From positions 520,371 to 584,370 of the forward strand of contig JBDHZC010000002.1 in the NCBI GenBank assembly GCA_039811685.1: 64,000 nucleotides of DNA, in the 5' to 3' direction. Every line of letters begins with the position of its first letter. Within the stretch, counting starts at the first letter, position 1. The stretch is from Armatimonadota bacterium (GTDB taxonomy: Bacteria; Armatimonadota; UBA5829; DSUL01). The notes under the pieces were generated by a model. The model was not told where the DNA came from, made no database searches, and was given only the letters and a program-made list of their open reading frames with translations. Both the position numbers and the translations under genes were made by a program. This document shows, in pieces, positions 1-64,000 of this stretch.

Positions 1-3000
1 TACGTTGTACTCCCACATCAGAGCGCCAACGCGCGACCCTGACAGATTGCTGATGCCCCTGTTTTTGCTGTCCCCGCGGAACTTGGACCATGTGACGGAG
101 GAGACGTATGTGATGCCATCGCTTACGCCCACGGCGCTCCACAACCCAGCCTTGTTGCGCGCCTTGACAGCGAAGTAGTACGTCTGACCCGGGTTCAGAC
201 TCAATCCGGAGCGGCTGATCTGTGTCGCCGCGCCTGCGCTGGTGAAAGGCACAACATCCGTACCGCCAGGCGAGGTTCCGATAGCGTACTGAAACTCGGC
301 GATGCCGCCCTGAGGATCTGAAGCGCTCCACGAAGCCTGCAGGAAATCTCCGGAAGCTGTCACATCGCCGTCGTCTGTAACCACCGGCGTGCTTGGCGGC
401 GTCGTGTCCACAGCAATACCGTCACTCGTACCAACCTGGCTCCACAGATTGACGCTGTTGCGCGCTCGCACCGCAAAATAGTAAACAACGCCTTCAGAGA
501 GACTCAGTCCATTGCGGGTGACAGAAGGCGTTATGCCGGTTGATGTCCAGTTGACGACACTTGTGCCTCCGGGTGAAGTGCCGATGGCATACTGATATTC
601 GACAATGGCCGTATGCGGCTCAGAAGACGACCAGACCGCATGCAGCGTGTTTGTCGAAGAGGTGTACTCCCCGTCATCCGTGACAGCCGGCCTGGACGGC
701 GCGCTGGCGTCAACGGTGATGCCGTTGCTAGTCCCGACAGCGCTCCACTGACTGGCATTGTTGCGCGCTTTGACAGCAAAGTAATACGTCTGACCGTCCT
801 GAAGGCTCAGACCGGCTCTTGTAACCTGCAGCGCCGTGCCGGCCGATGTCCAGTTGACCACATCCGTAGCGCCAGAAGTCGTGCCGATGGCGTACTGGTA
901 CTCCGCGATACCGCTTTGCGCGTCTGCTGCGCTCCAGGAAGCGTGCAGCGAGGCGTTCACGGTGGTAAACTCCCCATCATCAATCACTGTCGGAGTGGAT
1001 GGAGGAGAGGAGTCAATGATTATGCCATCGCTGACGCCAACCGCGCTCACTAACCCTGCGCCGTTGGTAGCCCGGACTGAGAAGTAATAGACTCCACCTT
1101 CCGTCAGATTCAGGCCACTTCTGGTAACCTGCGTATCTGTGCCCGCAGATGTCCAGTTGACGACGTTGGTCAACCCGGGCGCTGTCCCGATCGCGTACTC
1201 ATACTTCGCTATGCCACTCTGCGGGTCGCTGGCAGCCCATGACGCGTGTAGCGACGTGGCGGAGGAGCTGTAAGCGCCGTCATCAGTGACGGTTGGCTGG
1301 GTCGGAGGAGTGCGATCGACAGTGATACCGTCGCTGACGCCGATGGGACTCATCACACCGACGGCGTTGCGCGCGCGCACAGCAAAGTAGTAGGTGACCC
1401 CGTCCTGCAGCGAAAGCCCGGAGCGCGTAACGCCCGCCGTCGTACCTGTCGAAGTCCAGTTGACGATGTTGGTAGCGCCGGAGGTCGTCCCAATCGCATA
1501 CTGATATTCAGTGATGCCACTCACTCCCGGGTCCGCCGTCCATGTTGCGTGAAGCGTCGTGCCGGACTGAGTGTAATCTCCGTCGTCTGTGACGACCGGC
1601 CGCCCAGGACCGCTTGAGTCCACGGTAATTCCATCGCTGAAACCGGAAGAGCTCCAGTGTCCGGCCTGATTCAAAGCCCGAACCGAGAAATAATAGGTTA
1701 CGCCGTTTTGCAGGTTGAGACCGGTGGCTTCCACAAAGCTGTTGGTCCCGGTCGAAGTCCAGTTCACGACGTTGCTGGAGCCCGGGCTGGCGCCGATGGC
1801 GTACTGGTACTCAGCAATCCCGCTTTGAGGGTCTGAGGCGCTCCAGGTAGCGTGGAGTGTATCCGTTGAAGACGTGTAAACTCCGTCATCCGTGACTACG
1901 GGAGTCGTAGGCGGCGAGCGGTCAATCGTGATACCGTCGCTTGACCCAACCGGCCCGAGCAATCCCGCGCCGTTACGCGCCCGAACGGAGAAGTAGTAGG
2001 TGACTCCCTCCGCCAGCGAAAGCCCGGAGCGAGTGACGGACGTAGTTCCTCCAACTGAGGTCCAGTTGACTACATTTGCCGCGCCAAGCGTAGTGCCGAT
2101 GGCGTACTGATACTCGATAACGCCACTTTCAGGGTCTGAAGCGCTCCAGGTTGCGTGCAGGCTGTCTGTGGCGCTGGAGAAGGCGCCATCGTCGGTCACA
2201 ACCGGGGCGGAGGGCGCGCTGCCGTCCACTGTGATGCCGTCGCTGACACCAACAGCGCTCCACAGTCCTGCGCCGTTTCTGGCTTTCACGGCGATGTAGT
2301 AAACAACTCCGTCCTGTAGCTGCAGGCCTGTCGCCGTCGCCTGCAGCGCCGTGCCAGCGGATGTCCAGCCCAGAACATTTGTGGCGCCTGGTGTGGTACC
2401 AATGGCGTATTGATACTCTGCGATTGCACTCTGGACATCGGTGGCAATCCAGCTACCGTGAAGCTGATTGCGCTGCGAAGTGTACTGCCCGTCGTCTGTC
2501 ACCACCGGCGTAGAAGGCGGCGTCAGATCCAGCCGGATCCCGTCACTCACACCAACAGAGCTCCACAAATCGGCCCCGTTGCGCGCGCGGACGGAAATAT
2601 AGTAGGTCACCCCGTCCTGCAGAGAAAGCCCGGTGCGAGTCACCTCTGCCGCGCCGCCCGTCGACGCCCATCCGGTCACTTCCGTTCCCCCAGGTGAGGT
2701 GCCGATGGCGTACTGATAATCCGCAATACCGCTTACCGGGTCCGAGGCGCTCCAGACGGCGTGCAGGGAGTTCGCGCTGGAGGTGAATGCGCCGTCATCC
2801 GTCACGACGGGCGCGCCTGGTGGCGTTCTATCCACCGTAATCCCATCGCTCTTTCCGACCTGACTCACAAGTCCCGCTCCATTGGTGGCGCGAACGTAAA
2901 AATAATAAGTCTGGCCGTCAATCAGCGGGAGGCCATTTCGCGTTACAGTTGTCGCAGACCCTACCGATGTCCAGCCAACCAGGTCGGGATTGGCGCCACC

Positions 3001-4030
3001 GGTCCCTATGCCGTATTCATATCCAACAACCGCAGAGTGTGGGTCCGAAGACGACCACCACGCCCGCAGCGTGTTCGGCGACGAAGTAAACTGCCCGTCA
3101 TCTGTAATCAGAGGCGTCGTCGGTGGGCTGGAATCCACAATCACGCCATCGCTGAAGCCCACCTGACTCAGTTGACCTGCGCCGCTGGTTGCCCGGACAG
3201 AAAAGTAGTACGTGGTCCCGTCAGTAAGCGACAGCCCCGTAGCTGTGACACTGGTCGCGTTTGTCTGTGTCCAGCCCTTGACGTCCGTCTGACCCTGTCC
3301 GGAGCCGATTGCGTACTCGTAGAACGCGATACCGGATTCTGGATCACTGCTTGACCAGGTCGCATGCAGGGAACTGGAGCTCGTGCTGTAGCTGCCATCA
3401 TCCGTGACAACCGGTGTCGATGGCGGAGTGCGGTCCAGTTTGATGCCGTCGCTTGTGCCAACGCTGGAAACCAGGCCAGCGGCATTTGTAGCCCGCACGG
3501 AGAAATAGTAGGTTACGCCATCCTGGAGATTCAGTCCCGCGCGCGTAACGGAAGCTGTTTGTCCGGTAGATGTCCAGCCGACAACATTAACCGCTCCCGG
3601 CGATGTACCTATCGCGTACTCGTAGAGTGTAATGCCGCTTTCAGCGTCTGCCGAAGTCCAGGACGCGTGCAGTGAGGTGCTGAGGTTTGTGTACTGCCCG
3701 TCGTCCGTCACCACCGGCGTAGAAGGCGGCGTGAAGTCCACGGTGATTCCGTCTGAGACGCCGATGTCCGACCAGACGCCTGCGCCGTTTTTGGCCTTTA
3801 CACTGAAATAGTAGCGTGCGCCGTTGGTCAGGGCCAGCCCGCTGCGCGTCACCGAAGCAGCCGTGCCAGTTGACGTCCATCCAAGCACGTCCGTACCGCC
3901 GGAGGTGGTTCCGATAGCGTACTGGTACTCGCTGATTCCGGTCTCCGGATCCGAGGCAGACCAGGTCGCGTGCAGAGATGTAGCGCTGGTGCTGTAGCTG
4001 CCGTCGTCAACAACGACCGGAGTTGTTGGG
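1..4030 (-). repeat. Tandem array of about 13.3 near-identical 303-bp coding repeats (one FN3 domain each)
   Basis: The conserved motif (RC of EYQYA: gcgtactgatactc and variants) recurs at about 283, 586, 890, 1192, 1497, 1800, 2101, 2405, 2707, 3010, 3312, 3614 and 3916. The period is 302-304 bp, with high nucleotide identity between units. Confidence 0.85.
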
Positions 4031-5151
4031 GGCGTACTATCACGCACAAACGAATAGAGTTTGCCGTCGCTGCACCCCGCGTAAAGTGTCCCGTCCTGAG
4101 CGATAGCGGCCGAGCTGTAGCCAGACCCGCCCAGTGACGACTGCCACAGGATAGAGCCATCCGGCTGAAACGCGTACAGCTTGCCGTCGAAAGACGGGCA
4201 ATAAATCGTGTCGTCTCCGCCGACGGCTGGGGAAGCCTGAATTTTGTCCCCTGTCGCGGTGCGCCACTTGAGCGTGCCTTGAGGAGTAATTGCGTAGAGA
4301 TAGGTATTGTCTGAACCTATGTAAATGGTGCCATCAGAGCCTATGGCCGGTGAAGATGTCACTGCCGCGCCAATGTTGTAGCTCCAGTTCAGCACGCCAG
4401 CCTGAACAGCGTACAGATAGCCGTCCGCGCTCGCTATGTAGACGACTCCGGCGCTGTCGATGGCCGGAGAGGAGTCGAGACGGTTAGAGGCTCGATAACG
4501 CCATGCCCGCGTACCGTTTGGCTGCAAGCAGTACAGGTAGCCGTCCTGCGCTCCGAAATAGATCCGTCCGTCCGCGCCGATTGCCGCTGAAGACAGGATC
4601 GGAAACGCCACGTAGTAATTCCACTTGATGGAACCGTTCGAGTTAATCGCGTAGAAACGGCCGTTTGTCGATCCGCAATACACTGTTCCATCAGGCGCTA
4701 CTGCCGGGGAAGCCTTGACCTGCTTCCCAATACCAGTGCGCCACTTCAGAGTTCCGGATGACGTAATGGCGTAAACATAATAATCATCTGACCCGACGTA
4801 GACTGTTCCGTCTGATCCAACAGTTGGCGAAGAATAGCTGCCGGAGTGGACGTTGTAGCGCCACTTCTGTGTGCCGTCCGGATTGACGGCGTAAAGGTAC
4901 TGATCCTGCGAGACAAAGTAAACTGTCCCGTCCGGCGCCACCGCCGGCGATGAAGATATGCCTGCGCCTGTGGTGAATGTCCAGCCCGCAATTCCCACCG
5001 ACGGCCCGACGGTTGCCGTCCGTCCAGTACCGCGGATATCGGCACGGAAGCGTGGCCACCCGCTCTGGGCAAGCTGCGCCAGAGAAGGAGCTGATGCGGC
5101 TGCCAGCCCTGCCGAAACGAGCACAGCGATTGCTATTGACCTGATGCGCAC
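1..5151 (-). CDS. Giant secreted protein, partial (continues beyond window start). Signal peptide, then a PQQ-like beta-propeller (about 4030-5050), then at least 13 tandem 101-aa fibronectin type III-like domains (1-4030). GTG start at 5151 after a GGAGGAGGAAG RBS.
   Basis: Minus-strand frame with codons at 3k+1..3k+3 is open from 5151 to position 1. The ORF track does not report it because there is no stop in the window. Reverse-complement translation gives V/MRIRSIAIAVLVSAGLAAASAPSLAQ (signal peptide), then repeated G-x-x-Y/DG-x-x-Y-A motifs of PQQ/BamB-like blades. After that come repeated units containing SDGI[TV]VD, EYQYAIGT and YYF[SA]V[RK]A motifs, typical of FN3. Confidence 0.8.
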   Translation of the reverse strand, partial: MRIRSIAIAVLVSAGLAAASAPSLAQLAQSGWPRFRADIRGTGRTATVGPSVGIAGWTFTTGAGISSSPAVAPDGTVYFVSQDQYLYAVNPDGTQKWRYNVHSGSYSSPTVGSDGTVYVGSDDYYVYAITSSGTLKWRTGIGKQVKASPAVAPDGTVYCGSTNGRFYAINSNGSIKWNYYVAFPILSSAAIGADGRIYFGAQDGYLYCLQPNGTRAWRYRASNRLDSSPAIDSAGVVYIASADGYLYAVQAGVLNWSYNIGAAVTSSPAIGSDGTIYIGSDNTYLYAITPQGTLKWRTATGDKIQASPAVGGDDTIYCPSFDGKLYAFQPDGSILWQSSLGGSGYSSAAIAQDGTLYAGCSDGKLYSFVRDSTPPTTPVVVDDGSYSTSATSLHATWSASDPETGISEYQYAIGTTSGGTDVLGWTSTGTAASVTRSGLALTNGARYYFSVKAKNGAGVWSDIGVSDGITVDFTPPSTPVVTDDGQYTNLSTSLHASWTSADAESGITLYEYAIGTSPGAVNVVGWTSTGQTASVTRAGLNLQDGVTYYFSVRATNAAGLVSSVGTSDGIKLDRTPPSTPVVTDDGSYSTSSSSLHATWSSSDPESGIAFYEYAIGSGQGQTDVKGWTQTNATSVTATGLSLTDGTTYYFSVRATSGAGQLSQVGFSDGVIVDSSPPTTPLITDDGQFTSSPNTLRAWWSSSDPHSAVVGYEYGIGTGGANPDLVGWTSVGSATTVTRNGLPLIDGQTYYFYVRATNGAGLVSQVGKSDGITVDRTPPGAPVVTDDGAFTSSANSLHAVWSASDPVSGIADYQYAIGTSPGGTEVTGWASTGGAAEVTRTGLSLQDGVTYYISVRARNGADLWSSVGVSDGIRLDLTPPSTPVVTDDGQYTSQRNQLHGSWIATDVQSAIAEYQYAIGTTPGATNVLGWTSAGTALQATATGLQLQDGVVYYIAVKARNGAGLWSAVGVSDGITVDGSAPSAPVVTDDGAFSSATDSLHATWSASDPESGVIEYQYAIGTTLGAANVVNWTSVGGTTSVTRSGLSLAEGVTYYFSVRARNGAGLLGPVGSSDGITIDRSPPTTPVVTDDGVYTSSTDTLHATWSASDPQSGIAEYQYAIGASPGSSNVVNWTSTGTNSFVEATGLNLQNGVTYYFSVRALNQAGHWSSSGFSDGITVDSSGPGRPVVTDDGDYTQSGTTLHATWTADPGVSGITEYQYAIGTTSGATNIVNWTSTGTTAGVTRSGLSLQDGVTYYFAVRARNAVGVMSPIGVSDGITVDRTPPTQPTVTDDGAYSSSATSLHASWAASDPQSGIAKYEYAIGTAPGLTNVVNWTSAGTDTQVTRSGLNLTEGGVYYFSVRATNGAGLVSAVGVSDGIIIDSSPPSTPTVIDDGEFTTVNASLHASWSAADAQSGIAEYQYAIGTTSGATDVVNWTSAGTALQVTRAGLSLQDGQTYYFAVKARNNASQWSAVGTSNGITVDASAPSRPAVTDDGEYTSSTNTLHAVWSSSEPHTAIVEYQYAIGTSPGGTSVVNWTSTGITPSVTRNGLSLSEGVVYYFAVRARNSVNLWSQVGTSDGIAVDTTPPSTPVVTDDGDVTASGDFLQASWSASDPQGGIAEFQYAIGTSPGGTDVVPFTSAGAATQISRSGLSLNPGQTYYFAVKARNKAGLWSAVGVSDGITYVSSVTWSKFRGDSKNRGISNLSGSRVGALMWEYNV

Positions 5152-5233
5152 TCCCGACTTCCTCCTCCATACCAGAGCGCATTTGCCAGAGAGGCTAAGC
5201 ACCGATATCCGCGCAAAGTACGATTACTCCTGT

Positions 5234-8200
5234 CTAAGGGGCCGCAATATCCGACTGCTTTCGCGCCAGGATCCGGCGTCTGAGTGTGGTCCCGGAGGAC
5301 TCTGACGAGCTGACACCTGTAACTATCAACGCGTCGCCAAGCGCGGGCTTGGTGAGGGAGCCGCACTGAACCTTGACACCCTGATGCCCGGAGCCATCGT
5401 CAAGGGCTTTGCCGTCGTCTAGATAAAAGAACGGCTCTGCTCCTGTGCCGACATAGGTCACCTTGCCGGCCATTCTGATAAGCAGACCCACGTTGTTGGA
5501 ACCCAGGAATGCCGAGCCGATATTCGTGTTGATGAGCAACCCTGTACCGCCGATGCTGAAGCTGCGCATGGTGAGCGGCGCCGGAATCACTCCGGCCGGA
5601 TTGACCACCGTCACGTTTGAAGCGGTAATCTGGCGCTCGCTGCCGACAGTCTCAATCGTGCCCATAATATCCACTACGTTGCCTTCCTGGACATTCGCAT
5701 TGGTGACAACTTTGATTCCTGCGACACGGTTGGGTTCTTCAATGTAGAAGATACCGCCCAGCTGATCTGTCCCGGCAATAGCCACCTTGCCTGATATGGA
5801 AACACTCGTTCCGTCGCTCAGGGCCTTGGCTGCCTCGATGGTGGGCACGACAATAGCATTCGGGTCATTCAACGTCCTGCCAACCAGACGTTTGGACGCG
5901 TTTTTGAAACGGGAGTAGAAAACAGCCTGCGCTGAAGCGCCGCCAGCAATGACGGGGGCGTACTCTGAATAGTTCGAACTCGCCATCACTGTCGGATTGG
6001 CGTCAATCACAATCCCCGCTGCGTTCAGCCGGGTGAGGTAGATGTCGTAGTTGGATACTGCAGCGCGATTGTCCTGCCAGGCAACGATGTAGTTGGAGCC
6101 TGCCCAGCACAGACTGGGCGCGCTCTGCTCATTCGGAGCCGTGACAATCGCCAGATCACTTCCAACAACCGCAGCCGCCGTGGACAGTCGCGTTCCGTAG
6201 ATATCAAAGACGTAGTTGTTCCGCGCGTCCGACCAGACGACCAGATACTCAGAGCCATTGTAGGCTATCTTCGGTTGCGCCTTCAGGGACGGCGCGGACG
6301 AAAGCTGCACTCCCGCGGCCTGGCCGATCGAGCCGTTGTTCAGCACTTTTGTCGCGTAGATGTCGCCCTGACCCGAGCGCTGATCCTGCCAGACCACCAT
6401 GAAATCCGTGCCGTCCGAAGCTACGGAAGGCTCAAGCTGATCGCCCAGAGCCCCACTCACGACGCCGCTAAGAGGCATCAACGCGCCGGCAGAAGTGACA
6501 AAAGTCCCCATAATATCGGTGAAGTAGTTCGGCGCGAGGCCGGTTCGCTGGTCGCGCCACACAACGAGATACTTCGTACCGTTCCACGCTATGGAAGGCT
6601 GACTCTGATCGAGATCGGCAGAAGCGATGAGGATAGGGGAACCGACCGGCTGCATGTTCGCGTCCAGCCGAACACCCCGGATATCGTAGCTGTAACCGAT
6701 GAACTCCTTCCACGCCACCAGATAACCCGATCCACTCCACGCGATCGCGGGTTCCAACTGCTCCGCACCCGCGGCCAGCAAGATACCCTGCGCATCCTGC
6801 ACAATGCCGTTGCTGTCAACCCTGGCGCCGTAAATCTGGTAGTAACCGTTGCGGCGATCGGCCCAGACTACTCCGTAACCATTTCCATTCCAGCAGGCTG
6901 CATAGGATGGCTGGCTCTGAATCGCGCTTGAAACGAGATTGGTGCTTACGATTCCTCCGAAGACGTTCATCTTCGTTACGAACACGTCGGAGTTCGTCGG
7001 ATCAATGGTGTACCAGGCGACCAGACCAGGAGCGATACGCGGACCCCTGTTTCCCGTGGAGGCATTGGTGACGACCGGAAACGGCTGCAAATCGAGAGTC
7101 TGAGCGCTGCTGTTCAGCCTGCAACCTTTGATGTAGCGCGTGCCAACCTGACGGTCCCGCCACACCACCATAAACTGCGTTCCGTCCCAGGTAATGTCCG
7201 GTATCTCCTGATCCCCACTGCCCGGAAAGATAGACTTGCCGCCGGTATCGACCACCGACCCGGCTGTTGTGTATCGCGTCCCGTAGATGTCGAGATCGCT
7301 TCCTCTGCCGTCCTGCCAGACAATAATAGCTGTCCCGGTGGAATCGCACGCCACAGACGGGGAGAGCTGCGGGCCCAGAGCCCCGGCGGCAGGAGCGCCC
7401 GCGCGGTTTGAGATCAGAGTGTCACCGCCCTGCTTCTGTGTGGAGGAGTTGATGCGGCAGCCGTAGATGTCCGTGTCGCTTGATTCAGAGTTGCGCTGGT
7501 CTTCCCAGACCACCACGTAGTTTGTCCCGTTCCACGCGATATCCGGATTCTGCTGGTTGTCTGCGGTGAAGGCGATAGCCGATCTGTTGGTCACAGCGCC
7601 CGCCGCGGTCACTCGCGCTCCGACAATGTCGAATCCGGTTCCCTGATTCTCCTGCCACACCACGTGCCAGTCCGTGCCGTTGCTGGCCACCGCCGGCAGA
7701 TACTGCTCTGGGACGGGATTGTTAGGATTGATCGGGGCCGTTATCGAAATCGGGAAGCCGTCCGGATCCAGAATGCTGCCGGAGGTGCTGACGCGCGCGC
7801 CGTAGATGTGCGGCTTGGAGTCCACCGCGCGACGGTCCGACCACACCACCAGAAAGTTCGAGCCGTTCCAGGCGACAGCCGGATTCATCTGGTCGCGCGC
7901 CGCGTGACCACCACTCGAGGTAGAAGAGATCAGGAAAGCCTCTCCCATTGCCGGGACGCCGCTGGAATCGAGAAAGATCCCGTAGATGTCGTAGCCCGTA
8001 TCAGGATCATTCGAGGAGTTCAGACGATTTCGGCTGTCCTGCCACACGACGAGATAGCCTGTCCCGCCCGCTGCGACCGCGGGAGCTTCCTGCGTGAAAG
8101 GCGCCGCAACACTGACCTGCCCGACCGGAAACTCCGGACCTGCGGCGATCTCTGCCGCTCGCGCCTCCCCAATCAGAGCGCATCCGGCCAGCGCTACCCA

Positions 8201-8239
8201 TGCGATCAGACTGCTGCGTACGATTGTGCGACTTTTCAT
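5234..8239 (-). CDS. Secreted repeat protein (1001 aa). Signal peptide (MKSRTIVRSSLIAWVALAGCALIGEARA), then about 14 copies of a 55-60-aa repeat (P-x-[VI]A-W-N-G-x-x-[YF]-L-V-V-W-x-D-x-R...D-I-Y-G-x-R), probably a beta-propeller-like fold of unassigned family. Carries the conserved roughly 190-aa C-terminal module shared with 13203-17252 and 17663-19753.
   Basis: ORF 5234..8314. The internal ATG at 8239 is preceded by a GAGG RBS and followed by a canonical signal peptide. Repeat motifs are read directly from the translation. The C-terminal 190 aa align to the C-termini of two other proteins in the window. Confidence 0.75.
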   Translation of the reverse strand: MKSRTIVRSSLIAWVALAGCALIGEARAAEIAAGPEFPVGQVSVAAPFTQEAPAVAAGGTGYLVVWQDSRNRLNSSNDPDTGYDIYGIFLDSSGVPAMGEAFLISSTSSGGHAARDQMNPAVAWNGSNFLVVWSDRRAVDSKPHIYGARVSTSGSILDPDGFPISITAPINPNNPVPEQYLPAVASNGTDWHVVWQENQGTGFDIVGARVTAAGAVTNRSAIAFTADNQQNPDIAWNGTNYVVVWEDQRNSESSDTDIYGCRINSSTQKQGGDTLISNRAGAPAAGALGPQLSPSVACDSTGTAIIVWQDGRGSDLDIYGTRYTTAGSVVDTGGKSIFPGSGDQEIPDITWDGTQFMVVWRDRQVGTRYIKGCRLNSSAQTLDLQPFPVVTNASTGNRGPRIAPGLVAWYTIDPTNSDVFVTKMNVFGGIVSTNLVSSAIQSQPSYAACWNGNGYGVVWADRRNGYYQIYGARVDSNGIVQDAQGILLAAGAEQLEPAIAWSGSGYLVAWKEFIGYSYDIRGVRLDANMQPVGSPILIASADLDQSQPSIAWNGTKYLVVWRDQRTGLAPNYFTDIMGTFVTSAGALMPLSGVVSGALGDQLEPSVASDGTDFMVVWQDQRSGQGDIYATKVLNNGSIGQAAGVQLSSAPSLKAQPKIAYNGSEYLVVWSDARNNYVFDIYGTRLSTAAAVVGSDLAIVTAPNEQSAPSLCWAGSNYIVAWQDNRAAVSNYDIYLTRLNAAGIVIDANPTVMASSNYSEYAPVIAGGASAQAVFYSRFKNASKRLVGRTLNDPNAIVVPTIEAAKALSDGTSVSISGKVAIAGTDQLGGIFYIEEPNRVAGIKVVTNANVQEGNVVDIMGTIETVGSERQITASNVTVVNPAGVIPAPLTMRSFSIGGTGLLINTNIGSAFLGSNNVGLLIRMAGKVTYVGTGAEPFFYLDDGKALDDGSGHQGVKVQCGSLTKPALGDALIVTGVSSSESSGTTLRRRILARKQSDIAAP

Positions 8240-8690
8240 GAATCCTCTACCTCTATCGGGCTCGCCAGAGTACCTGGCGGCCTCTCCCTGCTGTCGCAAT
8301 GGAGCCAGAACCAAAATCGTCTCCTGTTCCGCTACCTGTCAGGCGAAAGCAAGCGCGACGAACGATCCACAGCGATCTCTCCCTCGCAATGAAGCAGCCA
8401 ACTGCTCCACACGCGCGGAAACAAACCAAGGGCTAACCAGTAGGGGCGCACAAACAATAGCAGCACTGAGCGTGCAGGCTACGTGACGCCACCGCGAAGA
8501 GAGGTGACGAAACGCATGCCACTTCAGTTCAGATTTGGAGTTGTGTCCCAGGTTAGCGGCAATCCAGCATTCTGGCCGGCTGCCCGATCTTCAGTTTGCG
8601 TCCAGACCCGCGCAACGCCTCTGGCGTAGCGGCTTCTCCTTTCGGGCCTGGCGCAAAGAAATCTGTTTGGCTGGCAAAGAGCCCCGAAGC

Positions 8691-9329
8691 TTAGCCTGCC
8701 TTCTTCTCACCGTAGTCCGGCATCTTTCGCATCGTCATCCCCTTAGGGAGATCAAACTTTGAGTCCGCTACGGGGACACCGGTCTTGTAAGACTTGTAGG
8801 TGTAGGTCACCGTGTCCGTAGCCTTCACGCCAGTCGTGATAAGCTTCAAAGGTTCATAGCTGACGGGCCTCACCCACAGCTTGCACTTCCACTTTGTCTT
8901 GGACTCGGTATAGGTGTACACGTTGGCTGGCTTTCCACCGATTTTTTCCGTTCCCACCTTCCTGGCGCCCTGGCTCTGGAGAAATTTCTGAACGTTGCCA
9001 ATCGGTCCAGGTACGTAGCTCATAGGAGTATCGCGAAGAGTACCCCTGGGATATTCCACAATGAACTTTCTCGCGCTGTTCACCATGAAGGTGCCTTTGG
9101 AGTTCTTAATTGCCTGCAGCCTTATTCCCGGTGAGTCCATATCCCAGTAGAAGAAGTCGCCCTTGATAGTCATGGAACGAGGACCCATATCACCCTGAGG
9201 AGACTTCGCCGAGACCTGATAAACTGTAGTGTCCGGCTTTGCGGACTTGGAAGGCTTAACCGGTGCGGCCAGTACAGCCTGAGATGCCAGAAGTGCGGCC
9301 AGAAGCCCACCTGTAATGGTCTTGTTCAT
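8691..9329 (-). CDS. Secreted hypothetical protein (about 212 aa), Lys/Thr/Tyr-rich. Possibly a LolA-like or lipoprotein-sorting fold; tentative.
   Basis: ORF 8691..9371. The ATG at 9329 is preceded by GAGGAGAGAA and followed by the signal peptide MNKTITGGLLAALLASQAVLAAP. No recognisable catalytic motif. Confidence 0.6.
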   Translation of the reverse strand: MNKTITGGLLAALLASQAVLAAPVKPSKSAKPDTTVYQVSAKSPQGDMGPRSMTIKGDFFYWDMDSPGIRLQAIKNSKGTFMVNSARKFIVEYPRGTLRDTPMSYVPGPIGNVQKFLQSQGARKVGTEKIGGKPANVYTYTESKTKWKCKLWVRPVSYEPLKLITTGVKATDTVTYTYKSYKTGVPVADSKFDLPKGMTMRKMPDYGEKKAG

Positions 9330-9920
9330 TTCTCTCCTCATGCAATCAATGAAACGCGCCACGCAACACATTCAGCCTCGAAGAACAGCCAGCACGCGCA
9401 CGGACCTAAACACCTGTCACATCTTTGGGTAGCCCGATGGTATTGTGCCAAGTTCGGCAGCGGAACCCTCTATAGAAAAACAGCATCTGGGAAGCGCCCG
9501 GCCAGTCTCCCGGCGCTTTGCGCGTAAGGAATCCGGACTTGTCAGAATGACGCTGTACGAACCACGCGCGGCTTCGTGAGCTTTCAGGAGGCCTGAAAAA
9601 CGGCGGCCAGGCTTCATGGCTTATGAAATCTGCAGGCGACAGGCGACCGCGAGTCGGCCCGCCCACTCGTCTCTGCCTCTAATTCATGATAACCCACGAT
9701 TGTTCAGTTGTGGAGGCCAATTCTGACGTGAGGACGAGTATCTCCGACCTTCAGAGGCTGTGAAAACCAGGCTGATGAGGAAGGCGCTCTATGGGCATCA
9801 GCGCGTTCACGAACTCTGGATCGCCTCGCAGTTTTTCACGGCTGAGCCAGGCGAGCAATCCTAATCCGGTGCAACGAGTTGAACGCCATCGAAGGCGTTG
9901 CCACCTCCAGCGCGGTCTCC

Positions 9921-9959
9921 CAAGAACCGAAAGAAGGCTCCGGCGGTAAAGCCGGAGCC
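9921..9959 (-). terminator. Rho-independent terminator downstream of CDS 10028-10927
   Basis: Perfect 9-bp stem GGCTCCGGC / GCCGGAGCC with a 6-nt loop at 9936-9959. On the minus strand it is followed by a T-rich tract (TTCTTTCGGTTCTT, RC of 9921-9935). It lies about 70 nt after the stop of the upstream minus-strand gene. Confidence 0.55.
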
Positions 9960-10027
9960 TTCAGGGTGGAACTCGAGTTACCTAGACTTCGCCAGGCGGC
10001 TCGGGTTCTTCACTTTCGCCCGGATAA

Positions 10028-10927
10028 TTACTTATTGGGCTGAAAGATACCCCCCCTTGTGACGTACTCAATGTCGACCAGGAGCTTGCAGCAGGCCGGA
10101 TTCTCGAGAGTATTCGCGATACCGGTCCCTGGGCCTGTCGGGCTCGGGAACGCCGGAGAGGCGCCGATGCAGGCATCCATAACACCAAGCTCAAAGTCGC
10201 CGAGGATCAGACCGGCGCTCACAGTGTCACCAGCGGAAGCAGCGGCCTCAGCCGAGCTCAGCCAGGAGAGCAACTGCGGATACAGGCACTCGTCGCTGAT
10301 CAGCGGAACCTCGTCCAGACCGAACGGGAGCTCGTGGAACAGGCGGACGGCGTTGGCGATTGAGCCAAGCGTAGCGTCCACATGCCACTTCCACACTTCC
10401 TGATGCACGTAGGCCGGCGGGTTCGGGCCAGCGCCATCGTCATCGTACGGAAGGGTTGTTCCGTAGAGGATGGTCAGGGTCCAGTTCGTGCCAGGCACTT
10501 CATACATCAGCGGCCACCAGGTTCGAATGTTCGCGGTGCCCTGCTGAGGGATGTTCTTCACGGGGAAGACATCGCTGCACTGAATGTACGGAGGCGTGGT
10601 CTTCTGAAGAACAACGTTCTTGATGCTCCACGCATTGCCGGACTGTCCAGCACTGATGTGCGGGATGCCGTCTTTGGCGGCGCCGACAAAGTTCTCCCAG
10701 TTGGCGCCGCCCTCGATGGACAGAACGCCAGGAACGGCGCTGATCACGTCAGAGCCGGCGCCAAGGTAACCCTTGGAGCTGAGATTGGTGCCATTGCTGT
10801 CGCCAGGATAGGCCTGGTAGACGGCGATCGACTGATGGGTGATCGGAACGCTCGCGACGCGGGCAGCATTTGCCCCGACGGAGAGGACCGTAGCACCAGC
10901 CACAAACAGCGGTAGATACTTATTCAA
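10028..10927 (-). CDS. Secreted hypothetical protein (about 300 aa, Gly/Asn/Pro-rich). TTG start with AAGGAGG RBS.
   Basis: ORF 10028..11278. The in-frame TTG at 10927 is preceded by AAGGAGGAACTAC and followed by the signal peptide (M)NKYLPLFVAGATVLSVGANAARVAS. The upstream extension has no signal peptide and no RBS. Confidence 0.6.
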   Translation of the reverse strand: MNKYLPLFVAGATVLSVGANAARVASVPITHQSIAVYQAYPGDSNGTNLSSKGYLGAGSDVISAVPGVLSIEGGANWENFVGAAKDGIPHISAGQSGNAWSIKNVVLQKTTPPYIQCSDVFPVKNIPQQGTANIRTWWPLMYEVPGTNWTLTILYGTTLPYDDDGAGPNPPAYVHQEVWKWHVDATLGSIANAVRLFHELPFGLDEVPLISDECLYPQLLSWLSSAEAAASAGDTVSAGLILGDFELGVMDACIGASPAFPSPTGPGTGIANTLENPACCKLLVDIEYVTRGGIFQPNK

Positions 10928-11707
10928 TGTAGTTCCTCCTTCTCTTGTAGAGAGGCTTGTCCACCCTGCTCTAAAGAGAAACACACTAGTGTCGTTGTTG
11001 TTCAAGGGCTGCGATGTCAAGCTTCCATCCAGCCAGTTTCCAAGGACGCCGGTCTTTAGTGACCTGGCACCTATCCAACCCAGGATCTGACTCATCCGCA
11101 TGGCGTCTTTACCAAATCCTGCACGTGCCCTGGTCGGGAAAACCGGCCGGCTGTATGGCCTTTTCGTCTCGTCTCCTGACGTCTTGACCTTCCCCTGTGC
11201 CTGAGCTTGTGAAAGAACAGGCTTTTGCCTTTGCGGGCATCTGGAGAGAGTCTCAATCTGTCGAAGCCGAGAGCTCAACGCTTGGCCCTTATGTCGTCTG
11301 CTCGGGTGGGGGGGCTAGGCCGCAGGCTCTCCGTTGAGGCATTGGAGAGTTAGTCCCTAACGGCGCAGCTTGCGCCACCCTCACAAAGCTGACTCCAGTA
11401 TACCTTAGTTGGTAGACCGTCAAGGGGCAATTGGCGAAATTTCAAGCCTGTACGGCTCGAATCAGGTATTTATAACAGGATGCTTTTCACCTCAGCGACG
11501 CAACCCGTCTCCATTCCTGACCTTCTTGCCACCTGGATCGGTATCGCTTGCGCGCACTCCGACCCTCAGCCTTGCACCCGCTCCTCATCTCAACTGCGCT
11601 GCTTGCGCGACGCCGTGTTCCGAGTTAGCGGTCTGTCATTCAGTATAAAGCTCAGCGCGTCGTTTGTGTCCTAGCAACAATACCAGAAGTTACCTGTAGC
11701 AGATCAC

Positions 11708-11730
11708 TCAGTTGCCACTGTGTGACAACT
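11708..11730 (+). promoter_or_regulatory. Imperfect palindrome CAGTTGCCA-CTGTG-TGACAACTG, a candidate operator about 110 bp upstream of the PEP-CTERM protein gene
   Basis: Outer arms CAGTTG / CAACTG are exact reverse complements; 8 of 9 bp pair in the extended stem. It lies in a 910-bp non-coding gap between divergent genes. Confidence 0.25.
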
Positions 11731-11838
11731 GCTCCTCGTAACTATACGGGGATTCGGCGCTTTTCTTAGTAATGGCACAGAATATGCGCCCGGCTCTCGT
11801 ACCGCAGCAGCGTCCACCACGCTCAGCGTACAAAAGCC

Positions 11839-13077
11839 ATGAGTAGAAAAAACGAACAACAGTTTAGAAGCGCCATCAGACTTTGGAGCCTCGCGGCAAG
11901 TGTTGCCATTGCGGCATTCTGCGCGACCTCCGGATTCGCGGATGCGTTTTTCCACATGGACGCCCAGCGCACCGGCCGTGCGGAGTTTTCCGGTCCATCA
12001 ACCGGCGCAGTCCTCTGGCGTTACCAGACCGGAGGGCTGATAACCTCATCTCCCTCTGTCGGGCCAGATGGCACTATCTATGTGGGGTCCTTTGACCGAA
12101 AGCTGCACGCCGTACTTCCCACCGGAACCCGTCAGTGGGCCTTCACCACAGGTGGCTACGTCGGATCGTCTCCCGCGGTGTCCAGCTCTGGGGAGATATA
12201 CTTCGGTTCTGACGACGGGTGGATGTACGCCCTGAGCCAAAGTGGCGCGCTGGACTGGAGCTTCCAGACACCGGTACTGGGGCCGACTCCGAGCGGCCCG
12301 ATCTCGAGCGCTCCTGTTCTGAGTGGCAATGATCTGATCTTCACGGCGGATGCCGGACGAGTGTGGAATCTCAACTCTACCACAGGCGCCGCGCAGTGGA
12401 ACTTCCTGATGCCTCAGTTCTCCTACTCTTCACCCACAATCGGCCACAACGGCGACATCTATGTGGGAGACGGAAATGGCAAAGTGTACGCCCTCAGCGC
12501 TGCCGGCCAGCAGCTCTGGTCCTATCAGACCGGAAACCAGATATTTGCGGCGCCAGCGGTCGGCGACGATGGCACTATCTATGCGACCAGCTCCGACGGC
12601 TACCTTTACGCACTTAACCCAAATGGCACACTCAAGTGGAAATATGCCGCTCCGCCAGGAATCGGCACCACTCCAGCCATTGGGCACGATGGCGCCATTT
12701 ATATTGGTGGCGCTGACAGTAAGATTCACGCCATCAGCCCGACCGGACAGCGGAAATGGATTTTCCACACCAATGGGCCAATCTACAGCTCTCCGCTGGT
12801 GGACAAGGACGACAACATCTACTTCGTGAACAACGGTGGGGTATTTCAGTCTGTCACACCTCAGGGAGCGCTGAGGTGGAGTGTTGGCATCGGCTCTGTG
12901 TCTTACTCATCTCCGACAATGGGACCGGACGGCATCATCTACGTGGGAGCGAACGACAACTATCTCTACGCCATCGGCCCCTCTGGCTACGTCATCCCTG
13001 AGCCTTCCAGCCTGCTGCAGTTGGCAGGTCTGGTGAGCGGCCTGGCCGCCTTCGGAAGACGCCGCATCCGGCGCTAA
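11839..13077 (+). CDS. PQQ-like (BamB/YxaL-type) beta-propeller repeat protein with a C-terminal PEP-CTERM sorting domain
   Basis: Signal peptide; about 8 repeats of SSP-x-[VI]-x-x-D/G-x-IY-x-G-S-x-D-x-x-[LV]YA-x-x-x-x-G. The C-terminus reads PEPSSLLQLAGLVSGLAAFGRRRIRR (PEP motif, TM helix, Arg-rich tail). Paralogous to the propeller region of the giant protein at 4030-5151. Confidence 0.9.
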   Translation: MSRKNEQQFRSAIRLWSLAASVAIAAFCATSGFADAFFHMDAQRTGRAEFSGPSTGAVLWRYQTGGLITSSPSVGPDGTIYVGSFDRKLHAVLPTGTRQWAFTTGGYVGSSPAVSSSGEIYFGSDDGWMYALSQSGALDWSFQTPVLGPTPSGPISSAPVLSGNDLIFTADAGRVWNLNSTTGAAQWNFLMPQFSYSSPTIGHNGDIYVGDGNGKVYALSAAGQQLWSYQTGNQIFAAPAVGDDGTIYATSSDGYLYALNPNGTLKWKYAAPPGIGTTPAIGHDGAIYIGGADSKIHAISPTGQRKWIFHTNGPIYSSPLVDKDDNIYFVNNGGVFQSVTPQGALRWSVGIGSVSYSSPTMGPDGIIYVGANDNYLYAIGPSGYVIPEPSSLLQLAGLVSGLAAFGRRRIRR

Positions 13078-13202
13078 GCAGCCTTCACCACATACGCAGC
13101 CGGGCGGGACATCCCCCTCTCGTCCCGCCCGCTACTGCGCGCTATGACTGATGAGCGAATCAGCCTTTGTCCCCCGCTTATGCCCGATTATCTCTCACAG
13201 GT

Positions 13203-16200
13203 CTACGGATGGGGCACGGCCACGGTGATGTCTGAAGAGCGGCGCACTCTTACAACACGCCTGTAGCCGCCGCTTCCGTCCGGCTCCATTGTGCTGATTC
13301 CTGTAACTGTGACAAAGTCCCCTGCCGCGGGCTTTGCGAGTGTCCCACACAACACCTTCGCCGTAACTGGATCGCTATTGTAGCTTGACCCGTCATTGAT
13401 GGTAAACGAATCCGCAGAGACCGACTCTACCTGGCCACCCACCTTCACGAGAAGTCCGATGTTGTTCAACCCGTAGCCCGTGTGCACACCTGGCGTATTA
13501 GGATTCAGCGCACCGCCGCCCAGTGAGCTCAACCGCATCACGAGCGGAAGTATGGCCGGGTTGCCGGAGAGATTCACCGTGACCGAGCTTGCGTCAATAA
13601 AGCGCTCCCCGTTCAACGTCTGGATTGTGCCGCGCACCGTCACGCTGTCACCCTCCTGGAGAGTCTGTGCCGTGGCGACGCGGATGCCGGAGCTGCGGTT
13701 GGTTTCCTCGATGTAGAGATACTGTGGATACTCCTGCGTGGATCCCGCTGTGACAATCTTGCCGTTTAACAGCACCTGATCACCGTCCGGCAGCGCCTTT
13801 ATGGCAGAAATAGACGCTGTGCCCGAAAGCAAACCGAGGAAATCCGCCTCGGAGCTCATCCCCCACACCGCATTGACAGTCTGCGACGCAGGCGAGAATG
13901 TCCAGGACGGCTTAGCGGCGCTGAGGGAATAGAGTCCGGGAGCGAGATCATCAAGTGTGTACGATCCGTCAAGCGCGGTAAGCGCGGACTTCCCGCCCGG
14001 GCTGGCCGTGATGGTCACTCCGGGCACCCCGTGCTGATCAGTCACGGCCTCATAGCGGTCTGTGATGAAGCCCCAGTCCGAGTTCCCAGGGTCTGACGTC
14101 AGCACAATCTTCAGAGAATCACCGTTCACCCACTCAGACCAGACGTCACTGTAGTGCCCGGTGAAAGTATCAATGATCTGATCGCTGGAGTCCGTAACAT
14201 CAATGAAGTCAAATCCGGGCTCCACCTCCAGGCGCGTGAAGTGCACCCGGATCTTGGAAGCCCCTTGCGGCCCCTGCACAGTGTAGGTCTCCGAGACGTT
14301 GTCACCATAAGGATGCTGAGACTGCAGTACAACCGCTTCCTGCACAGTCGTCCCGACAGTCACAGACCCCGTGATCGTCGCTGGCGGACGCGCTGTGAAG
14401 TTAACTCCCGAGAGCGTGCTGCCCGGGGAAGGCTCAGCGCTCCGGGCGTTTGGCTGGAACTGCCAGTTTGGATACGAAGGCGTCACGGTGTAGGACACAG
14501 GCTCCAGCCCCGACAGAGTATAAGCGCCTCCCACGCCGGTAGTTGTGGTATGGTTGCCTGGCTGAGCTGTAACAGTGACGCCGGCAGGAGCGGGCTCTGT
14601 CAACAAGTCCGTTTCGTAGCCATCCATCCTGAAGCCGTAGTCCACACCTGTTGCGTCCGTCACCAGATGCAGTACCAGCGCATTGCCGGGCACCCACTGG
14701 CTCCAGTAGTCCGTCTTGTTGCCGGTGATGTCCTGATAAGGAGTCCCGTCAGCATCCTCAATGTAGAGATGATCCAGACCATTCTGCAGCGCCACTTCGT
14801 CAAAGTGAGCGCGGATATGCGTAGCGCCCACAGGTCCTGTCACCGTGTACTTCACATCGGAGTTGTTCTGGTAGTTGTGCGGTGATTCGACTTCGTAAGC
14901 CGTCACACCGCCCAGAGCTTTTTGAATGACACCGCTGATAGACGCAGGGGCCGCAGAGCCGGTGAAATCAACCCCCGGCGCCGCCTGATCTGCCACAACT
15001 ACTGCCGTACTTGGCGGAGCGAACGTCCAGCCGGTCTTGGCGGCAGAGACGGTGTAGCTGTCCGCCGGCAGGCGCAGAGTGTAGCGTCCGTTAGCGCCCG
15101 TTGTCGTGTCTTTGGTCGCGCTGGACCCTGTCGCTGTGACCGTGGCTCCCGCGATGGGATTTCCGGACGTGGACAGCAGCGTTCCCGTAATATAGGAACC
15201 TGGAAGGTGACCGGAGGCCACAAGCGCAAAAGGCTGCGGGCCGCCTGGAACGCTAAAGCCTGTGACCGTGACCGTATAAACGCCCGTCAAAGGCACGCTG
15301 ACGTCCACGCTTTCAACATTGTTGACGCTGTCTGTGGCGCCGTTGCCGCGGTAAACTGTGCCGTTGGGAGCCGTGACAGAGAGATTCAGATCATTCACCA
15401 GCTCTTTGGCTGCCAGAGGAGAGCCTGGAGGATCAGTCCACACCAGCGTCACCGCAAACGGAGCGTCGCTTCCAAGCACCGTGTACTGATACGTGCGCGT
15501 CTGCCCCGTTGAAATACCGGAGGTTTCGTCCACATATTCGATCTGCCTGGGCGCTGGCGGGTCTATGGCGGCATTCACATCCACGCGCCCCCAGCCTTCA
15601 ACGCTGTTCGGGCGCACGGGAATCTCAGGAGGCACGGCTCCGATATACTGCCCCGGCGCCATGTCTTTTGCGCTGTTGAGCAGCGCCGCCTTCACGAGCG
15701 CGGCGCTTGGAGCTATGCCAAACGATGAGTTCAAATACTGTCTGAGGAGGACGGCCGAGCCTGCCACCGCCGGAGCAGAAAAGCTGGTGCCACCCCAGTA
15801 GCTGTAGTGAGAATCATACGGCATCCATCCCGGGTTGCCGACAAGCTGGCTGCTCAAAGCCACAATATTTGTGCCGGGCGCGCAGATATCGGGCTTGATG
15901 CGACCATCGGCGCATGGGCCGCGGCTGCTCCACGCCGCCATGCCGCTCGGATTGTCAGAAATTGGATCGCTGTTTATCGGCGCCTGTGGGAAATCTGACC
16001 CCCAGTACGTCCCGTAGGACTGGGAGCGGCCGGTGGCGCGCAGGCTCTCAGTGGCGCCCACGGAAATACAGTTTTTCGCAGTGGCGGGGGAATAAAGCGC
16101 GCCGGAGTCAGTCCGTCCGTCAGCGTTTGCGTCCACGCCGTCGTTTCCTACGGGAAAGACCAGAACCGCGTCTTTATGATTCCAGACGAAATCGTCCACC

Positions 16201-17252
16201 TGCTGCGAAAGTGTTGTGTACTTCCCCTCCACAGGGGATCCCCAACTGTGGTTCTGAACGCGGGCGCCGTCCAGATAGGGCGGCTGGAAGAGCTGCGAGA
16301 GAGTCACGGGCGGATAGACAAAGGAGCTTCCGTCACCTATGGACTGCATGATAATGGAAGCCTCAGGCGCAACCCCGCAAAAGGAATCTGTATACGTGTG
16401 GGAGCCAGCGTTGGAGCCAGACAGCGCTCCCGAGCCTGCCGCCACAGACACGCAGAAAGTGCCGTGCCCGCTCAGGTCGCTCCAGTCGTCTGGGCGGCGC
16501 AGAGCGTACGTCTTGATAACGCGGCCGGCCAGGTCCGGGCTCAGTGTAGCCAGGTTGCCAGTGTCCAGACCGGAATCCGCAAAAGAGATGATCTCACCCG
16601 CGCCAAAAAGCCCGGTTCTGTTGCGAACGGGTGTGACACCGATGATGGACTGCACAACGTTGTTGGCAGCGCGCGGAGGCGCCCACTCTTCAATCCAGCG
16701 CACTTCCTCGAGACCCGCAATCCGGTCCAGAGCTCTGGCCGGGATTGTGGCCAGCAGAATGCCGCCCGCCACATCGCTGTCGCGCAACAACTCGCCACCG
16801 CTTGCGCTGATGACCTGGATGACGGTTGTGGCTGCTTCGTCACCAAAGACCCGGATGAGGACTGTCAGGCTCTTCTGCTGAGTCTTTTTTTTCAGGTGAG
16901 GATCAATACGATAGCGAGCATGCAGCCTTCCCATCCAGGCGATACAGGCAAGCCCGCGCACCTTGGCAATCTGAGAGCGTTTGAGACGCGCTATGTAGGC
17001 GTTCTCCGGCAGGTAGTCCCGCAGCTTGACACCCATCTTCTGAAGTGAAGCCTTCCACTCTGGTCGGGGTGTCCCGCTGAACTGGAGGATGTAGTATCCA
17101 CCGCGAGAGGGCGTCAGGCTCTGAAGCTGCACTGTGCTCTTTACTTCCCTGTCCACCGGTCCAGCTTTCAGCAGCAGAGGCGCGGGGGCGCTCCAGACGC
17201 TGGTTGCAGCCATCAAACAAAGGAAGACAGAGATCAGAAAGGGTCTGTTCAT
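13203..17252 (-). CDS. Secreted S8 family subtilisin-like serine peptidase (about 1349 aa). Has an N-terminal prodomain-like region, Asp/His/Ser catalytic triad motifs, carboxypeptidase-regulatory-like (Ig-like) domains and two CUB-like domains. Carries the shared roughly 190-aa C-terminal module.
   Basis: ORF 13203..17360. Internal ATG at 17252 followed by signal peptide MNRPFLISVFLCLMAATSVWSAPAP. Catalytic motifs: ISFADSGLDTG (Asp), LSGHGTFCVSVAAG (His), WGGTSFSAPAVAGSAVLL (Ser). CUB-like units: ESPHNYQNNSDVKYTVTGPVGATHIRAHFDEVALQNGLDHLYIED... and QSQHPYGDNVSETYTVQGPQGASKIRVHFTRLEVEPGFDFIDVTD... Confidence 0.85.
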   Translation of the reverse strand: MNRPFLISVFLCLMAATSVWSAPAPLLLKAGPVDREVKSTVQLQSLTPSRGGYYILQFSGTPRPEWKASLQKMGVKLRDYLPENAYIARLKRSQIAKVRGLACIAWMGRLHARYRIDPHLKKKTQQKSLTVLIRVFGDEAATTVIQVISASGGELLRDSDVAGGILLATIPARALDRIAGLEEVRWIEEWAPPRAANNVVQSIIGVTPVRNRTGLFGAGEIISFADSGLDTGNLATLSPDLAGRVIKTYALRRPDDWSDLSGHGTFCVSVAAGSGALSGSNAGSHTYTDSFCGVAPEASIIMQSIGDGSSFVYPPVTLSQLFQPPYLDGARVQNHSWGSPVEGKYTTLSQQVDDFVWNHKDAVLVFPVGNDGVDANADGRTDSGALYSPATAKNCISVGATESLRATGRSQSYGTYWGSDFPQAPINSDPISDNPSGMAAWSSRGPCADGRIKPDICAPGTNIVALSSQLVGNPGWMPYDSHYSYWGGTSFSAPAVAGSAVLLRQYLNSSFGIAPSAALVKAALLNSAKDMAPGQYIGAVPPEIPVRPNSVEGWGRVDVNAAIDPPAPRQIEYVDETSGISTGQTRTYQYTVLGSDAPFAVTLVWTDPPGSPLAAKELVNDLNLSVTAPNGTVYRGNGATDSVNNVESVDVSVPLTGVYTVTVTGFSVPGGPQPFALVASGHLPGSYITGTLLSTSGNPIAGATVTATGSSATKDTTTGANGRYTLRLPADSYTVSAAKTGWTFAPPSTAVVVADQAAPGVDFTGSAAPASISGVIQKALGGVTAYEVESPHNYQNNSDVKYTVTGPVGATHIRAHFDEVALQNGLDHLYIEDADGTPYQDITGNKTDYWSQWVPGNALVLHLVTDATGVDYGFRMDGYETDLLTEPAPAGVTVTAQPGNHTTTTGVGGAYTLSGLEPVSYTVTPSYPNWQFQPNARSAEPSPGSTLSGVNFTARPPATITGSVTVGTTVQEAVVLQSQHPYGDNVSETYTVQGPQGASKIRVHFTRLEVEPGFDFIDVTDSSDQIIDTFTGHYSDVWSEWVNGDSLKIVLTSDPGNSDWGFITDRYEAVTDQHGVPGVTITASPGGKSALTALDGSYTLDDLAPGLYSLSAAKPSWTFSPASQTVNAVWGMSSEADFLGLLSGTASISAIKALPDGDQVLLNGKIVTAGSTQEYPQYLYIEETNRSSGIRVATAQTLQEGDSVTVRGTIQTLNGERFIDASSVTVNLSGNPAILPLVMRLSSLGGGALNPNTPGVHTGYGLNNIGLLVKVGGQVESVSADSFTINDGSSYNSDPVTAKVLCGTLAKPAAGDFVTVTGISTMEPDGSGGYRRVVRVRRSSDITVAVPHP

Positions 17253-17662
17253 AAGGAGTCCGCCAGGTACACTTGAGGTAGTGGAGGTTACTGGAACAAC
17301 GAATCTGGCCGTTACCGGCACACGCGAAAACAGCCGGGCCCGACACGCAAAACCCCACACATGGAAGTATACCGTACTGCCTGCGCCGAGTATCCAAACA
17401 GGTTTTCTTCACAGGGAGAAGACAAAGGGCTGGAGCCTGGCTGGCCGCCATTACTGTGACTGTAATCTCCATCCGCACGCGAATCGCCGAATACGGCAGC
17501 GAACCTCGATCAATATCCGCTCCGCACAGGCAAAGGTACTGGTTTTGTCCGCGAAGCGCCCCGCTGAGGGCACGAAAGACGTATAATAGATAAGAACCAC
17601 TTCTTCCCTGACCCTGCGTCCGCCGCACAGTCACAAACGAGACCAACCACAGGAGCCTTCCT

Positions 17663-19753
17663 TTGCGACTTATCCACCTGCGACTCGCCACTTTCGCCCT
17701 TCTCGCCGCCCTGTCTGCGCCAGGCTCGGCCGCTATCTACGTCTCTCAGTCCGCGCCCGGTCCGCTGCACAACGGCGCGTCATGGCTAAGCGCCTACAAG
17801 TCACTGTCGCAGGCGCTCAGTGTGGCGACAGCTGGGTCTCAAGTGTGGGTAGCGCGGGGGACATACGTCGGGACGTTTACGGTGCCGGCGAACGTCGCTG
17901 TGTTCGGAGGCTTCGCGGGCACGGAGAGCGCTCTGGCCGGCAGAAATCCCAACAGCAACCGCACAATTCTTGACGGTGCGCTGGCCGGCTCTGTCGTGAC
18001 GATAAACGCAGGATCTCAGGTGGACAGCTTCACGATCCGAAACGGCCGCAGCTCATCCGGAGCCGGTATCGTCGGGACTAACGCGATCGGCGCGATTATC
18101 TCCAATAACACCATCGAGAATAACACCAGCACATCCGATGGAGGCGGAATCTATCTGTACTCCAACGGCTGGTCCAACAGGGTCATCATCAGGGGCAATC
18201 TCGTACGAGGCAATTCTTCCGGTGGCAGTGGAGGGGGCATGGGACTCTACGGTCCTGGCCATACGGAAGCGGACTCTCCACAGCTCTTTGACAACGTCGT
18301 GCGTGACAACAAAGCCGCTACGGATGGTGGCGGTATCTGGGCCTACTTCTCAACACCGCGCGTTGAGCGCAACATGATCTGGAAAAACCGCACAGGCAGA
18401 AACGGCGGCGGTCTGTTCATCTATCACAGCTACGCAACAATCATCTGGAATCACTTCTGGATGAACCGCGCCGACTCCCCCACAAAGGGCGGTGGCGCGC
18501 TGTTTATCGACTTCCACTCGACGCCAACCGTTGCCGACAATATCTTTGACCGCAACACTGCCTTTCAGGGCGGCGGCACGTGGAACGAGTACCAGAGCCA
18601 GGCTAAAACCTGGCGCAACATCTTTACAGGCAATACAGCCACTTCCGGCGCGGGCATCTACATTGCTCAGGGCGCCTCACCGGAAGTTACCAACAGTCTT
18701 TTCCTTCGCAACAAAGCCGCCTACGGCGGCGCGGTAAGCGCGGACTATCCGTCCTCCTCACCCGGTTTCAAGTTTACGCACAACACTGTCGTTTCCAACT
18801 CTGCGACGGTCTCTGGCTCAGCGCTGTCTCTTACGCGCTACGCCAGCGCGGGTGTGGCTAACAACATCTTTGCGCACAACTCCGCCCCGGATGGCACGAT
18901 AGCGCGAGACTCCACCTCCTGGCCAAACCTGGTGGGCAACGACTTCTGGCAAAATACAGGCAGCAATCTCGCCGGTGGGACTGATCCAGTTGGCACGCTT
19001 GGCAACATCTCTGCCGACCCGTCCTTCGTCAACCCCTCAATTGACTGCTACCAGCTTCAGCCTGGCTCCGCCTGCATAGACACGGCCAGCGCCAGTGCCG
19101 CAACCACCTATGACCTCAACAACCGCCCGCGCCCGTTCGACGGAGATTCCAACGGATCCAGCCTTCCGGACATCGGCGCCTATGAATACGGAACCGGTCC
19201 GCTGGTGCTCTTTGCTGTGCAGCAAGCCTATCAGCTTCCGCCTGGCGTCAGTGTGGCTATCTCTCCGCGTGTCGTGAACGGCTCGTGGGAACAGGGCTTC
19301 TTCGTGCAGGACTTTGACAGGACGCGCGGACTGAAGATCGAAACCTCCGCAACGCCTCCGCCTGCAGGACGTGTGGTGAGCGCACAGGGAACGCTCTCGG
19401 ACGCCGCAGGGTACCGCACACTCTCCGCGGCTTCGTGGGCCGGTACGGACACAGCCTTCGCTCTCGCCCAGCCCCTGGCCATGGCGCTACCGCGTGCAGC
19501 GGAGACGATCGGGCTGTCCAACATCGGGCTGAGCGTGAGCATAACCGGCAAAGTGGAAAACCTGGAAACAGACGGATTCTGGATGAGTATTAACGGACAG
19601 TCACTCACGCGCATCTACTGCGATCCTGCGTGGATTCCCGTCTCCGGCAAGACCTGCACGGTGATTGGAGTCGTTGACTACGACCCCGTCTCTGCGCCTG
19701 GCGGACGCATTGTCCGAGCGCGTACAGCCTGGGACATCATCCAGCAGGACTGA
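17663..19753 (+). CDS. Secreted right-handed parallel beta-helix repeat protein (NosD/choice-of-anchor-like). Carries the shared roughly 190-aa C-terminal module.
   Basis: TTG start at 17663 with AGGAG RBS 7 nt upstream. Signal peptide MRLIHLRLATFALLAALSAPGSAA. Many GGG-containing beta-helix turns (NNTIENN, DGGGIY, NGGGLFI, GGGALFI, GAGIYIA), ending in DIGAYEY. Its C-terminal 190 aa align with the C-termini of 5234-8239 and 13203-17252. Confidence 0.85.
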   Translation: MRLIHLRLATFALLAALSAPGSAAIYVSQSAPGPLHNGASWLSAYKSLSQALSVATAGSQVWVARGTYVGTFTVPANVAVFGGFAGTESALAGRNPNSNRTILDGALAGSVVTINAGSQVDSFTIRNGRSSSGAGIVGTNAIGAIISNNTIENNTSTSDGGGIYLYSNGWSNRVIIRGNLVRGNSSGGSGGGMGLYGPGHTEADSPQLFDNVVRDNKAATDGGGIWAYFSTPRVERNMIWKNRTGRNGGGLFIYHSYATIIWNHFWMNRADSPTKGGGALFIDFHSTPTVADNIFDRNTAFQGGGTWNEYQSQAKTWRNIFTGNTATSGAGIYIAQGASPEVTNSLFLRNKAAYGGAVSADYPSSSPGFKFTHNTVVSNSATVSGSALSLTRYASAGVANNIFAHNSAPDGTIARDSTSWPNLVGNDFWQNTGSNLAGGTDPVGTLGNISADPSFVNPSIDCYQLQPGSACIDTASASAATTYDLNNRPRPFDGDSNGSSLPDIGAYEYGTGPLVLFAVQQAYQLPPGVSVAISPRVVNGSWEQGFFVQDFDRTRGLKIETSATPPPAGRVVSAQGTLSDAAGYRTLSAASWAGTDTAFALAQPLAMALPRAAETIGLSNIGLSVSITGKVENLETDGFWMSINGQSLTRIYCDPAWIPVSGKTCTVIGVVDYDPVSAPGGRIVRARTAWDIIQQD

Positions 19754-19856
19754 GCTCAGCGCTCAGACGCCAGGCCGTTGCACGCGAACAGCCGAAGCGA
19801 TTGGTCTGGCGGCTGTCTGGCAGGACTCTGGGGGAGGTCTGGCTAAGACAGCAAGC

Positions 19857-21578
19857 ATGAAACCTTTCTTGACACCGATTTTCGCCTGCGCCATTGGCGC
19901 GGCTGCTCTGGCCACAGGCTGTCTGCCTGCGTTTGCGGTTACGCCCTCTGAGGTCGCGTCATCCCTGACAGTAAACGTGCGCGACTTCGGCGCGAAGGGT
20001 GACGGCCGGACTGACGATACAGGCGCCTTTGAGGCGGCGATGAAAACGCTTGCCGGGAAAGGCGGTATCGTCTCGGTTCCCGCTGGCAACTACATGATAA
20101 AGACTCACCTCACTGTGCCTGCGATGGTGACTCTGGAAGGCGTATGGCGCTCTCCGACCTCCTGGACGCAGAACAAGGGCGCCACACTTCTGGCTGTGGA
20201 AGGCGCCGGCTCCGAGGAGGGTCCCGCCTTCATCACCCTGAACGCCAACTCAACCATCAAAGGATTGACGGTCTTTTATCCAAATCAGGACCCGTCAAAA
20301 ATCGCCGCCTACCCCTGGTGCGTGCGCAACGCTCCCGGCGACAACTGCGCGATTATTGACTGCCTGCTCGTGAATCCCTACCAGGCCGTGGACTTCGGCA
20401 CAAACCCGAGCGGGCGGCACTACATTCGCAATCTGTACGGCCAACCTCTGCGGCGAGGCATTTTTGTGGACAAATGTCTTGACATCGGGCGCATTGAGAA
20501 CGTCCACTTCTGGCCCTTCTGGACATGGGAGGAAAAAACTGGCATCCGTGATTGGCTATGGAAGAACGGAGAAGCTTTTATCTTCGGGCGCACAGACTGG
20601 GAGTACGTGTTCAACACCTTCTGCTTTGGCTACCGGGTGGGTTACAGGTTCATCAAGACCAAAGACGGCGCAATGAACGGCAACCTTCTGGGTATCGCGG
20701 CTGACGCTGCCAACATTGCGGTGCTCGTGGAAGAGACCCAGCTTTTCGGGCTTCTTATCACCAACGGCGAGTTTGTAGCCATGGGCGGGCCCAAACCTAC
20801 GGAAGTAGTCGTCAAAGATACACACACGGGCACAGTACAGTTCTCAAACTGTTCCTTCTGGGGGCCGGGCTACCAGATCGCTTCTATTGCCGGCAGAGGC
20901 AACCTCACCTTCAACGCATGCAACTTTGTGGAGTGGGATACCGCCAATCAGAGCGTCCCCGCTATTGACGTCTCAGGCGGCAAGGTGACAGTGAGCGCAT
21001 CGTACTTCATGAAAGACGCGCCGCAGATGAACCTGCGCGCAGACGCCCAGAGCGCAATCTTTATGGGCAATCACGTCGCAGGCAATGTGAAAGTTACAAA
21101 CCCTGCAAGTGCGAGCCTGCAGGTGGGACTCAACGCTGAACCAAAGCGTCCAGTCGAGCAGAAAGGCGCAATTGTCGTGGACGATTCTGATGGACTGCCA
21201 GAAGTCTCGTTCACCAAGGGCTGGATTCAAACCAGGCACCCCGGAACCTATCATCTGGGCACGCACTGGGCATGGAAGGGCAGCGGCACAGAACGCGCCA
21301 CCTTCCGCCCACTCATCCCCCGCACGGGCAGCTACGACGTTTACGTCTACGTCAGCGCCGACGCCAATGAAGACCACGCCACCAACGCGCCGGTTACCGT
21401 GCGCTCCCGAGCTGGCCTCAAGACTGTACACGTTGATCTCAGCAAAGCCAAAGGCGCATGGAAGAAGATTGGAACCTTCACCTTCGCCGGTGGGCAACGC
21501 GCGGAGATAACCTTCACTAACAACGCCAACGGCAATGTGGTGGCGGACGCTGTGAAGCTGACGCCCCACTCAAAGTGA
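19857..21578 (+). CDS. Pectate lyase superfamily (Pectate_lyase_3 / GH28-related beta-helix) protein, probable lipoprotein, with an extra C-terminal roughly 110-aa beta-sandwich-like domain
   Basis: Internal ATG at 19857 after the stop of the upstream gene. N-terminus MKPFLTPIFACAIGAAALATGC has a lipobox-like LATGC. Hallmark DFGAKGDGRTDDTGAFEAAM motif. C-terminal ...YDVYVYVSADANEDHATNAPVTV...VVADAVKL. Confidence 0.75.
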   Translation: MKPFLTPIFACAIGAAALATGCLPAFAVTPSEVASSLTVNVRDFGAKGDGRTDDTGAFEAAMKTLAGKGGIVSVPAGNYMIKTHLTVPAMVTLEGVWRSPTSWTQNKGATLLAVEGAGSEEGPAFITLNANSTIKGLTVFYPNQDPSKIAAYPWCVRNAPGDNCAIIDCLLVNPYQAVDFGTNPSGRHYIRNLYGQPLRRGIFVDKCLDIGRIENVHFWPFWTWEEKTGIRDWLWKNGEAFIFGRTDWEYVFNTFCFGYRVGYRFIKTKDGAMNGNLLGIAADAANIAVLVEETQLFGLLITNGEFVAMGGPKPTEVVVKDTHTGTVQFSNCSFWGPGYQIASIAGRGNLTFNACNFVEWDTANQSVPAIDVSGGKVTVSASYFMKDAPQMNLRADAQSAIFMGNHVAGNVKVTNPASASLQVGLNAEPKRPVEQKGAIVVDDSDGLPEVSFTKGWIQTRHPGTYHLGTHWAWKGSGTERATFRPLIPRTGSYDVYVYVSADANEDHATNAPVTVRSRAGLKTVHVDLSKAKGAWKKIGTFTFAGGQRAEITFTNNANGNVVADAVKLTPHSK

Positions 21579-21608
21579 GGCGGGAGGCCCACATCGAAGC
21601 GACTTATC

Positions 21609-22697
21609 TCAGCCTTTTACGCCTGAGATAACCACACCCTGAATGAAGTAGCGCTGGGCGGCGGCGAAGAGAGCCAGAAGCGGGAGCATGACGACAGTGG
21701 CCGCCGCCATCAGCAGCTGCACATCCACCGAGTGCTCTCCCTGAAACGCATACAGCCCCAGCGCAAGCGTGCGCAGATCAGGGTTTCCCAGATAAATCAG
21801 TGGGCCGAGAAAGTCATTCCAGTGCCCCATGAAGCTGAAGATCGCTACCGTCGCTACAGCCGGCTTTATCTGGGGCAGAATCACCCGCCCGAACACCTGC
21901 GCCGTGGATGCCCCGTCAATTCTGGCCGCTTCGTCCATCTCCAGAGGGATGCTCATGAAGTACTGGCGCAAGAGAAAGACAAAAAACCCTGACGTCGCAA
22001 AAAAAGCCGGTACGGTGAGGGGCAGGAAGGTGTCGTACCACCCAAGCGTGACAAATATCTTGAAGAGCGGCACCATAGTTACCTGTGCCGGGAGCATCAT
22101 CGTCGAAAGCAAGACAATAAACAGAGCGTTGCGCCCCGGAAAGCGCAGTCGCGCGAATCCAAAGGCGACCAGGCAACAGCTTGCCACCTGCCCCACCAAC
22201 GCAAAAAAGGTGATGAGCAGCGTGTTGCGCAGATACAACAGAAAGCGGAAATTGGGCGGTGTGAGCGCCTCCGTGTAGTTCTGCCAACGGGCCCCCCATG
22301 TCTTGACCGGCGCGACGCTGTCCTCACTGAGCGTCTGCGTCTGTGCGGGAAGATATGGCAGAGTATCGGGGCGCTCCCGGCCAAGCACGGCCAGGCGCAG
22401 CTTTCCCGCCGGCAGCCGCTCAAGCATCGCGAGATACAGCGGCTTGTCACCGGAAGTGCGATAGACCGGATACTCGGATTTTCCCACCTTCACAACGACC
22501 TGACGCCTCGGAATCCACTCGATGTTGCGGCTGAAGATCTGATCTTTGTCCTTCAGCGATGTGGACAGCATAAAGGCAAAGGGAATCAGGAACACTGCTG
22601 TGCCCGCAAGCAGCAGGGCGTAAGCCACCGCGCGTCCGCGCGCCTCACTTCTGCGGCGGCTGGCGTAAAGACTTCCATGCGCTGGAGCCGCGCTCAT
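21609..22697 (-). CDS. Carbohydrate ABC transporter permease (MalG/UgpE-type) with an unusually long insertion after TM1
   Basis: EAA loop AARIDGAS, six TM segments and a conserved C-terminal ...QRYFIQG. About 95 aa of extra periplasmic sequence lie between the first two TM helices. Confidence 0.9.
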   Translation of the reverse strand: MSAAPAHGSLYASRRRSEARGRAVAYALLLAGTAVFLIPFAFMLSTSLKDKDQIFSRNIEWIPRRQVVVKVGKSEYPVYRTSGDKPLYLAMLERLPAGKLRLAVLGRERPDTLPYLPAQTQTLSEDSVAPVKTWGARWQNYTEALTPPNFRFLLYLRNTLLITFFALVGQVASCCLVAFGFARLRFPGRNALFIVLLSTMMLPAQVTMVPLFKIFVTLGWYDTFLPLTVPAFFATSGFFVFLLRQYFMSIPLEMDEAARIDGASTAQVFGRVILPQIKPAVATVAIFSFMGHWNDFLGPLIYLGNPDLRTLALGLYAFQGEHSVDVQLLMAAATVVMLPLLALFAAAQRYFIQGVVISGVKG

Positions 22698-23644
22698 CCC
22701 CGCGCCCTCTCACCCTCGTAGTACACCCAGCGTTTGCTTGTCCCGAATACTACCAGCGTCAGCGCCAGAATCACCAGAAAAAGAATCCACGCCATCGCGC
22801 AGGCGTAACCCATGCTGAAATACTGAAACGCCTTCTGGTACAGATAGAGCACGTAAAACAGAGTGCTGTAGGCGGGGCTTCCCGCGCCGCCAGTGATGAC
22901 GAAAGCGCTGACAAATACCTGAAAGCTGGCGATGATCCCCATGACGACATTGAAGAAGATAGTGGGGCTGATCATGGGAAGCGTCACGTTAACGAACTTG
23001 CCCCACGCCGCCGCCCCGTCCAGCTCCGCCGCTTCGTAAAGCTGCGTCGGCACACTCTGCAGGCCCGCCAGGTAGATGATCATTCCAGCGCCCGCGCCCC
23101 AGAGACTCATGATCACGAAAGCCGGGATCGCCCACTCCGGACTTGTGAGCCACTGCGGACCGTGAATGCCAAACTTCGCCAGAATCAGATTGATGATGCC
23201 GGAGTCCGGGTTGAAAATCCACTTCCACAGCATAGCCACGGCCACTCCAGGCAGAATGGCAGGCAGATAGAAGATGGCGCGGAAGAATGTGAGCCCCTTG
23301 ACACGCTGATTTAGCAGGACGGCGATAGACAGCGACGTGATCACGCCGATGGGCAGCGACATGGCTGTGTACTTCATCGTAACGCCCAGGGACTTGACGA
23401 AGCGGAAGTCGTGCCCGAACATCTGGCGATAGTTGTCCAGCCCGACAAAGCGCGGCGGATTGAGCATGTCCCAGTCGCACAGGCTCACGTAGAGGGAGAA
23501 CAGCATCGGCCCAAGCGTAAAGACCAGAAAGCCGATAATCCAGGGAGCTATGAAGATATAGCCGTCAATAGCCTCGCGCCGGGAGAGCGACCACTTGCGC
23601 CTTCCAGCGGCAGAAGGTGGAGAAGAGCTCACTGAGCCTCGCAC
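22694..23644 (-). CDS. Carbohydrate ABC transporter permease (MalF/UgpA-type)
   Basis: Typical MalF-like TM topology and EAA-like loop (YEAAELDGAAAWGKF). Overlaps the downstream permease by 4 nt. Confidence 0.9.
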   Translation of the reverse strand: MRGSVSSSPPSAAGRRKWSLSRREAIDGYIFIAPWIIGFLVFTLGPMLFSLYVSLCDWDMLNPPRFVGLDNYRQMFGHDFRFVKSLGVTMKYTAMSLPIGVITSLSIAVLLNQRVKGLTFFRAIFYLPAILPGVAVAMLWKWIFNPDSGIINLILAKFGIHGPQWLTSPEWAIPAFVIMSLWGAGAGMIIYLAGLQSVPTQLYEAAELDGAAAWGKFVNVTLPMISPTIFFNVVMGIIASFQVFVSAFVITGGAGSPAYSTLFYVLYLYQKAFQYFSMGYACAMAWILFLVILALTLVVFGTSKRWVYYEGERARG

Positions 23645-24480
23645 GCAGTGGCGGGAGCAGACGAAAAACTCATGCGCCGCGCTCCCCAGTAGCGATCCAG
23701 AAACTCCCCTTCAAAGAGCTTCGAGATGATAACGCCCCAGCTTCCGCCGTTGGAGTGAATGAACTCACCATTTCCGATGTACATCCCGACATGCGTTATG
23801 CGCTCTTTCACCGTGTCACCCAATCGCGCGAAGAAGACCAGATCTCCCTCGCGAAGCTGCTCCGGCTCTAGGGGTTGGGCTCGTTCGTCCTGCGCCTGAA
23901 TCCCCGCGTCCCGCAGAAGCTGGCAGCCGCACATCCGGTGGCACATCTGCACAAAGCCGCTGCAGTCTATGCCAAACGGTGTCGTGCCGCCCCATAGATA
24001 TGGCGTGCCAATGAACTTTTTCGCATGGTTTACGAGCACATCTCCTCGCGGTTTGCACGGCAGCGGCGTAGAGTCCTGCCGCAGATCTACATCTTTTGCG
24101 CGTACCCATCCACTTTGTCCGTCAGGGAGCTTCAGCTCCACCAGATCGGAAGTGACCTCGCCCGTCTCCACCTCTGTTGTCACCACCAGCTTGGTAAGAA
24201 TAGGGGCAAAAGCTTTCGGCTCGGCGCGAACGTCCACAATCAACGGCTTCACACGCGCGTAGGCTGAGCGGGGATAGCCCTCGCGCTCCAGAGGACGGAC
24301 AAAGTGGCTGCGCAGCCAGCCTGTATAGCTGTCCCAGAGGCGCACATGCGACCACTCACCCTGTTCTTCGAGCAGCCAGGCCGGCTGACCCATGATCGCC
24401 TGCGTAACAAGCTCCGTTTCTCCAGAGGGTTCAAGGTGAACGTTGACGACGTTCTTGGCGATAACCAGCGGCTGATTCAT
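23629..24480 (-). CDS. NlpC/P60 (C40) family peptidase with N-terminal SH3b-like domains (gamma-D-glutamyl-L-diamino acid endopeptidase-like)
   Basis: Catalytic Cys motif GTPYLWGGTTPFGIDCSGFVQ, His in HVGMYIGNGEFIHS. N-terminal W/G-rich SH3b repeats (GWLRSHFV, GWVRAKDV). Confidence 0.85.
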   Translation of the reverse strand: MNQPLVIAKNVVNVHLEPSGETELVTQAIMGQPAWLLEEQGEWSHVRLWDSYTGWLRSHFVRPLEREGYPRSAYARVKPLIVDVRAEPKAFAPILTKLVVTTEVETGEVTSDLVELKLPDGQSGWVRAKDVDLRQDSTPLPCKPRGDVLVNHAKKFIGTPYLWGGTTPFGIDCSGFVQMCHRMCGCQLLRDAGIQAQDERAQPLEPEQLREGDLVFFARLGDTVKERITHVGMYIGNGEFIHSNGGSWGVIISKLFEGEFLDRYWGARRMSFSSAPATACEAQ

Positions 24481-24495
24481 AGGCGCAGTCAGACC

Positions 24496-25275
24496 TCAGT
24501 ATCCTGGCGGGGCGTCTGGCCGGCACCAGTAAGCGCTGAACAGCCAGGTCTCGGTGGTGGGAGCGTCTTTGGGATAGCGTATCTCCTGAAAAGTGAGGTT
24601 GCGAGCGTGCCCGTCGAAGAAACCGATATTCCACGATGCGTCCGGGAAGCGCCGCGTGTGCCACTGAGAGTTCCATGCCTTCTCACTGTCCGGGCCGTTA
24701 CTGGACGTCTGCCACACATCAAACACCACCATCGCCTTGGTGAGATCGCGCGCCTGATCCATCTTGCACGGCTTGAGAACGCCACGGGGATAATACGTGT
24801 TGCTGTAGTTGGTCACATAGCTGGAGCCGTACGCCTTGTAGCAGTTCTTGACTTTGCTGCCTGCGGCGCCGTTCGGGCCACCTGTGCGCCAGGTCATCCC
24901 CTTGTCAGACGGACAGCGCCACAATTCAGCGCTCTTGGTGTAGTCCTTCAACAGCACCCAGATGTAGCGGCCCGGATTGATGCCAGGCTCCCCCTGGTGT
25001 CCGTTGACATCTTCGAAATCACAGCACGATGGCCAGAACCCGTTGTAGTCGTTGGCGTACTGCATGACTGCCCGCGTAATCTGACCCACGTTACTCAGGC
25101 AGGCGACTGTGCGGCTTCGCTCCCGGGCCTGCGCAAAAACGGGAAAGAGGATAGCCGCCAGAATAGCGATGATGGCAATCACGACCAGAAGCTCAATGAG
25201 CGTAAAGCCGCGCAGGCCAGAGCGCCTTTTCACGACGGACTTTTCAGTGTTGATTTTGGATTCACGGAGCGACAT
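24496..25275 (-). CDS. Prepilin-type N-terminal cleavage/methylation domain protein, DUF1559 (H-x9-DG) pseudopilin-like family
   Basis: [25 protein letters not shown] class-III signal, then a DUF1559-like body with C-terminal FFDGHARNL. Start chosen at ATG 25275 (23-aa leader). An alternative upstream ATG at 25341 has a GGAGG RBS supplied by the tandem repeat. Confidence 0.8.
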   Translation of the reverse strand: MSLRESKINTEKSVVKRRSGLRGFTLIELLVVIAIIAILAAILFPVFAQARERSRTVACLSNVGQITRAVMQYANDYNGFWPSCCDFEDVNGHQGEPGINPGRYIWVLLKDYTKSAELWRCPSDKGMTWRTGGPNGAAGSKVKNCYKAYGSSYVTNYSNTYYPRGVLKPCKMDQARDLTKAMVVFDVWQTSSNGPDSEKAWNSQWHTRRFPDASWNIGFFDGHARNLTFQEIRYPKDAPTTETWLFSAYWCRPDAPPGY

Positions 25276-25343
25276 GTCAGTAGAAGCCTCCCAGTTGGAC
25301 TCCGGCGTCTGAGGCACGGTGAGGCGAACGGCGTGATTCATTC

Positions 25344-25438
25344 TGCCTCCGGCAGTTTGCCTCCGGCAGTTTGCCTCCGGCAGTTTGCCTGAGGCAGTTT
25401 GCCTAGGCAGAATGCCTAAGCAGTTGCCTGCAGCCATT
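25344..25438 (-). repeat. 14-bp tandem repeat (3 perfect plus 4 degenerate units) in the 5' leader of the pseudopilin gene. Each unit carries a GGAGG Shine-Dalgarno-like core on the coding strand.
   Basis: Plus strand: tgcctccggcagtt x3 (25344-25385), then tgcctgaggcagtt, tgcctaggcagaa, tgcctaagcagtt, gcctgcagccatt. On the minus strand the unit reads aactgccGGAGGca. Unit length is not a multiple of 3. Confidence 0.8.
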
Positions 25439-25749
25439 GGCCTACCGCAATAATATCATCCACAACACAACCTGAGCAAGCATTTTGCGGAAACGATTAC
25501 ATCTACCTGCTGGATAAGGTATTTTACTCGAACCGGAGCAGGCCTGGCTGCCGCCTGTAGCCTCCAGCGCTGTTCATGGCGTCAAGACTACAAAAGCACG
25601 ACGTATAGAGTGACAAAACAGGGCGCGGCGCTGGCGTCCGGAGGCAAGAGGTGACCGCAGACCCAAACGGGAGATTGCAGAGCTGAGAAGTGGCGGATGG
25701 GCTTCCGCGTCATCTCTGTCCCAACCTTTTCGACCGCGATAGTCCACTT

Positions 25750-25780
25750 TTGGCATCAGTTCGCGGCCTTTGGCTATACT
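25750..25780 (+). promoter_or_regulatory. Candidate sigma70-like promoter (TTGGCA-19 nt-TATACT) 13 nt upstream of the M14 peptidase ATG
   Basis: Hexamers read directly. The 19-nt spacing is longer than optimal, so confidence is low. Confidence 0.3.
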
Positions 25781-25792
25781 TTCTGATAGAAG

Positions 25793-26596
25793 ATGGAGAA
25801 ACAGCGCTCATACGAGAAGCTCATTGAACGCTACGCAGAAACCGCGAGAACTGCTGGCGCACAGATAACAGATATCGGAAAAATCCAGTCGGATATCGGT
25901 GAGTACACCCTCTACAGAATGCATCTGCGCTGCGGGGAGGGCAAGCAGCGGCTGTGTATATCCACAGGAATGCATGGAGATGAACCGGCCGGGCCGGAAA
26001 GCCTGCTGAAGATCATCGCCAGGCTGGGTGAGCTGCGGGATAGCCTCAACGCCGACTTTCTATTCTTTCCCTGCGACAACCCCAGTGGGTACGAGCTCAA
26101 CACCCGGGAGAACTGGCAGGGGCTGGACCTCAACCGCGAATTCGTCCAGGAGAAGCAGGCTGCGGAGATAGCTATCGTCGAAAACGATCTGCGCGGGCGG
26201 GCGTTCGACTTCACGCTGGACCTGCACGAGGACGTGGACACGTACGGGATGTATCTCTACGAACGGGCGCGCAAAGGGTACAGATCTGTCGCTGATTCGA
26301 TGATCGCCGAGTTACGCGCCAGAGACTATCCCATTCACGAGGCGGACTGGATTGAGGGATTGCCAGCTTCAGGGGGCATCATCTGGCCAAGCGGCCGCCT
26401 GCGCAAGTGCGCGCTGCCAAAAGCCGTGTTTCTCTGGCAGAACGGAAGCCCTCACCTCGTCACCACGGAAAGCCCGGGCAAGCTGGAGCTGTCCACGCGC
26501 GTCGAAATGCAGATGATCTGCTTTGACGTGGTGTTGAAGCGTCTGCTGGCGGAGGAGTTCGCGGCCGCTCCGGTTCCCAGCGCAGCAGATCGCTGA
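25793..26596 (+). CDS. M14-like zinc carboxypeptidase / succinylglutamate desuccinylase-aspartoacylase superfamily protein
   Basis: Zinc-binding motifs HGDEPAG and DLHE, and NPSGY. Confidence 0.75.
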   Translation: MEKQRSYEKLIERYAETARTAGAQITDIGKIQSDIGEYTLYRMHLRCGEGKQRLCISTGMHGDEPAGPESLLKIIARLGELRDSLNADFLFFPCDNPSGYELNTRENWQGLDLNREFVQEKQAAEIAIVENDLRGRAFDFTLDLHEDVDTYGMYLYERARKGYRSVADSMIAELRARDYPIHEADWIEGLPASGGIIWPSGRLRKCALPKAVFLWQNGSPHLVTTESPGKLELSTRVEMQMICFDVVLKRLLAEEFAAAPVPSAADR

Positions 26597-26691
26597 TTCT
26601 CACCTGTCCTCCGCGCCTGCGCTCTTTTCCAGCTATACTCCCTCGTGGCCCGGGCGCTCCCTTTACCAGCGCCTTCTGAAAGGATACAGCC

Positions 26692-27849
26692 TTGAGTTCC
26701 ATCCCACATGGCGGACAGCTTGTCAACCTGCTTGCCTCTTCCGAGGAAGCCCGCGAACTGACGCGAGAAGCTGAGACTCTCAAGAAGCTCACTCTTGGTC
26801 TGCGCGATTATTCTGACGTCGAAATGCTCGGCATCGGTGCGTTCAGCCCGTTGACCGGTTTCATGAAGCGCGACGACTACGAGAGCTCCCGCAGCCACAT
26901 GCGCCTGATGAACGGGCTGCCCTGGGGGATTCCGATTACGCTTTCGGTGGACAAAGGCGAGGTCAGCGAAGGCGAGCGCGTCGCCCTCCACGCTCCAGAC
27001 GGCTCCCTGGCGGCGGTCTTTGACGCTGAGGAAATCTTTGCGTACGACAAGAAGCAGGAAGCCCGCGAAGTGTTCAAGACAGAAGAAGAGGCGCATCCCG
27101 GCGTAGCAGCGCTCTACGCGCAGAAAGAGTTGCTGGCCGGCGGCTCCCTTAAGCTGGTGACCCCACCTCGCCACGGCAGCTTTCCCGGTTATCGCCTCAC
27201 CCCAACCCAGACCCGCGCCGCCTTTGACGAGCGCGGCTGGAAGACAATCGTCGGTTTTCAGACGCGCAACCCGGTACACCGGGCGCATGAATATCTGCTG
27301 AAATGCGCGCTTGAGATCGTGGACGGACTGCTGCTGCACCCGCTGGTTGGCGAGACCAAGTCCGACGACATTCCCGCCGACACTCGAATGAAATGTTACG
27401 AAGTTCTACTGGCGGACTATTTCCCTTCCGAGCGCGTTCTGCTGTCCGTAATGCCGGCGGCTATGCGCTACGGTGGTCCGCGTGAAGCTATCCTCCACTG
27501 TATCATCCGCAAGAACTACGGCTGCACCCACTTTATCGTCGGACGGGATCACGCTGGCGTGGGCAACTACTACGGTACGTACGAAGCGCAGGAGATATTC
27601 AACAACTTCAGCGCAGAGGACATCGGCATTACGCTGCTGAAGTTCGAACACTCCTTCTGGTGCAATCGTTGCGAGGGTATGGCTTCAACGAAGTCCTGCC
27701 CGCACGGCCCGGAGGACCGGGTCAGCCTTTCTGGAACGAAAGTGCGGGAAATGCTCGCTAATGGACAGCGTCCGCCCAGGGAGTTTTCCAGGCCGGAAGT
27801 CGCTGACGTGCTGATTGAGGCGACCCGGCGAGTCGTATCCGATCAGTGA
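26692..27849 (+). CDS. sat: Sulfate adenylyltransferase (ATP sulfurylase)
   Basis: [11 protein letters not shown] and GRDHAG motifs, HGGQLVNL N-terminus. TTG start with AAGGA RBS at 7-nt spacing. Confidence 0.9.
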
Positions 27850-27944
27850 GTTCGTAGTCTGCGCTTTCTGGGCAGGCTGTCGCGGCAGTTGGGAGATAGT
27901 GGGGGCGCAACAGGAGGGACTTTCTTTACGTCAAACTTTCGCAT

Positions 27945-27950
27945 ATAATC
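27945..27950 (+). promoter_or_regulatory. Perfect TATAAT -10 hexamer about 20 nt upstream of the TTG start of the large hydrolase-like gene
   Basis: Sequence gcaTATAATccg. There is no good -35 element at canonical spacing. Confidence 0.25.
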
Positions 27951-27969
27951 CGTCGCGATAAGATTACAA

Positions 27970-30900
27970 TTGCGTGCCCACCGGTGCGTCGAAAGTTGGA
28001 CCCGAACCTTGATTAGAAGAGTCGCCGCCTGCCTTTTGCTCTGCCTGGGAACCGCCCTTGCGCGCGCCCATGCCGACTACGAAAAAGCTGTCTATCCTCA
28101 GACCGCTCCAGTGGTCTCCTCCATCACAGTCCAGGCACCCGGATCGGCGAAGCTGGGAGAGACCGTCAAAGCGCAGATCAGTGTCTCGACCGCCTCTGCC
28201 TTTTCGGACGACCGGGATCTGTACATTTATCTGGTGCACGCTGGCGCGGTCCGCGCTGCGCAGGTCCTCAATCCAGCACCAGCGACAAAGTCGTGGAAGG
28301 CGTCTGGCGCGAAGCTCAAAGATGTCCTGATCCGTATTCCCAAAAACATACCAACCGGTGATTACTCCCTGGTTGTGGGCGTGTACAGAGAGAAACAGGA
28401 AGGGCGCGCCCCCATCACCGTCACCGGCACACAGGCTACCAGACTGGCGAAGATTATCACCCGCGGCAGAATGGTGGACAAGTACGGCGTCGGACACGAG
28501 TGGTTTCTAAATGACGCTCACGCCTTGATCTGGGACGGCAAGCCCTGGATGCCTGCCGGCGGGATGTTCGTCTACGACCGGGACTGGAACGTCGTCAAAG
28601 CGCAGATTGACCTGCTCCACAAGTACGGCGTGCGCAGCATCTACCTGCACCTGGGCGTCAACCAGCCCTACCCCTGGAAGACCTACTCCGATGACGACTA
28701 CCGCTTCTTCCAGCAGACCATCGACTATCTCGATGACCTGGGTTTCACGTACGGTGTTGAATTTCAGGCGCTGGAAGCGAAAGGCCCGGGCTTCTACTAC
28801 CCCGCGCCCGGGCCACGCAAAGATATCACCTCCAGCGGCAGAGTTGAAGTGCAGCAGGACAAAACTCTGAGCGGGTACTTTGCCGTGTTCGACAGACATA
28901 CGCAGCAGATTGTCCAGACGGGCGAAGTGAGTGTTACGGACGGCAAGAGCATATCGGCGGATGTGAAAGTGCCCAAACCCGGCGACTACACCGTCACTTT
29001 CGGTCTGAAGCGCCAGGCGCCGGATATGTTCAGCATGTACTACTGGGATCAGCAATATCCCAACTACGTCGAAGTCGTTCGCAAACACTACAGCAAAGTC
29101 GCGCTGGGGCCGGGTTTCCGATTCCTGGTTGATCCGCTCTGGAACGAGATGAATGTCAACCGGGACTTCTACCCAGCCTCCGATGTGTACTACCAGCAGT
29201 TCGCGGACTGGCTGCTGAAGCGCTACGGAACAGTGGACAAGCTGAACGAAGCGTGGCACGCGGTGACAGCGTACGCAGGTGAGCAGAATGCGTCGATAGC
29301 CGGCGTGGACAGCTTTGACACAGCCTCACGCCTGATTCCCATTGACCGCAAGGACGCTCCCGGCAACAAAATCCTGCAGTACATGATGGACCCGCAGACC
29401 GGCCGGGTGTTTGCGATGGATCTGCGCAAGGGACAGTTCAACTACGACACGCAGGAGTTTCTGGGACGCTCGCTCCTTTACTACACCTGCGACATCGCAG
29501 ATCAGTTCAAGAAACTCTACGACGTGCCAGTCATCTACAAGGGCTTCTCGGACATGGATTTCTGGCATATCAACGACCTTGGCACACCCGGTGGGCACGA
29601 CGGGTTGGGAATGGAGTCCTACGGCAACGGCGAGCCGATGATGCTGTTTATGGCGGCGCATCTGTACGGTGAACTGGAGCAGGCGACCAAGACGACGTGG
29701 CTGGTGGTGACGGAGACGGGTCAGGGCGCTCATCAGGACAACAGCCCTTCACGCAACAAGCCGCCCGGCTATACCAGCCGCCTGGACCATATGTACGCCA
29801 ACTACAACGCGATGCTCTCAGGCGGGGCGAAGGGAATCTTCCAGTACAACATGGTTCCTGGCAGAGGCTCCAACGATCCATGGACCGATGCGCTGATTTC
29901 TGACCCGCGACAACTTGAGTGGCTGGCAACCTACGACAGGATTCTGGCCAATGCGCCCGCTCTGGCTGAGTACAAACCGCCGATGTACTTCCGCTATCCA
30001 GGACTGTTCAATCCGAACTCCATGAACCTGCGCAGTGAGCCAGCGGATGACTATGCCAACATGGGCGGCTGGTGGTGGCGGGAGCCCGTGGAGCGCGCGG
30101 CTAACGATATCTGGATCGTCCCCTCCTTTTCACTGCGTCCCGAGGCGCCAATGCTGATCGTGAATCTGGAGGACTCACCGGCCACCGAGCGCTTCCGCGA
30201 CGAAGTGTCCAACGCCATAAAGGAAAACCTGCGCCTCACCGTTATCGGATTCCGGCGCAACCCGGGAGCGGCGCCGGAGCTTGACAAGTACTACGAAGAC
30301 GCCTGGTCAACAGACACAGACGGGCGCAAATTCCAGCCACTGCGCCCCACAGCCACCAGCCGCGTGATTGGACGCAATGAAGCCGGACAGGTGTGGAATC
30401 TGATGGATGGCAACCTCCAGATAATCTCCAAAGAAGTCTTTGCCGAGCACGGCTATCGGCCGGAGTTTCTGGAGACAGGCGGCGAGCGCGGCGTGGAGCC
30501 GTACTACGGAGTCTTCAGGGATCTGCTCGGGGTACGGCTGCTGAATGTGGGAGAAGGGCTTTATGGACTGACCTACAGCGACGGCGGTACGCCGGTCACG
30601 GTTCTCGGGCTGACCAACGACGCGAGAGAGTCCCGCACCCTCAGCTTTCTGGCGAAGCCGGGCAGCGTTGAAGCGCAGTTTCCGTCCGGAGAAAAGACCG
30701 GCGTCGAGCGCAACGGATCGTTCAGTGTCAAGCTCGACCTTGTGGGCAGAAAGCTCATAAAAGTGGATGAGTGGCCGCTTCGAGATCAGAATCGCTGGGT
30801 GCAAAGCGGCGTTATTGTGGACTCTACCAACGCTCACGACTCCGTTGTTCTGAGAGGCTTACCCGAAAAGGACAGCGTTCCCGCCGAAGCCGCGCGCTCT

Positions 30901-32157
30901 GCTATTCTGGAGGCGGCGAGGACAACTCCAGCCGCTGGCGACGCACAGAAGCGCGCGCTGCAACGGACTATTGAGCGCAGCCAGTCGGAACTGCAAAAGG
31001 GCAATTCAGCGGGCGCGATGGACCTGCTGGCACAGGGTGTGGAGAGCGTGTCGGCCCAGAGCGTACCCTACATCTGGCAGGAGGCGGAGGATCGCCAGGA
31101 CTCCAACTTCAACTACAGCCGTCTCGGGGCGATTCCCACGCTGAGCGGCGCGGCCTTTCTGGGGCTTGAGACAGCCGTGAAGCCACCCAGCGACACCGGG
31201 TGGTATGCGACGTACCGGATTGATGTGCCGAAAGAGGGCGACTATCAGCTCTGGGTACGTGAGAACTACCTGGGTTATTCCTCACCCTGCTATTGGCGCA
31301 TTGGGCCGCCGAAGGGCGCGGGGGGCGAGTGGCAGCGTGTCACACAGCAACTGATTGCTAAGGATGCGGAAGTGGTGGCGCTCTACAACGCTGTTGAGGA
31401 CACCCGCCAGGTCTTTGCGTGGTATCACTACGGACAGGCTCATCTCACGAAGGGCCGGCACGACATCACCTTCAAGGTGACTGAGCCACGCGGCAAAGGG
31501 CTGGCTGTGACGATGTCCGATGACCGCCAGTACGCCAAACTCATGGACTGCCTTGTGCTTGTGCAGGGCGATTTCCAGCCCAACGGCAAAGACAGACCGC
31601 GACTCGTTCTGCCAAACGCCGCGCCTCCGCGACAGAACATGATCCCCAATGCCAGCTTTGAGTTCCGCCCGGATCAGGCGCAGAAGATTCCCACCGGTTG
31701 GACGCGCTCCGAGGACAGTGACGATCTAGTCTGGCAGGACGCGGGTTGGGGGACTTACAACGTCATGCCTGGCGTGGCGATGGACCTGGGACAGCGCTTC
31801 GCCTACATCGGCCAGCGCAACCTGACAATCAAGCCGGGCAAAGCCGAGCGTTTCTGGCAGACCACACTGCCCGCGGCGCTTCCGGGCCAGAAAGCTCACG
31901 CCTCTGTGTACGTCCGGTCTGTCGGAGCACAGGCCGCGCCATCTCTGAGAGTGCTGTTCCTGGATGCCGCCGGTAAGGAGGTTGGCCGAAAGATTCAGGC
32001 CGGCCCGAGCGGCGATTTCGACTGGCGCGAGCTGACCGTAACGGCCACTGCTCCCGAGCAGACCAGACAGATAAGACTGGAGCTCGTGTCGCCTTCCGGC
32101 TCAAGCGGCGTAGTCTTCTTTGACGACGTCGCGCTCTGGCAGCTACAGGGAGAGTAG
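27970..32157 (+). CDS. Large secreted glycoside-hydrolase-like protein (1395 aa). Signal peptide, a TIM-barrel-like region, internal beta-sandwich carbohydrate-binding-like domains and a C-terminal CBM4/9-type module. Exact family unassigned.
   Basis: ORF with TTG at 27970. An alternative in-frame TTG at 28009 gives the clean signal peptide (M)IRRVAACLLLCLGTALARA. The C-terminal 150 aa (NASFEF...GWTR...VFFDDVALWQ) resemble CBM_4_9. Aromatic-rich W/Y segments are typical of glycan-binding enzymes. Confidence 0.7.
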   Translation: MRAHRCVESWTRTLIRRVAACLLLCLGTALARAHADYEKAVYPQTAPVVSSITVQAPGSAKLGETVKAQISVSTASAFSDDRDLYIYLVHAGAVRAAQVLNPAPATKSWKASGAKLKDVLIRIPKNIPTGDYSLVVGVYREKQEGRAPITVTGTQATRLAKIITRGRMVDKYGVGHEWFLNDAHALIWDGKPWMPAGGMFVYDRDWNVVKAQIDLLHKYGVRSIYLHLGVNQPYPWKTYSDDDYRFFQQTIDYLDDLGFTYGVEFQALEAKGPGFYYPAPGPRKDITSSGRVEVQQDKTLSGYFAVFDRHTQQIVQTGEVSVTDGKSISADVKVPKPGDYTVTFGLKRQAPDMFSMYYWDQQYPNYVEVVRKHYSKVALGPGFRFLVDPLWNEMNVNRDFYPASDVYYQQFADWLLKRYGTVDKLNEAWHAVTAYAGEQNASIAGVDSFDTASRLIPIDRKDAPGNKILQYMMDPQTGRVFAMDLRKGQFNYDTQEFLGRSLLYYTCDIADQFKKLYDVPVIYKGFSDMDFWHINDLGTPGGHDGLGMESYGNGEPMMLFMAAHLYGELEQATKTTWLVVTETGQGAHQDNSPSRNKPPGYTSRLDHMYANYNAMLSGGAKGIFQYNMVPGRGSNDPWTDALISDPRQLEWLATYDRILANAPALAEYKPPMYFRYPGLFNPNSMNLRSEPADDYANMGGWWWREPVERAANDIWIVPSFSLRPEAPMLIVNLEDSPATERFRDEVSNAIKENLRLTVIGFRRNPGAAPELDKYYEDAWSTDTDGRKFQPLRPTATSRVIGRNEAGQVWNLMDGNLQIISKEVFAEHGYRPEFLETGGERGVEPYYGVFRDLLGVRLLNVGEGLYGLTYSDGGTPVTVLGLTNDARESRTLSFLAKPGSVEAQFPSGEKTGVERNGSFSVKLDLVGRKLIKVDEWPLRDQNRWVQSGVIVDSTNAHDSVVLRGLPEKDSVPAEAARSAILEAARTTPAAGDAQKRALQRTIERSQSELQKGNSAGAMDLLAQGVESVSAQSVPYIWQEAEDRQDSNFNYSRLGAIPTLSGAAFLGLETAVKPPSDTGWYATYRIDVPKEGDYQLWVRENYLGYSSPCYWRIGPPKGAGGEWQRVTQQLIAKDAEVVALYNAVEDTRQVFAWYHYGQAHLTKGRHDITFKVTEPRGKGLAVTMSDDRQYAKLMDCLVLVQGDFQPNGKDRPRLVLPNAAPPRQNMIPNASFEFRPDQAQKIPTGWTRSEDSDDLVWQDAGWGTYNVMPGVAMDLGQRFAYIGQRNLTIKPGKAERFWQTTLPAALPGQKAHASVYVRSVGAQAAPSLRVLFLDAAGKEVGRKIQAGPSGDFDWRELTVTATAPEQTRQIRLELVSPSGSSGVVFFDDVALWQLQGE

Positions 32158-32191
32158 CACAGCCAGCGCACCCAGCCCTTTAGCGCTTGTT

Positions 32192-33667
32192 TCAGTACTT
32201 GTAGTCCAGAATCTGCGCATCAAGTTGACCGATGACTTTGCCCATCCGGAACATATCCGTTGCATCGCCTTCGGTCAGCTTGATGTGGCTGGCATCCACG
32301 CGATCCGTGGGCAGGGTGCTGTCAAACGCAAGCCACGTGTTACCAGTCCACACCTCATCCCAGGAATGATAGTAGAAGCGGCCGCGGCTGAGGATGAGGC
32401 CGTTGACAATGCGCGTGGGAATGCCCGCCGCCCGCGCCAGCGCTGCGAACAGGATGGCGTAGTCCCGGCACACTCCGGCACGGTTTTTCAGGACGTCTGT
32501 CGCCGGGCGCAGGATTCCCATGTTCGCCTGCGGTGTCATCTCTTCGTAAATCCACCGCCGTATCCGGCACGCTGCATCGTAGATGTTCCTGCGCTCCCCG
32601 GCAATCCGCCTGGACTGGCTCTTTATGGCGTCTGAGTCCGCCTCAACATAGGGCTCCGAGGACAGATACTTCTGGAAACGACCTGTGGCCGGGACTGGCA
32701 GAGTTCCGGATTGCGCCTCTGAGTAGTCCTCAGCCGTAATGAAGTATGTCACTGTCAGCGTGTCGTCACTCTTGATCTTTTCCACGCGCTGTCGAGAATC
32801 GCTGATGACGAAGCTGCGCTGTGGAACCCCTGAGAGCGTTACGCGCAGCTCTCTGAATGCTCCGGAGGCCAGGTGTCTCCCCGCAGACACGCTGGTGGCA
32901 ACAGCCAGGTCTTTGGGCGGTGTATAGCCACTGGACACGCTCGATGTAGCCTCCTGCTGAGTTTCGCGGCGCATCTCTATGCCCATCGGGGCGTCAATTC
33001 TGATAACCTCCGCACCATCAAGCGTCTGATATGTTGTCAGATCTGCCATTGCAGACTTTGTCACAACAACGGCCGCATCAACCTCTTTGCCATCCAGCGT
33101 CATCTTCTGGATACGCTCAACTCTGATATTCATTTTGTCGATGGAGAGCGTCAGAGGATTGAAGGAATACTGTGTGAAAGAGGCTCCCGGTTTCACGGTC
33201 TCGCCTTCGACAGGGTTGTAGGCGTCGCCGACCAGCTTGACGCCGGGAGGAATGGGGATGGACTTTTTCGTTTCGCCAGTTCCTGTGACCATCCGCGCCT
33301 CAACAACGTCATCTTCAAAGCGGGCGAAAACTTCCGTCGTCTTGCCGCCGGAGGACATTCTGAACTCTTCGTACAGCGGCCGAGAAGAAGACAGCGCAGT
33401 ATAGACAGTAGTGCGGATGTTCTGAATCATCTTCGCACCCATCATCACCGACTCTGTGTGCACGGTGCTGTCACTCTTGAGCGCGGGCGCGCCTTCAAAC
33501 CCGGCTTTCTCCGTGCGCAGCACGGTGTACCCGAGTTTGGTTTCACCCAGATACATACCAAACCACATCTCCCGCGGCAGCTCAGCAGGCCGGGCCGAAA
33601 CCGAGACAGCCCCTGAGAAGAGCAGGACAGAAAGCGCGAGGACAAAGCGGCGAAAGCGGATGGACAA
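32192..33667 (-). CDS. Secreted transglutaminase-like superfamily protein (N-terminal DUF3857-like region plus C-terminal transglutaminase core)
   Basis: Cys-His-Asp core GVCRDYAILFAALARAAGIPTRIVNG...YHSWDEVW...AFD. Start chosen at the in-frame TTG at 33667, preceded by AGGAGG at 9-nt spacing and giving signal peptide (M)SIRFRRFVLALSVLLFSGAVSVSA. The ORF track extends it to 33733. Confidence 0.75.
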   Translation of the reverse strand: MSIRFRRFVLALSVLLFSGAVSVSARPAELPREMWFGMYLGETKLGYTVLRTEKAGFEGAPALKSDSTVHTESVMMGAKMIQNIRTTVYTALSSSRPLYEEFRMSSGGKTTEVFARFEDDVVEARMVTGTGETKKSIPIPPGVKLVGDAYNPVEGETVKPGASFTQYSFNPLTLSIDKMNIRVERIQKMTLDGKEVDAAVVVTKSAMADLTTYQTLDGAEVIRIDAPMGIEMRRETQQEATSSVSSGYTPPKDLAVATSVSAGRHLASGAFRELRVTLSGVPQRSFVISDSRQRVEKIKSDDTLTVTYFITAEDYSEAQSGTLPVPATGRFQKYLSSEPYVEADSDAIKSQSRRIAGERRNIYDAACRIRRWIYEEMTPQANMGILRPATDVLKNRAGVCRDYAILFAALARAAGIPTRIVNGLILSRGRFYYHSWDEVWTGNTWLAFDSTLPTDRVDASHIKLTEGDATDMFRMGKVIGQLDAQILDYKY

Positions 33668-33867
33668 AGCCAGTGACCTCCTGAGAGAAGCATAGCCGCA
33701 GGTGTACCAGGAAAGAAATAGCGGCGCGGACATCTCCGGCAGGCGAACGCGGTCTGTTGAAATACTGCGTGCGCCGGCAATCTGACGTTATTATCGGATG
33801 GAGGGTGCGCCGGCACAGAGCCATTTGCCAGGGCCCGCGCGAAAAATCAGACTGTCAGGGTCACGCC

Positions 33868-34287
33868 CTAGCCACGTACAGGCTGCCCGGCTGCAGTCAG
33901 ACGGGCTGCTGCCCGGAGCATCGCGAGCCGGGCACGCTCAACATCCAGTCCCGGGGCGCTGGAAGCCAGACGCTCACTCGCGCGCTTGTAAGCGCTTCGC
34001 GCGCGCTCAACGTCTATCTCATCGGGTCGCTCAGCCGTATCAGCCAGCACGGTGACATGGTTGTTGGACACCTCCGCAAAGCCGCCCGACACCGCCATAA
34101 TCTCTTCCAGGCCGCTTGCGTGTGTAACTCTTAGCTCACCGGGCATCAACTCGGCTATGAGCGGTGCGTGAAAGGCCATAAGACCGAAATACCCCTCTGA
34201 ACCAGGGGCCATCAGCGAGACAGCATCGTTGACACTGGTCAGGAGCCTGTTGGGTGTTACGATATCCAGTTTGAAGCTTGCCGCCAA
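33868..34287 (-). CDS. atpC: F0F1 ATP synthase subunit epsilon
   Basis: N-terminus FKLDIVTP...; position after atpD. Confidence 0.9.
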   Translation of the reverse strand: MAASFKLDIVTPNRLLTSVNDAVSLMAPGSEGYFGLMAFHAPLIAELMPGELRVTHASGLEEIMAVSGGFAEVSNNHVTVLADTAERPDEIDVERARSAYKRASERLASSAPGLDVERARLAMLRAAARLTAAGQPVRG

Positions 34288-34293
34288 TGCCGT

Positions 34294-35706
<1,413 letters not shown>

Positions 35707-35760
35707 TCAGGTTCTCCAGAAAATACAGCGTGTTTCTTAAGCGAAAAATAAAGCGCCAGC

Positions 35761-36621
35761 CTATTTCAGCGCTTCGGCCGTCCCAACAATTTCGGAAATC
35801 TCCGTGGTAATCGCCGCCTGCCGCGCACGGTTGAGTGACAGTGTAAGACGGTCGATCATCTCGTTAGCGTTATTGGTTGCGCTGTTCATAGCCGTCATGC
35901 GCGCGCCCTGTTCACTGGTGACGGATTCCAGCACAGCCCGGAACAGTTGCGTATCTACATAGCGCGACAGCAGACTCCCCAGCAGCTCTTCGGGCGCCGG
36001 CTCAAACAGGTACTCTGTCGCGGACCCATTGTTGTCGTCATTCGAAGGCGGCTCAACGGGAAGCAGCCGCTGAACGAGCGTGTGCTGGGAGATGGCGCTG
36101 CGAAACTCCGTGTAGATGACATACACTGCGTCCACTTCGCCAAGCGTGTACATTTTCTGCGCCATTTGAGACAGCGGGCGGATGTCCACAAACTGCACAT
36201 CCGTACCCGGCAACTCTCGCGCGCCTTCCAGCAGCGGTCCGAGACGTTTGATGGAGGCCGCGCCCTTCTTGCCAAGTACAAACAAACGGGGATTCTGATG
36301 CTGATGCTCGGTCAGAAAGCGCTGCGTGATGCGGACTATATTCGTGTGATAGCTCCCTGCAAGCCCGCGATCCGCCCCAATAACGATCAGCGCAATACGC
36401 TTTTCAGGCCGCACTTCCATCAAAGGGTGGTGCAACTCTGTCGCGGACGCCGACAGATGCGCGATAATCTCCTGAATCTTGTCCGCAAACGGTCGCGCCG
36501 CGTGAACCCGGGACTGCGCCTTTTGCAGGCGAGCCGAGGCCACCAGCTTCATCGCCTGTGTGATCTGCTGGATGTTCTTGACCGTCTTGATGCGACGCCG
36601 AATGTCCTTTGCGCTGGCCAT
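35761..36621 (-). CDS. atpG: F0F1 ATP synthase subunit gamma
   Basis: MASAKDIRRRIKTVKNIQQITQAMKLVA N-terminus. Confidence 0.95.
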   Translation of the reverse strand: MASAKDIRRRIKTVKNIQQITQAMKLVASARLQKAQSRVHAARPFADKIQEIIAHLSASATELHHPLMEVRPEKRIALIVIGADRGLAGSYHTNIVRITQRFLTEHQHQNPRLFVLGKKGAASIKRLGPLLEGARELPGTDVQFVDIRPLSQMAQKMYTLGEVDAVYVIYTEFRSAISQHTLVQRLLPVEPPSNDDNNGSATEYLFEPAPEELLGSLLSRYVDTQLFRAVLESVTSEQGARMTAMNSATNNANEMIDRLTLSLNRARQAAITTEISEIVGTAEALK

Positions 36622-36627
36622 AGAGCT

Positions 36628-38157
36628 CTAAGCGGCCGCCTCCGACGCCTTGAACGTCCTGGCAAACTCTTCGATTGCGCTCTTGAGCTTCGTCTCCAGC
36701 TCTTCGCTCAGCTTGCCTGTCTGCTCAATCTCGCGTTCAAGGTCCTGATAGCCCATCTCCAGATGCTGCAGAAACTCCGTTTCAAAGCGGCGGCAGTCCG
36801 TCACCGGAATGTGGTCCAGGTATCCATTGGTCACGGCGTAAATGACAGCGATCTGCTTTGGAACAGACATCGGGGAATACTGAGGCTGCTTGAGGATTTC
36901 AACAATTCGGTTTCCGCGAGCCAGCTCCTGCTGCGTCACTTTGTCCAGGTCACTGGCGAACTGGGCAAAGGCCTGCAGCTCCCAGTAGCGCGCGAGGTTC
37001 AGCTTCAGGCGGCCTGCGATCTTCTTCATCGCCGGGACCTGAGCGCTGGAGCCAACGCGGGACACAGAAATACCGACGGAGATCGCCGGGCGGATACCGG
37101 AGTAGAACAGGTCGCTCTCCAGGTAAATCTGCCCGTCCGTGATGGAGATGACGTTAGTAGGAATGTAAGCCGAGACGTCACCAGCCTGCGTTTCGATAAC
37201 CGGTAGCGCTGTCAACGACCCTCCGCCGCGGGCTTCGGAGAGCTTTGCGGCCCGCTCCAGCAGGCGAGAGTGCAGATAAAAGACGTCACCCGGATAGGCC
37301 TCGCGGCCAGGCGGACGGCGCAGAAGCAAAGAGACCTGCCGGTACGCCTGCGCATGCTTGGAGAGATCGTCATACACAATCAGCGCATGCTCGCCGCGGT
37401 CGCGGAAGTACTCCGCCATCGAAGCCCCCGCGTACGGGGCGATAAACTGAAGAGGCGCCGGGTCGCTGGCAGTAGCTGAGACGATTGTCGTGTACTCCAT
37501 CGCACCCGCGCGCTCCAGAATGTTGGCTATGTTAGCGACGGTCGAGAGCTTCTGACCAATCGCCACATAGAAGCACTTCACTCCCGTGCCCTTCTGGTTG
37601 ATGATGGTGTCAATGGCGATAGCTGTCTTACCGGTCTGGCGGTCACCGATAATGAGCTCGCGCTGCCCGCGCCCGATGGGGATCATCGAGTCAACGGCCT
37701 TGAGGCCGGTCTGCAGAGGCTCTCTGACCGACTGGCGGTCCACAACGCCTGGCGCTACTGTCTCCACCGGCCGGCGCTCATCCGTAATAATAGGCCCCTT
37801 GCCGTCCAGCGGCTCACCCAGGGCGCTCACCACCCGGCCAGCCACAGCGGCGCCGACAGGAACGTCGATAATACGGCCGGTCCGGCGCACCTGGTCGCCC
37901 TCTTTAATCTCTACGTCCGAGCCCAGAATAACGCAACCGACGTTGTCTTCTTCCAGGTTGAGTACCATCCCCATAACGCCACCCGGGAACTCTATGAGCT
38001 CCGAGGCCATAGCGTCGGAAAGGCCGTAGATGCGTGCAATGCCGTCACCAACCTGCAAGATTGTGCCGACACCGACCTCGTCCAGGCCTTTCTCGTAATT
38101 TGCAATCTCCGCCGAGAGAATGGATGTGACTTCCTCGGGCCTAATGCTAGAGGGCAT
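36628..38157 (-). CDS. atpA: F0F1 ATP synthase subunit alpha
   Basis: P-loop [18 protein letters not shown]. Confidence 0.95.
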
Positions 38158-38229
38158 ATTCTCGTGTTACTCCATCAACTCCATCAACTAAGCCTGCGCC
38201 ACACACTCTGTGACGCCGGGCGCAGCAAC

Positions 38230-38775
38230 TTACGCTGCCGCCATCGTCTCCTTCAGCCGCGCAATCTGCGCGCGTACAGACCCATCAATCAACGTGTCAC
38301 CAACACGGATTACTACACCACCGATGACCGATGGGTCCACCGTCGGCTCCAGCTCAACCTGCTTGCCTGTCATGCGCCCGAGAGCCGCGCGCATTTCCTG
38401 CAGCTCTTCTTCGGTGAGCGCAACGGCCGAAACTACCTCAGCCCTCACAATATTGCTGCGCTCATCGGCGATTTTCCGAAAAGCCGTGTCAATTGACTCG
38501 ACAACGTCTTCCCGTCGCTTGTCCACAAGAAGATTCAGAAAATCAAGGGTCAGCGCGCTGACGTGAGGCTCAAAGAGCTTTTTCAGAATGCGCTTCTTGG
38601 TGGCATCGGGAGTCACGCCTCGCAGCAGGACTGTCCTGAGCTCTTCGCTGTGCTGGACCGTGCTGCGAACCAGCGTCAGCTCTGCGGCAACCTGCTCAAC
38701 GATGTCCCCGCGCTGGGCGGCCGTAAAAAGAGCGGCGGCGTACACTCGAACGACGTGCTTGGCTGTGGCCGCCAT
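38230..38775 (-). CDS. atpH: F0F1 ATP synthase subunit delta (OSCP)
   Basis: Size, position between atpF and atpA, and an OSCP-like N-terminus. Confidence 0.85.
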   Translation of the reverse strand: MAATAKHVVRVYAAALFTAAQRGDIVEQVAAELTLVRSTVQHSEELRTVLLRGVTPDATKKRILKKLFEPHVSALTLDFLNLLVDKRREDVVESIDTAFRKIADERSNIVRAEVVSAVALTEEELQEMRAALGRMTGKQVELEPTVDPSVIGGVVIRVGDTLIDGSVRAQIARLKETMAAA

Positions 38776-39284
38776 CAGTTCTTCGACGCCTCCAGCTCAT
38801 CCAGAGCGCTCTTGATGAGGGCGCGATGCCGGGAGTCGTCCAGGGATTCTCCGACTATTTTCGAGGAAGCCTGCGCGACCAGATCCGCCACATGCTCGCG
38901 AATAGACTGCAGAGCCTTGTCCCGCTCTCGCTCAATATCCGCAACACCGCGCTCTTTCACCTGCTCAGCGTGCGCTCGCGCCTCCGCCAGAATCTCATCC
39001 TTCATGCGGTTGGCGCTTGCCGTAGCCTCCTGAATCTTCGCGCGGCCTTCAGCCTCGATCTCTGTCAGGCGGGAATCCAGCTCTGTCTGAAGCTGCTGAA
39101 CTTTTGCGGTTTCGTCCGCGATGCGCTGGTAGCTGCTCTCTATGTCGGAGCGCCGCTGCGCGAGAATTCCCGACACGGGTCCGATCATGTACTTCTTCAG
39201 CAGAAGATACAGCAGAAGGAATGAGATGATGTTTGTGACAATGACCGCCTGGTCAATGCCCAACGTATGAAACAGTGACTCCAA
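38775..39284 (-). CDS. atpF: F0F1 ATP synthase subunit b
   Basis: Single N-terminal TM helix followed by a long charged coiled-coil. Confidence 0.85.
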   Translation of the reverse strand: MESLFHTLGIDQAVIVTNIISFLLLYLLLKKYMIGPVSGILAQRRSDIESSYQRIADETAKVQQLQTELDSRLTEIEAEGRAKIQEATASANRMKDEILAEARAHAEQVKERGVADIERERDKALQSIREHVADLVAQASSKIVGESLDDSRHRALIKSALDELEASKN

Positions 39285-39337
39285 ACCTATCTCCTCAGAA
39301 TATCAGCCTACCAGCGCATCCGGACGTTATACTTGTA

Positions 39338-39607
39338 TCAGCCGCCGCCGAGCTTGGCGAGCACCGCATCCGTCGCAGGAAGCTTTCCCTGCAACAGGAA
39401 GAACACGAGCAGCGCATAAATGACGAGCGACTCGACAAATGCAAGCGCGATAATCATCGCGATCTGGATCCTGCCGGACGCTTCCGGCTGCCGGGCGATG
39501 CCAGCCATAGCCTGACCGCCGATAATGCCCTGACCGATGCTAGCGGAAAGAACCGCTACGGACACGGCAAAGCCAACAGCAATCGCTAAACACGCAAAAT
39601 ATACCAT
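39338..39607 (-). CDS. atpE: F0F1 ATP synthase subunit c
   Basis: Two-helix hairpin with GQGIIGGQAMAGIARQPEA and the essential carboxylate in ...FVESLVIYAL. Start taken at the internal ATG 39607 (GGAGAAGG RBS); the ORF track extends it to 39679. Confidence 0.85.
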   Translation of the reverse strand: MVYFACLAIAVGFAVSVAVLSASIGQGIIGGQAMAGIARQPEASGRIQIAMIIALAFVESLVIYALLVFFLLQGKLPATDAVLAKLGGG

Positions 39608-39856
39608 TCGACCTTCTCCGATTTTAGTGTGACTGCCGGAGTGCGCAAAGCGCCGAATCCGGCCCGACTGCTCCGGCACACCCTCTGACCCGCAAGGCCC
39701 GGCTTTTTCAGCCGGGCGCTAACACAGGCACAAATGTCATTGTGCTGGAGCGCTCTGGCGAGAAGTCTGACTTCCGCGGTCTTTGGGAAGCCGCCCCAAA
39801 GCAGACTCACCCGCCAATTCTAAAAAACTGGAAACTCAGACGGCTTTCACCGATCC

Positions 39857-40741
39857 CTACGCCGCGCCACTCCACTGTGCGCTGGTTTCGTGAGCTTCTC
39901 CAGATGAATGTTCGTCGTGGTCCTCGTGCGCGGTCATCAGGACTATGTAAGCGGCTACGAGGATGGCAAATACCAGCGCCTGCACAACAGACGTGAACAG
40001 GCCAAACACGAACATCGGAAACTGTATCGGCAACAACTTATAGACGCCTATGGCAAGCGGCCCAAGCAGAGCCAACTGCAGGACAACTGTTTCTTCGCCA
40101 AAGACGTTCCCAAAAAGACGGATAGAGAGCGACAGCGGTTTGGCGATTTCACCAATCACATGAAGAATGAACATCAGCGGGGCCAGCCACAGCGGCTCCC
40201 CAAGAAAGTGCTTTACATAGCCCAGAAAGCCGTTTTCCCGAATTCCCTGAATCTGCACATAGATGATGGCCACTAAAGACAGCGCCACAGTCATGTTCAG
40301 CGTGGAGGTCGCCGGCTTCATGAACGGAATCAGCCCCATCAGATTCATCACAAGAATATAAAGGAAGAATGTAACGAGGATGGGGACGTGGCGCTTGCCT
40401 TCCGGGCCCAGCACATCCAGAAAGAACTGCTCCAGACCGCCCACAACCATCTCCAGAAAGTTCTGAAGCTGGCCCGGAACCTGCTGCAGCCGACGAGTCC
40501 CAAGCGCCCCCAACAAAACGAGAAAGACGATAGCGATCCACGACATCGCTACGTAAAGCCACGGACTGCCATGAACCAGCGATTCACCCTGATCGCCGCC
40601 GTGAGAGGCTTCCTCCGCCATGACCCTCACAGCAAGGAAGAGCACAGAAAACGCAACTCCAACAAGCGCCAGAAGTTGACGGACGACTCTTCTCTGAACA
40701 GTTGCAAGAGGCAGCGCGCCACTTTGTAGCTGTCTTTTCAA
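39857..40741 (-). CDS. atpB: F0F1 ATP synthase subunit a
   Basis: Conserved SLSIRLFGN motif with the essential Arg; 5-6 TM helices. Confidence 0.9.
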   Translation of the reverse strand: MKRQLQSGALPLATVQRRVVRQLLALVGVAFSVLFLAVRVMAEEASHGGDQGESLVHGSPWLYVAMSWIAIVFLVLLGALGTRRLQQVPGQLQNFLEMVVGGLEQFFLDVLGPEGKRHVPILVTFFLYILVMNLMGLIPFMKPATSTLNMTVALSLVAIIYVQIQGIRENGFLGYVKHFLGEPLWLAPLMFILHVIGEIAKPLSLSIRLFGNVFGEETVVLQLALLGPLAIGVYKLLPIQFPMFVFGLFTSVVQALVFAILVAAYIVLMTAHEDHDEHSSGEAHETSAQWSGAA

Positions 40742-41149
40742 CTAAGAACTCTTCTCCTGAAACCGCTCACTCGCCGCATTTCTGTAAATGGAAACGACAA
40801 GGGAAATCTGTGCCGCTACCACACCGGCGATGAACGCCCACACAACGAACCCGCGCCACTTCACAAGCCCGCCTATCAGGACCATCATCAGAAGGACTCT
40901 GGACAAAAGCAGCAGACCGCGAACAAATCTTCCCCCTGCCGGATTTGCGCCCTGCGCCATAGTCAGACCCATACGGACATAGGCGTTACACGAAAAAGTC
41001 AGCAGGACCAGCGACACAGAACCCACCAGAGCGCCGGTTATCTCGCTCAGCGCGGCCTGCCCCAGACCCGCCATCACAAGCCCGACAGCGATGAAAGCCT
41101 GGCCCGTCAACAAAACGCGCCAATAGGTTGACAAGTCAAAACGTCGCAT
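40742..41149 (-). CDS. atpI: ATP synthase protein I-like membrane protein
   Basis: Small 4-TM protein immediately upstream of atpB, abutting its start. Confidence 0.6.
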   Translation of the reverse strand: MRRFDLSTYWRVLLTGQAFIAVGLVMAGLGQAALSEITGALVGSVSLVLLTFSCNAYVRMGLTMAQGANPAGGRFVRGLLLLSRVLLMMVLIGGLVKWRGFVVWAFIAGVVAAQISLVVSIYRNAASERFQEKSS

Positions 41150-41155
41150 GGGTTT

Positions 41156-41446
41156 TTATTTGGACAGGCGAATAACGAGCTTGATGACTTCATAGAAGCC
41201 TGCCGCCACCCCCAGAATCAGGAAGATGATTGTTGCCCAGGGGTAGGAATGCAGCTTGCCGTCAATCCAGTCGCCAATAGCAAATCCGATAAGCGGACTG
41301 ATAACGAGCACCCAACCGATTGTGCTGGCCTGCCCCGCCCTTACCATCCACTTGTAATCTCGCTGGGGCCGCTTTGTGCCCGGGTCGTCGTCGCCCTGTA
41401 CCATAGGATCCGGGTTCCTTTGCCGTTGCCCGGCTGCGCCCACCAC
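41156..41446 (-). CDS. AtpZ/AtpI family (putative F0F1-ATPase-associated) small membrane protein
   Basis: 96 aa with two TM helices (GWVLVISPLIGFAIGDWIDGKL...); first gene of the atp cluster. Confidence 0.6.
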   Translation of the reverse strand: MVGAAGQRQRNPDPMVQGDDDPGTKRPQRDYKWMVRAGQASTIGWVLVISPLIGFAIGDWIDGKLHSYPWATIIFLILGVAAGFYEVIKLVIRLSK

Positions 41447-41466
41447 GAGCGGCGCGTAACGACGGA

Positions 41467-41497
41467 GTATAACATGTGGGAGAGGCTATTCGCCAAG
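41467..41497 (-). promoter_or_regulatory. Candidate sigma70-like promoter for the atp operon (minus strand: TTGGCG-19 nt-TATACT) inside an AT-rich island
   Basis: RC of 41467-41497 reads cacTTGGCGaatagcctctcccacatgtTATACT. It sits about 25-50 nt upstream of the atpZ start. The local AT-rich stretch 41470-41560 stands out against the high-GC surroundings. Confidence 0.3.
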
Positions 41498-42072
41498 TGT
41501 TATAGCTCTATTTGTGAAAAACTTCTCAGATTTTTCCTTGCCTCATTTTTCATCCAGCCGATGGTTGCCAGCCGCACAACCAGAACGGCCGTGGACAACG
41601 CGAGGGAGCGGCAGGATTGACGCAGGTCTCTCCGAGCGCGTAAACTCAATCTTGGACAGTGTGCGGGCGTCCGGAAGCGCGTTACGAAAAATTTCTGATT
41701 TTTTCTGCGCAGCCCCTAAAGAGCGCGCTTCTATACGCCAACAATAAGAATACAAGCAGTTATAAGCGCCTTGACGAGAAGCTCAAGACTCAACCTGAGA
41801 GAGTTTCACAGACAGGCTAACATAGAGTTACTAGAGATCTGATAAGGGCAAACTCTTCGAAAGAAGGGGACGCAAAGCCAAGGGTCTACCCCGCTCCGCC
41901 AGAGACCGTCTGGAGAATTGGAGATGGCAGGACAGCCTGGCTGCCGAGTTCCCGGCCTTGTACTTCTGGATCGCCGCAGGCGCTCCGAAGTCGCATGCGA
42001 AGAGCTTGCCTTTTCGCGTTTGTGGTGGCCGGGAGACTCCAGAGGTTCAGATGGAAGAGGGAGTATCCAGTC

Positions 42073-42369
42073 ATGAAGATCACTGAAATGGAATCGGGAA
42101 AAGCCGGCGGACCACAGCAGGACCCAGCCAGCAGCATTCTGCCGGAGGAGTTTCGCGCCAACCTCCATCAGCCCAAAGCTCGCAGGGCGAAGACATCGCG
42201 GGAAGAGGCGATTGAAGTGGCGATGAAGGCGATGGAAGAGGTTCCGGACGTTCGCGAAGACGTTGTCGCCGATCTGAAGGCCAGAATTGAAAGCGGGCAG
42301 TACAAGGTGGCCGGTGAAGACGTTGCGGACATGATGATCCGGCGGATGAAAGCAGACCGCATCCGCTGA
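42073..42369 (+). CDS. FlgM-family anti-sigma-28 factor-like protein
   Basis: C-terminal DVREDVVADLKARIESGQYKVAGEDVADMMI matches the FlgM signature (V..LK.aI..G.YkVd.e.iAdkml). ATG at 42073 (the ORF track starts at 41995). Confidence 0.6.
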   Translation: MKITEMESGKAGGPQQDPASSILPEEFRANLHQPKARRAKTSREEAIEVAMKAMEEVPDVREDVVADLKARIESGQYKVAGEDVADMMIRRMKADRIR

Positions 42370-42539
42370 GCGTTGCACAGATTAACACAAACCAGCGAAG
42401 AGCTGTCTCATTCGAGGCGGCTCTTTTTTTATAAGTCCGTTACTGCAGTCTCGGTACGGGCTGGCGTCTTGAGTGGCTACAAAAGTACTATAGCTTGCCG
42501 TAGAGAAAATCAGTAATGCTGATGTCAGGAGGAACATTC

Positions 42540-42890
42540 ATGTACGCAACTGCCAAAGAGTTCTACGACAACCGCAAAGCCAACAGCATGAAGATTCGAG
42601 ACAATGCGCCGCAAGCTGCAAAGGGCTTTGCCCAGATGGACCAACTGCTGATGGCCGAGGGCGCCATCTCCGCAAAAGTCAAGGAGTTGATTGCGCTCGG
42701 AATCGCGATCGCTGACCACTGCGTTCCCTGCCTTCGGGCGCACGTCTCAGGGTGCATGGAAGAGGGCGCGACGCGAGAAGAGATCATTGAGGCTGCACAG
42801 GTTGCGGTGGTGATGGGTGGCGGGCCGGCGTTGATTCATCTGCCCATGGTGATAGAGGCGCTGGATGAGTTGGAGAGCCGCACAGGCTGA
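42540..42890 (+). CDS. Carboxymuconolactone decarboxylase / AhpD-like family protein
   Basis: AhpD core motif ADHCVPCLRAH. ATG at 42540 with AGGAGG RBS at 7-nt spacing. Confidence 0.7.
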   Translation: MYATAKEFYDNRKANSMKIRDNAPQAAKGFAQMDQLLMAEGAISAKVKELIALGIAIADHCVPCLRAHVSGCMEEGATREEIIEAAQVAVVMGGGPALIHLPMVIEALDELESRTG

Positions 42891-42931
42891 CTTTCTGGCG
42901 GGTGCGGGTTCAATCGGCTAAGATTGGCGCG

Positions 42932-43747
42932 ATGAACACCGTCACTGTCAGCGAAAACGTATCATTTGGCTCCGGACGCCTGGCGCTGATTGCCGGGCCA
43001 TGCGTCATCGAAGACCTGGACCTGTGCCTCAGTGTTGCCGGACGCGCCAAGGACATTTGTGAGCGTCTGGGGATAGGCTACGTCTTCAAAGCCAGTTTCG
43101 ACAAAGCCAACCGCACGTCCGTGGACTCCTACCGCGGGCCGGGTCTGGCGCGCGGGTTGGAGATTCTGGCAAAGGTCAAGAACGACGTTGACGTTCCGCT
43201 GCTGACAGACGTTCACGAGACCTGGCAGGTTGAACCCGCCGCTGAGGTGGTGGACATCCTGCAGATTCCCGCGTTTCTGTGCCGCCAGACGGATCTTCTG
43301 CTGGCGTGCGGGCAGAGTGAGCGCGTTGTGAATGTGAAGAAGGGGCAGTTTGTAGCCCCTCACGACATGGTCAACGCGGTGCGCAAGATTGAGAGCACGG
43401 GAAACCAGCGCATCCTGCTGAGTGAGCGCGGCGCGAGCTTTGGCTACAACACGCTTATTGCGGATATGACCAGCATCCCTGTCATGCAGGAGACGGGCTA
43501 TCCGGTTGTCTTTGACGCTACACACAGCGTGCAGCGTCCGGGAGGACAGGGAACGTCTTCAGGAGGCAACCGGCAGTTTATTCCGGCGCTCACCAGAGCC
43601 GCAATGGCGGCGGGAGCGGACGCCCTGTTCATCGAGACCCATCCTAATCCCGAAGCGGCGCTGTCAGATGCGGCGTCACAGCTTCCACTGGATGAGCTGG
43701 AAGCGCTGCTTGAAAGTGCGCTGCGCGTGTTCGAAGCTGTCCGCTGA
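42932..43747 (+). CDS. kdsA: 3-deoxy-8-phosphooctulonate (KDO8P) synthase
   Basis: Full-length similarity pattern (LIAGPCVIE, GYVFKASFDKANRTS, QIPAFLCRQTDLL, PVVFDATHSVQ). Start at internal ATG 42932 (MNTVTV). Confidence 0.9.
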   Translation: MNTVTVSENVSFGSGRLALIAGPCVIEDLDLCLSVAGRAKDICERLGIGYVFKASFDKANRTSVDSYRGPGLARGLEILAKVKNDVDVPLLTDVHETWQVEPAAEVVDILQIPAFLCRQTDLLLACGQSERVVNVKKGQFVAPHDMVNAVRKIESTGNQRILLSERGASFGYNTLIADMTSIPVMQETGYPVVFDATHSVQRPGGQGTSSGGNRQFIPALTRAAMAAGADALFIETHPNPEAALSDAASQLPLDELEALLESALRVFEAVR

Positions 43748-43803
43748 CGGAAGAGGCCGCGGGCACAACCCGTCGTACCTGATCCCTTGACCCTAAACCC
43801 TGA

Positions 43804-45606
43804 TCACTGACCCCTGGTCTCTTGTTCTGGCGGCGCGGGCGGAGCCTTGACCGGCCGGGTCAGATCGATCTCCTGCGTCTTGTCGGGCGGATAGCTCAGG
43901 ACGAGTTTGGTCCCGGTGTCCGGCGCTTCAAGGAGCTTGACCAGCGCTCCGGGAACAAAGAAGTCGCGCGCGCTGATGCCTCGCGCAATAAGAACTGCGT
44001 CAAGACTGGAGCGCTCCTGCGGTGACAGACCAAGCGCGGAGAGACCAGTGGACCTCAAACGCTCGATCTGGCTTTCCGGGAGCGACCCGTAGAACAGAAC
44101 GGCGCTGCGCCGCTCGGTGGTGACCAACGCCCAGCCGCTTGCCGACAGCGTCTGGTCCGACATCAGCAACCCCATAAGCTGCTCCTGGGAGTAGCTCTGG
44201 GCAATTTGCGCGAGCTCCTCAAGGTTTAGCCCGCCGTTCTTCTTCGCAAGGTCCGCCCAGTATTTTTTGTCAGCCTGCGCCACCATTGCGGCCCGTCTCT
44301 GTGCCCAGTCGTCTGCCTTGAGGCGCGCCGCTCCGGCGCTATAGTCCCAGGTCATGCCAAATGTGCTCGAGACCCCGGCGATGACTTTCTTCGCCGTTCC
44401 CTTGTCTTTCGCGGCTTTGCGATCCGGCTGGTTCCAGGCCTCCGCGTAAATATCAATGTGGGCCTTCTCGACGACCGGCTTCAGAGCGGCGGCGGCGTCC
44501 GAGATGTCCTTAGGATCTATCTCGACCTCCGTCAGTAGCCGCGGGTCAGTTGGCGCTGGAGTCTCCGCAAGCTCACGGGCCGCAGTTTCACGGTTGATTG
44601 TCTGTACGGCCTCACCGATCTCCGTACCGATCTGTTGTACAACGGTACGCGGATCCTCACCCTGAGCAAAGCGGTTGACGGCCTTAGTGATGAGAGCGGC
44701 CATCGGACTACCGGGTGTGACGATTGGAAAGCCCATCCGTCCACCCGCGCCAACGCCACTGACCTCCAGCGTGCCGGCGAATCCGATCTGATCCATCACC
44801 GCATGTCCCGGGCCGGAAGGCATCGGCCGCATGACAAGAGAGGTCTTGCTCCAGTCACCGTCAAAAGCCGTACTGTCGGTCTTGTTGCCGAGTTTGCTGT
44901 GGAAGTAGTTCATCCCTGTGGCGAAAAACTGGAGGCTGCTCTGCTGGGCGGGAGTCAGTTGATTGTAGGGAACTCTGAACGGCTCACCGGCAGCAACGGA
45001 CGGAACGGCTGATGAGGCAAGAGCGGATACCAGGCTGCCGTAAGCCTTTCCGAACGGGTCCTGGCTGACAAATTTGCCGAAATCCTGTTCCGGATCGTTC
45101 TTACCTCCCGCCTGTTCCTGAGAGGTCTTGTCGTGCGGGGACATGAGGGCCTTTAGCCCGTCCGCAATCTCCTGCCACTGCGCTGTGACTTTCTCCAACT
45201 GCTCGTCCTGCTTGGATTGCAGTTCCCTGGCCTCCCGGTCGCGGGAGTTGCGATCCTGCCATATTGTGTAAACCCACTCTCCTTCCCTGCCGGAGCGCGC
45301 CCAGCGCAAGTCCAGCAATCTGGCAAGCTGCGCCTGGAACTCCTGCACTGTTGCATCCTTGACTTCAACGCTGACAGGGAGCTCCCGGATTTTCCAGGCT
45401 TTGGTTTCCTGATCCGCACGCATCGTCACGCCGGACTCCTCGGAAGCCTTTTTCAAAAGGTCATCCAGAAGCGCGTGAGTTTCGGAAAGAGTGATTGTCT
45501 TGCTGAGCCGCAAATCCTGCTGGCGCTCGGTCTCCGCGGCAGAAGACACGCTCGCGCAAATGACAAGCAGACTCGCAATGAATGCGACTGACAGAGCTCT
45601 GTACAT
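43804..45606 (-). CDS. Secreted hypothetical protein (600 aa), charged/coiled N-terminal half, no recognisable catalytic motifs
   Basis: Signal peptide MYRALSVAFIASLLVICASVSSAAE. Typical coding composition. Confidence 0.7.
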   Translation of the reverse strand: MYRALSVAFIASLLVICASVSSAAETERQQDLRLSKTITLSETHALLDDLLKKASEESGVTMRADQETKAWKIRELPVSVEVKDATVQEFQAQLARLLDLRWARSGREGEWVYTIWQDRNSRDREARELQSKQDEQLEKVTAQWQEIADGLKALMSPHDKTSQEQAGGKNDPEQDFGKFVSQDPFGKAYGSLVSALASSAVPSVAAGEPFRVPYNQLTPAQQSSLQFFATGMNYFHSKLGNKTDSTAFDGDWSKTSLVMRPMPSGPGHAVMDQIGFAGTLEVSGVGAGGRMGFPIVTPGSPMAALITKAVNRFAQGEDPRTVVQQIGTEIGEAVQTINRETAARELAETPAPTDPRLLTEVEIDPKDISDAAAALKPVVEKAHIDIYAEAWNQPDRKAAKDKGTAKKVIAGVSSTFGMTWDYSAGAARLKADDWAQRRAAMVAQADKKYWADLAKKNGGLNLEELAQIAQSYSQEQLMGLLMSDQTLSASGWALVTTERRSAVLFYGSLPESQIERLRSTGLSALGLSPQERSSLDAVLIARGISARDFFVPGALVKLLEAPDTGTKLVLSYPPDKTQEIDLTRPVKAPPAPPEQETRGQ

Positions 45607-45735
45607 AATCAGACTGTATCTCCCTCAGCCATCTGGCGGCACACGTGTCCTAGCGGCTGTCACCTGAATTATACACCGTACCCGCTCTTCGGGAAAGGCA
45701 GAAGCCTGCTGTGCGAAAGTTCAAACCTGTGAATA

Positions 45736-46206
45736 GTGCCAAATAGCCAGTATTCCTGTCAGTCAGGCAGCAACTCTCATTCCGGCATAAACTTCATGAC
45801 TCTATCTGCGAGGTATATGCCAGTGTCCTTGACACGCGAAAGTCAGATCATCGCGGTGATCTGCCTGGTTGACCTTGTAGTGACTCTGGCTCTGCTGGCG
45901 AGCACGCCGAACGTCTCCGAAGGGAATCCGCTGATGAACTTCTATCTTCAGTTTGGAGTCGGAGCGTTCGTAATCGCCAAGCTGTGCCTGCTATTCGCCC
46001 CAATCTTCATCGTCGAGTACTGCCGCCAGTACAGACCACGTTTCGCGCGCAATATGTTGCGTATGGCGATCATCGCCTACCTGGGCACCTACGCCCTGCT
46101 GTTTGTGCGCTACAACGTGCCGGTCTTGCTGGCGGACACGCATTCGGCCACGCAGTACACCCGGGTTGCGGCGACTTCAGGCCCTCAGCACGCGATGCCC
46201 AGATGA
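45736..46206 (+). CDS. Small integral membrane protein, possibly DUF5658 family (E-x-N-P-L motif). True start may be an internal ATG (45796 or 45817).
   Basis: SEGNPLMNFYLQFGVGAFVIAKLCLLFAPIFIVEY with three predicted TM helices. Confidence 0.5.
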   Translation: MPNSQYSCQSGSNSHSGINFMTLSARYMPVSLTRESQIIAVICLVDLVVTLALLASTPNVSEGNPLMNFYLQFGVGAFVIAKLCLLFAPIFIVEYCRQYRPRFARNMLRMAIIAYLGTYALLFVRYNVPVLLADTHSATQYTRVAATSGPQHAMPR

Positions 46207-46313
46207 CACTGCGGGTCGGTCACAGATGACCGCACATTCACGAAAGCCGCTCTATTCCAATGGAGCGGCTTTTTTGTGTGTCCAAGTGCAAACACTTTCC
46301 TGAGTCGGAGGGC

Positions 46314-47150
46314 CTAGTAAGGGTATTCCGGGCGGATATAGTAGTCGTTAAGAAGCCACTTATTGTACGGGTTGTCGTTCGGGTGGTAGAGCTTGTCTTT
46401 GGTGACGACCTCAGTGTGGCCGTCAGACATCACGGTGTTCCAGGCGAAGATCGGGTACTTCATATTGTGCCACTGTGCCTGCCACGCACTCTCTCCAGGA
46501 GGGCTGGACTCACTGAACTGAAGCGCATCGTAAAACACAATCGCGCGCGATGGAAACGGAATCTGCTGAAGCTTGACAGGGCGGATGGAGCCCGCGGGCG
46601 GGCCACCTCCGTAGAGCTGATCCCAGTTCTTGATGACCAGGCTGGTGCGAAAAGCATAGCTACAGCCAACCTGACGATACGCGTTCTTGATTACCGGCGG
46701 CCATCCGGTCTGGCCCGTGTCCGGCCGCAACCACTTATAGCCCTTGTCGGCCGGATCGCGCCATATCTCGTGGCTTTTGCTGTAGGGCATCAGGGCGTCC
46801 CAGACGTACGGGAACTGCGCCATAGCAGCCTTCGGATTGTCGTGCCGGTCTTCAGCGTCACAGGCGCGCGGGACAAATCCCTGGTGATCGTCACAATACT
46901 GAATGAATGCCAGCCCAATCTGATGCAGGTTGCTCAGACAGCCCGCCGCACGGGCGCGGTCTCGCGCGGCAGCAAAGACAGGGAAGAGAATCGCCGCCAA
47001 AATGGCGATGATGGCAATGACCACGAGAAGCTCAATCAGGGTGAAGCCTCTGCGGCCCGCCCGGCGGCGGAGTAAGCAAATACTTCGCGACGCCTCAACA
47101 CCAAATTCCAGGCTTACTGCACACCTTGTCTCAACTCTGTTGCCCACCAT
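46314..47150 (-). CDS. Prepilin-type N-terminal cleavage/methylation domain protein, DUF1559 pseudopilin-like (paralog of 24496-25275)
   Basis: [27 protein letters not shown]; C-terminal ...[12 protein letters not shown] at 47150 (GAGGA RBS) gives a 35-aa leader. The ORF track extends to 47225. Confidence 0.8.
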
Positions 47151-47624
47151 TACGTCCTCGTTTATACCACTCAGCTCTGAATGCCCGATAACACCCGTAT
47201 TATAGCATTCGCACAGAGAAAACAAGAAGTCGTTGCAAAATTGGAGGCCGGACAGGGGGAGGGCCGCTTAGAGCGCAAAAAAATGGCCGCACCTTCTGTC
47301 AGATATTACCAGGAACGGCCAAGATACTAACTCCGAGGCAGGAGTTGGGCTCTCAGGCAGAAGGAGGCGCTTTCTCAAATTGAAGGCTTTCCACCTGTCC
47401 TGGAACCAGTGCAGTCTTTCGACCGCATGCTGCGCGGGTTGGGACCGCGCAGACATCCTCATAGCTGTGCACAATCTCGTTGGCAAAGGCAGCGCTTTGA
47501 TGCAGCCTGCCCGCAACGAGCGCTGGAAACCACTGTCACTCCTCAGGATAAGCCGCGGCCACTGTCCTGTCAACTACCTTCAGGAAATCCTGTTAGTTGT
47601 ACGGGGAAATGCCGCACACCTGGA

Positions 47625-48419
47625 CTACTGCGGTGGCGCGCTCCTTCTCAGGAACGGTTCAATGAGCTCGATAGGCAGCGGAAAGATCGTGGTGGAGTTG
47701 TTCTCCGAGGCAATCTCGCTGAGAGTCTGCAGGAAGCGAAGCTGCAACGCCGCCGGCGTTGCGCCGATAATGCTGGCTGCCTGAGACAGCTTCTCGGCGG
47801 CCTGAAACTCGCCTTCCGCATTGATAACTTTGGCGCGCCTCTCTCGCTCCGTCTCCGCCTGGCGAGCCATTGCCCTTCGCATCCCTTCGGGAAGAGCGAC
47901 ATCGCGCACCTCTACGGCGTTGACCTTGATTCCCCAAGGCTCGGTTTGCTCGTCAATAACCGTCTGCAGCCGCTGGTTCACTTCGTCGCGCTCAGCGAGA
48001 ATGGAGTCGAGCTCGACCTGGCCCACGATACTGCGCAAAGTCGTCTGCGCGATCAAAGCTGTCGCGCGGGAGAAGTTCTCAACTTTGACAATGGCGTCTG
48101 CCGGGTTCAGGACTTGAAAATAGATGACCGCATCCACTGTGACTGGAACGTTATCACGCGTCATTGTCTCCTGTCTGGCAACGTCCATGGTCACAACGCG
48201 CAAGTCCACCTTGACCATCTGTTCAATGTAAGGGATGAGATAGATCAGGCCAGGGCCACGCACGCCAACCAGACGGCCAAGGCGAAACACCACGCCCCGC
48301 TCGTACTCTTTGACCACCTTAATGGCGGAGGGGATCACCAGGATAGCAATGACAATAATCACCACTACCGTGGGGCCTAGAAACTGATAAATAGCCAAAA
48401 GAAGACTTGCAAAGTCCAT
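47625..48419 (-). CDS. SPFH/band 7 (stomatin-like) family protein
   Basis: N-terminal TM helix, then the SPFH core (VVKEYERGVVFRLGRL...VDLRVVTMDV...) and a C-terminal coiled-coil. Confidence 0.9.
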   Translation of the reverse strand: MDFASLLLAIYQFLGPTVVVIIVIAILVIPSAIKVVKEYERGVVFRLGRLVGVRGPGLIYLIPYIEQMVKVDLRVVTMDVARQETMTRDNVPVTVDAVIYFQVLNPADAIVKVENFSRATALIAQTTLRSIVGQVELDSILAERDEVNQRLQTVIDEQTEPWGIKVNAVEVRDVALPEGMRRAMARQAETERERRAKVINAEGEFQAAEKLSQAASIIGATPAALQLRFLQTLSEIASENNSTTIFPLPIELIEPFLRRSAPPQ

Positions 48420-48423
48420 AGTC

Positions 48424-49734
48424 CTACTCTTTCGTAACGAACAGTCTGAGACCCTTCACGCGCACAACCCGCACCATCTGACCAGCCTCAACAGGCTCGC
48501 CGCCCTCAACCTCAGCAGTCCACCAGGAACCTTCCAGAAACACGCGCCCGACCGGCGCCAACGGTGTTCTAGCTTCGGCAAGCAAACCAATTAGACCTTC
48601 GTGGCCCGTAGTAACCTTGCGCTTCTGCGCCCGGATTCCAGCGCCGATTGCTGTTGTAAACAGCACAGCGCTTACAATCGCTGCAGAGATGACAAAGGAC
48701 AGGGACATCCGGAACATGGGTTCGTCGGTGTCAACGAGGAGAAACAGACCAAGCGCAAGGGAGATCACGCCTCCTGTTGTGAGGACTCCGTGGGTTGCGA
48801 CATGGGCATCCACAGCAAAGAGGATGAACGAAAAGAAGATCAAAAGCAGCGCCGTGTAGTTCAAAGGGAGAACATTCGAGCTGAACAACACGAGAATGAG
48901 CGCCAGACCACCCGCAACTCCTGGAAAGATGGCCCCGGGGTTGGAGACTTCGGCGATTATCCCGTACATCGCAATAAGAACGAGCACGCCCAGCACCATC
49001 GGGTTGGCCAGAAAATGGAGCAATGACTCACGAGGATTGATTGGCAGCTCTTCAACCGGAGCGTGCTCTGTCCGCAGCGTAACGTGTTTGCCGCCCGCGA
49101 CTTCAACCGAGCGTCCATCAATCTTCTGGAGGAGCTGAGTGCGATCCTTCGCAATGAGATCGATGACGTTGAGCTTCAACGCTTCCGTTTCCGTTGCGCT
49201 GATACCCTCTCGCACCGCCTTCACCGCCCACTTCGCGTTGCGCCCGCGGCGCTCAGCCAGCGTCTCCATATAGCTCGCCATCGCGTTTGTGACTTTTCGG
49301 GGAAGGTCCTTGCCTTCTCCTGTGATCGGGGTCGCAGAACCTATGTGAGTTGTTGGCGCCATAGCGGCTATCTGAGCTGCGACGGTGATGTACGTCCCGG
49401 CGGAAGCAGCCATCGCGCCTTCTGGCGCCACGTACACCGCTATCGGAACCGGGGAGGCCAACATAGCCTTGATGATGTCTTTTGTCGAGTCCACCAGACC
49501 GCCCGGAGTATCCAGCTCAACGAGCAGCAGTGCGTCCTTGTGTTCGGTGGCCGTGCGAATTCCCCGCAGGATATAGGCCGCAGTTGCCGGATCGATTGAC
49601 CCTTCGACGCGGACAACCCGGACAATGCCGGCCGCCAGAGCGTGCGCTTGCGCGCTCACCAGCAGCACAAGCGCGAGAAGGGCAGTGCTGGCCCAGCTTT
49701 TTTCCGCTACAGGTCGTCGCATGAATGTTATCAA
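48424..49734 (-). CDS. NfeD family membrane-bound ClpP-class serine protease (stomatin operon partner)
   Basis: Signal peptide, ClpP-like domain (TPGGLVDST...AASAGTYI), multi-TM region, and C-terminal OB-fold (VFLEGSWWTAE...VRVVRVKGLRLFV). Immediately upstream of the SPFH gene. Confidence 0.9.
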   Translation of the reverse strand: MITFMRRPVAEKSWASTALLALVLLVSAQAHALAAGIVRVVRVEGSIDPATAAYILRGIRTATEHKDALLLVELDTPGGLVDSTKDIIKAMLASPVPIAVYVAPEGAMAASAGTYITVAAQIAAMAPTTHIGSATPITGEGKDLPRKVTNAMASYMETLAERRGRNAKWAVKAVREGISATETEALKLNVIDLIAKDRTQLLQKIDGRSVEVAGGKHVTLRTEHAPVEELPINPRESLLHFLANPMVLGVLVLIAMYGIIAEVSNPGAIFPGVAGGLALILVLFSSNVLPLNYTALLLIFFSFILFAVDAHVATHGVLTTGGVISLALGLFLLVDTDEPMFRMSLSFVISAAIVSAVLFTTAIGAGIRAQKRKVTTGHEGLIGLLAEARTPLAPVGRVFLEGSWWTAEVEGGEPVEAGQMVRVVRVKGLRLFVTKE

Positions 49735-49925
49735 TCGAGGTCTTTGCCTATCCCCGTTTCAGTCTATGCCAGAAACCGCAATCCGAGGACTGCGTCGACT
49801 GCGAGAGCTTGCTTTCCACGCTGTACAACGCAAACGAACATCTTCCGCAGGGACTCTCGATACTTGCCTGAACTATACCGGTACCACTCCCGTAATGCAA
49901 TCCGAGCGATCGATGGGCATAATAA

Positions 49926-52481
<2,556 letters not shown>

Positions 52482-52495
<14 letters not shown>

Positions 52496-52949
52496 AGAGC
52501 AAGGATTTGAAATTGTTGACAAGCGCAGGTTGGGCGAAACTGAACCACCACAGCCAGACATTTCTCGGAACGCGGAATCAGCCGCAACACCTGAAACCTC
52601 GCACTCTAGCGTCTCGACCGAGGCCAATGCGGCAACGCCCGACCCTTCGGAAACGGACCCCGAGCTTCTCGGCCCTCCAAACGTTGAAAGCTTGCTAGCT
52701 TATATGTTGAATCTGCTCGCGACTTCGGCGTGGCAGTGGATGGGTGTCATTATGAACCCTGAAACATCCGAGGCAACTGTGGATATTGGGCAGGCGCGAC
52801 TGGCCATCGATACCTTTGAGGCAGTGGCTGAGAAGCTGAGCCCCTCACTTGATGAGCGAACACGCCGGGAGATCCAAAATGCCCTTGCTGACTTGCGTGT
52901 CAACTTTGTCGAGAGATCTACCAAAGCGCCGTCGGGCGGCGCATCCTGA
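52482..52949 (+). CDS. DUF1844 domain-containing protein
   Basis: N-terminal FEIVDKRR and C-terminal LA..A.QWMG....P....ATVDIGQARLAIDT...L pattern typical of DUF1844. ATG at 52482. Confidence 0.6.
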
Positions 52950-53440
52950 TGGAACGACTGTGGGCACCGTGGAGAATGCAGTACATCGACCGCGGAGAGA
53001 CGGAGGGCTGTATCTTTTGTGATAAGCCGCGTCTAGCGGACTCAGAAGCACTTATCGTGCACAGGGCGCAACACACCTTCGTTATGATGAATGCTTTTCC
53101 ATACAACAACGGGCACGTGCTGATAGCTCCCTATAAACACACTTCCAGCATTGGAGACCTTTCACGTGACGAACGTCTCGAAATTATGGATATGCTAGAC
53201 CTGTGCATACAGACCCTCAAGCTCACAGCTAATCCTGAAGGGTATAATTTCGGCGCCAACCTGGGGCGTGTTGCCGGAGCCGGAGTTGCTGAGCATGTCC
53301 ACTTCCATCTTGTGCCTCGCTGGAACGGAGACACGAACTTCATGCCCGTCGTAGCGGATACCAAAGTGCTGCCGGAGGCGCTACAGACAGTGTGCGACAA
53401 GCTGCGAGAAGCGCTCAAGAGATCGAAGCCACAGTCGTGA
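52949..53440 (+). CDS. HIT (histidine triad) family protein
   Basis: HVHFHLVPR histidine-triad motif. Confidence 0.9.
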   Translation: MERLWAPWRMQYIDRGETEGCIFCDKPRLADSEALIVHRAQHTFVMMNAFPYNNGHVLIAPYKHTSSIGDLSRDERLEIMDMLDLCIQTLKLTANPEGYNFGANLGRVAGAGVAEHVHFHLVPRWNGDTNFMPVVADTKVLPEALQTVCDKLREALKRSKPQS

Positions 53441-54087
53441 ACGACTCCCTTACAGAAGCTCTTTCAAGAATCGCCCGGGAAGCTTCCAACTGCCGCAACT
53501 GTGATCTCTCCGAGACACGGACGAATGTGGTGTTCGGCGAGGGCAATCCGGACACGCCGCTGATGATTGTCGGAGAAGGACCGGGGGAGACAGAAGACCT
53601 CACGGGACGGCCATTTGTGGGGCGTGCCGGCGCCCTCCTGGACGAGTGCCTGGCGGAAAACCGAATAACTCGTAAGCACGTCTACATCACAAACGTCGTC
53701 AAGTGTCGCGCTTGCACGCTCGAAGGGAAACGGAAAAAAAACAGACCTCCAACTCCAGGAGAAGTCTCAGCCTGCGCACCCTGGCTACAGCAGCAATTGG
53801 AGATTATCAAGCCGCTTGTTGTGATGTGTATCGGGGCATCCTCCGCTAATGCACTTATCCACAAGAACTTCAAGATTATGCAGGAAAGAGGCAGGTTCTT
53901 TGAAGTTCCGTTCGCACGCGCGGCGATTGCTGCGCTGCACCCGGCTTACATCCTTCGGCAGCACGGGCAAGCCTATCAGGACGCACGCGCCACGCTTGTC
54001 GCTGATATCGCAGCAGCTCGACAGAAGGTTATCGAGATCAAGAAAGCCGACGATTACGCAAGCGAGAGCGGTCTTTTCCAGCCATAG
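53437..54087 (+). CDS. Uracil-DNA glycosylase, family 4 (4Fe-4S)
   Basis: CRNCDL cluster cysteines and motifs GEGPGETEDLTGRPFVGRAGALL, HPAY. Start chosen at GTG 53437 (4-nt GTGA overlap with the HIT stop). The ORF track extends to 53392 with a 49-nt overlap. Confidence 0.8.
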   Translation: MNDSLTEALSRIAREASNCRNCDLSETRTNVVFGEGNPDTPLMIVGEGPGETEDLTGRPFVGRAGALLDECLAENRITRKHVYITNVVKCRACTLEGKRKKNRPPTPGEVSACAPWLQQQLEIIKPLVVMCIGASSANALIHKNFKIMQERGRFFEVPFARAAIAALHPAYILRQHGQAYQDARATLVADIAAARQKVIEIKKADDYASESGLFQP

Positions 54088-54963
54088 TTAGCGTGCTGGG
54101 AGATAGTTGTCTGCGAGCAATGTCAACAGGCGATCGAGATCGTCTTGACCATAGAATTCGATCTCGATTGTCCCTCTGTCTTCCCCAAAGCGAATCCGGA
54201 CTCGAGTCTTGAGTATCTGCCTGAGCTGGTCTTCAACAGCCTTTAGATTCGGCTCGACGCCAGGGAGGGAATTTGTTTCACGTGAAACATTCCGGCCTGC
54301 CAGCGATGACGCCCAGCTTCTTGCGAGTCTCTCTGCCTCCCGAACTGAGCACTGCTTGCGGACAATTTCATCTGCTACCAGGGCTTGGCCAGCCGGGCTT
54401 ACAATCGATAGTAATGCCCGCGCATGGCCTTCCGTCATTTCCCCTTTTTCAACGCGCGCCTGGATCGCTTCCGGCAATTGCAGCAATCGGAGGGTATTGG
54501 CAACCGCGGAACGAGACTTCCCCACACGCGCTGCTACGTCCTCTTGAGACAAGTCGAACTCGTCCATCAAACGCCGATAGGCTCGCGCAGCATCCAGCGG
54601 ACTGATGTCTTCGCGCTGAATGTTCTCGATCAGAGCAACTTCCAGCGACTCCTGGTCTGCCATCTCTCGCAGAATCACGGGAATGGACGTCAATCCGGCC
54701 GAGCGCGCCGCGCGCAGGCGTCTTTCGCCGGCCACCAATTCGTACCGACCTGCTCCGGCGCTTCGAACCACTATTGGCTGGATGACACCATGCTCACGGA
54801 TGGACGCCGCAAGCTCTGCGATAGACCCTTCGTCAAGGTTCTTCCGAGGCTGATACGGGTTGAAAGAGATCGCACTCAGCTCGATCTCCTTTACCCCGGT
54901 CGCTGGAGTCCCGCTACCGGGAATAAGCGCCGAAAGTCCCTTACCCAGACCTTTCCTGTCCAA
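54088..54963 (-). CDS. parB: ParB/Spo0J chromosome partitioning protein
   Basis: KGLGKGLSALI N-terminus, ParB box GERRLRAA, HTH region. TTG start with GGAGGTG RBS. Confidence 0.9.
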   Translation of the reverse strand: MDRKGLGKGLSALIPGSGTPATGVKEIELSAISFNPYQPRKNLDEGSIAELAASIREHGVIQPIVVRSAGAGRYELVAGERRLRAARSAGLTSIPVILREMADQESLEVALIENIQREDISPLDAARAYRRLMDEFDLSQEDVAARVGKSRSAVANTLRLLQLPEAIQARVEKGEMTEGHARALLSIVSPAGQALVADEIVRKQCSVREAERLARSWASSLAGRNVSRETNSLPGVEPNLKAVEDQLRQILKTRVRIRFGEDRGTIEIEFYGQDDLDRLLTLLADNYLPAR

Positions 54964-55717
54964 ATCGAATCACCTCCGCTGCAAGTCGACGATAGCTCTC
55001 TGCGCCCTTAGACCGCGCATCATACAGTACGATGGGCAACCCATGACTGGGCGCCTCCGACAGACGGACATTGCGCGGGACAACAGTCGGCGAGACCAGC
55101 TCACCAAAGTGATCTCGCACCTCTCGCACGACATCCTGGCTCAGTTTCGTGCGGTAATCGAACATCGTCAGCACCACGCGAGCAATCTCCAAAGATGGAT
55201 TCAGCTCACGCCGCACGAGTTCGACCGTCTTCAAGAGCTGGCTGATTCCCTCCAGCGCATAGTATTCACACTGGATCGGTATCAGCACATATCTCGCCGC
55301 CGTCAAAACATTGATGGTCAGTAAGCCAAGAGCTGGCGCGCAGTCCATGATAATCCAGCGATACCGCTCCTCAACCGAACTCAGGGCACTCTTCAGGCGA
55401 GACTCGCGTGAAATCAGCGAGATCAGCTCAATATCCGCTCCTGCCAGATCCAGAGTCGACGGGACAACGTCCAGGTGAGGGATAGCCGAGGGCACGATTG
55501 CTTCCTCTAGCGGCCGACCACCCAGTATGGCGTCGTATACGGTTGTCTCAATGCGACTCTTATCAAGACCGATGCCGGTCGTCGCGTTGGCCTGTGGATC
55601 TACGTCAATCAACAGGACGTCTTCACCGGCTACCGCGAGGCACGCGGCGACGTTGACGGCTGTGGTAGTCTTGCCGACTCCGCCCTTCTGGTTGACGACT
55701 GCAAATTTGAATGCCAC
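54941..55717 (-). CDS. parA: ParA/Soj chromosome partitioning ATPase
   Basis: Deviant Walker A: NQKGGVGKTTTAVN. GTG start. Confidence 0.9.
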   Translation of the reverse strand: MAFKFAVVNQKGGVGKTTTAVNVAACLAVAGEDVLLIDVDPQANATTGIGLDKSRIETTVYDAILGGRPLEEAIVPSAIPHLDVVPSTLDLAGADIELISLISRESRLKSALSSVEERYRWIIMDCAPALGLLTINVLTAARYVLIPIQCEYYALEGISQLLKTVELVRRELNPSLEIARVVLTMFDYRTKLSQDVVREVRDHFGELVSPTVVPRNVRLSEAPSHGLPIVLYDARSKGAESYRRLAAEVIRFGQERSG

Positions 55718-55921
55718 TATGTCAGTGTTTTTCCGTTCCTGCTCCTGGGGTCGCCATTTCTGTTACCGAAGGGTAGCAGTGTAGCAGACTCGTCGCCAGA
55801 GCATCACCAATGTACGCCCAAGCGGCTCAGTTCGTCAATATCGCAGCCCAAATTGTCCTTTCTGAGAGACTATCTCCTGCTGTGTAATCTGTTATAATAG
55901 CCGCGCGATTGCTGGGAATGG

Positions 55922-56911
55922 ATGCCTATGCCGACACTTGGACTTGAAGAAGAAGTATTCATAACCGAGCCTGAGCGACCATCACTGCGGTCGCTGTACT
56001 ATCTGGCACGCCTCTTGGCAAAGAACCCGAGATACTACTATGTGCACTCTGCGTCCAACTTTGCGCGTCTGGGCGACATTCGGCACGGGTTGATGAGTGG
56101 CGTTGAGATTTCTACCGGCGTCCACACAGATGCAGAGGCGCTTCTGGAAGACCTTGCGAAGCGCCGCCAGGACCTCAGCTCCGTCGCCAGCGGACTGATC
56201 GTCTCAGTGGGACATCTTCTCGAGCAAAACACCCCCTCGAACGTCTGTGGGCTTCAGATACACGTCGGATCCCGCAATAAAGAGCGCACTTACAGAAATA
56301 TCGTCCATTTTCTCCCACTGCTCATGCTGTTGACAGCGAACTCACCAGGAGTCAATGGGCGACGCTATGGGAAGTCCTACCGAATCGCCAACTCCTTTGC
56401 CATCGGCCCCCTGACTCCCGATCGGACTCGGCGCTTTCAGGACATTATCTACTCCAAACGACTTGGCACCATTGAGGTCCGGGTCTGTGATCCGACCTGG
56501 GACCGCAACAGAATCCTTGCGCTCATAAGGGCTCTGGTCGCGATAGAAGCCCTGGGAGTGGAGTATCCGTTCAACCCTGTAGAGTACAACGAAATGCGAG
56601 GGATATCGGCGTCTGAGGGTTACACAGAGAGACACAAGACGCTCTACGGGGAGTTGTCGCAAATATGCGACGTGGATGAGTCACTCTTTATCACGTCTCC
56701 GGCGGATCAGCTCTGGGATATCTACCAGCAACAGGGAAGCGTAGCCGCATATTCAGCCGTCGACAGCAGCTACCGTGGAGGTGAGTTCGCACCTCATCCC
56801 GTCAAGCGGCGGCATGTGCTGGGAGAGATCGCTGCGGGCGCTGCAGGACTTGCTGGATACTTCGTGCCCAAACTACCGTATTACACCTGGAAGGCTATCA
56901 TCGAATCATAG
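55922..56911 (+). CDS. Glutamate--cysteine ligase family 2 (YbdK-like carboxylate-amine ligase)
   Basis: N-terminal TLGLEEEVFI and overall GCS2 pattern (VHVG...R, LLTANSP). Confidence 0.7.
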   Translation: MPMPTLGLEEEVFITEPERPSLRSLYYLARLLAKNPRYYYVHSASNFARLGDIRHGLMSGVEISTGVHTDAEALLEDLAKRRQDLSSVASGLIVSVGHLLEQNTPSNVCGLQIHVGSRNKERTYRNIVHFLPLLMLLTANSPGVNGRRYGKSYRIANSFAIGPLTPDRTRRFQDIIYSKRLGTIEVRVCDPTWDRNRILALIRALVAIEALGVEYPFNPVEYNEMRGISASEGYTERHKTLYGELSQICDVDESLFITSPADQLWDIYQQQGSVAAYSAVDSSYRGGEFAPHPVKRRHVLGEIAAGAAGLAGYFVPKLPYYTWKAIIES

Positions 56912-56942
56912 GCTTCTGCGTCTCAGCTAGATTCTGTCTATC

Positions 56943-57659
56943 GTGATCACATTTCTTCTGACAATTGCGGCGCTGGTCTTTTGTGGCGGCCTCGGGCTCG
57001 TATTTCTGCGGACCGTCTGGTTCCACAGAGATCCGAAACGCGTCCCATCGCTCACGGAAGATGTCCTTATTGCTCCTGCGGACGGGATGGTCGTGTACAC
57101 GCGCCCGTTCCAGGAAGGGCGCGTAGTTTCAGACAAACTTGGAGAGCAGATTCCCATAACTGAGATCCTCCACGAAGGACAGGCTGCTGGTTCAGGATGG
57201 ATGCTCGGCATCTACATGTCGCCGTTAGACGTGCACTTCAACTACGCACCCTGCGGCGGAGTCGTTGAGAGCATCCACCACAAACAGGCGGAGCTGAATC
57301 TCCCAATGATCGATATGTGGGAATATGTCCGAATCGTATGGTTCCGCCGGCTGGTCCAACTCTTTGGACGGCGCTTCCATCTGGAAAATGAACGCAGCAC
57401 GTTCTTTCTTCAGTGCGGGTCTCTGCGCCTTGCAGTGGTCTTGATAGCTGACAAGTTTGTCAGCAAGATACAGACTTTTGTCTCTTCTGGCGACAGCGTC
57501 AGGTGCGCTGACAAGCTTGCCTTTATCGGTCGCGGATCGCAGGCGGATGTCGTTATCTTTGACCAGAATGTCGAGCTGACCGTAGCGCCAGGCCAGCGTG
57601 TGCGCGGCGGAGAGACAGTCATTGCAAAGCTAAAGAGGAGTCAGCGATGCGACGCATGA
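56943..57659 (+). CDS. psd: Phosphatidylserine decarboxylase family protein (short form)
   Basis: Motifs FHRDPKR, IAPADG, YMSPLDVHFNYAPCGG (LSP.DYHR.H.P..G signature) and FIGRGS near the processing site. Confidence 0.8.
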   Translation: MITFLLTIAALVFCGGLGLVFLRTVWFHRDPKRVPSLTEDVLIAPADGMVVYTRPFQEGRVVSDKLGEQIPITEILHEGQAAGSGWMLGIYMSPLDVHFNYAPCGGVVESIHHKQAELNLPMIDMWEYVRIVWFRRLVQLFGRRFHLENERSTFFLQCGSLRLAVVLIADKFVSKIQTFVSSGDSVRCADKLAFIGRGSQADVVIFDQNVELTVAPGQRVRGGETVIAKLKRSQRCDA

Positions 57660-58015
57660 ACTCAGCAGTGCCAATCGTTCTCATCGCGCTTATACTTTTT
57701 CAGTCGTGGCAGATCGTGCAGCTACGGCGTCAGGTCCAGGCCATTTTGCAGACGCAAGATCATCCCGCAGCCGTGTCCGATTCAGTGACCAAACGTGAGA
57801 CCGCGGCGCAGTATCTGCGGAAGGCGTTAAATGCTTTGCAGAGTGGTAAGATTGAACAAGCTCAAAAGGCAGCCAGGACTGGTGTGGCCGAGCTGGAGAG
57901 ATATGCTCGCAAACCTCAATCCATCACTATCCAAAAAGGACTGCAGGCGACCAGAGAGCACTTGGAGAAACAGTTACATTTCATCTATCAACCCGCTAAA
58001 GACGGCAAGAAGTGA
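57647..58015 (+). CDS. Small membrane-anchored hypothetical protein (N-terminal TM helix plus charged helical region)
   Basis: MRRMNSAVPIVLIALILFQSW TM segment. Overlaps the psd end by 13 nt. Confidence 0.5.
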   Translation: MRRMNSAVPIVLIALILFQSWQIVQLRRQVQAILQTQDHPAAVSDSVTKRETAAQYLRKALNALQSGKIEQAQKAARTGVAELERYARKPQSITIQKGLQATREHLEKQLHFIYQPAKDGKK

Positions 58016-58037
58016 CTCATCTCTGCAGGTTGCGCGG

Positions 58038-58730
58038 GTGACAGTCACTTGCATAGTGCCTGCCTACAACGAGGCCTCCAGGATAAAACCCGTGCTGGAG
58101 GCAATTCACCGCGCCTCCCTGGTTGACGACATCCTGGTGGTGAGCGACGGTTCGAGAGACCGCACCTACGACACCGCTTTGGAGGTATGCGGAGTCCGAG
58201 CTGTTGAACTGGCGAATAACAGCGGCAAGGCAGCGGCTATGTGTGCAGGCGCTTCGCGCTGTGAGGCGGATATCATTCTCTTCCTGGATGCGGATTTGTC
58301 TGGTCTTGAGCCACGACACGTAGACGCCATCGTGAAGCCTGTGCTGGAAGGCTCTGCTGACATGGCCGTAGGCGTCTTTCGCGGCGGCCGTTTCTGGACT
58401 GATCTCGCGCAAAAAATAGCGCCGGTTATTTCTGGTCAACGCGCCATCCGCCGCGATCTCTTCCTCCAGGTCCCTCATCTTGAAGAGGTACGTATGGGAG
58501 TGGAGATCGCGCTTACCCAGTGGTCACGAGTGAACCGGATTCGCGTGGCAGAGGTGATTCTGGACGGAGTGACGCACCCTATGAAAGAGGAGAAGCTGGG
58601 GCGCATTCGAGGGTTTGGTTCGCGCATGCTTATGTACTGGGAGATTGGTAAAGTCATGATGACCAGCCGCCATCTGCGCAACGGTTGCAGTGCAAAGCAG
58701 AGCTCTCACGTCGAGGACTCATCCCACTAG
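58038..58730 (+). CDS. Glycosyltransferase family 2 (DPM1-like) protein
   Basis: IVPAYNEASRI, DGSRDRT, LFLDADL motifs. GTG start at 58038, just after the stop of the upstream gene. The ORF track extension to 57831 overlaps that gene. Confidence 0.8.
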   Translation: MTVTCIVPAYNEASRIKPVLEAIHRASLVDDILVVSDGSRDRTYDTALEVCGVRAVELANNSGKAAAMCAGASRCEADIILFLDADLSGLEPRHVDAIVKPVLEGSADMAVGVFRGGRFWTDLAQKIAPVISGQRAIRRDLFLQVPHLEEVRMGVEIALTQWSRVNRIRVAEVILDGVTHPMKEEKLGRIRGFGSRMLMYWEIGKVMMTSRHLRNGCSAKQSSHVEDSSH

Positions 58731-58889
58731 CTGGACTTCCCCACTCCGCTATCTTGCCAAGGGCGACATCCGCCGCGCTTCTTCAGATGGAAGAATCATT
58801 GCTGCGAACAAATGTACGGCAAAACGGGGTGTTCGTACTGTCTTTTCGGCACTCATTTGTTGTAGAATGAGAGCAATAGGGAGTTACGC

Positions 58890-59921
58890 TTGACACTGGA
58901 CCCGTTCGACGTACGCATAACAGGTGGAGACAGGCTTGAGGAGGACGCACAGGCTGAAGTCTCCCTCCGGCCCAGACGATTACAGGAATTCGTCGGCCAG
59001 GACAAAGTTAAAGCTAACCTGTCGGTGTTTCTGGAAGCAGCGAGACGGCGAGGGGAAGCCCTGGATCACGTTCTGCTCTATGGTCCGCCAGGGCTCGGTA
59101 AGACGACACTTTCGCACATTATCGCCAGCGAAATGGATGTCGGGCTGCGGACCACCAGCGGCCCGGCAATTGAGCGGCCGGGCGATCTGGCAGCCATTCT
59201 GACTAACCTGGAGCCTGGAAGCGTTCTGTTCATCGACGAAATCCATAGACTCTCGAGAGTCGTCGAGGAGATTTTGTATCCAGCGCTTGAAGACAGGCAA
59301 CTGGATCTCGTGATCGGCAAGGGGCCCAGCGCTCGAACGTTGAAGCTTCCGCTGCCAGCCTTCACGCTCGTCGGAGCGACTACAAGAGCTGGCATGCTGA
59401 CTTCGCCTCTGCGCGAGCGCTTTGGCATCGTGCATCATCTGGAGTATTACGATACACAGGCGCTGACAAGTATTGTCGGACGCTCAGCGGGGATTCTAGG
59501 GACTCCGGTTGAAGCTGAAGCATCCGAGGAGATAGCGTCACGAAGTCGTGGAACGCCCCGGGTGGCAAATCGTCTTTTGAGAAGAACGAGAGACTTTGCG
59601 GATGTTGACGGTACGGGTGAAATTACCCTCCGGCAGGCGCGTAACGCGCTGGATCGTCTCGAGATAGACGAAGCGGGGCTGGACGCAACGGACAGAAAGA
59701 TGTTGATCGCGCTGGTGGAGCGCTTCGGAGGCGGTCCTGTCGGGCTGGAGACAATAGCCGCGAGCATCAGCGAAGATCGGGATACGGTCGAGGATGTCTA
59801 TGAGCCATTCCTCCTGCAGCAGGGTTTTCTGGAGCGAACCAGCCGCGGGCGAATGGCGACGAAACTGGCCTATCAGCACCTGGGGCGAGCCTACGATGCC
59901 CGACAGCAGACGCTGCTGTAG
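58890..59921 (+). CDS. ruvB: Holliday junction branch migration DNA helicase RuvB
   Basis: [12 protein letters not shown], Walker [10 protein letters not shown], Walker [13 protein letters not shown] start with AGGGAG RBS. Confidence 0.95.
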
Positions 59922-60006
59922 CCTGATTACTCCAGTAGAGCGAACTGTGGGAGTGGACAGGGCGCGGGGATCGTGGAGACTGAGTTTGCGCATTGACGAC
60001 CCGCTT

Positions 60007-61182
60007 ATGGAAGCGAGCGAAACGATGTTCTGCACACAGTGTGGAATTCAAAACACCGAAGAAAGCAACTTCTGCCGAAAGTGCGGAGCACGACTTCGAA
60101 CACCCAGAATGAGCGCGACGGACAACTTGCAGGAGACAGCCAATCTGGCTACAGACCTGTCGCCACCCGATGACGAAAAAGTCTCGCGACTGCTCGATCG
60201 CGCCTTTCAGCTCTACGACGAAGGAGCGCTTGATCAGGCCTTTGAGGTCTGCCGCACAGCCTTGCGTCTCAATCCCGACAGCGTAACTGCGCGTTCACTG
60301 CTCTCTAACATCTATGAGCGGCAGGGTCAGATCGATGCCGCTGTTCGGCAGATGGAGCGCGTTGTCGAGATCAATCCCGAGAGTACGGCAGACATCGAAC
60401 GCCTTGCGTCGCTGCGAACTCGGCAGAAGCTGCTCGCGGATGATACTCCTCAGCGACCGCAGCGCACAGGTCCCTCTTACCGGCAGCTCATTCTGAACAA
60501 TCCGTCCGTCCTGGCCGCAACCGGCGCTATAGCGATCGTCCTGCTCGCTGTCGTTGCTTTTGATATGAGAGGAAAAGCTGCAGAGCATCCTGTCTCACAA
60601 CCCACCGCTCCTGCCACTCAGACTGTCCCGGATGCCGGTGCTGGCGCAAACGCAAGCAGCCCGGACACTGGTAGCTCACCCTTTGTCAATGGCAGCGTAT
60701 TTGACGGGACGGTCTCCTCGTCAACCACTCGCGCGTCTGCTATGGCACGGGAGGCTACGCAGGAGCCGACTCCCGCATCAACGAGCACTCCATCAGTGCC
60801 CGACTCAAGACCTGCCTCCAACACAGCTCCGGCGCGCACACAAACCCCTGCTGGCGCCTCAGCGCAGCCCGCGCCAGCTCCCGCCCGCCCATCGCCTGCG
60901 CCACCGCCCCGAATGAGCATCACGCGCAGTTCTCCCCCGCCAACCCCACCTGACAACGGGGCTAACGCGTCTGCCAACGCATCGACTCCTTCTGGAAAAG
61001 ACTATCAGCAGAAGGCGATGGAAGCGCAAAACAGAGGAGATCGCGCGGCGGCGGTGGACAACTTCAAGCGCGCTATCGCCGCCTACCGCGCAGAAGCCGG
61101 CAGAAGCGCGAACAGTTTTGAAGCTCAACAAGGTGTGCGCTCGTGTCAACTGGCGCTCAAGTTGCTGGGTGAGTCTGAATAG
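60007..61182 (+). CDS. Zinc-ribbon plus TPR membrane protein with a long Pro/Ala/Thr/Ser-rich low-complexity segment
   Basis: N-terminal double-CxxC zinc ribbon (CTQCGIQN...CRKCGARL), TPR-like helices, one TM helix (VLAATGAIAIVLLAVVAF), then about 120 aa of PAPT-rich sequence and C-terminal TPR-like helices. Start at internal ATG 60007, after the ruvB stop. Confidence 0.65.
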   Translation: MEASETMFCTQCGIQNTEESNFCRKCGARLRTPRMSATDNLQETANLATDLSPPDDEKVSRLLDRAFQLYDEGALDQAFEVCRTALRLNPDSVTARSLLSNIYERQGQIDAAVRQMERVVEINPESTADIERLASLRTRQKLLADDTPQRPQRTGPSYRQLILNNPSVLAATGAIAIVLLAVVAFDMRGKAAEHPVSQPTAPATQTVPDAGAGANASSPDTGSSPFVNGSVFDGTVSSSTTRASAMAREATQEPTPASTSTPSVPDSRPASNTAPARTQTPAGASAQPAPAPARPSPAPPPRMSITRSSPPPTPPDNGANASANASTPSGKDYQQKAMEAQNRGDRAAAVDNFKRAIAAYRAEAGRSANSFEAQQGVRSCQLALKLLGESE

Positions 61183-61195
61183 GAAAGGCTTTGCG

Positions 61196-62899
61196 ATGCG
61201 TCCCACACCCGGATGGTTGTATGCCGGTGGAAGCTGTGCATCTATGCTGAGAGGGACAGCGGTTTCGATAGGGGCTATTCTGTCCGTGCTGGTGCTGAGC
61301 TCTGCCGGGTGGAGTGCGCACAACTCACGCGCCGACCGCATCCTGCTCGCTCCGATTGGAGGCGAGAAGCCACTGGCTGGCGCGGTCACGCGCGCGATTA
61401 AGGCGAACCTGCGGCAAAGTCAAATGCTGGAGGTAACTGAGTTTCGCCCGGATCTTCCCACTCTGAAGCGCGCTGTCCTGGAGAAAAGACTTGCGGGCAG
61501 CGATCTGGATTCCACAGACGCAAAGTCGCGCCAGAGAGTCGGCGCTGCGCTGGAAGTGGACTATGTGCTGTTCGGCGATGCAAAGGGTTCTTCCGGCAGG
61601 ATTGACCTGAAGATGTCGGCCATTCAGGTCAGCAGTGGCCGTCAGACAGACTTTGAAGCGTCGATGAGTACGGCGCCCGGGATAGGGCAGGACACACTGG
61701 TGCTTTCTGCCGCCAATACAGTGGTCTCCAAATTCATGCAGCAGGTTCTGGGGCTGGTGCCGCCCGCCGAGCCTGCTGTGATACCCGGAGGACTCGGTCT
61801 TCCGCACGATCCTGTGACTGGAAGCTCATCCGGCACTGGCGACAATCCGTCAACTACCAACCCTTCCGCTGAACCAAGCACCGGTGAGAACGCGCCGAAA
61901 GGTGAGCAGCCGGGAGACACACATCCAACGCCGGCAAGTCCGGCGCTGTCACAGAGGGAGGCACTTCCTGTCAGGCCGGGACCGGACACTGCGGCGTATA
62001 CAACACAGGCGGAATCCCTTGCGGCTTCTGGCGACCTCGCAGGCGCTATTCAGGCAATGCGCACGGCTGTCAATTTGTCTCCTGACAACGTCGATCTGCG
62101 GTTGAAGCTGGCGGAGTATTACGAACGCAAAGGGATGAATGAAGAAGCCTCCAGCGAGAGGCAGCGCGCGATGAAGCTAGCTCCGGGCGAAGCGGGATCT
62201 CAACACGAGATCGCGGCGCAACTGGAAGCCAGCGGCTCTGACGACGACGCTGAACGCGTCTATCGCACTATTCTTGACGCCAGCCCCAAAGACATCAAGG
62301 CACGCATTGCGCTTGGAGATGTTCTCTGGAACAAGGGGAAGGTTGACGACGCCGGCCTGGAGTACGCACAGGCGGCCAGCGATGCGCCCTCTGATCCCGC
62401 TCCCCAGGAGCGCCTGGCACGGCTGTTTGCTTCGCGCGGGCAGTTTCTAGAGGCGACCAGTAGCCTTGCCACGTCCAAAATGCTGCGCGGCCAGGACGAT
62501 GACCACCCTGTCGAGCCCGGCCTTTACCGTTCGCTCCTCCAGAGCTCAGACATCGCCTACAACAAGGAACTCACAGCGCTGAGCTCTGCTGCCACCGCGT
62601 TTCGGAAAGGCGAGATCACTCGCGAGGATTATTACAACAAGATCCGGGCTCTGGTAACAGAAGTGGAGCAGCTTGTGGACTTCCTTAGCGACCTTGATCC
62701 ACCTGACAACTACGCGAAATCGCATCTGTACCGGACTCTGGCAGCCAGCCTTCTTGCTCAGTCGGTAACAGCGACACAGGAATGGCTGCTCAAGAACGAG
62801 GCAGCGCAGAAAGAGCAGGCAGAGCAATTTCAGCGGGAGTCACAGATACAGATGGATTCTGCGTCACAGTTGGAGCGCCGCGTTCGCGCCGGACCCTGA
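61196..62899 (+). CDS. Secreted TPR-repeat protein
   Basis: ATG 61196 with AGGAAAGG RBS. Signal peptide; TPR-like repeats (AESLAASGDLAGAIQAMRTAVNLSPDN, LKLAEYYERKGMNEEA...). Confidence 0.7.
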   Translation: MRPTPGWLYAGGSCASMLRGTAVSIGAILSVLVLSSAGWSAHNSRADRILLAPIGGEKPLAGAVTRAIKANLRQSQMLEVTEFRPDLPTLKRAVLEKRLAGSDLDSTDAKSRQRVGAALEVDYVLFGDAKGSSGRIDLKMSAIQVSSGRQTDFEASMSTAPGIGQDTLVLSAANTVVSKFMQQVLGLVPPAEPAVIPGGLGLPHDPVTGSSSGTGDNPSTTNPSAEPSTGENAPKGEQPGDTHPTPASPALSQREALPVRPGPDTAAYTTQAESLAASGDLAGAIQAMRTAVNLSPDNVDLRLKLAEYYERKGMNEEASSERQRAMKLAPGEAGSQHEIAAQLEASGSDDDAERVYRTILDASPKDIKARIALGDVLWNKGKVDDAGLEYAQAASDAPSDPAPQERLARLFASRGQFLEATSSLATSKMLRGQDDDHPVEPGLYRSLLQSSDIAYNKELTALSSAATAFRKGEITREDYYNKIRALVTEVEQLVDFLSDLDPPDNYAKSHLYRTLAASLLAQSVTATQEWLLKNEAAQKEQAEQFQRESQIQMDSASQLERRVRAGP

Positions 62900-63142
62900 A
62901 AGGGCGATCGTACCTGGAACCCTCATTCGTCCGTAACCTCGTGTATGCCACCAGTCTGGAGCCGCGTTATTTACGGCAGCGTTAGCGCGCAAGGCCGAGC
63001 GCTTTGTTGTCTCTGTCGAAAAAGCGTTTCTGAAGCTCCTGTGAGTGCTCTCAGCACTGTCCACAACAGACCTGCGCACGAGACTGAGGTTCCTGGCGAA
63101 AGCATCCGATATTAATTTGATGCTGCCGATCCGGACGCCGCG

Positions 63143-63210
63143 CCGGACTCGGCTAAAGCCGGTCTCGGCCAAAGCCGGTCTCGGCCAAAGCCGGTCTCGG
63201 CTAAGAAGGT
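63143..63210 (+). repeat. 16-bp tandem repeat (about 3.7 units) immediately upstream of the histidine kinase start
   Basis: ggctaaagccggtctc, ggccaaagccggtctc, ggccaaagccggtctc, ggctaagaaggt... The last partial unit supplies the AAGAAGGT RBS for the GTG at 63221. Confidence 0.8.
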
Positions 63211-63220
63211 ACCCACACGC

Positions 63221-64000
63221 GTGTCATCACATTCCAAATCGCTGACATCTGGAGACCCTGAGGAACTGGTGCGCTCCGAAACCATCAATCCTGTCTTTCA
63301 AGCTGTGATCGACATTGAAGACGCTGGCTTTCTGCTCCTGGATATCTCCGGGCACGTAACCTACGCCAGCGAAGTTGCCCGGGAGATGCTGAGTCTGCCT
63401 TCTGTAGACTCCGCACGCCTTCCTCTTGAGGCCCTGGCCTTCACAGTGCTGACCCGGCTGTATCACTCTGCTCTTCTGAACCAGGGTGAAGTCTTTGTGG
63501 CTGACGTTGTCCTGCCGGAAACGGGCGAACCTGGACAGCTCAGAGTGAAGAGTTTCGCTTCTTCAGATGGCTCTGTCGCCGGAGCGCTGGCGGTTCTGCG
63601 CAGCACCAGAAAGGAGCGGGAGCTGGACAGAATGAAGGCGGATTTTCTGGCTATAGTCTCGCATGAATTGCGCACCCCTCTGACCAGCATTCTGGGCTAT
63701 TCCAACCTTCTGTACGAAGCGGGTGAGGCTATCAGTCCAGAAGATCAGAAACAGTTTCTCCAGACGATAGAAAATCAGGGCAGGGTGCTGCTGGAGCTTA
63801 TCAACGACTTACTGGAGATGGCGAAGCTGGACTCAGACCAGTTGAAGCTGGAGAAGGAAGCCTGCCCGCCGGGTGCTATCCTCAGCTCGGTCATGAATGA
63901 ATACGCGTCGCGCGCTGAGGAAGCTGGAATTGATTTGCGCATGGAATGCGAGTGCGATCTTCTGGCGCACTGCGACCCGACGCGGATACAACAAGCGATC
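63221..64000 (+). CDS. Sensor histidine kinase, partial (PAS-like sensor plus HisKA; continues beyond window end)
   Basis: H-box FLAIVSHELRTPLTSILGY. The upstream PAS-like region includes LLDISGHVTYASEVAREML. In-frame stop at 63113-63115; the first start codon is GTG 63221. Confidence 0.75.
   Translation, partial: MSSHSKSLTSGDPEELVRSETINPVFQAVIDIEDAGFLLLDISGHVTYASEVAREMLSLPSVDSARLPLEALAFTVLTRLYHSALLNQGEVFVADVVLPETGEPGQLRVKSFASSDGSVAGALAVLRSTRKERELDRMKADFLAIVSHELRTPLTSILGYSNLLYEAGEAISPEDQKQFLQTIENQGRVLLELINDLLEMAKLDSDQLKLEKEACPPGAILSSVMNEYASRAEEAGIDLRMECECDLLAHCDPTRIQQAI

Follow-up and report, generated by a model that had tools for sequence, protein, structure and literature searches.

A giant propeller–FN3–propeller protein from an uncultured Armatimonadota bacterium and the C-terminal module it shares with neighbouring secreted proteins

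The first 5151 positions of the window, the 64,000-nucleotide stretch of DNA that we analysed, are the 5′ 73% of one giant gene on the minus strand (codons 1–1717 of 2345), whose host is an uncultured Armatimonadota bacterium. Over the 1741 codons between 5223 and base 1 the frame is free of stop codons, and it continues past the window edge. This agrees with the first-pass annotation, which had described the frame as open across the whole of 1–5151 and had read the short ORFs in other frames as shadows of the giant gene. The GTG at 5151 is the likely start and is identical to the gene start called in the Logan contig L001. The following features were identified in the giant gene:

5161..5168, minus strand: Shine–Dalgarno-like GGAGGAGG, 9 nt 5′ of GTG 5151, read directly from the sequence
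5074..5151, minus strand: Sec-type signal peptide VRIRSIAIAVLVSAGLAAASAPSLAQ with a basic start, a hydrophobic core and an SLA-Q cleavage-like site, read directly
4036..5061, minus strand: propeller 1, an 8-bladed PQQ-like/BamB-like β-propeller (HMM coordinates; PF13570, PF13360)
97..4032, minus strand: 13 FN3-like units of 101 aa each (unit 3: 100 aa), with P-P-S/T-T-P linkers between them
1..90, minus strand: first 30 residues of propeller 2 (propeller HMM, E = 3.5e-10), the remainder lying outside the window and complete in L001

The missing 3′ part was taken from L001 (L001:9519–16556), giving a full gene of 7038 bp that encodes a very acidic protein of 2345 aa (pI 4.5). Its domain order is signal peptide, propeller 1, 13 FN3 units, propeller 2, a 14th FN3 unit and a C-terminal module of ∼200 aa. 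The Pfam scores given below and this full product bear out the earlier reading of a single gene whose large product is secreted or of surface type and carries 13 FN3 units behind an N-terminal PQQ-like propeller. In kind, the giant gene encodes an ordinary large repeat-containing surface protein, in which the C-terminal module is what stands out most.

Both propellers scored above the Pfam cut-offs for PF13570 (cut-off 133 bits) and PF13360 (cut-off 27.6 bits), with 182.7 and 128.9 bits for propeller 1 and 209.3 and 146.8 bits for propeller 2 (from L001). In both, a DGT[IV]Y motif recurs eight times with a period of ∼40 residues, indicating eight blades. In these respects they resemble other 8-bladed propellers of these Pfam families, but here they form part of a secreted protein of 2345 aa. 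Database names such as ‘PQQ-binding-like beta-propeller repeat protein’ and ‘outer membrane protein assembly factor BamB’, together with sub-threshold matches to both kinds of model, would fit propellers that catalyse as PQQ-dependent dehydrogenases, or a protein that assists outer-membrane assembly in the manner of BamB. However, the PQQ-dependent alcohol dehydrogenase model TIGR03075 scored 55.3 bits against a cut-off of 480, and TIGR03300 (211.7 versus 285.2 bits) and NF008351 (171.2 versus 423) stayed below their NCBIfam cut-offs even when summed over the two propellers. In addition, the signal peptide, read directly, has no lipobox (lipoprotein) cysteine and the 2345-aa multi-domain architecture resembles neither family, so that either function is very improbable. 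Instead, we predict that both propellers act as heads that bind ligands or proteins, and not as PQQ enzymes.

Sequence comparisons support the FN3 assignment. Each of the 13 units was matched by the unit HMM at E ∼1e-45 to 1e-50, the window part of the protein scored 119.5 bits with Pfam fn3 (PF00041; cut-off 25) and FN3 chains of titin in the PDB matched the array (E = 4e-13). An alignment of 14 units displayed the FN3 core motifs LHAxW and YYFxVRARN, corresponding to the two features that define the PF00041 core, a B-strand-region Trp and the F-strand ‘tyrosine corner’ motif Y-Y-x-x-V-x-A-x-N. Of its columns, 18 were invariant and a further 27 were conserved in at least 12 of the 14 units.

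The first-pass annotation had reported 13 units of ∼303 bp on the minus strand, and this count was reproduced (12 units of 303 bp and one of 300 bp, spanning 4032..97). It had also called the units near-identical at the DNA level, their copy number uncertain through collapse or expansion in assemblies and their evolution driven by recombination. The regular period, the differing unit number among relatives and the identical units of one of these (P0004, see below) would all suit a recent, unstable, probably mis-assembled array with ongoing recombination, but other properties of the array speak strongly against it. Pairwise DNA identity between units was only 0.52–0.69 (mean 0.62; amino-acid mean 0.60), Tandem Repeats Finder reported no array (0 rows) and the longest exact repeat in the array was 26 bp, compared with 11–13 bp in shuffled sequences. 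The high unit identity and long exact repeats of a VNTR-like array are therefore lacking. Third-codon-position identity between units was 0.36 and the same codon was used at identical residues at a frequency of 0.372, versus 0.360 expected from codon usage; synonymous sites between units are saturated. Unit identity was independent of unit offset, neighbours being no more alike than distant units, and the array of the window gene gave no indication that units had recently been duplicated or converted. The 13 repeats are thus old and diverged, ∼60% alike, which itself indicates a sound assembly. Indeed, L001 agreed with the window sequence at all 8239 bp compared, L002 and L003 each differed from it by one mismatch, and an identical 2345-aa product was obtained from a 709-kb NCBI contig and another Logan contig. 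Since all 13 units are present in at least four assemblies, array collapse is not a concern and this worry can be dropped. For the window gene, a recent near-identical array is refuted and has next to no probability.

The order propeller–(FN3)n–propeller–FN3–module is kept in ∼70 homologues, the named ones all from Armatimonadota, while the central FN3 count n ranges from 4 to 25. Between relatives, propellers were most similar by position (54–55% identity for propeller 1 and 61–64% for propeller 2, versus 39% between the two propellers of one protein), and the two are thus positionally orthologous. The FN3 units, by comparison, had no positional orthology (best matches on the diagonal in 17 of 336 cases), which fits interchangeable spacers between two specific heads. 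In the relative P0004 the FN3 units are identical, which indicates a recent expansion of its array. Of the earlier claim that the array evolves by recombination, the part that concerns relatives is supported by these counts and by P0004, whereas the window gene itself bears no recent trace of it. Our literature search found no paper on any member of this family. A fixed frame with a variable rod makes these proteins a natural test case for rod-length tuning in bacterial surface proteins, in a poorly studied and mostly uncultured phylum.

The giant gene is located in a conserved cluster of secreted-protein genes. The following further genes were annotated in the window:

5234..8239, minus strand: 1001-aa secreted protein, upstream of the giant gene, with the same C-terminal module (5240–5893)
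8691..9329, minus strand: 212-aa secreted protein, conserved in synteny
10028..10927, minus strand: 299-aa protein, conserved in synteny, its gene followed by a terminator-like hairpin (9962–9933)
11839..13077, plus strand: stand-alone propeller paralogue with a PEP-CTERM tail
13203..17360, minus strand: S8 subtilase that has CarboxypepD_reg domains and, at its C-terminus, the same module (13221–13850)
17663..19753, plus strand: DUF1565/NosD-like β-helix protein with a choice-of-anchor Q domain, with the same C-terminal module (19133–19747)

No terminator-like site was found in the 82-nt gap between the 1001-aa gene and the giant gene, and the former is syntenic in L005 and L009. Signal peptides were readable on the giant protein and on its module-bearing neighbours. 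In another clade, with 13 units, the giant gene adjoins exosortase (EpsH/EpsI) and EPS-biosynthesis genes; we saw this association in no other clade, and neither the window and its own clade nor P0043 has it.

As proposed earlier, propeller 1 is paralogous to the product of 11839–13077 (37% identity, E = 1e-70). That protein ends in VIPEPSSLLQLAGLVSGLAAFGRRRIRR*, in which a PEP motif, a hydrophobic helix and a basic tail can be read directly, although PF07589 scored 18.0 bits, slightly under its 20.7 cut-off. The domain shuffling between the two proteins that had been suggested is not recent: the paralogue is as distant from propeller 1 as from propeller 2 of the giant protein (∼37% identity), and each of these is closer to its positional counterpart in relatives (54–64%). 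Whether the giant protein itself ends in the shared module or a PEP-CTERM, a question raised with the first annotation, was settled from L001: the module is present and PEP-CTERM is absent. The C-terminus reads ...SVLRPRRQSDIE* and follows a soluble domain, PF07589 gave no match and the succession of PEP motif, hydrophobic helix and basic tail is missing. Likewise, we detected neither an LPXTG nor an RTX or type I secretion signal on the giant protein.

The C-terminal module is common to four large proteins within 20 kb (the giant protein and three others in the window) and no Pfam or NCBIfam model matched it above threshold. A search recovered 5109 cluster representatives at E ≤ 1e-3. In 126 of 150 representatives the module lies within 5 residues of the C-terminus; it is internal in 22 of the 150 and tandemly duplicated (2–4 copies) in 28. 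Its cargo is varied, with 93 Pfam families in 46 proteins, and an N-terminal hydrophobic segment was present in 81 of 109 long representatives. A structure model of the copy in the 1001-aa neighbour (5237–5851), which shares 36% identity with the copy that the giant protein carries outside the window, was obtained with a pLDDT of 91.7 and a pTM of 0.88. In Foldseek searches it matched double-OB proteins over its full length, and the module is accordingly modelled as a tandem OB-fold, i.e. a five-stranded closed β-barrel, twice. Sequence matches to BOF and tRNA_anti-codon were weak and all under the family cut-offs: BOF (PF04076) gave 12.4 bits (E = 0.17; cut-off 25.8) for the module of the giant protein and sub-threshold matches in 4 of 32 family members (best E = 4.5e-5). 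The modules are acidic (median pI 5.1), which makes charge-only binding to anionic LPS, EPS or DNA unlikely.

Based on these features, we favour, with moderate confidence, a role for the giant protein as a long-reach surface or matrix adhesin, in which the module attaches the protein and two binding heads are kept apart by the FN3 rod. Following export by Sec, the double-OB module would tether the giant protein, by non-covalent binding, to some component of the cell envelope or exopolysaccharide matrix, and may play the same holding role in the many secreted proteins, otherwise unrelated, that it terminates. Propeller 2 would then lie close to the attachment point, assuming this to be the cell-proximal end. 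As an FN3 domain is ∼3.5–4 nm long, the 13 units would form a spacer of ∼45–50 nm that holds propeller 1 out at a distance, and the unit number, the feature that varies between relatives, would set the reach.

Alternatively, the module could be a secretion address read by machinery dedicated to outer-membrane translocation or processing, as in type IX secretion, with the protein then released or covalently attached. Its strictly C-terminal position in most representatives, the great diversity of its cargo, the clustering of several module-bearing genes, the small proteins conserved in the cluster and its placement after a choice-of-anchor domain would all be expected of such a signal. However, the tandem and internal copies fit a binding domain better, no candidate machinery was identified, and the module had no likeness to the type IX C-terminal domain or any NCBIfam sorting model; we regard this explanation as unlikely. 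Somewhat less likely again is a released biofilm matrix scaffold, predicted to cross-link exopolysaccharide or other cells by means of the OB module and both propellers. Some OB folds bind oligosaccharides, and the acidity of the protein, its several binding modules and the EPS neighbourhood in the 13-unit clade are in line with a scaffold, but that neighbourhood does not extend to the window's own clade or P0043.

Whichever way it acts, the module may tentatively be viewed as a previously undescribed, Armatimonadota-wide address that directs secreted proteins to surface or matrix attachment, or to dedicated export or processing. It represents an uncurated family with thousands of members, on proteases, β-helix enzymes and propeller proteins, and merits follow-up. 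Knowledge of its ligand or partner would show how exoproteins are displayed or retained in Armatimonadota, and would also allow better annotation of thousands of ‘hypothetical’ C-termini in metagenomes.

Staphylococcal SasG/Aap and RTX adhesins of the LapA/MpIBP type are long repeat-stalk adhesins. The giant protein resembles them in its rod of many tandem Ig/FN3-like domains, which would likewise project binding domains, in a repeat number that varies among relatives and in being acidic and exported. In contrast, it has a propeller head at each end of the rod and a terminal tandem OB-fold module, and its repeats are old and diverged where those of the adhesins are typically near-identical. 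Diverse exoproteins are attached non-covalently to an envelope polymer by SLH and CWB2, folded modules that sit at a protein terminus and often occur as tandem copies. The OB module is similarly folded, terminal, sometimes tandem and found on diverse exoproteins, and may tether them in the same way, but its fold is unrelated, and profile searches of these proteins reported no SLH or CWB2 models. It also differs from BOF/YgiW and from the double-OB proteins HIN-200 and Deinococcus/Thermus SSB in being extracellular, acidic and C-terminal in multi-domain proteins, and our analysis of sequence and predicted structure gave no evidence of nucleic-acid binding. Other surface proteins carry C-terminal sorting tags, such as GlyGly-CTERM with rhombosortase (PMC3237569) and MYXO-CTERM with myxosortase (PMC11980579). 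Like these, PEP-CTERM and the type IX tags, the module forms the very C-terminal end of numerous secreted proteins that are unrelated to one another and come from one phylum, with several copies per locus and a position after a choice-of-anchor domain, and the same genome has PEP-CTERM on a paralogous propeller. However, PEP-, GlyGly- and MYXO-CTERM are short motifs of three parts that include a transmembrane helix, and the type IX C-terminal domain is a β-sandwich of ∼80–100 aa, whereas the module is a soluble, predicted tandem OB-fold of ∼200 aa that is sometimes duplicated or internal. If the address reading is correct, the module would be the counterpart of PEP-CTERM, SLH and the type IX C-terminal domain on a different fold, and the propeller–(FN3)n–propeller proteins would be its largest cargo, with a rod length tuned by unit number.

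The minus-strand frame that reaches base 1 of the window was free of stop codons from position 5223 downward (1741 codons), and the remaining two minus frames carried 58 and 40 stops. The likely start of the giant gene is GTG 5151, with GGAGGAGG nine bases 5′ of the GTG; gene calling on a public contig of identical sequence gave the same start. Following the start, the protein carries a Sec-type N-terminal signal peptide (VRIRSIAIAVLVSAGLAAASAPSLAQ), and would be exported by Sec. A [VIT]DDG motif occurred 13 times at a spacing of 101 residues, with one spacing of 100, which defines 13 FN3 units. Across the window, an HMM of the unit matched these 13 alone, each with an E value between 1e-45 and 1e-50. 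Both the open frame and the 303-bp periodicity, as the first-pass annotation had claimed, are real and far beyond chance. With the off-window part read from a Logan contig (L001), the full gene measures 7038 bp and encodes 2345 aa, in the following order.

Layout of the giant protein, from N- to C-terminus
N-terminus (-), signal peptide, Sec-type
Window 4036-5061 (-), propeller 1, after the signal peptide
Window 4032..97 (-), 13 FN3 units, after propeller 1
Window 1-90 (-), first 30 residues of propeller 2, the rest in L001, after the 13 units
Off window (L001), 14th FN3 unit, after propeller 2, 50-61% identical to the other units
Off window (L001), C-terminal module of ~208 aa, last part, ending ...RPRRQSDIE and the stop

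PEP-CTERM is absent from the full 2345-aa product, whose C-terminus was read from L001. The protein is strongly acidic (pI 4.5), with a net charge near -61 on the FN3 array by itself.

The array had been described as near-identical units of a kind whose copy number is uncertain in assemblies. Neither statement survived comparison with the sequence. The same gene was recovered from other contigs as follows.

Contigs carrying the giant gene
L001, 62.9-kb Logan contig, 0 mismatches to the window over 8239 bp
L002, NCBI MAG contig, 1 mismatch to the window
L003, second Logan run, 1 mismatch to the window
709-kb NCBI contig, 2345-aa product identical
Further Logan contig, 2345-aa product identical

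In the short-read MAG GCA_020846715.1 (L002 and MCC6484010.1), the gene falls on two contigs, as differently named partial products of 2006 and 338 aa. The split comes close to where propeller 2 ends, outside the FN3 array. The concern over a collapsed or uncertain copy number does not hold for this gene.

The units are old. Nucleotide identity between pairs ranged from 0.52 to 0.69 (mean 0.62), mean amino-acid identity was 0.60, and identity at third codon positions was 0.36. At residues common to two units, the codon was the same in 37.2% of cases, compared with 36.0% predicted from codon usage, and synonymous sites are therefore saturated. The longest exact repeat within the 3.9-kb array was 26 bp (11-13 bp in shuffled controls). 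Tandem Repeats Finder, run on window 1-8000, returned no rows; the array is too diverged for it, and units were delimited from the protein motif instead. Identity remained near 0.59 at every offset from 1 to 12 units, independent of distance apart, and nothing in this array points to recent gene conversion or to recent duplication of neighbouring units. The claim of near-identical repeats, which had made the finding look fragile or dynamic, is wrong, and the original observation is confirmed in part. The units passed Pfam fn3 (119.5 bits against a cut-off of 25), matched titin FN3 domains by sequence and retained the core motifs LHAxW and YYFxVRARN. Conserved in the units are an opening DDG and a closing SDG; we speculate that these might form inter-domain metal sites. 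As an FN3 domain is 3.5-4 nm long, the run would make a spacer of roughly 45-50 nm.

Propellers 1 and 2 both scored above the PF13570 and PF13360 cut-offs, and each has eight blades, with DGT(I/V)Y recurring every ~40 residues. They fell below the curated models for PQQ-dehydrogenase (55 bits against a cut-off of 480) and BamB (212 bits against 285). Therefore, 'PQQ' in the database names labels a fold and not a function, and the giant protein was rejected both as a PQQ enzyme and as BamB. Nor did membership tests place it among PEP-CTERM proteins or type IX secretion substrates. The stand-alone propeller at 11839-13077, which has a readable PEP-CTERM tail, is 37% identical to propeller 1 (E=1e-70), confirming the proposed paralogy. 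It is equally distant from propeller 2, so recent domain shuffling with the PEP-CTERM protein is not indicated. The earlier interpretation is supported in part: paralogy held, and the doubt over copy number did not.

When 8000 candidates were scored against the full protein, 1414 reached E<=1e-20, and the first 80 of 120 listed homologs were parsed with local HMMs. About 70 of these 80 share one frame: propeller, (FN3)n, propeller, one FN3 and the C-terminal module. All named homologs among those listed were 'Armatimonadota/Armatimonadetes bacterium' MAG proteins. The central array of the parsed homologs had n = 4, 5, 6, 7, 8, 10, 13, 16 or 25. Among the homologs listed, n = 13 was the commonest class (about two dozen proteins, 43-48% identical to the window protein), and the nearest relatives (54-64% identity) had n = 7, 8, 10, 16 and 25; unit number therefore changes over evolutionary time. 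One homolog, P0004 (L005:10001-20668), has 25 central units, some 100% identical to each other; it has recently expanded in the way that had been imagined for the window array, but in another genome. A 3-unit super-repeat, an idea drawn from n = 4, 7, 10, 13, 16 and 25, was rejected because n = 5, 6 and 8 also occur and because identity is flat across offsets 1-12. Concerted evolution maintaining the 13 units was likewise rejected: units within the protein (0.59 identity) are no more alike than they are to units of its closest relatives (0.55-0.60), whose own counts are 7, 8, 10, 16 or 25.

Propeller 1 was nearest to the relatives' propeller 1 (54-55%) and propeller 2 to their propeller 2 (61-64%), with only 39% identity between the two within the giant protein. 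Judged from these alignments, the propellers are positionally orthologous across relatives. For FN3 units compared with 13-unit homologs, 17/336 best matches lay on the diagonal, about the chance level, so there is no positional orthology; units were equally similar to those of relatives and to one another. This pattern fits two specific heads with interchangeable spacer domains between them. Both propellers may be binding heads, with FN3 unit number determining their reach. Unrelated proteins of other phyla carry this FN3 subtype too, in arrays of 18-28 units; C1A peptidases, an M6-like metalloprotease and several FG-GAP proteins are among them.

The last ~200 residues of the giant protein have counterparts at the C-terminus of three further large window proteins.

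Window proteins sharing the C-terminal module
13203-17360, S8 subtilase, 43% identical to the giant protein's module
5234-8239, 1001-aa protein immediately upstream of the giant gene, 36% identical
17663-19753 (+), beta-helix protein, 26% identical, module directly after a choice-of-anchor Q domain

No Pfam or NCBIfam model matched the module at its cut-off; sub-threshold OB-family matches recurred among its members (tRNA_anti-codon 8/32, BOF 4/32). A first structure model, from 4 sequences, was poor (pLDDT 61) and was replaced by one from a 32-sequence alignment; in this model, of the copy at 5237-5851, the module folds as a tandem OB-fold, and a search of a viral fold library with it gave generic OB matches only. 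Residues Y36, R42, E72, R73, N120 and D146, in the numbering of that copy, are conserved. Word-index searches found 2 and 7 homologs, and an exhaustive HMMER profile search was needed to recover 5109 cluster representatives at E<=1e-3 (3571 at E<=1e-10). Ten of ten representatives whose clusters were looked up carried no name. A single-protein scan of the genome collection gave one distant MAG locus, so the taxonomic range rests on few named matches.

The module lies no more than five residues from the C-terminus in 126/150 best representatives; 22/150 have an internal module, and 28/150 have two to four copies. Its cargo spans 93 Pfam families across 46 proteins, including beta-helix/NosD, S8 peptidase, several propeller types, amidase, glucose/sorbosone dehydrogenase and Ig/FN3 domains, and a hydrophobic stretch at the N-terminus is present in most of the long members. 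The main rival explanation for such a shared tail is that it is a secretion or processing address and not an anchor. We favour a double-OB module that would keep the giant protein and other cargo on an envelope or matrix component. The modules are acidic (median pI 5.1), which speaks against a simple affinity for polyanions, DNA for instance.

The 1001-aa gene, which starts at ATG 8239, and the giant gene are separated by 82 nt with no terminator-like site, so co-transcription is possible. In two other Armatimonadota genomes (L005 and L009), the order PEP-CTERM propeller, ~300-aa protein, ~212-aa protein, ~1000-aa module protein and giant gene is kept, each partner being a confirmed homolog with 31-51% identity. 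The corresponding window genes, at 8691-9329 (-) (212 aa, with a signal peptide) and 10028-10927 (-) (299 aa), thus accompany the giant gene in conserved order in three genomes, and may be partner proteins for the module-bearing ones. The 212-aa protein has only sub-threshold LolA-like matches (NF053572, E=0.0024; PF09865, E=0.17). Two secreted-type genes adjoin the cluster: the DUF1565/NosD-like beta-helix gene at 17663-19753 (+) and a pectate-lyase-like gene with a Golvesin_C domain at 19665-21578 (+). These ORFs overlap by about 90 bp as listed, so one start was probably called too early.

In three sampled 13-unit loci (L006, L007 and L008; P0013, P0022 and P0036), the giant gene sits between glycosylation-type PMT/GT2/YdjC genes and an exosortase EpsH-EpsI-EPS biosynthesis cluster. 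A 10-unit homolog locus had neither this context nor the synteny cluster, and no EpsH/EpsI homologs were found within the window. Pro/Thr/Ser linkers between FN3 units might, speculatively, be O-glycosylation sites. A second rival is that the giant protein is a released matrix scaffold, as opposed to one held at the envelope. Downstream of the giant gene, L001 encodes a phosphoribosyltransferase and a TamB-like protein, the latter agreeing with an organism that has an outer membrane.

No RNA genes lie under the giant gene and the window has no tRNAs; its single Rfam match, far away, is a c-di-GMP-I-GGC riboswitch (RF03167) at 41838-41949 (+), with 67.2 bits against a gathering score of 59. Just 3′ of it, a 124-aa ORF at 41995-42369 (+) is similar to the anti-sigma-28 factor FlgM (35.6 bits with TIGR03824, a little short of its cut-off of 40.75), which suggests flagellar gene expression under c-di-GMP control. 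The region at 40-42 kb has an unusual AT skew (0.20) and lower GC (0.546). Housekeeping neighbours at ~34.3-41.4 kb (-), 49929-52100 (+) and 24496-25437 (-) comprise ATP synthase (alpha, gamma, beta and subunit a), NAD-dependent DNA ligase and a pilin-like N_methyl/DUF1559 protein.

The protein is named 'PQQ-binding-like beta-propeller repeat protein' at NCBI, and our literature search on this architecture and module found nothing. Judged by the curated libraries and the literature searched, three features appear to be undescribed: a double-OB module at the C-terminus as a shared address, a fixed frame of two propellers and an FN3 rod of variable length. The finding as a whole is of modest interest, most of which comes from the C-terminal module with its lack of a curated model; in kind, the giant protein is a repeat-stalk surface protein made from known folds.

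Follow-up and report, generated by a model that had tools for sequence, protein, structure and literature searches.

The protein encoded on the minus strand at positions 13203..17252 of the window, the 64,000-nucleotide stretch of DNA analysed here, comes from an Armatimonadota bacterium and is a secreted subtilisin of the KP-43 type (MEROPS S8) built of many domains. It carries two units that profile searches and structure comparisons support as true though divergent CUB domains, apparently belonging to a large cysteine-free prokaryotic subfamily. CUB domains are ligand-binding modules best known from animals. Apart from these units the protease is ordinary, and their recognition fills an annotation gap, since neither CUB is picked up by Pfam and the deposited protein is named only an "S8 family serine peptidase".

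The open reading frame spans 13203..17360, and the ATG at 17252, read directly, gives a complete CDS of 1349 amino acids (aa) plus stop, which is exactly the span given in the preliminary description; unless stated otherwise, all features below lie on this minus strand. The product is identical to the NCBI protein 'MAG: S8 family serine peptidase [Armatimonadetes bacterium]' (100% identity and coverage, equal length of 1349 aa). Its domain order is signal peptide, pro-region, catalytic and jelly-roll domains, a stalk arranged as CarboxypepD_reg–CUB1–CarboxypepD_reg–CUB2–CarboxypepD_reg, and a tandem OB-fold module. The predicted Sec signal peptide (aa 1–21, 17190..17252; MNRPFLISVFLCLMAATSVWS, cut before AP) was recognised by inspection from a positive n-region, a hydrophobic core and small residues preceding the cut; a lipoprotein signal was rejected, as the Cys of the signal peptide has no preceding lipobox. 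The putative N-terminal pro-region (aa 22–196, 16665..17189) has zero Pfam matches, and its boundary is placed where it is because N197 aligns with residue 1 of the mature SubHal and KP-43 chains. Scanning the surroundings of the gene for promoters and terminators yielded nothing informative.

The catalytic domain and the C-terminal jelly-roll domain that follows it (aa 197–680, 15213..16664) are of the KP-43/SubHal type. Pfam places Peptidase_S8 (PF00082) at aa 218–531 with 132.9 bits against a cut-off of 21.8, and the catalytic triad of D226, H263 and S490, in the Asp–His–Ser order of subtilisin and accompanied by the oxyanion-hole residue N370, aligns with the DTG, HGT and GTS motifs of SubHal in phmmer comparisons. 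The same program matches the protein to SubHal (5fax) at 1.4e-80 and to KP-43 (1wmd) at 1.8e-78, the alignments covering residues 1–430 of the 433-aa SubHal chain and 1–431 of the 434-aa KP-43 chain, an end-to-end reach that takes in the KP-43-type C-terminal β-barrel domain. A weak Pfam match to PPC at aa 565–685 sits in this jelly-roll, and a PPC or P-domain identity for the CUB units was rejected.

Carboxypeptidase-regulatory-like domains, which the preliminary description had also proposed, are found by PF13620 in three stretches, with 88.2 bits over the whole protein against a gathering score of 32.3. Searched as isolated segments, these transthyretin-like domains are domain 1 at aa 688–764 (14961..15191; 55.8 bits), domain 2 at aa 890–953 (14394..14585; E 3.8e-7, 30.8 bits) and domain 3 at aa ~1076–1136, also delimited as 1070–1136 (13845..14027; E 4.2e-7, 30.7 bits); matches to the β-sandwich families SdrD_B and EMC7 overlap domain 3. 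The two copies of a CUB unit with its next domain are 36% identical over 154 aa (E 1e-33), a likeness that is real rather than due to chance and which indicates, at the level of sequence, that the stalk was built through duplication of a CUB plus CarboxypepD_reg cassette. The C-terminal tandem OB-fold module (aa 1147–1349, 13206..13814) was assigned from an AF2 model (pLDDT 92.3) that in Foldseek resembles tandem-OB proteins and also matches YgiW (TM 0.70 normalised to YgiW length, over a 90-column alignment), and it has weak sequence matches to YgiW/BOF/DUF5666. This module is common to two further open reading frames of the window, 5234..8314 (minus strand) and 17663..19753 (plus strand).

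CUB-like unit 1 occupies aa 782–883 (14604..14909) and CUB-like unit 2, a member of the family alignment, aa 970–1071 (14040..14345). They are about 100 aa each and 36% identical, and the peptides by which they were initially picked out are found at aa 789 (ESPHNYQNN) and aa 977 (QSQHPYGDN). The disulfide cysteines are missing as had been described, with zero cysteines in either unit. Scanning with Pfam, which had been suggested as a check, bore out the CUB reading for the orthologues and not for the window units themselves: 36 of 67 orthologous units match PF00431 at E <= 0.01 (best 3.5e-7), while unit 1 alone reaches 15.8 bits (E 0.019), below the gathering score of 21.4, unit 2 alone has no PF00431 match, and the whole protein has no CUB match at E <= 1. 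The CUB assignment therefore rests on profile and structure evidence, the gathering score being treated as an operational threshold and membership being claimed at the superfamily or divergent-subfamily level only. A profile of the 67 orthologous units searched against the PDB matched cubilin (2.4e-11), MASP-1 (1.2e-6) and neuropilin-1 (7.6e-6), as well as MASP-2/-3, neuropilin-2, PCPE-1, enteropeptidase, TSG-6 and Kremen, such that at E < 0.01 all matches are CUB proteins except for WD40 repeat artefacts. Relatives from an exhaustive search score 80, 53 and 50 bits against PF00431, above the cut-off.

Could the units nevertheless be an unrelated β-sandwich (PPC, P-domain, MAM or discoidin) with a chance likeness of motifs? 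Their sub-threshold Pfam scores and absent cysteines would fit such a reading, as would the single-sequence PDB searches, which returned only a chitinase for unit 1 (E 0.02) and WD40 repeats for unit 2. The chitinase likeness has no family-profile support and was rejected as chance; so was that to WD40, a short TGHxSxVWS-like match summed over many repeats, in which no single stretch is significant and to which the family profile again gives no support. No competing Pfam family, CBM families included, was found for the 67 orthologous units, and the outcome named beforehand as fatal to the CUB reading, a profile assignment to some other β-sandwich family, did not arise. Two structure comparisons, made independently, agree with the family profile and with the Pfam census in pointing to CUB, other jelly-rolls falling clearly behind. 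A non-CUB identity is thus refuted within the limits of computation, and we give it a vanishingly small chance.

The cbCUB subset, a term of Gaboriaud et al. 2011 as cited in PMC8051872, corresponds to the eight-stranded form of the domain without strands β1 and β2 (PMC8051872). The AF2 model of unit 1 (pLDDT 95.1, pTM 0.88) is predicted to adopt just this form, a CUB jelly-roll β-sandwich with eight strands by DSSP. Fold comparison, the second check that had been suggested, also came out in favour of CUB, the top 25 Foldseek matches to the model all being CUB domains (TM 0.64–0.74).

In CUB domains of the C1r/C1s/MASP/cubilin/PCPE type, the bound partner contributes a Lys or Arg side chain, which is clamped by the acidic residues that coordinate Ca2+. 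Unit 2 has the full signature of such a site, with Y982, E1011, D1015, D1054 and N1057 forming the Tyr/Glu/Asp/Asp/Asn constellation beside G1056, whereas the site of unit 1 is degenerate (Y794, Q823 replacing Glu, D827 and D866). The acidic positions fall at profile columns 46, 50 and 89, which by HMMER alignment and the published list of MASP-1 ligands (Glu49/Asp57/Asp102/Ser104/Asn105; PMC5300068) equate to Glu49/216, Asp57/226 and Asp102/263 of rat MASP-1. Among orthologous second units these columns hold E, D and D in 75/75 cases each; first units vary, with M38/E17/Q14/L8 at column 46 and D37/N36 at column 89, the Glu ligand having been lost in the window protein and most orthologues.

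The reading that we favour, by a little better than an even chance, is of a KP-43-type subtilisin with a duplicated CUB stalk in which CUB2 would be a Ca2+-dependent exosite that keeps a protein substrate or surface partner near the protease. CUB1, with its Glu lost, would more likely make a contact that does not depend on Ca2+, or act as a structural spacer, the transthyretin-like domains would space the modules, and the tandem-OB tail would localise the enzyme. Both Ca2+ binding and ligand binding by CUB2 are predictions, and so is the protein-binding or substrate-targeting role that the preliminary description had suggested.

Invariance of the acidic triad could also mirror Ca2+-dependent folding or stability, which is frequent among secreted subtilases, rather than ligand capture. 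The CUB units might then be structural only, rigid Ca2+-stabilised beads that together with the transthyretin-like domains make a protease-resistant stalk with no specific ligand and hold the catalytic head off the cell surface. The regular alternation of CUB and CarboxypepD_reg, a copy number that ranges from one to three among orthologues, the good conservation of unit 1 even though its Glu ligand is gone in most of them, and the ordering of loops by Ca2+ in CUB domains (PMC5300068; PMC8051872) all agree with such a stalk. The invariant E/D/D of second units, set against decay in first units, suggests however a functional selection specific to position, and cbCUBs usually bind their ligands at the Ca2+ loops, as is seen in all liganded tandem CUB structures (PMC8051872); we consider a purely structural stalk rather unlikely.

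There are also precedents for CUB domains in enzyme latency, namely the scaffold role of the CUB in the Cap-CUB pro-region of Pseudomonas aeruginosa protease IV (bioRxiv 10.64898/2026.09.07.749839) and the part of ADAMTS13 CUB1-2 in global latency (PMC8051872), and by analogy the units might fold back on the catalytic domain as an autoinhibition module, maybe removed at maturation. The window CUBs, however, lie C-terminal of the catalytic domain with two other domains between, a distinct N-terminal pro-region is already present, and unit 2 keeps the Ca2+ motif that the ADAMTS13 CUBs lack, all of which makes autoinhibition improbable. A carbohydrate-binding role, in which CBM-like or spermadhesin-like jelly-rolls would target the enzyme to glycoproteins or to a matrix of polysaccharide, is a still fainter prospect, given that the top sequence and structure matches are all protein-binding CUBs and that zero CBM families appear in Pfam scans of the 67 units. 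It would suit the pectate-lyase-like β-helix proteins encoded by neighbouring genes, and β-sandwich modules do often bind sugars in a Ca2+-dependent manner. The gene neighbourhood offers no ligand or substrate candidate for the subtilase.

The unit is present in 83 of the best 120 homologues, usually in two copies. The exhaustive search returned 6198 representative protein clusters at E <= 1e-3, whose split between bacteria or archaea and eukaryotes is judged solely by cysteine content and by the names of a few clusters; the best-scoring clusters are mostly cysteine-poor, with archaeal proteins among them (Methanosarcina, Thermoprotei), and of the 631 domains in the best 145 relatives, 296 are free of Cys and 228 contain a single one. 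Word-indexed homologue searching found nothing with unit 1 alone, the index being too coarse for a divergent 109-aa domain, and three matches only with the unit alignment, one of them from a Thermococci archaeon. A scan of genome contigs with an eight-sequence subset, which gives no taxonomic breadth, found only three loci, in Armatimonadota or unclassified bacterial MAGs. Given the number of clusters, and a subtilase–CUB protein catalogued in Bdellovibrio (PMC2605481), the earlier remark that bacterial occurrences are uncommon was overstated.

Symbiont genomics treats CUB domains as "eukaryote-like" markers (PMC7848895). The size of the cysteine-poor subfamily, archaeal members included, argues against taking microbial CUB matches for host mimicry, and equally against recent transfer from animals. 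Tentatively, as a possibility well short of an even chance, the cysteine-free CUB with a Ca2+ motif may be an old module, widespread in bacteria and archaea with thousands of clusters, rather than a rare "eukaryote-like" acquisition. Were this true, the Ca2+-dependent Lys/Arg clamping of complement proteases, cubilin and PCPE-1 would predate animals and would be put to use here as a protease exosite, and the metazoan disulfide CUBs would descend from the prokaryotic lineage. The gene provides a clean, testable prokaryotic case, in which a copy with the invariant Ca2+ signature stands beside a paralogous copy without it.

Compared with KP-43 and SubHal, both from Bacillus, the protein is alike in its catalytic and jelly-roll domains and keeps their Asp/His/Ser motifs, but the solved chains of 433–434 residues match its aa 197–680 only, and it has ~670 extra residues comprising the three CarboxypepD_reg domains, the two CUBs and the tandem OB module. 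The combination of subtilase and CUB is uncommon yet of an already recorded kind, a 'Subt-CUB' architecture having been listed in 2008 for Bdellovibrio bacteriovorus NP_967057.1 by Tripathi and Sowdhamini, who called the role of CUB in prokaryotes unclear (PMC2605481). That protein, compared here by description alone, is likewise a prokaryotic S8 subtilase with a C-terminal CUB fusion, but its listed architecture has one CUB and lacks CarboxypepD_reg and OB modules, whereas in the window protein the core is of the KP-43 type and duplication of a cassette has given two CUBs. Bacterial proteases of clans S1 and M6 also contain CUB or CUB-like domains, namely P. aeruginosa protease IV, Bacillus anthracis InhA2 (4yu5) and Vibrio cholerae VesC (6bqm); the CUB of protease IV sits in an N-terminal inhibitory pro-region, unlike those described here, and the window unit is structurally less similar to the domains of these three proteins than to metazoan Ca2+-binding CUBs.

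With the latter, as found in C1r/C1s, MASP-1/-2/-3, cubilin, PCPE-1 and neuropilin, the window units share the eight-stranded jelly-roll of ~100 residues and the signature positions (S)P-x-Y, F-x-(L/I)-E, (Y/F)-D-(F/Y)-V-x-V and S-D...G-F, and unit 2 also matches the Ca2+ ligands of the C1r/C1s/MASP-type domains. They differ in their prokaryotic host, in an identity of only ~15–24% and in a D-x-W-S-x-W-V-x-G segment, specific to the subfamily, where the metazoan Cys-Gly...Pro segment aligns. Since the two canonical disulfides are missing and many relatives are cysteine-poor too, the units are not canonical metazoan-type CUBs, and they are interleaved with transthyretin-like domains where the metazoan cbCUBs are combined with EGF, CCP or LDLa modules.

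The protease is encoded within a minus-strand open reading frame (ORF) at 13203..17360, in which an internal ATG at 17252 gives a 1349-aa product with the same sequence and length as the NCBI entry "MAG: S8 family serine peptidase [Armatimonadetes bacterium]", so that 13203..17252 (-), as proposed in the preliminary description, is the exact CDS. From its sequence the product is predicted to begin with a Sec signal peptide (aa 1-21), and aa 22-196 are read as a pro-region because residue 1 of mature SubHal and KP-43 aligns at N197. The Peptidase_S8 domain (aa 218-531; Pfam, 132.9 bits) lies within a segment, aa 197-680, that aligns end to end with both SubHal (5fax, 1.4e-80) and KP-43 (1wmd, 1.8e-78), including the jelly-roll domain at the C-terminus of both; D226, H263 and S490 align with the DTG, HGT and GTS motifs of these enzymes. 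Three CarboxypepD_reg domains follow at aa 688-764, 890-953 and 1070-1136, as delimited by Pfam on separate pieces and also recovered as three stretches in a whole-protein scan. Interspersed with them are the two CUB-like units, unit 1 (CUB1, aa 782-883) and unit 2 (CUB2, aa 970-1071); the two peptides originally quoted for them start at aa 789 and aa 977, and neither unit contains a single cysteine, in agreement with the reported lack of disulfide cysteines. The unit regions share 36% identity over 154 aa (BLASTP, E 1e-33), and as the match continues through the domain after each unit, it is a two-domain cassette that was duplicated.

Evidence from single sequences that these units are CUB domains is weak. 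The whole-protein Pfam scan gave no CUB match even at E <= 1, unit 2 alone also gave none, and unit 1 alone matched profile positions 15-108 of 110 at E 0.019 with 15.8 bits, under the Pfam cut-off of 21.4 bits; apart from a chitinase (E 0.02) and a faint match to cubilin, PDB searches with the single units yielded nothing but artefacts from WD40 repeats. Evidence at the level of the family is strong. A full-length search found about 80 Armatimonadota-type orthologues, with the unit present in 83 of the 120 homologues listed, mostly as two copies, and 67 non-redundant units were aligned (alignment A2). When these were scanned singly, 36 of the 67 matched PF00431 at E <= 0.01 (best 3.5e-7) and no other Pfam family had more than one match. 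Searched against all PDB sequences, the A2 profile found cubilin (2.4e-11), along with MASP-1, MASP-3, neuropilin-1, neuropilin-2, MASP-2, PCPE-1, enteropeptidase, TSG-6, Kremen-1 and GPR126. WD40 proteins were the sole non-CUB entries up to E ~0.01, and were rejected as artefacts of their repeats, no single stretch being significant. An AlphaFold2 model of unit 1 with A2 as its alignment has eight strands (pLDDT 95.1, pTM 0.88), and its top 25 Foldseek matches in the PDB are all CUB domains (TM 0.64-0.74). The original observation and its CUB interpretation were correct, and neither profile nor structure searches assigned the units to another beta-sandwich family; that the units are not CUB at all is computationally refuted and scarcely credible.

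The Ca2+ ligands of MASP-1 are Glu49, Asp57, Asp102, Ser104 and Asn105 in CUB1 and Glu216, Asp226, Asp263 and Ser265 in CUB2 (PMC5300068). Counting through the alignment that HMMER gives between the A2 profile and rat MASP-1 places them on columns 46, 50, 89, 91 and 92, with a conserved Tyr at column 17. Among all 160 orthologous units, the 75 second units are invariant at column 46 (Glu49/216; E 75/75), column 50 (Asp57/226; D 75/75) and column 89 (Asp102/263; D 75/75), whereas the 83 first units carry M 38, E 17, Q 14 and L 8 at column 46, D in 81 of 83 at column 50, and D 37 and N 36 at column 89. The corresponding residues are Y982, E1011, D1015, D1054, G1056 and N1057 in unit 2, and Y794, Q823, D827, D866, T868 and G869 in unit 1. 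Ca2+-binding CUBs are without strands beta1 and beta2, possess a conserved motif and as a rule take up ligands at the Ca2+ loops (PMC8051872). Judged by sequence, unit 2 fits the Ca2+-binding class, whereas the site of unit 1 has decayed. That paired copies differ so sharply in this motif is of modest interest. The CUB units might instead form a purely structural, Ca2+-stabilised stalk, a reading that we consider less likely than the one we prefer, in which the stalk would present CUB2 as an exosite.

When 1.84 billion cluster representatives were searched exhaustively with A2 (HMMER), 6198 proteins matched at E <= 1e-3; of these, 2931 do so at E <= 1e-10 and 406 at E <= 1e-30, and many have 3-21 domain copies. 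Among the best 150 matches, 145 were new proteins (631 domains), of which 115 average at most one cysteine per domain and only 4 at least three; E/D/D occurs in 422 of the domains and the Tyr in 605. Some relatives pass the Pfam CUB cut-off (80, 53 and 50 bits), and their partner domains include Trypsin_2, S8, FG-GAP and CarboxypepD_reg. Where members carry a name, which few do, the source is archaeal (Methanosarcina sp., a Thermoprotei archaeon and a Thermococci archaeon). Judged by cysteine content and these few names, the domain forms a large prokaryotic subfamily, and to call CUB domains uncommon in bacteria was an overstatement. It is of modest interest that this subfamily is unexpectedly large and partly missed by standard Pfam thresholds. 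Outside the window, arrays of this cysteine-free CUB subfamily were seen in the archaeal proteins P0134, P0130 and P0269 (Methanosarcina sp., Thermoprotei MAG and Thermococci MAG), one of which has 'PKD domain-containing protein' as its sole annotation.

The C-terminus (aa 1147-1349; 13206..13814 (-)) is confidently modelled as two OB folds (pLDDT 92.3). Foldseek matched it to the tandem OBs of HIN-200, Teb1-AB and SSB and, with a TM of 0.70 normalised to YgiW's own length over a 90-column alignment, to YgiW; sequence matches to YgiW and RPA14 are weak. This module of about 200 aa is common to three large secreted proteins of the window, as it also ends a 1026-aa ORF without Pfam match at 5234..8314 (-) (3e-35) and a DUF1565 beta-helix protein at 17663..19753 (+) (1e-10). 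It is present in CUB-less S8 orthologues too, and orthologues of about 1220 aa retain the first OB only. We read it as a localisation module, possibly a lineage-specific device for anchoring or sorting.

The adjoining genes code for secreted proteins of beta-helix, pectate-lyase-like and PQQ-propeller type. In another Armatimonadota genome the protease orthologue adjoins a 3555-aa PQQ_2 propeller protein (L001 1..7728), and protease plus PQQ-propeller may be a recurring neighbourhood. The gene convergent with the protease, 11839..13077 (+), encodes a PQQ-like beta-propeller protein whose tail resembles PEP-CTERM (VIPEPSS...RRRIRR). Neighbouring genes, in the window or the orthologous locus, hold no pointer to the protease substrate. 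At 19665..21578 (+) a pectate-lyase-like beta-helix is joined to a Golvesin C-terminal domain (93 bits); as listed, this ORF starts about 90 nt before the preceding beta-helix gene ends, so its true start is probably further downstream. For the very large 1395-aa ORF at 27970..32157 (+) and the mid-sized ORFs at 10028..11278 (-) and 8691..9371 (-), Pfam gave no match at E <= 1e-3. In two stretches, 20001..24000 and 40001..42000, the AT skew is strongly positive (0.13-0.20); in the rest of the window it is near zero.

Bacterial subtilases with CUB domains are an already known kind, of which this protease is a further member: a "Subt-CUB" entry exists for Bdellovibrio NP_967057.1, where the role of the CUB was termed unclear (PMC2605481). 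CUB domains are also carried by bacterial alpha2-macroglobulins (PMC9848320) and were classed among "eukaryote-like" domains in sponge Thaumarchaeota (PMC7848895). In P. aeruginosa protease IV, a CUB lies in the pro-region. For the present protease, an autoinhibitory role of the CUB units is improbable, and glycan binding by them seems to us very improbable. What the analysis shows is their homology, their fold and the conservation of their residues; Ca2+ binding, the identity of a ligand and any influence on proteolysis are inferred. The best-supported reading is that of a stalk presenting CUB2 as a Ca2+-dependent exosite, in which the OB tail would be the anchor, CUB1 and the transthyretin-like CarboxypepD_reg domains would be spacers, and CUB2 would grip a basic residue of a protein substrate or partner in a Ca2+-dependent manner, with a possible effect on proteolysis, on the model of MASP-collagen, cubilin-intrinsic factor and PCPE-1-procollagen binding.

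Follow-up and report, generated by a model that had tools for sequence, protein, structure and literature searches.

A 14-nt tandem repeat in the leader of a prepilin-type gene of an Armatimonadota bacterium: probably a lineage-specific minisatellite, and not an on/off phase-variation switch

The window, that is, the whole 64-kb stretch of DNA analysed here, contains on its reverse strand a prepilin-type gene which opens a run coding for a prepilin, an SH3/NlpC-P60 protein and two ABC permeases. L007 shows the same synteny, and L023 and L027 also have the prepilin-NlpC/P60 pair. The prepilin matches PF07963 with 33 bits and TIGR02532 above the cut-off. Its DUF1559 match scores 21.9, just under the Pfam gathering score of 23.3, and its homologs carry PF07596. 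The preliminary description had assigned the gene to DUF1559 pseudopilins. The tandem repeat which had been placed in the leader of this gene is indeed located there, and its units are listed in Table 1 together with the other features of the locus.

Table 1. Features of the prepilin-type locus and of its leader (window positions; sequences in coding-strand sense)
Feature	Position	Strand	Basis or remark
Prepilin-type (GFTLIELL) DUF1559-like gene	24496-25341	-	Profile matches, synteny
Candidate start 1: GGAGG 25350-25346, 4-nt spacer, ATG 25341-25339	25339-25350	-	281-aa product
Candidate start 2: GGGAGG 25292-25287, 11-nt spacer, ATG 25275-25273	25273-25292	-	259-aa product
Relic unit GCCGGAGTCCAACTG	25292-25306	-	Family D3, 87% identity to both perfect copies
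u5-u7, identical 14-nt units AACTGCCGGAGGCA	u7 25357-25344, u6 25371-25358, u5 25385-25372 (span 25344-25385)	-	TRF, pattern search, repeat families D1/D2
u4 AACTGCCTCAGGCA	25386-25399	-	Two changes vs. perfect unit, GGA to TCA
u3 TTCTGCCTAGGCA, decayed	25400-25412	-	TRF extended row, family D1
u2 ACTGCTTAGGCA, decayed	25413-25424	-	TRF extended row, family D1
u1 ATGGCTGCAGGCA, decayed	25425-25437	-	TRF extended row, family D1
10-bp inverted repeat, left arm CATTCTGCCT, in u3	25405-25414	-	Pair I3, 100% complementary
10-bp inverted repeat, right arm AGGCAGAATG	25339-25348	-	Covers 3' part of proximal SD and ATG 25341
Inferred promoter: -35-like TTGCTC 25479-25474, 18-nt spacer, extended -10 TGaTATTAT 25458-25450	25450-25479	-	Conserved in ortholog
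Conserved upstream block GATGTAATCGTTTCCGCAAAATGCTTG	25477-25503	-	Near-identical to ortholog over ca. 26 nt

TRF returned a period-14 tandem array at 25344-25404 (4.4 copies, 95% matches, score 108) and an extended row at 25344-25429 (6.4 copies, 89% matches), while an exact-pattern search with TGCCTCCGGCAGTT gave no mismatches at 25344, 25358 and 25372, and two at 25386. Together with a unit-by-unit reading, these results bear out the three perfect and four decayed copies counted at first sight. Each of the units u5 to u7 bears a GGAGG and the dyad TGCC-GGA-GGCA; GGA and GGAGG are both missing from u1 to u4, and the AGGCA 3' end is retained in u1, u2 and u3. The repeat is real and far above chance: the longest run of bases identical to the base 14 positions further on reaches 33, whereas the maxima from 200 shuffles of the window averaged 9.7 and never exceeded 14, and the periodic run totals 47 bases, from the three identical units. 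A relic unit, located between the two candidate ATGs, matches the repeat unit at 13 of 15 positions and overlaps the first base of the second GGGAGG, the chance of such a match within the region being roughly estimated at 0.004. An ungapped consensus scan for more decayed units between the two ATGs gave 2 matches at five mismatches or fewer vs. 0.4 expected, and the relic at 25292-25306 is the sole solid one there.

As for the distribution of the unit, its presence upstream of other genes had been suggested as worth a search, and within the 64-kb window no copies beyond chance were found (10 matches vs. 8.3 expected). A unit dimer scanned against GTDB genomes and JGI metagenomes returned unrelated sequences only, the source lineage being absent from those collections. 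Judging by the window and the scanned collections, the unit appears private to one lineage and one locus. A second array, with the same dyad-plus-A-spacer build, is located at 63142-63205, 5' of a kinase gene for which the best match available as an ortholog for comparison is just 49% identical.

Concerning the gene start, the GGAGG reported 4 nt ahead of ATG 25341 is present in the sequence, and this ATG, the stop at 24496 and ATG 25275 all share one frame. The ambiguity between the two starts was correctly pointed out, annotation pipelines calling both: a 281-aa call from ATG 25341 is present in public data (P0121), and the 259-aa NCBI protein MCC6484837.1 starts at ATG 25275. Either start would give an identical mature pilin after prepilin-peptidase cleavage between the G and FTLIELL. 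Codon usage is weak evidence for the choice. The in-frame codon log-odds of 25341-25276 is +0.41, a value reached by 3.8% of intergenic windows, but necessarily coding leaders of the ortholog and paralog score about 0 and some UTRs +0.2 to +0.4. Homology does not decide it either: the best local alignment between the window and ortholog leaders (GTCCAA..GGGAG) was matched by 47% of shuffles, and global alignments of the two leaders were unstable. If translation starts at 25275, the GGAGG motifs of the array are distant from the start codon. A coding sequence running through the array from ATG 25437 was rejected, the codon log-odds of the array being negative in all three frames and this ATG being situated ca. 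6 nt from the predicted transcription start, with no SD. Nor does the leader contain a separate uORF, its only ATGs being 25437 and 25341, both in the frame of the gene.

The position of the array relative to the promoter emerges from the comparison with a syntenic ortholog (P0001, L007-L011; 92% amino acid and ca. 77% nucleotide identity). The block at 25477-25503 is the sole stretch of the intergenic region alignable with the ortholog, the local alignment of the UTRs not being significant. The ortholog promoter, TTGATT-18 nt-TGgTATCAT, stands in the same register, and TGnTAnnAT is also found 5' of the L023 and L027 homologs and of a paralog within the window. A consensus sigma-70 scan did not detect this promoter because its -35 is weak. 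A sigma-54 -24/-12 promoter inside the repeat was discarded on inspection, the GG-to-GC spacing being 8 and not 12. The predicted transcription start falls close to A25443, where the array has its distal edge, a position deduced from the conserved -10 only. Since the conserved promoter block sits upstream of the array, the latter probably lies within the transcribed 5' leader and would thus be 5'-UTR, neither promoter spacer nor ORF. In the ortholog, the promoter block and the extended -10 are kept, and the spacer, of 289 bp, is without the repeat. No arrays were found at more distant homolog loci. Five homologous leaders have no 6- to 8-mers in common (CCGG is mildly enriched, without forming a motif), and the possibility that the unit is an amplified conserved leader motif was consequently set aside.

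Identical units could be counted in three assemblies, namely the window, L001 (MAG GCA_020846715.1) and L032, and their number is three in each. These counts were made at the assembly level, on assemblies which are nearly clonal and perhaps not independent. The L032 strain is 0.3% diverged (5 mismatches in 1728 nt) and has a SNP in the middle unit. Three Logan contigs (L002, L003 and L020) hold at least three units, and each ends once exactly 30 nt of the periodic run have been read, as expected of a k=31 graph (k-1 = 30) in the presence of at least three copies. The comparison of copy numbers, which had been put forward as a way to reveal slippage, thus shows no length polymorphism among the three countable, near-clonal assemblies.

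At the RNA level, each unit carries a TGCC-N3-GGCA dyad and, because every unit is half self-complementary through it, the array is predicted to fold on itself. The arms of the 10-bp inverted repeat, 56 nt apart, form the base of a 76-nt hairpin (25414-25339) in the minimum free energy (MFE) structures. Between the u4 core TGCCTCAGGCA and the core of a perfect unit with its GGAGG (TGCCGGAGGCA), 10 of 11 positions can pair, and u4 as such looks anti-SD-like; in the predicted MFE folds, u4 pairs with u6. The folding z-score of the leader ranges from -4.3 to -5.5, vs. -0.7 to +1.2 for the leaders of homologs, and equals -3.0 against dinucleotide shuffles. The predicted energy required to open the ribosome binding site (RBS), calculated in silico for 0 to 7 units, lies between 12.4 and 14.9 kcal/mol for start 1 and is constant at 7.7 kcal/mol for start 2, with no dependence of accessibility on unit number for either start; such thermodynamic folding leaves out co-transcriptional folding, ribosomes and proteins. 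A search of Rfam at a permissive threshold, over 25100-25900, gave only sub-threshold chance matches (mir-2568, 21 bits vs. 90; P17, 11 vs. 45).

Taken as a whole, we give a probability of about 60% to the array being a lineage-specific minisatellite, born by slippage in the transcribed leader of the prepilin gene, whose effect on translation would be structural at most. Its units are tandem, non-coding, longer than 9 nt and lineage-specific, and they are flanked by decayed copies, seven units with a decay gradient plus the relic being present. Their origin would be the slipped-strand duplication of a short stretch with dyad symmetry (TGCC-N3-GGCA and an A-rich spacer). The older copies, those towards the promoter, would have decayed, a single relic being left towards the gene, and the three central copies would be a recent amplification. 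Once transcribed, the array would fold into the 76-nt hairpin, whose perfect 10-bp base would bury the proximal GGAGG and AUG 25341, and translation would then rely either on GGGAGG/AUG 25275, which is more accessible, or on opening of the hairpin. The effect of the array, according to these folding models, would most likely be structural. The helix that encloses the SD and the AUG has 4 bp more than unit complementarity provides, and these could reflect selection for RBS occlusion, i.e. function rather than neutrality. By definition, strains differ in copy number at bacterial VNTR or minisatellite loci such as those employed for MLVA typing. The present array resembles generic VNTRs in its unit length (ca. 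10-20 nt), few copies, decay gradient, lineage specificity, intergenic location and plausible origin by slippage, and differs from them in showing no copy-number variation among the three countable assemblies, a shallow and near-clonal sampling.

The first alternative, which we regard as unlikely, is that of reiterated RNA sites: GGAGG or GGA motifs displayed on UGCC-GGA-GGCA hairpins would recruit either the 30S subunit, in a standby or STAB-SD-like manner, or a CsrA-type protein, and thereby control how well the prepilin mRNA is translated or how stable it is. The predicted 5'-UTR location fits such a role, each perfect unit having a GGA in the loop of its 4-bp dyad and the last one overlapping the SD of ATG 25341. 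The organism is also apparently flagellated, with a FlgM gene behind a c-di-GMP riboswitch, which bears on the CsrA-type reading, CsrA-FliW systems being common in flagellated lineages. However, because GGA and GGAGG are missing from the four older units, they are not what the array conserves, AGGCA being so. The second array is likewise without GGA, and the absence of such an array from the ortholog leader speaks against a conserved regulatory role, as does the lack of a common motif in the leaders of homologs. In addition, the hairpin loops are triloops without the A-N-GGA context, most GGAGG copies are paired with other units in the MFE fold, and tblastn found no CsrA-like ORF in the 64-kb window, which says little about the whole genome.

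Compared from motifs alone, the array shares with CsrA/RsmA leaders, sponge RNAs and the STAB-SD of cry3A a reiterated GGA or GGAGG in the 5' leader, in part on small hairpin loops and once overlapping the SD; it departs from CsrA/RsmA leaders by the loops and by the missing motifs just mentioned. The STAB-SD of Bacillus thuringiensis cry3A is a 5' stabiliser, present as a single element in Firmicutes. Closer in layout are the TAACTGA repeats of Beggiatoaceae, Cyanobacteria and Bacteroidetes (PMC4679880), which are also short, in 2 to 6 copies, and end a few nt from a start codon. Start-codon-adjacent repeats of this type were proposed in Beggiatoaceae as S1, Csp or Csr sites (PMC4679880); for them, as for the present array, a post-transcriptional function is only a proposal. 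TAACTGA is however a heptamer found at ca. 169 loci per genome and common to several phyla, whereas the present unit occupies one locus in the window and the scanned collections.

A phase-variable or rheostat-like simple sequence repeat, in which frequent slippage in unit number would switch or tune pilin expression as in the hmw1A model, seems improbable. Identical tandem units do stand directly 5' of a surface/pilin-type gene, and one strain has a SNP in its middle unit, which indicates that the tract is evolving. The closest known parallel is (ATCTTTC)n of hmw1A/hmw2A in H. influenzae: in both cases the repeat lies between promoter and start codon, is transcribed in the 5'-UTR and contributes an arm to a long hairpin (all three by prediction here), and precedes a surface/adhesion-type gene, and cleavage of the hmw hairpin by RNase III raises expression (PMC12721329). 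The hmw unit is nonetheless 7 nt long vs. 14 nt here, and its repeats pair with a separate G-rich arm, whereas the present array is predicted to pair with itself and, unlike hmw, has SD motifs in its repeats. Moreover, at least 11 repeats are required for hmw in nature (PMC12721329), and length polymorphism is documented there; the present tract is short by comparison, with three identical copies and no variation among the three countable assemblies, one of which is 0.3% diverged.

The position of the array weighs further against such a switch, the preliminary description having seen in it the classic organisation of phase-variable repeats and having expected slippage to alter the SD-to-start spacing. 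The GGAGG-ATG spacing stays constant when whole units are gained or lost, because the junction GGAGGCAGAATG is outside the periodic part. The array is non-coding, stands 3' of the promoter (itself placed from conservation) and hence outside the -35/-10 spacer, has three units everywhere it was counted, and leaves predicted accessibility flat over 0 to 7 units; it is also lacking in the syntenic ortholog. Being outside both the ORF and the promoter spacer, with an SD-start junction untouched by unit gain or loss, the array is not positioned to work as an on/off phase-variation switch.

The second array fits a slippage bias promoted by hairpins. Both non-chance arrays of the 64 kb abut an SD, which could be more systematic than mutation bias alone. 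One might imagine, as a doubtful extension, a class of expandable, self-complementary leader minisatellites of this Armatimonadota lineage to which both would belong. Their units would be SD-like, and anti-SD-like after mutation, and their amplification and decay would build an RBS-sequestering hairpin, or a cis-acting decoy for 30S or a GGA-binding protein. Either would gate how the prepilin operon is translated, and the number of units would work as a slowly evolving rheostat.

Least credible among the functional readings, and very improbable in our opinion, is an operator array in the DNA, with TGCC-N3-GGCA dyads at 14-bp intervals binding a dimeric transcription factor that would repress or shape transcription just 3' of the start site. 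The dyad is kept in every well-preserved unit whatever its central triplet (TGCC-GGA-GGCA or TGCC-TCA-GGCA), TGCCTAGGCA is a perfect palindrome, and the three units cover 42 bp, i.e. about four helical turns. Yet neighbouring sites, being 14 bp apart, do not face the same side of the helix, no regulator gene adjoins the array, the unit is not found beyond chance elsewhere in the window, and the ortholog, whose promoter is kept, has a leader without any TGCC-N3-GGCA site. Finally, a repeat or copy number created by mis-assembly, for which only the breaking of De Bruijn contigs of several runs inside the array would speak, is effectively refuted, as the array (<100 nt) is shorter than a read, two assemblies are identical in sequence, a third contig reads through with the same three units and a SNP that breaks the periodicity, and the breaks occur exactly where k=31 graphs are expected to break.

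If it is a minisatellite of the leader, the array accounts for the disagreement of gene callers on the start (259 vs. 281 aa) and for the k=31 assembly breaks at this locus, and it is a possible strain-typing marker for this uncultured Armatimonadota lineage. It also teaches that positional and comparative tests can all go against a locus which looks like a textbook contingency locus, and that a repeat adjoining a surface-protein gene is not to be declared phase-variable on the strength of its sequence only. Should the structural effect be real, this leader would represent a natural 5'-UTR hairpin built wholly by tandem duplication of an SD-bearing dyad, and would thereby offer a simple evolutionary route to RBS occlusion.

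Upstream of the prepilin gene, the plus-strand pattern TGCCTCCGGCAGTT has three perfect matches, at 25344, 25358 and 25372, and a fourth, at 25386, that differs at two positions. TRF reported a period-14 array with a score of 108, extending to 25429 with 6.4 copies, directly followed by GAATG with its ATG at 25341. The period-14 identity run reaches 33 bases; across 200 shuffled versions of the window, the longest such run averaged 9.7 bases and never exceeded 14. Pattern search, TRF and shuffles thus confirmed the 14-bp tandem repeat of the preliminary description. Elsewhere in the window, the 14-nt unit does not occur beyond chance (10 matches with at most three mismatches, four of them being the array itself, vs. 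8.3 expected), and all sequences that the unit dimer retrieved from GTDB species genomes and JGI metagenomes, collections without the source lineage, were unrelated.

Positions and strands of the repeat units (u1, promoter side, to u7, gene side) and of other features, in the window unless a locus is named
Feature	Position	Strand	Sequence or remark
Unit u1	25437-25425	-	ATGGCTGCAGGCA
Unit u2	25424-25413	-	ACTGCTTAGGCA
Unit u3	25412-25400	-	TTCTGCCTAGGCA
Unit u4	25399-25386	-	AACTGCCTCAGGCA
Units u5-u7	25385-25344	-	AACTGCCGGAGGCA, three times
Conserved 26-nt block	25477-25503; L007 4862-4887	- (window)	
Extended -10 element	25458-25450		TGaTATTAT
SD1/AUG	25341		Opening energy 12.4-14.9 kcal/mol, computed for 0 to 7 perfect units
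SD2/AUG	25275		Opening energy 7.7 kcal/mol, constant, computed for 0 to 7 perfect units
GUG	25233		Opening energy about 4.8 kcal/mol, computed for 0 to 7 perfect units
Prepilin + SH3/NlpC-P60 pair	23629-25341; L007 5001-6707; L023 4001-5708; L027 4001-5629	- (window)	
M14 peptidase upstream region	25775-25795; L007 4711-4735	+; - (L007)	
c-di-GMP-I-GGC riboswitch aptamer	41838-41949	+	RF03167, 67 bits (cut-off 59)
FlgM ORF	41995-42369	+	PF04316, E = 5e-13
Paralogous DUF1559 prepilin gene	46314-47150	-	PF07596, 28 bits
Second array	63142-63205	+	Four 16-nt units of GCCGGTCTCGGCCAAA
Tandem dimer	L015 11160-11184; L017 1654-1678		CCGGCAAACTGCCG CCGGCAAACTGCCG

Only one other non-chance array was found in the 64 kb, with a TRF score of 106 and a period-16 identity run of 31 bases. 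Its last bases, AAGAAGG, are located 11 nt upstream of the GTG (63221) of a HisKA histidine kinase and, since it also precedes a gene start, both non-chance arrays of the window lie in 5' leaders. The two share the same build, here a 4-bp dyad (GCCG/CGGC) with an A-rich spacer; the second array gives one long predicted hairpin and contains no GGA.

The closest relative available, the syntenic ortholog P0001 (loci L007-L011), has 92% protein and ~77% DNA identity with a conserved gene order. The intergenic spacers are unalignable save for one nearly identical block, GATGTAAyCGTTTCCGC(A)AAATGCTTG, where a regulator may bind across the -35 of the prepilin promoter. An extended -10 element lies 18 nt past this block in the window and in P0001 (TGgTATCAT), and TGnTAnnAT is also present upstream of the more distant homologs L023 and L027 and of the in-window paralog. 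From this conservation, we infer a transcription start near A25443, and the entire array would therefore be 5'-UTR, from about +6, downstream of the inferred -10. The array is non-coding, with codon log-odds of -0.32, -0.30 and -0.57 for its three frames vs. +0.40 for genes. Slippage had been expected to change the SD-to-start spacing; as the junction GGAGGCAGAATG falls outside the periodic part, whole-unit slippage cannot do so. An upstream frame that slippage could shift does exist, but only as the ORF from ATG 25437, an implausible start located ~6 nt from the predicted 5' end, with no SD and adding 77 residues to the prepilin leader.

No tandem repeat was found in the ~82-nt leader of P0001, nor in those of the homolog loci L023, L027 and L028. 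Structurally, the array qualifies as a bacterial minisatellite, and we consider it, with a probability of roughly 0.6, to be a lineage-specific 5'-UTR minisatellite. Slippage at a small dyad would have created it, leaving decayed older copies beside three recent ones, with at most a structural effect, namely RBS occlusion. The GGAGG-bearing units could instead be reiterated 30S or CsrA-type binding sites; this is unlikely, given that the older units have no GGA, that the ortholog lacks the array and that the second array is also devoid of GGA.

Every unit contains the dyad TGCC-N3-GGCA and adjacent units pair as well (GGCA-AAC-TGCC), therefore the array is ~57% self-complementary. Compared with shuffles, the leader fold has a z of -3.0 (dinucleotide) or -4.3 to -5.5 (mononucleotide), vs. 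-0.7 to +1.2 for the leaders of four homologs and the paralog. The predicted fold is a single 76-nt hairpin (25414-25339), where u4, its loop mutated to an anti-SD-like CCUCA, pairs with u6, and u3 with u7. Its base, a perfect 10-bp helix (CAUUCUGCCU/AGGCAGAAUG) with 4 of the 10 base pairs outside the unit consensus, covers AUG 25341 and the 3' part of SD1, the proximal GGAGG. According to this model, the first start is occluded by the array, with no tuning by copy number.

As for copy number, u4 is followed by three units in all three countable assemblies: the window, MAG GCA_020846715.1 (one base different in 20.8 kb) and L032 (SRR35018966; 5 of 1728 positions different). The L032 contig reads through the array because of one of these differences, a C-to-G in the middle unit (25366). 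The Logan contigs L002, L003 and L020/L031 all stop after exactly 30 nt of the periodic run. For periodic runs of 45 nt or more, a k=31 assembly graph, as in Logan, breaks in this way. Given that assembly method, the samples behind these contigs had at least three units. The proposed comparison between strains thus revealed no polymorphism, no length variant being seen, at the assembly level, among few and nearly clonal assemblies.

The closest functional analogue is the Haemophilus influenzae hmw1A leader repeat (ATCTTTC)n which, according to PMC12721329, is transcribed, folds into a hairpin that RNase III cleaves, and requires 11 or more repeats. The closest descriptive one is TAACTGA, whose direct repeats adjoin start codons in Beggiatoaceae (PMC4679880). 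Unlike both, the period-14 array has a private, long and self-complementary unit, bears the SD itself and showed no polymorphism. A phase-variable rheostat of the hmw type is quite improbable: the count of three is constant, the array is non-coding and downstream of the -10, the SD-ATG spacing is unaffected by whole-unit slippage, and the computed RBS opening is not tuned by 0 to 7 units. The classic phase-variable organisation first proposed was not borne out, as neither the position nor the variability of the array is that of a contingency locus. An operator array for a dimeric DNA-binding protein is very improbable, the ortholog having no such site though its promoter is conserved. An assembly artefact can practically be dismissed, since the array is shorter than a read, two assemblies agree exactly on its sequence and a third reads through it.

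The minus-strand ORF ending at 24496 encodes a prepilin-type protein (PF07963; TIGR02532 above cut-off) with a 19-residue motif; its DUF1559 match is slightly below the Pfam threshold, while homologs carry PF07596. The ambiguity between the starts at 25341 and 25275 stands, both being called in public data. ATG 25341 (281 aa) has GGAGG 4 nt upstream and an in-frame codon log-odds of +0.41, reached by 3.8% of intergenic windows; on leaders this test is unreliable, since known ones score about 0. Long leaders are also normal, with at least 35 aa obligatory in the ortholog and 35 aa in the paralog. ATG 25275, used by the NCBI call (MCC6484837.1, 259 aa), has GGGAGG 11 nt upstream, a more accessible predicted RBS and a relic repeat unit directly upstream (25292-25306, 13/15 matches). 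From GTG 25233, which lacks an SD, the leader would be MKRRSGLRG, typical of the family. The leader alignment between window and ortholog was not significant. After G|F cleavage, the mature protein is identical from all three starts, so the ambiguity may be of little consequence for it.

The paralog, which has an extended -10 (TGCTATAAT) and lacks a tandem repeat, requires its long leader peptide because no in-frame start lies nearer GFTLIELL; in this organism, prepilin leaders of such length seem to be usual. An SH3/NlpC-P60 peptidoglycan-hydrolase gene lies 15 nt downstream of the prepilin gene, followed by two ABC permease genes; a sulfate adenylyltransferase gene is another neighbour. The pair of prepilin and SH3/NlpC-P60 genes occurs in four lineages, with prepilins 59-92% identical and different flanking genes, and has the look of a conserved two-gene module. 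Upstream of the divergent M14 peptidase gene, a TATACT hexamer conserved in window and ortholog ends 12 nt before the ATG, with no SD, for which reason the mRNA leader may be only ~5 nt. Elsewhere in the window, the riboswitch aptamer directly upstream of the FlgM anti-sigma-28 gene suggests that c-di-GMP controls the expression of flagellar genes in this organism, a member of the Armatimonadota according to the source names of the window's own proteins (the prepilin MCC6484837.1, the M14 peptidase and the sulfate adenylyltransferase) and of some homologs.

That expandable SD/anti-SD leader minisatellites form a class gating translation is a doubtful prospect. On the unrelated JGI metagenome contigs L015 and L017, the tandem dimer ends 1 to 2 nt before an ATG, and tandem duplications beside start codons may repeatedly be seeded by small GGCA-AAC-TGCC dyads.
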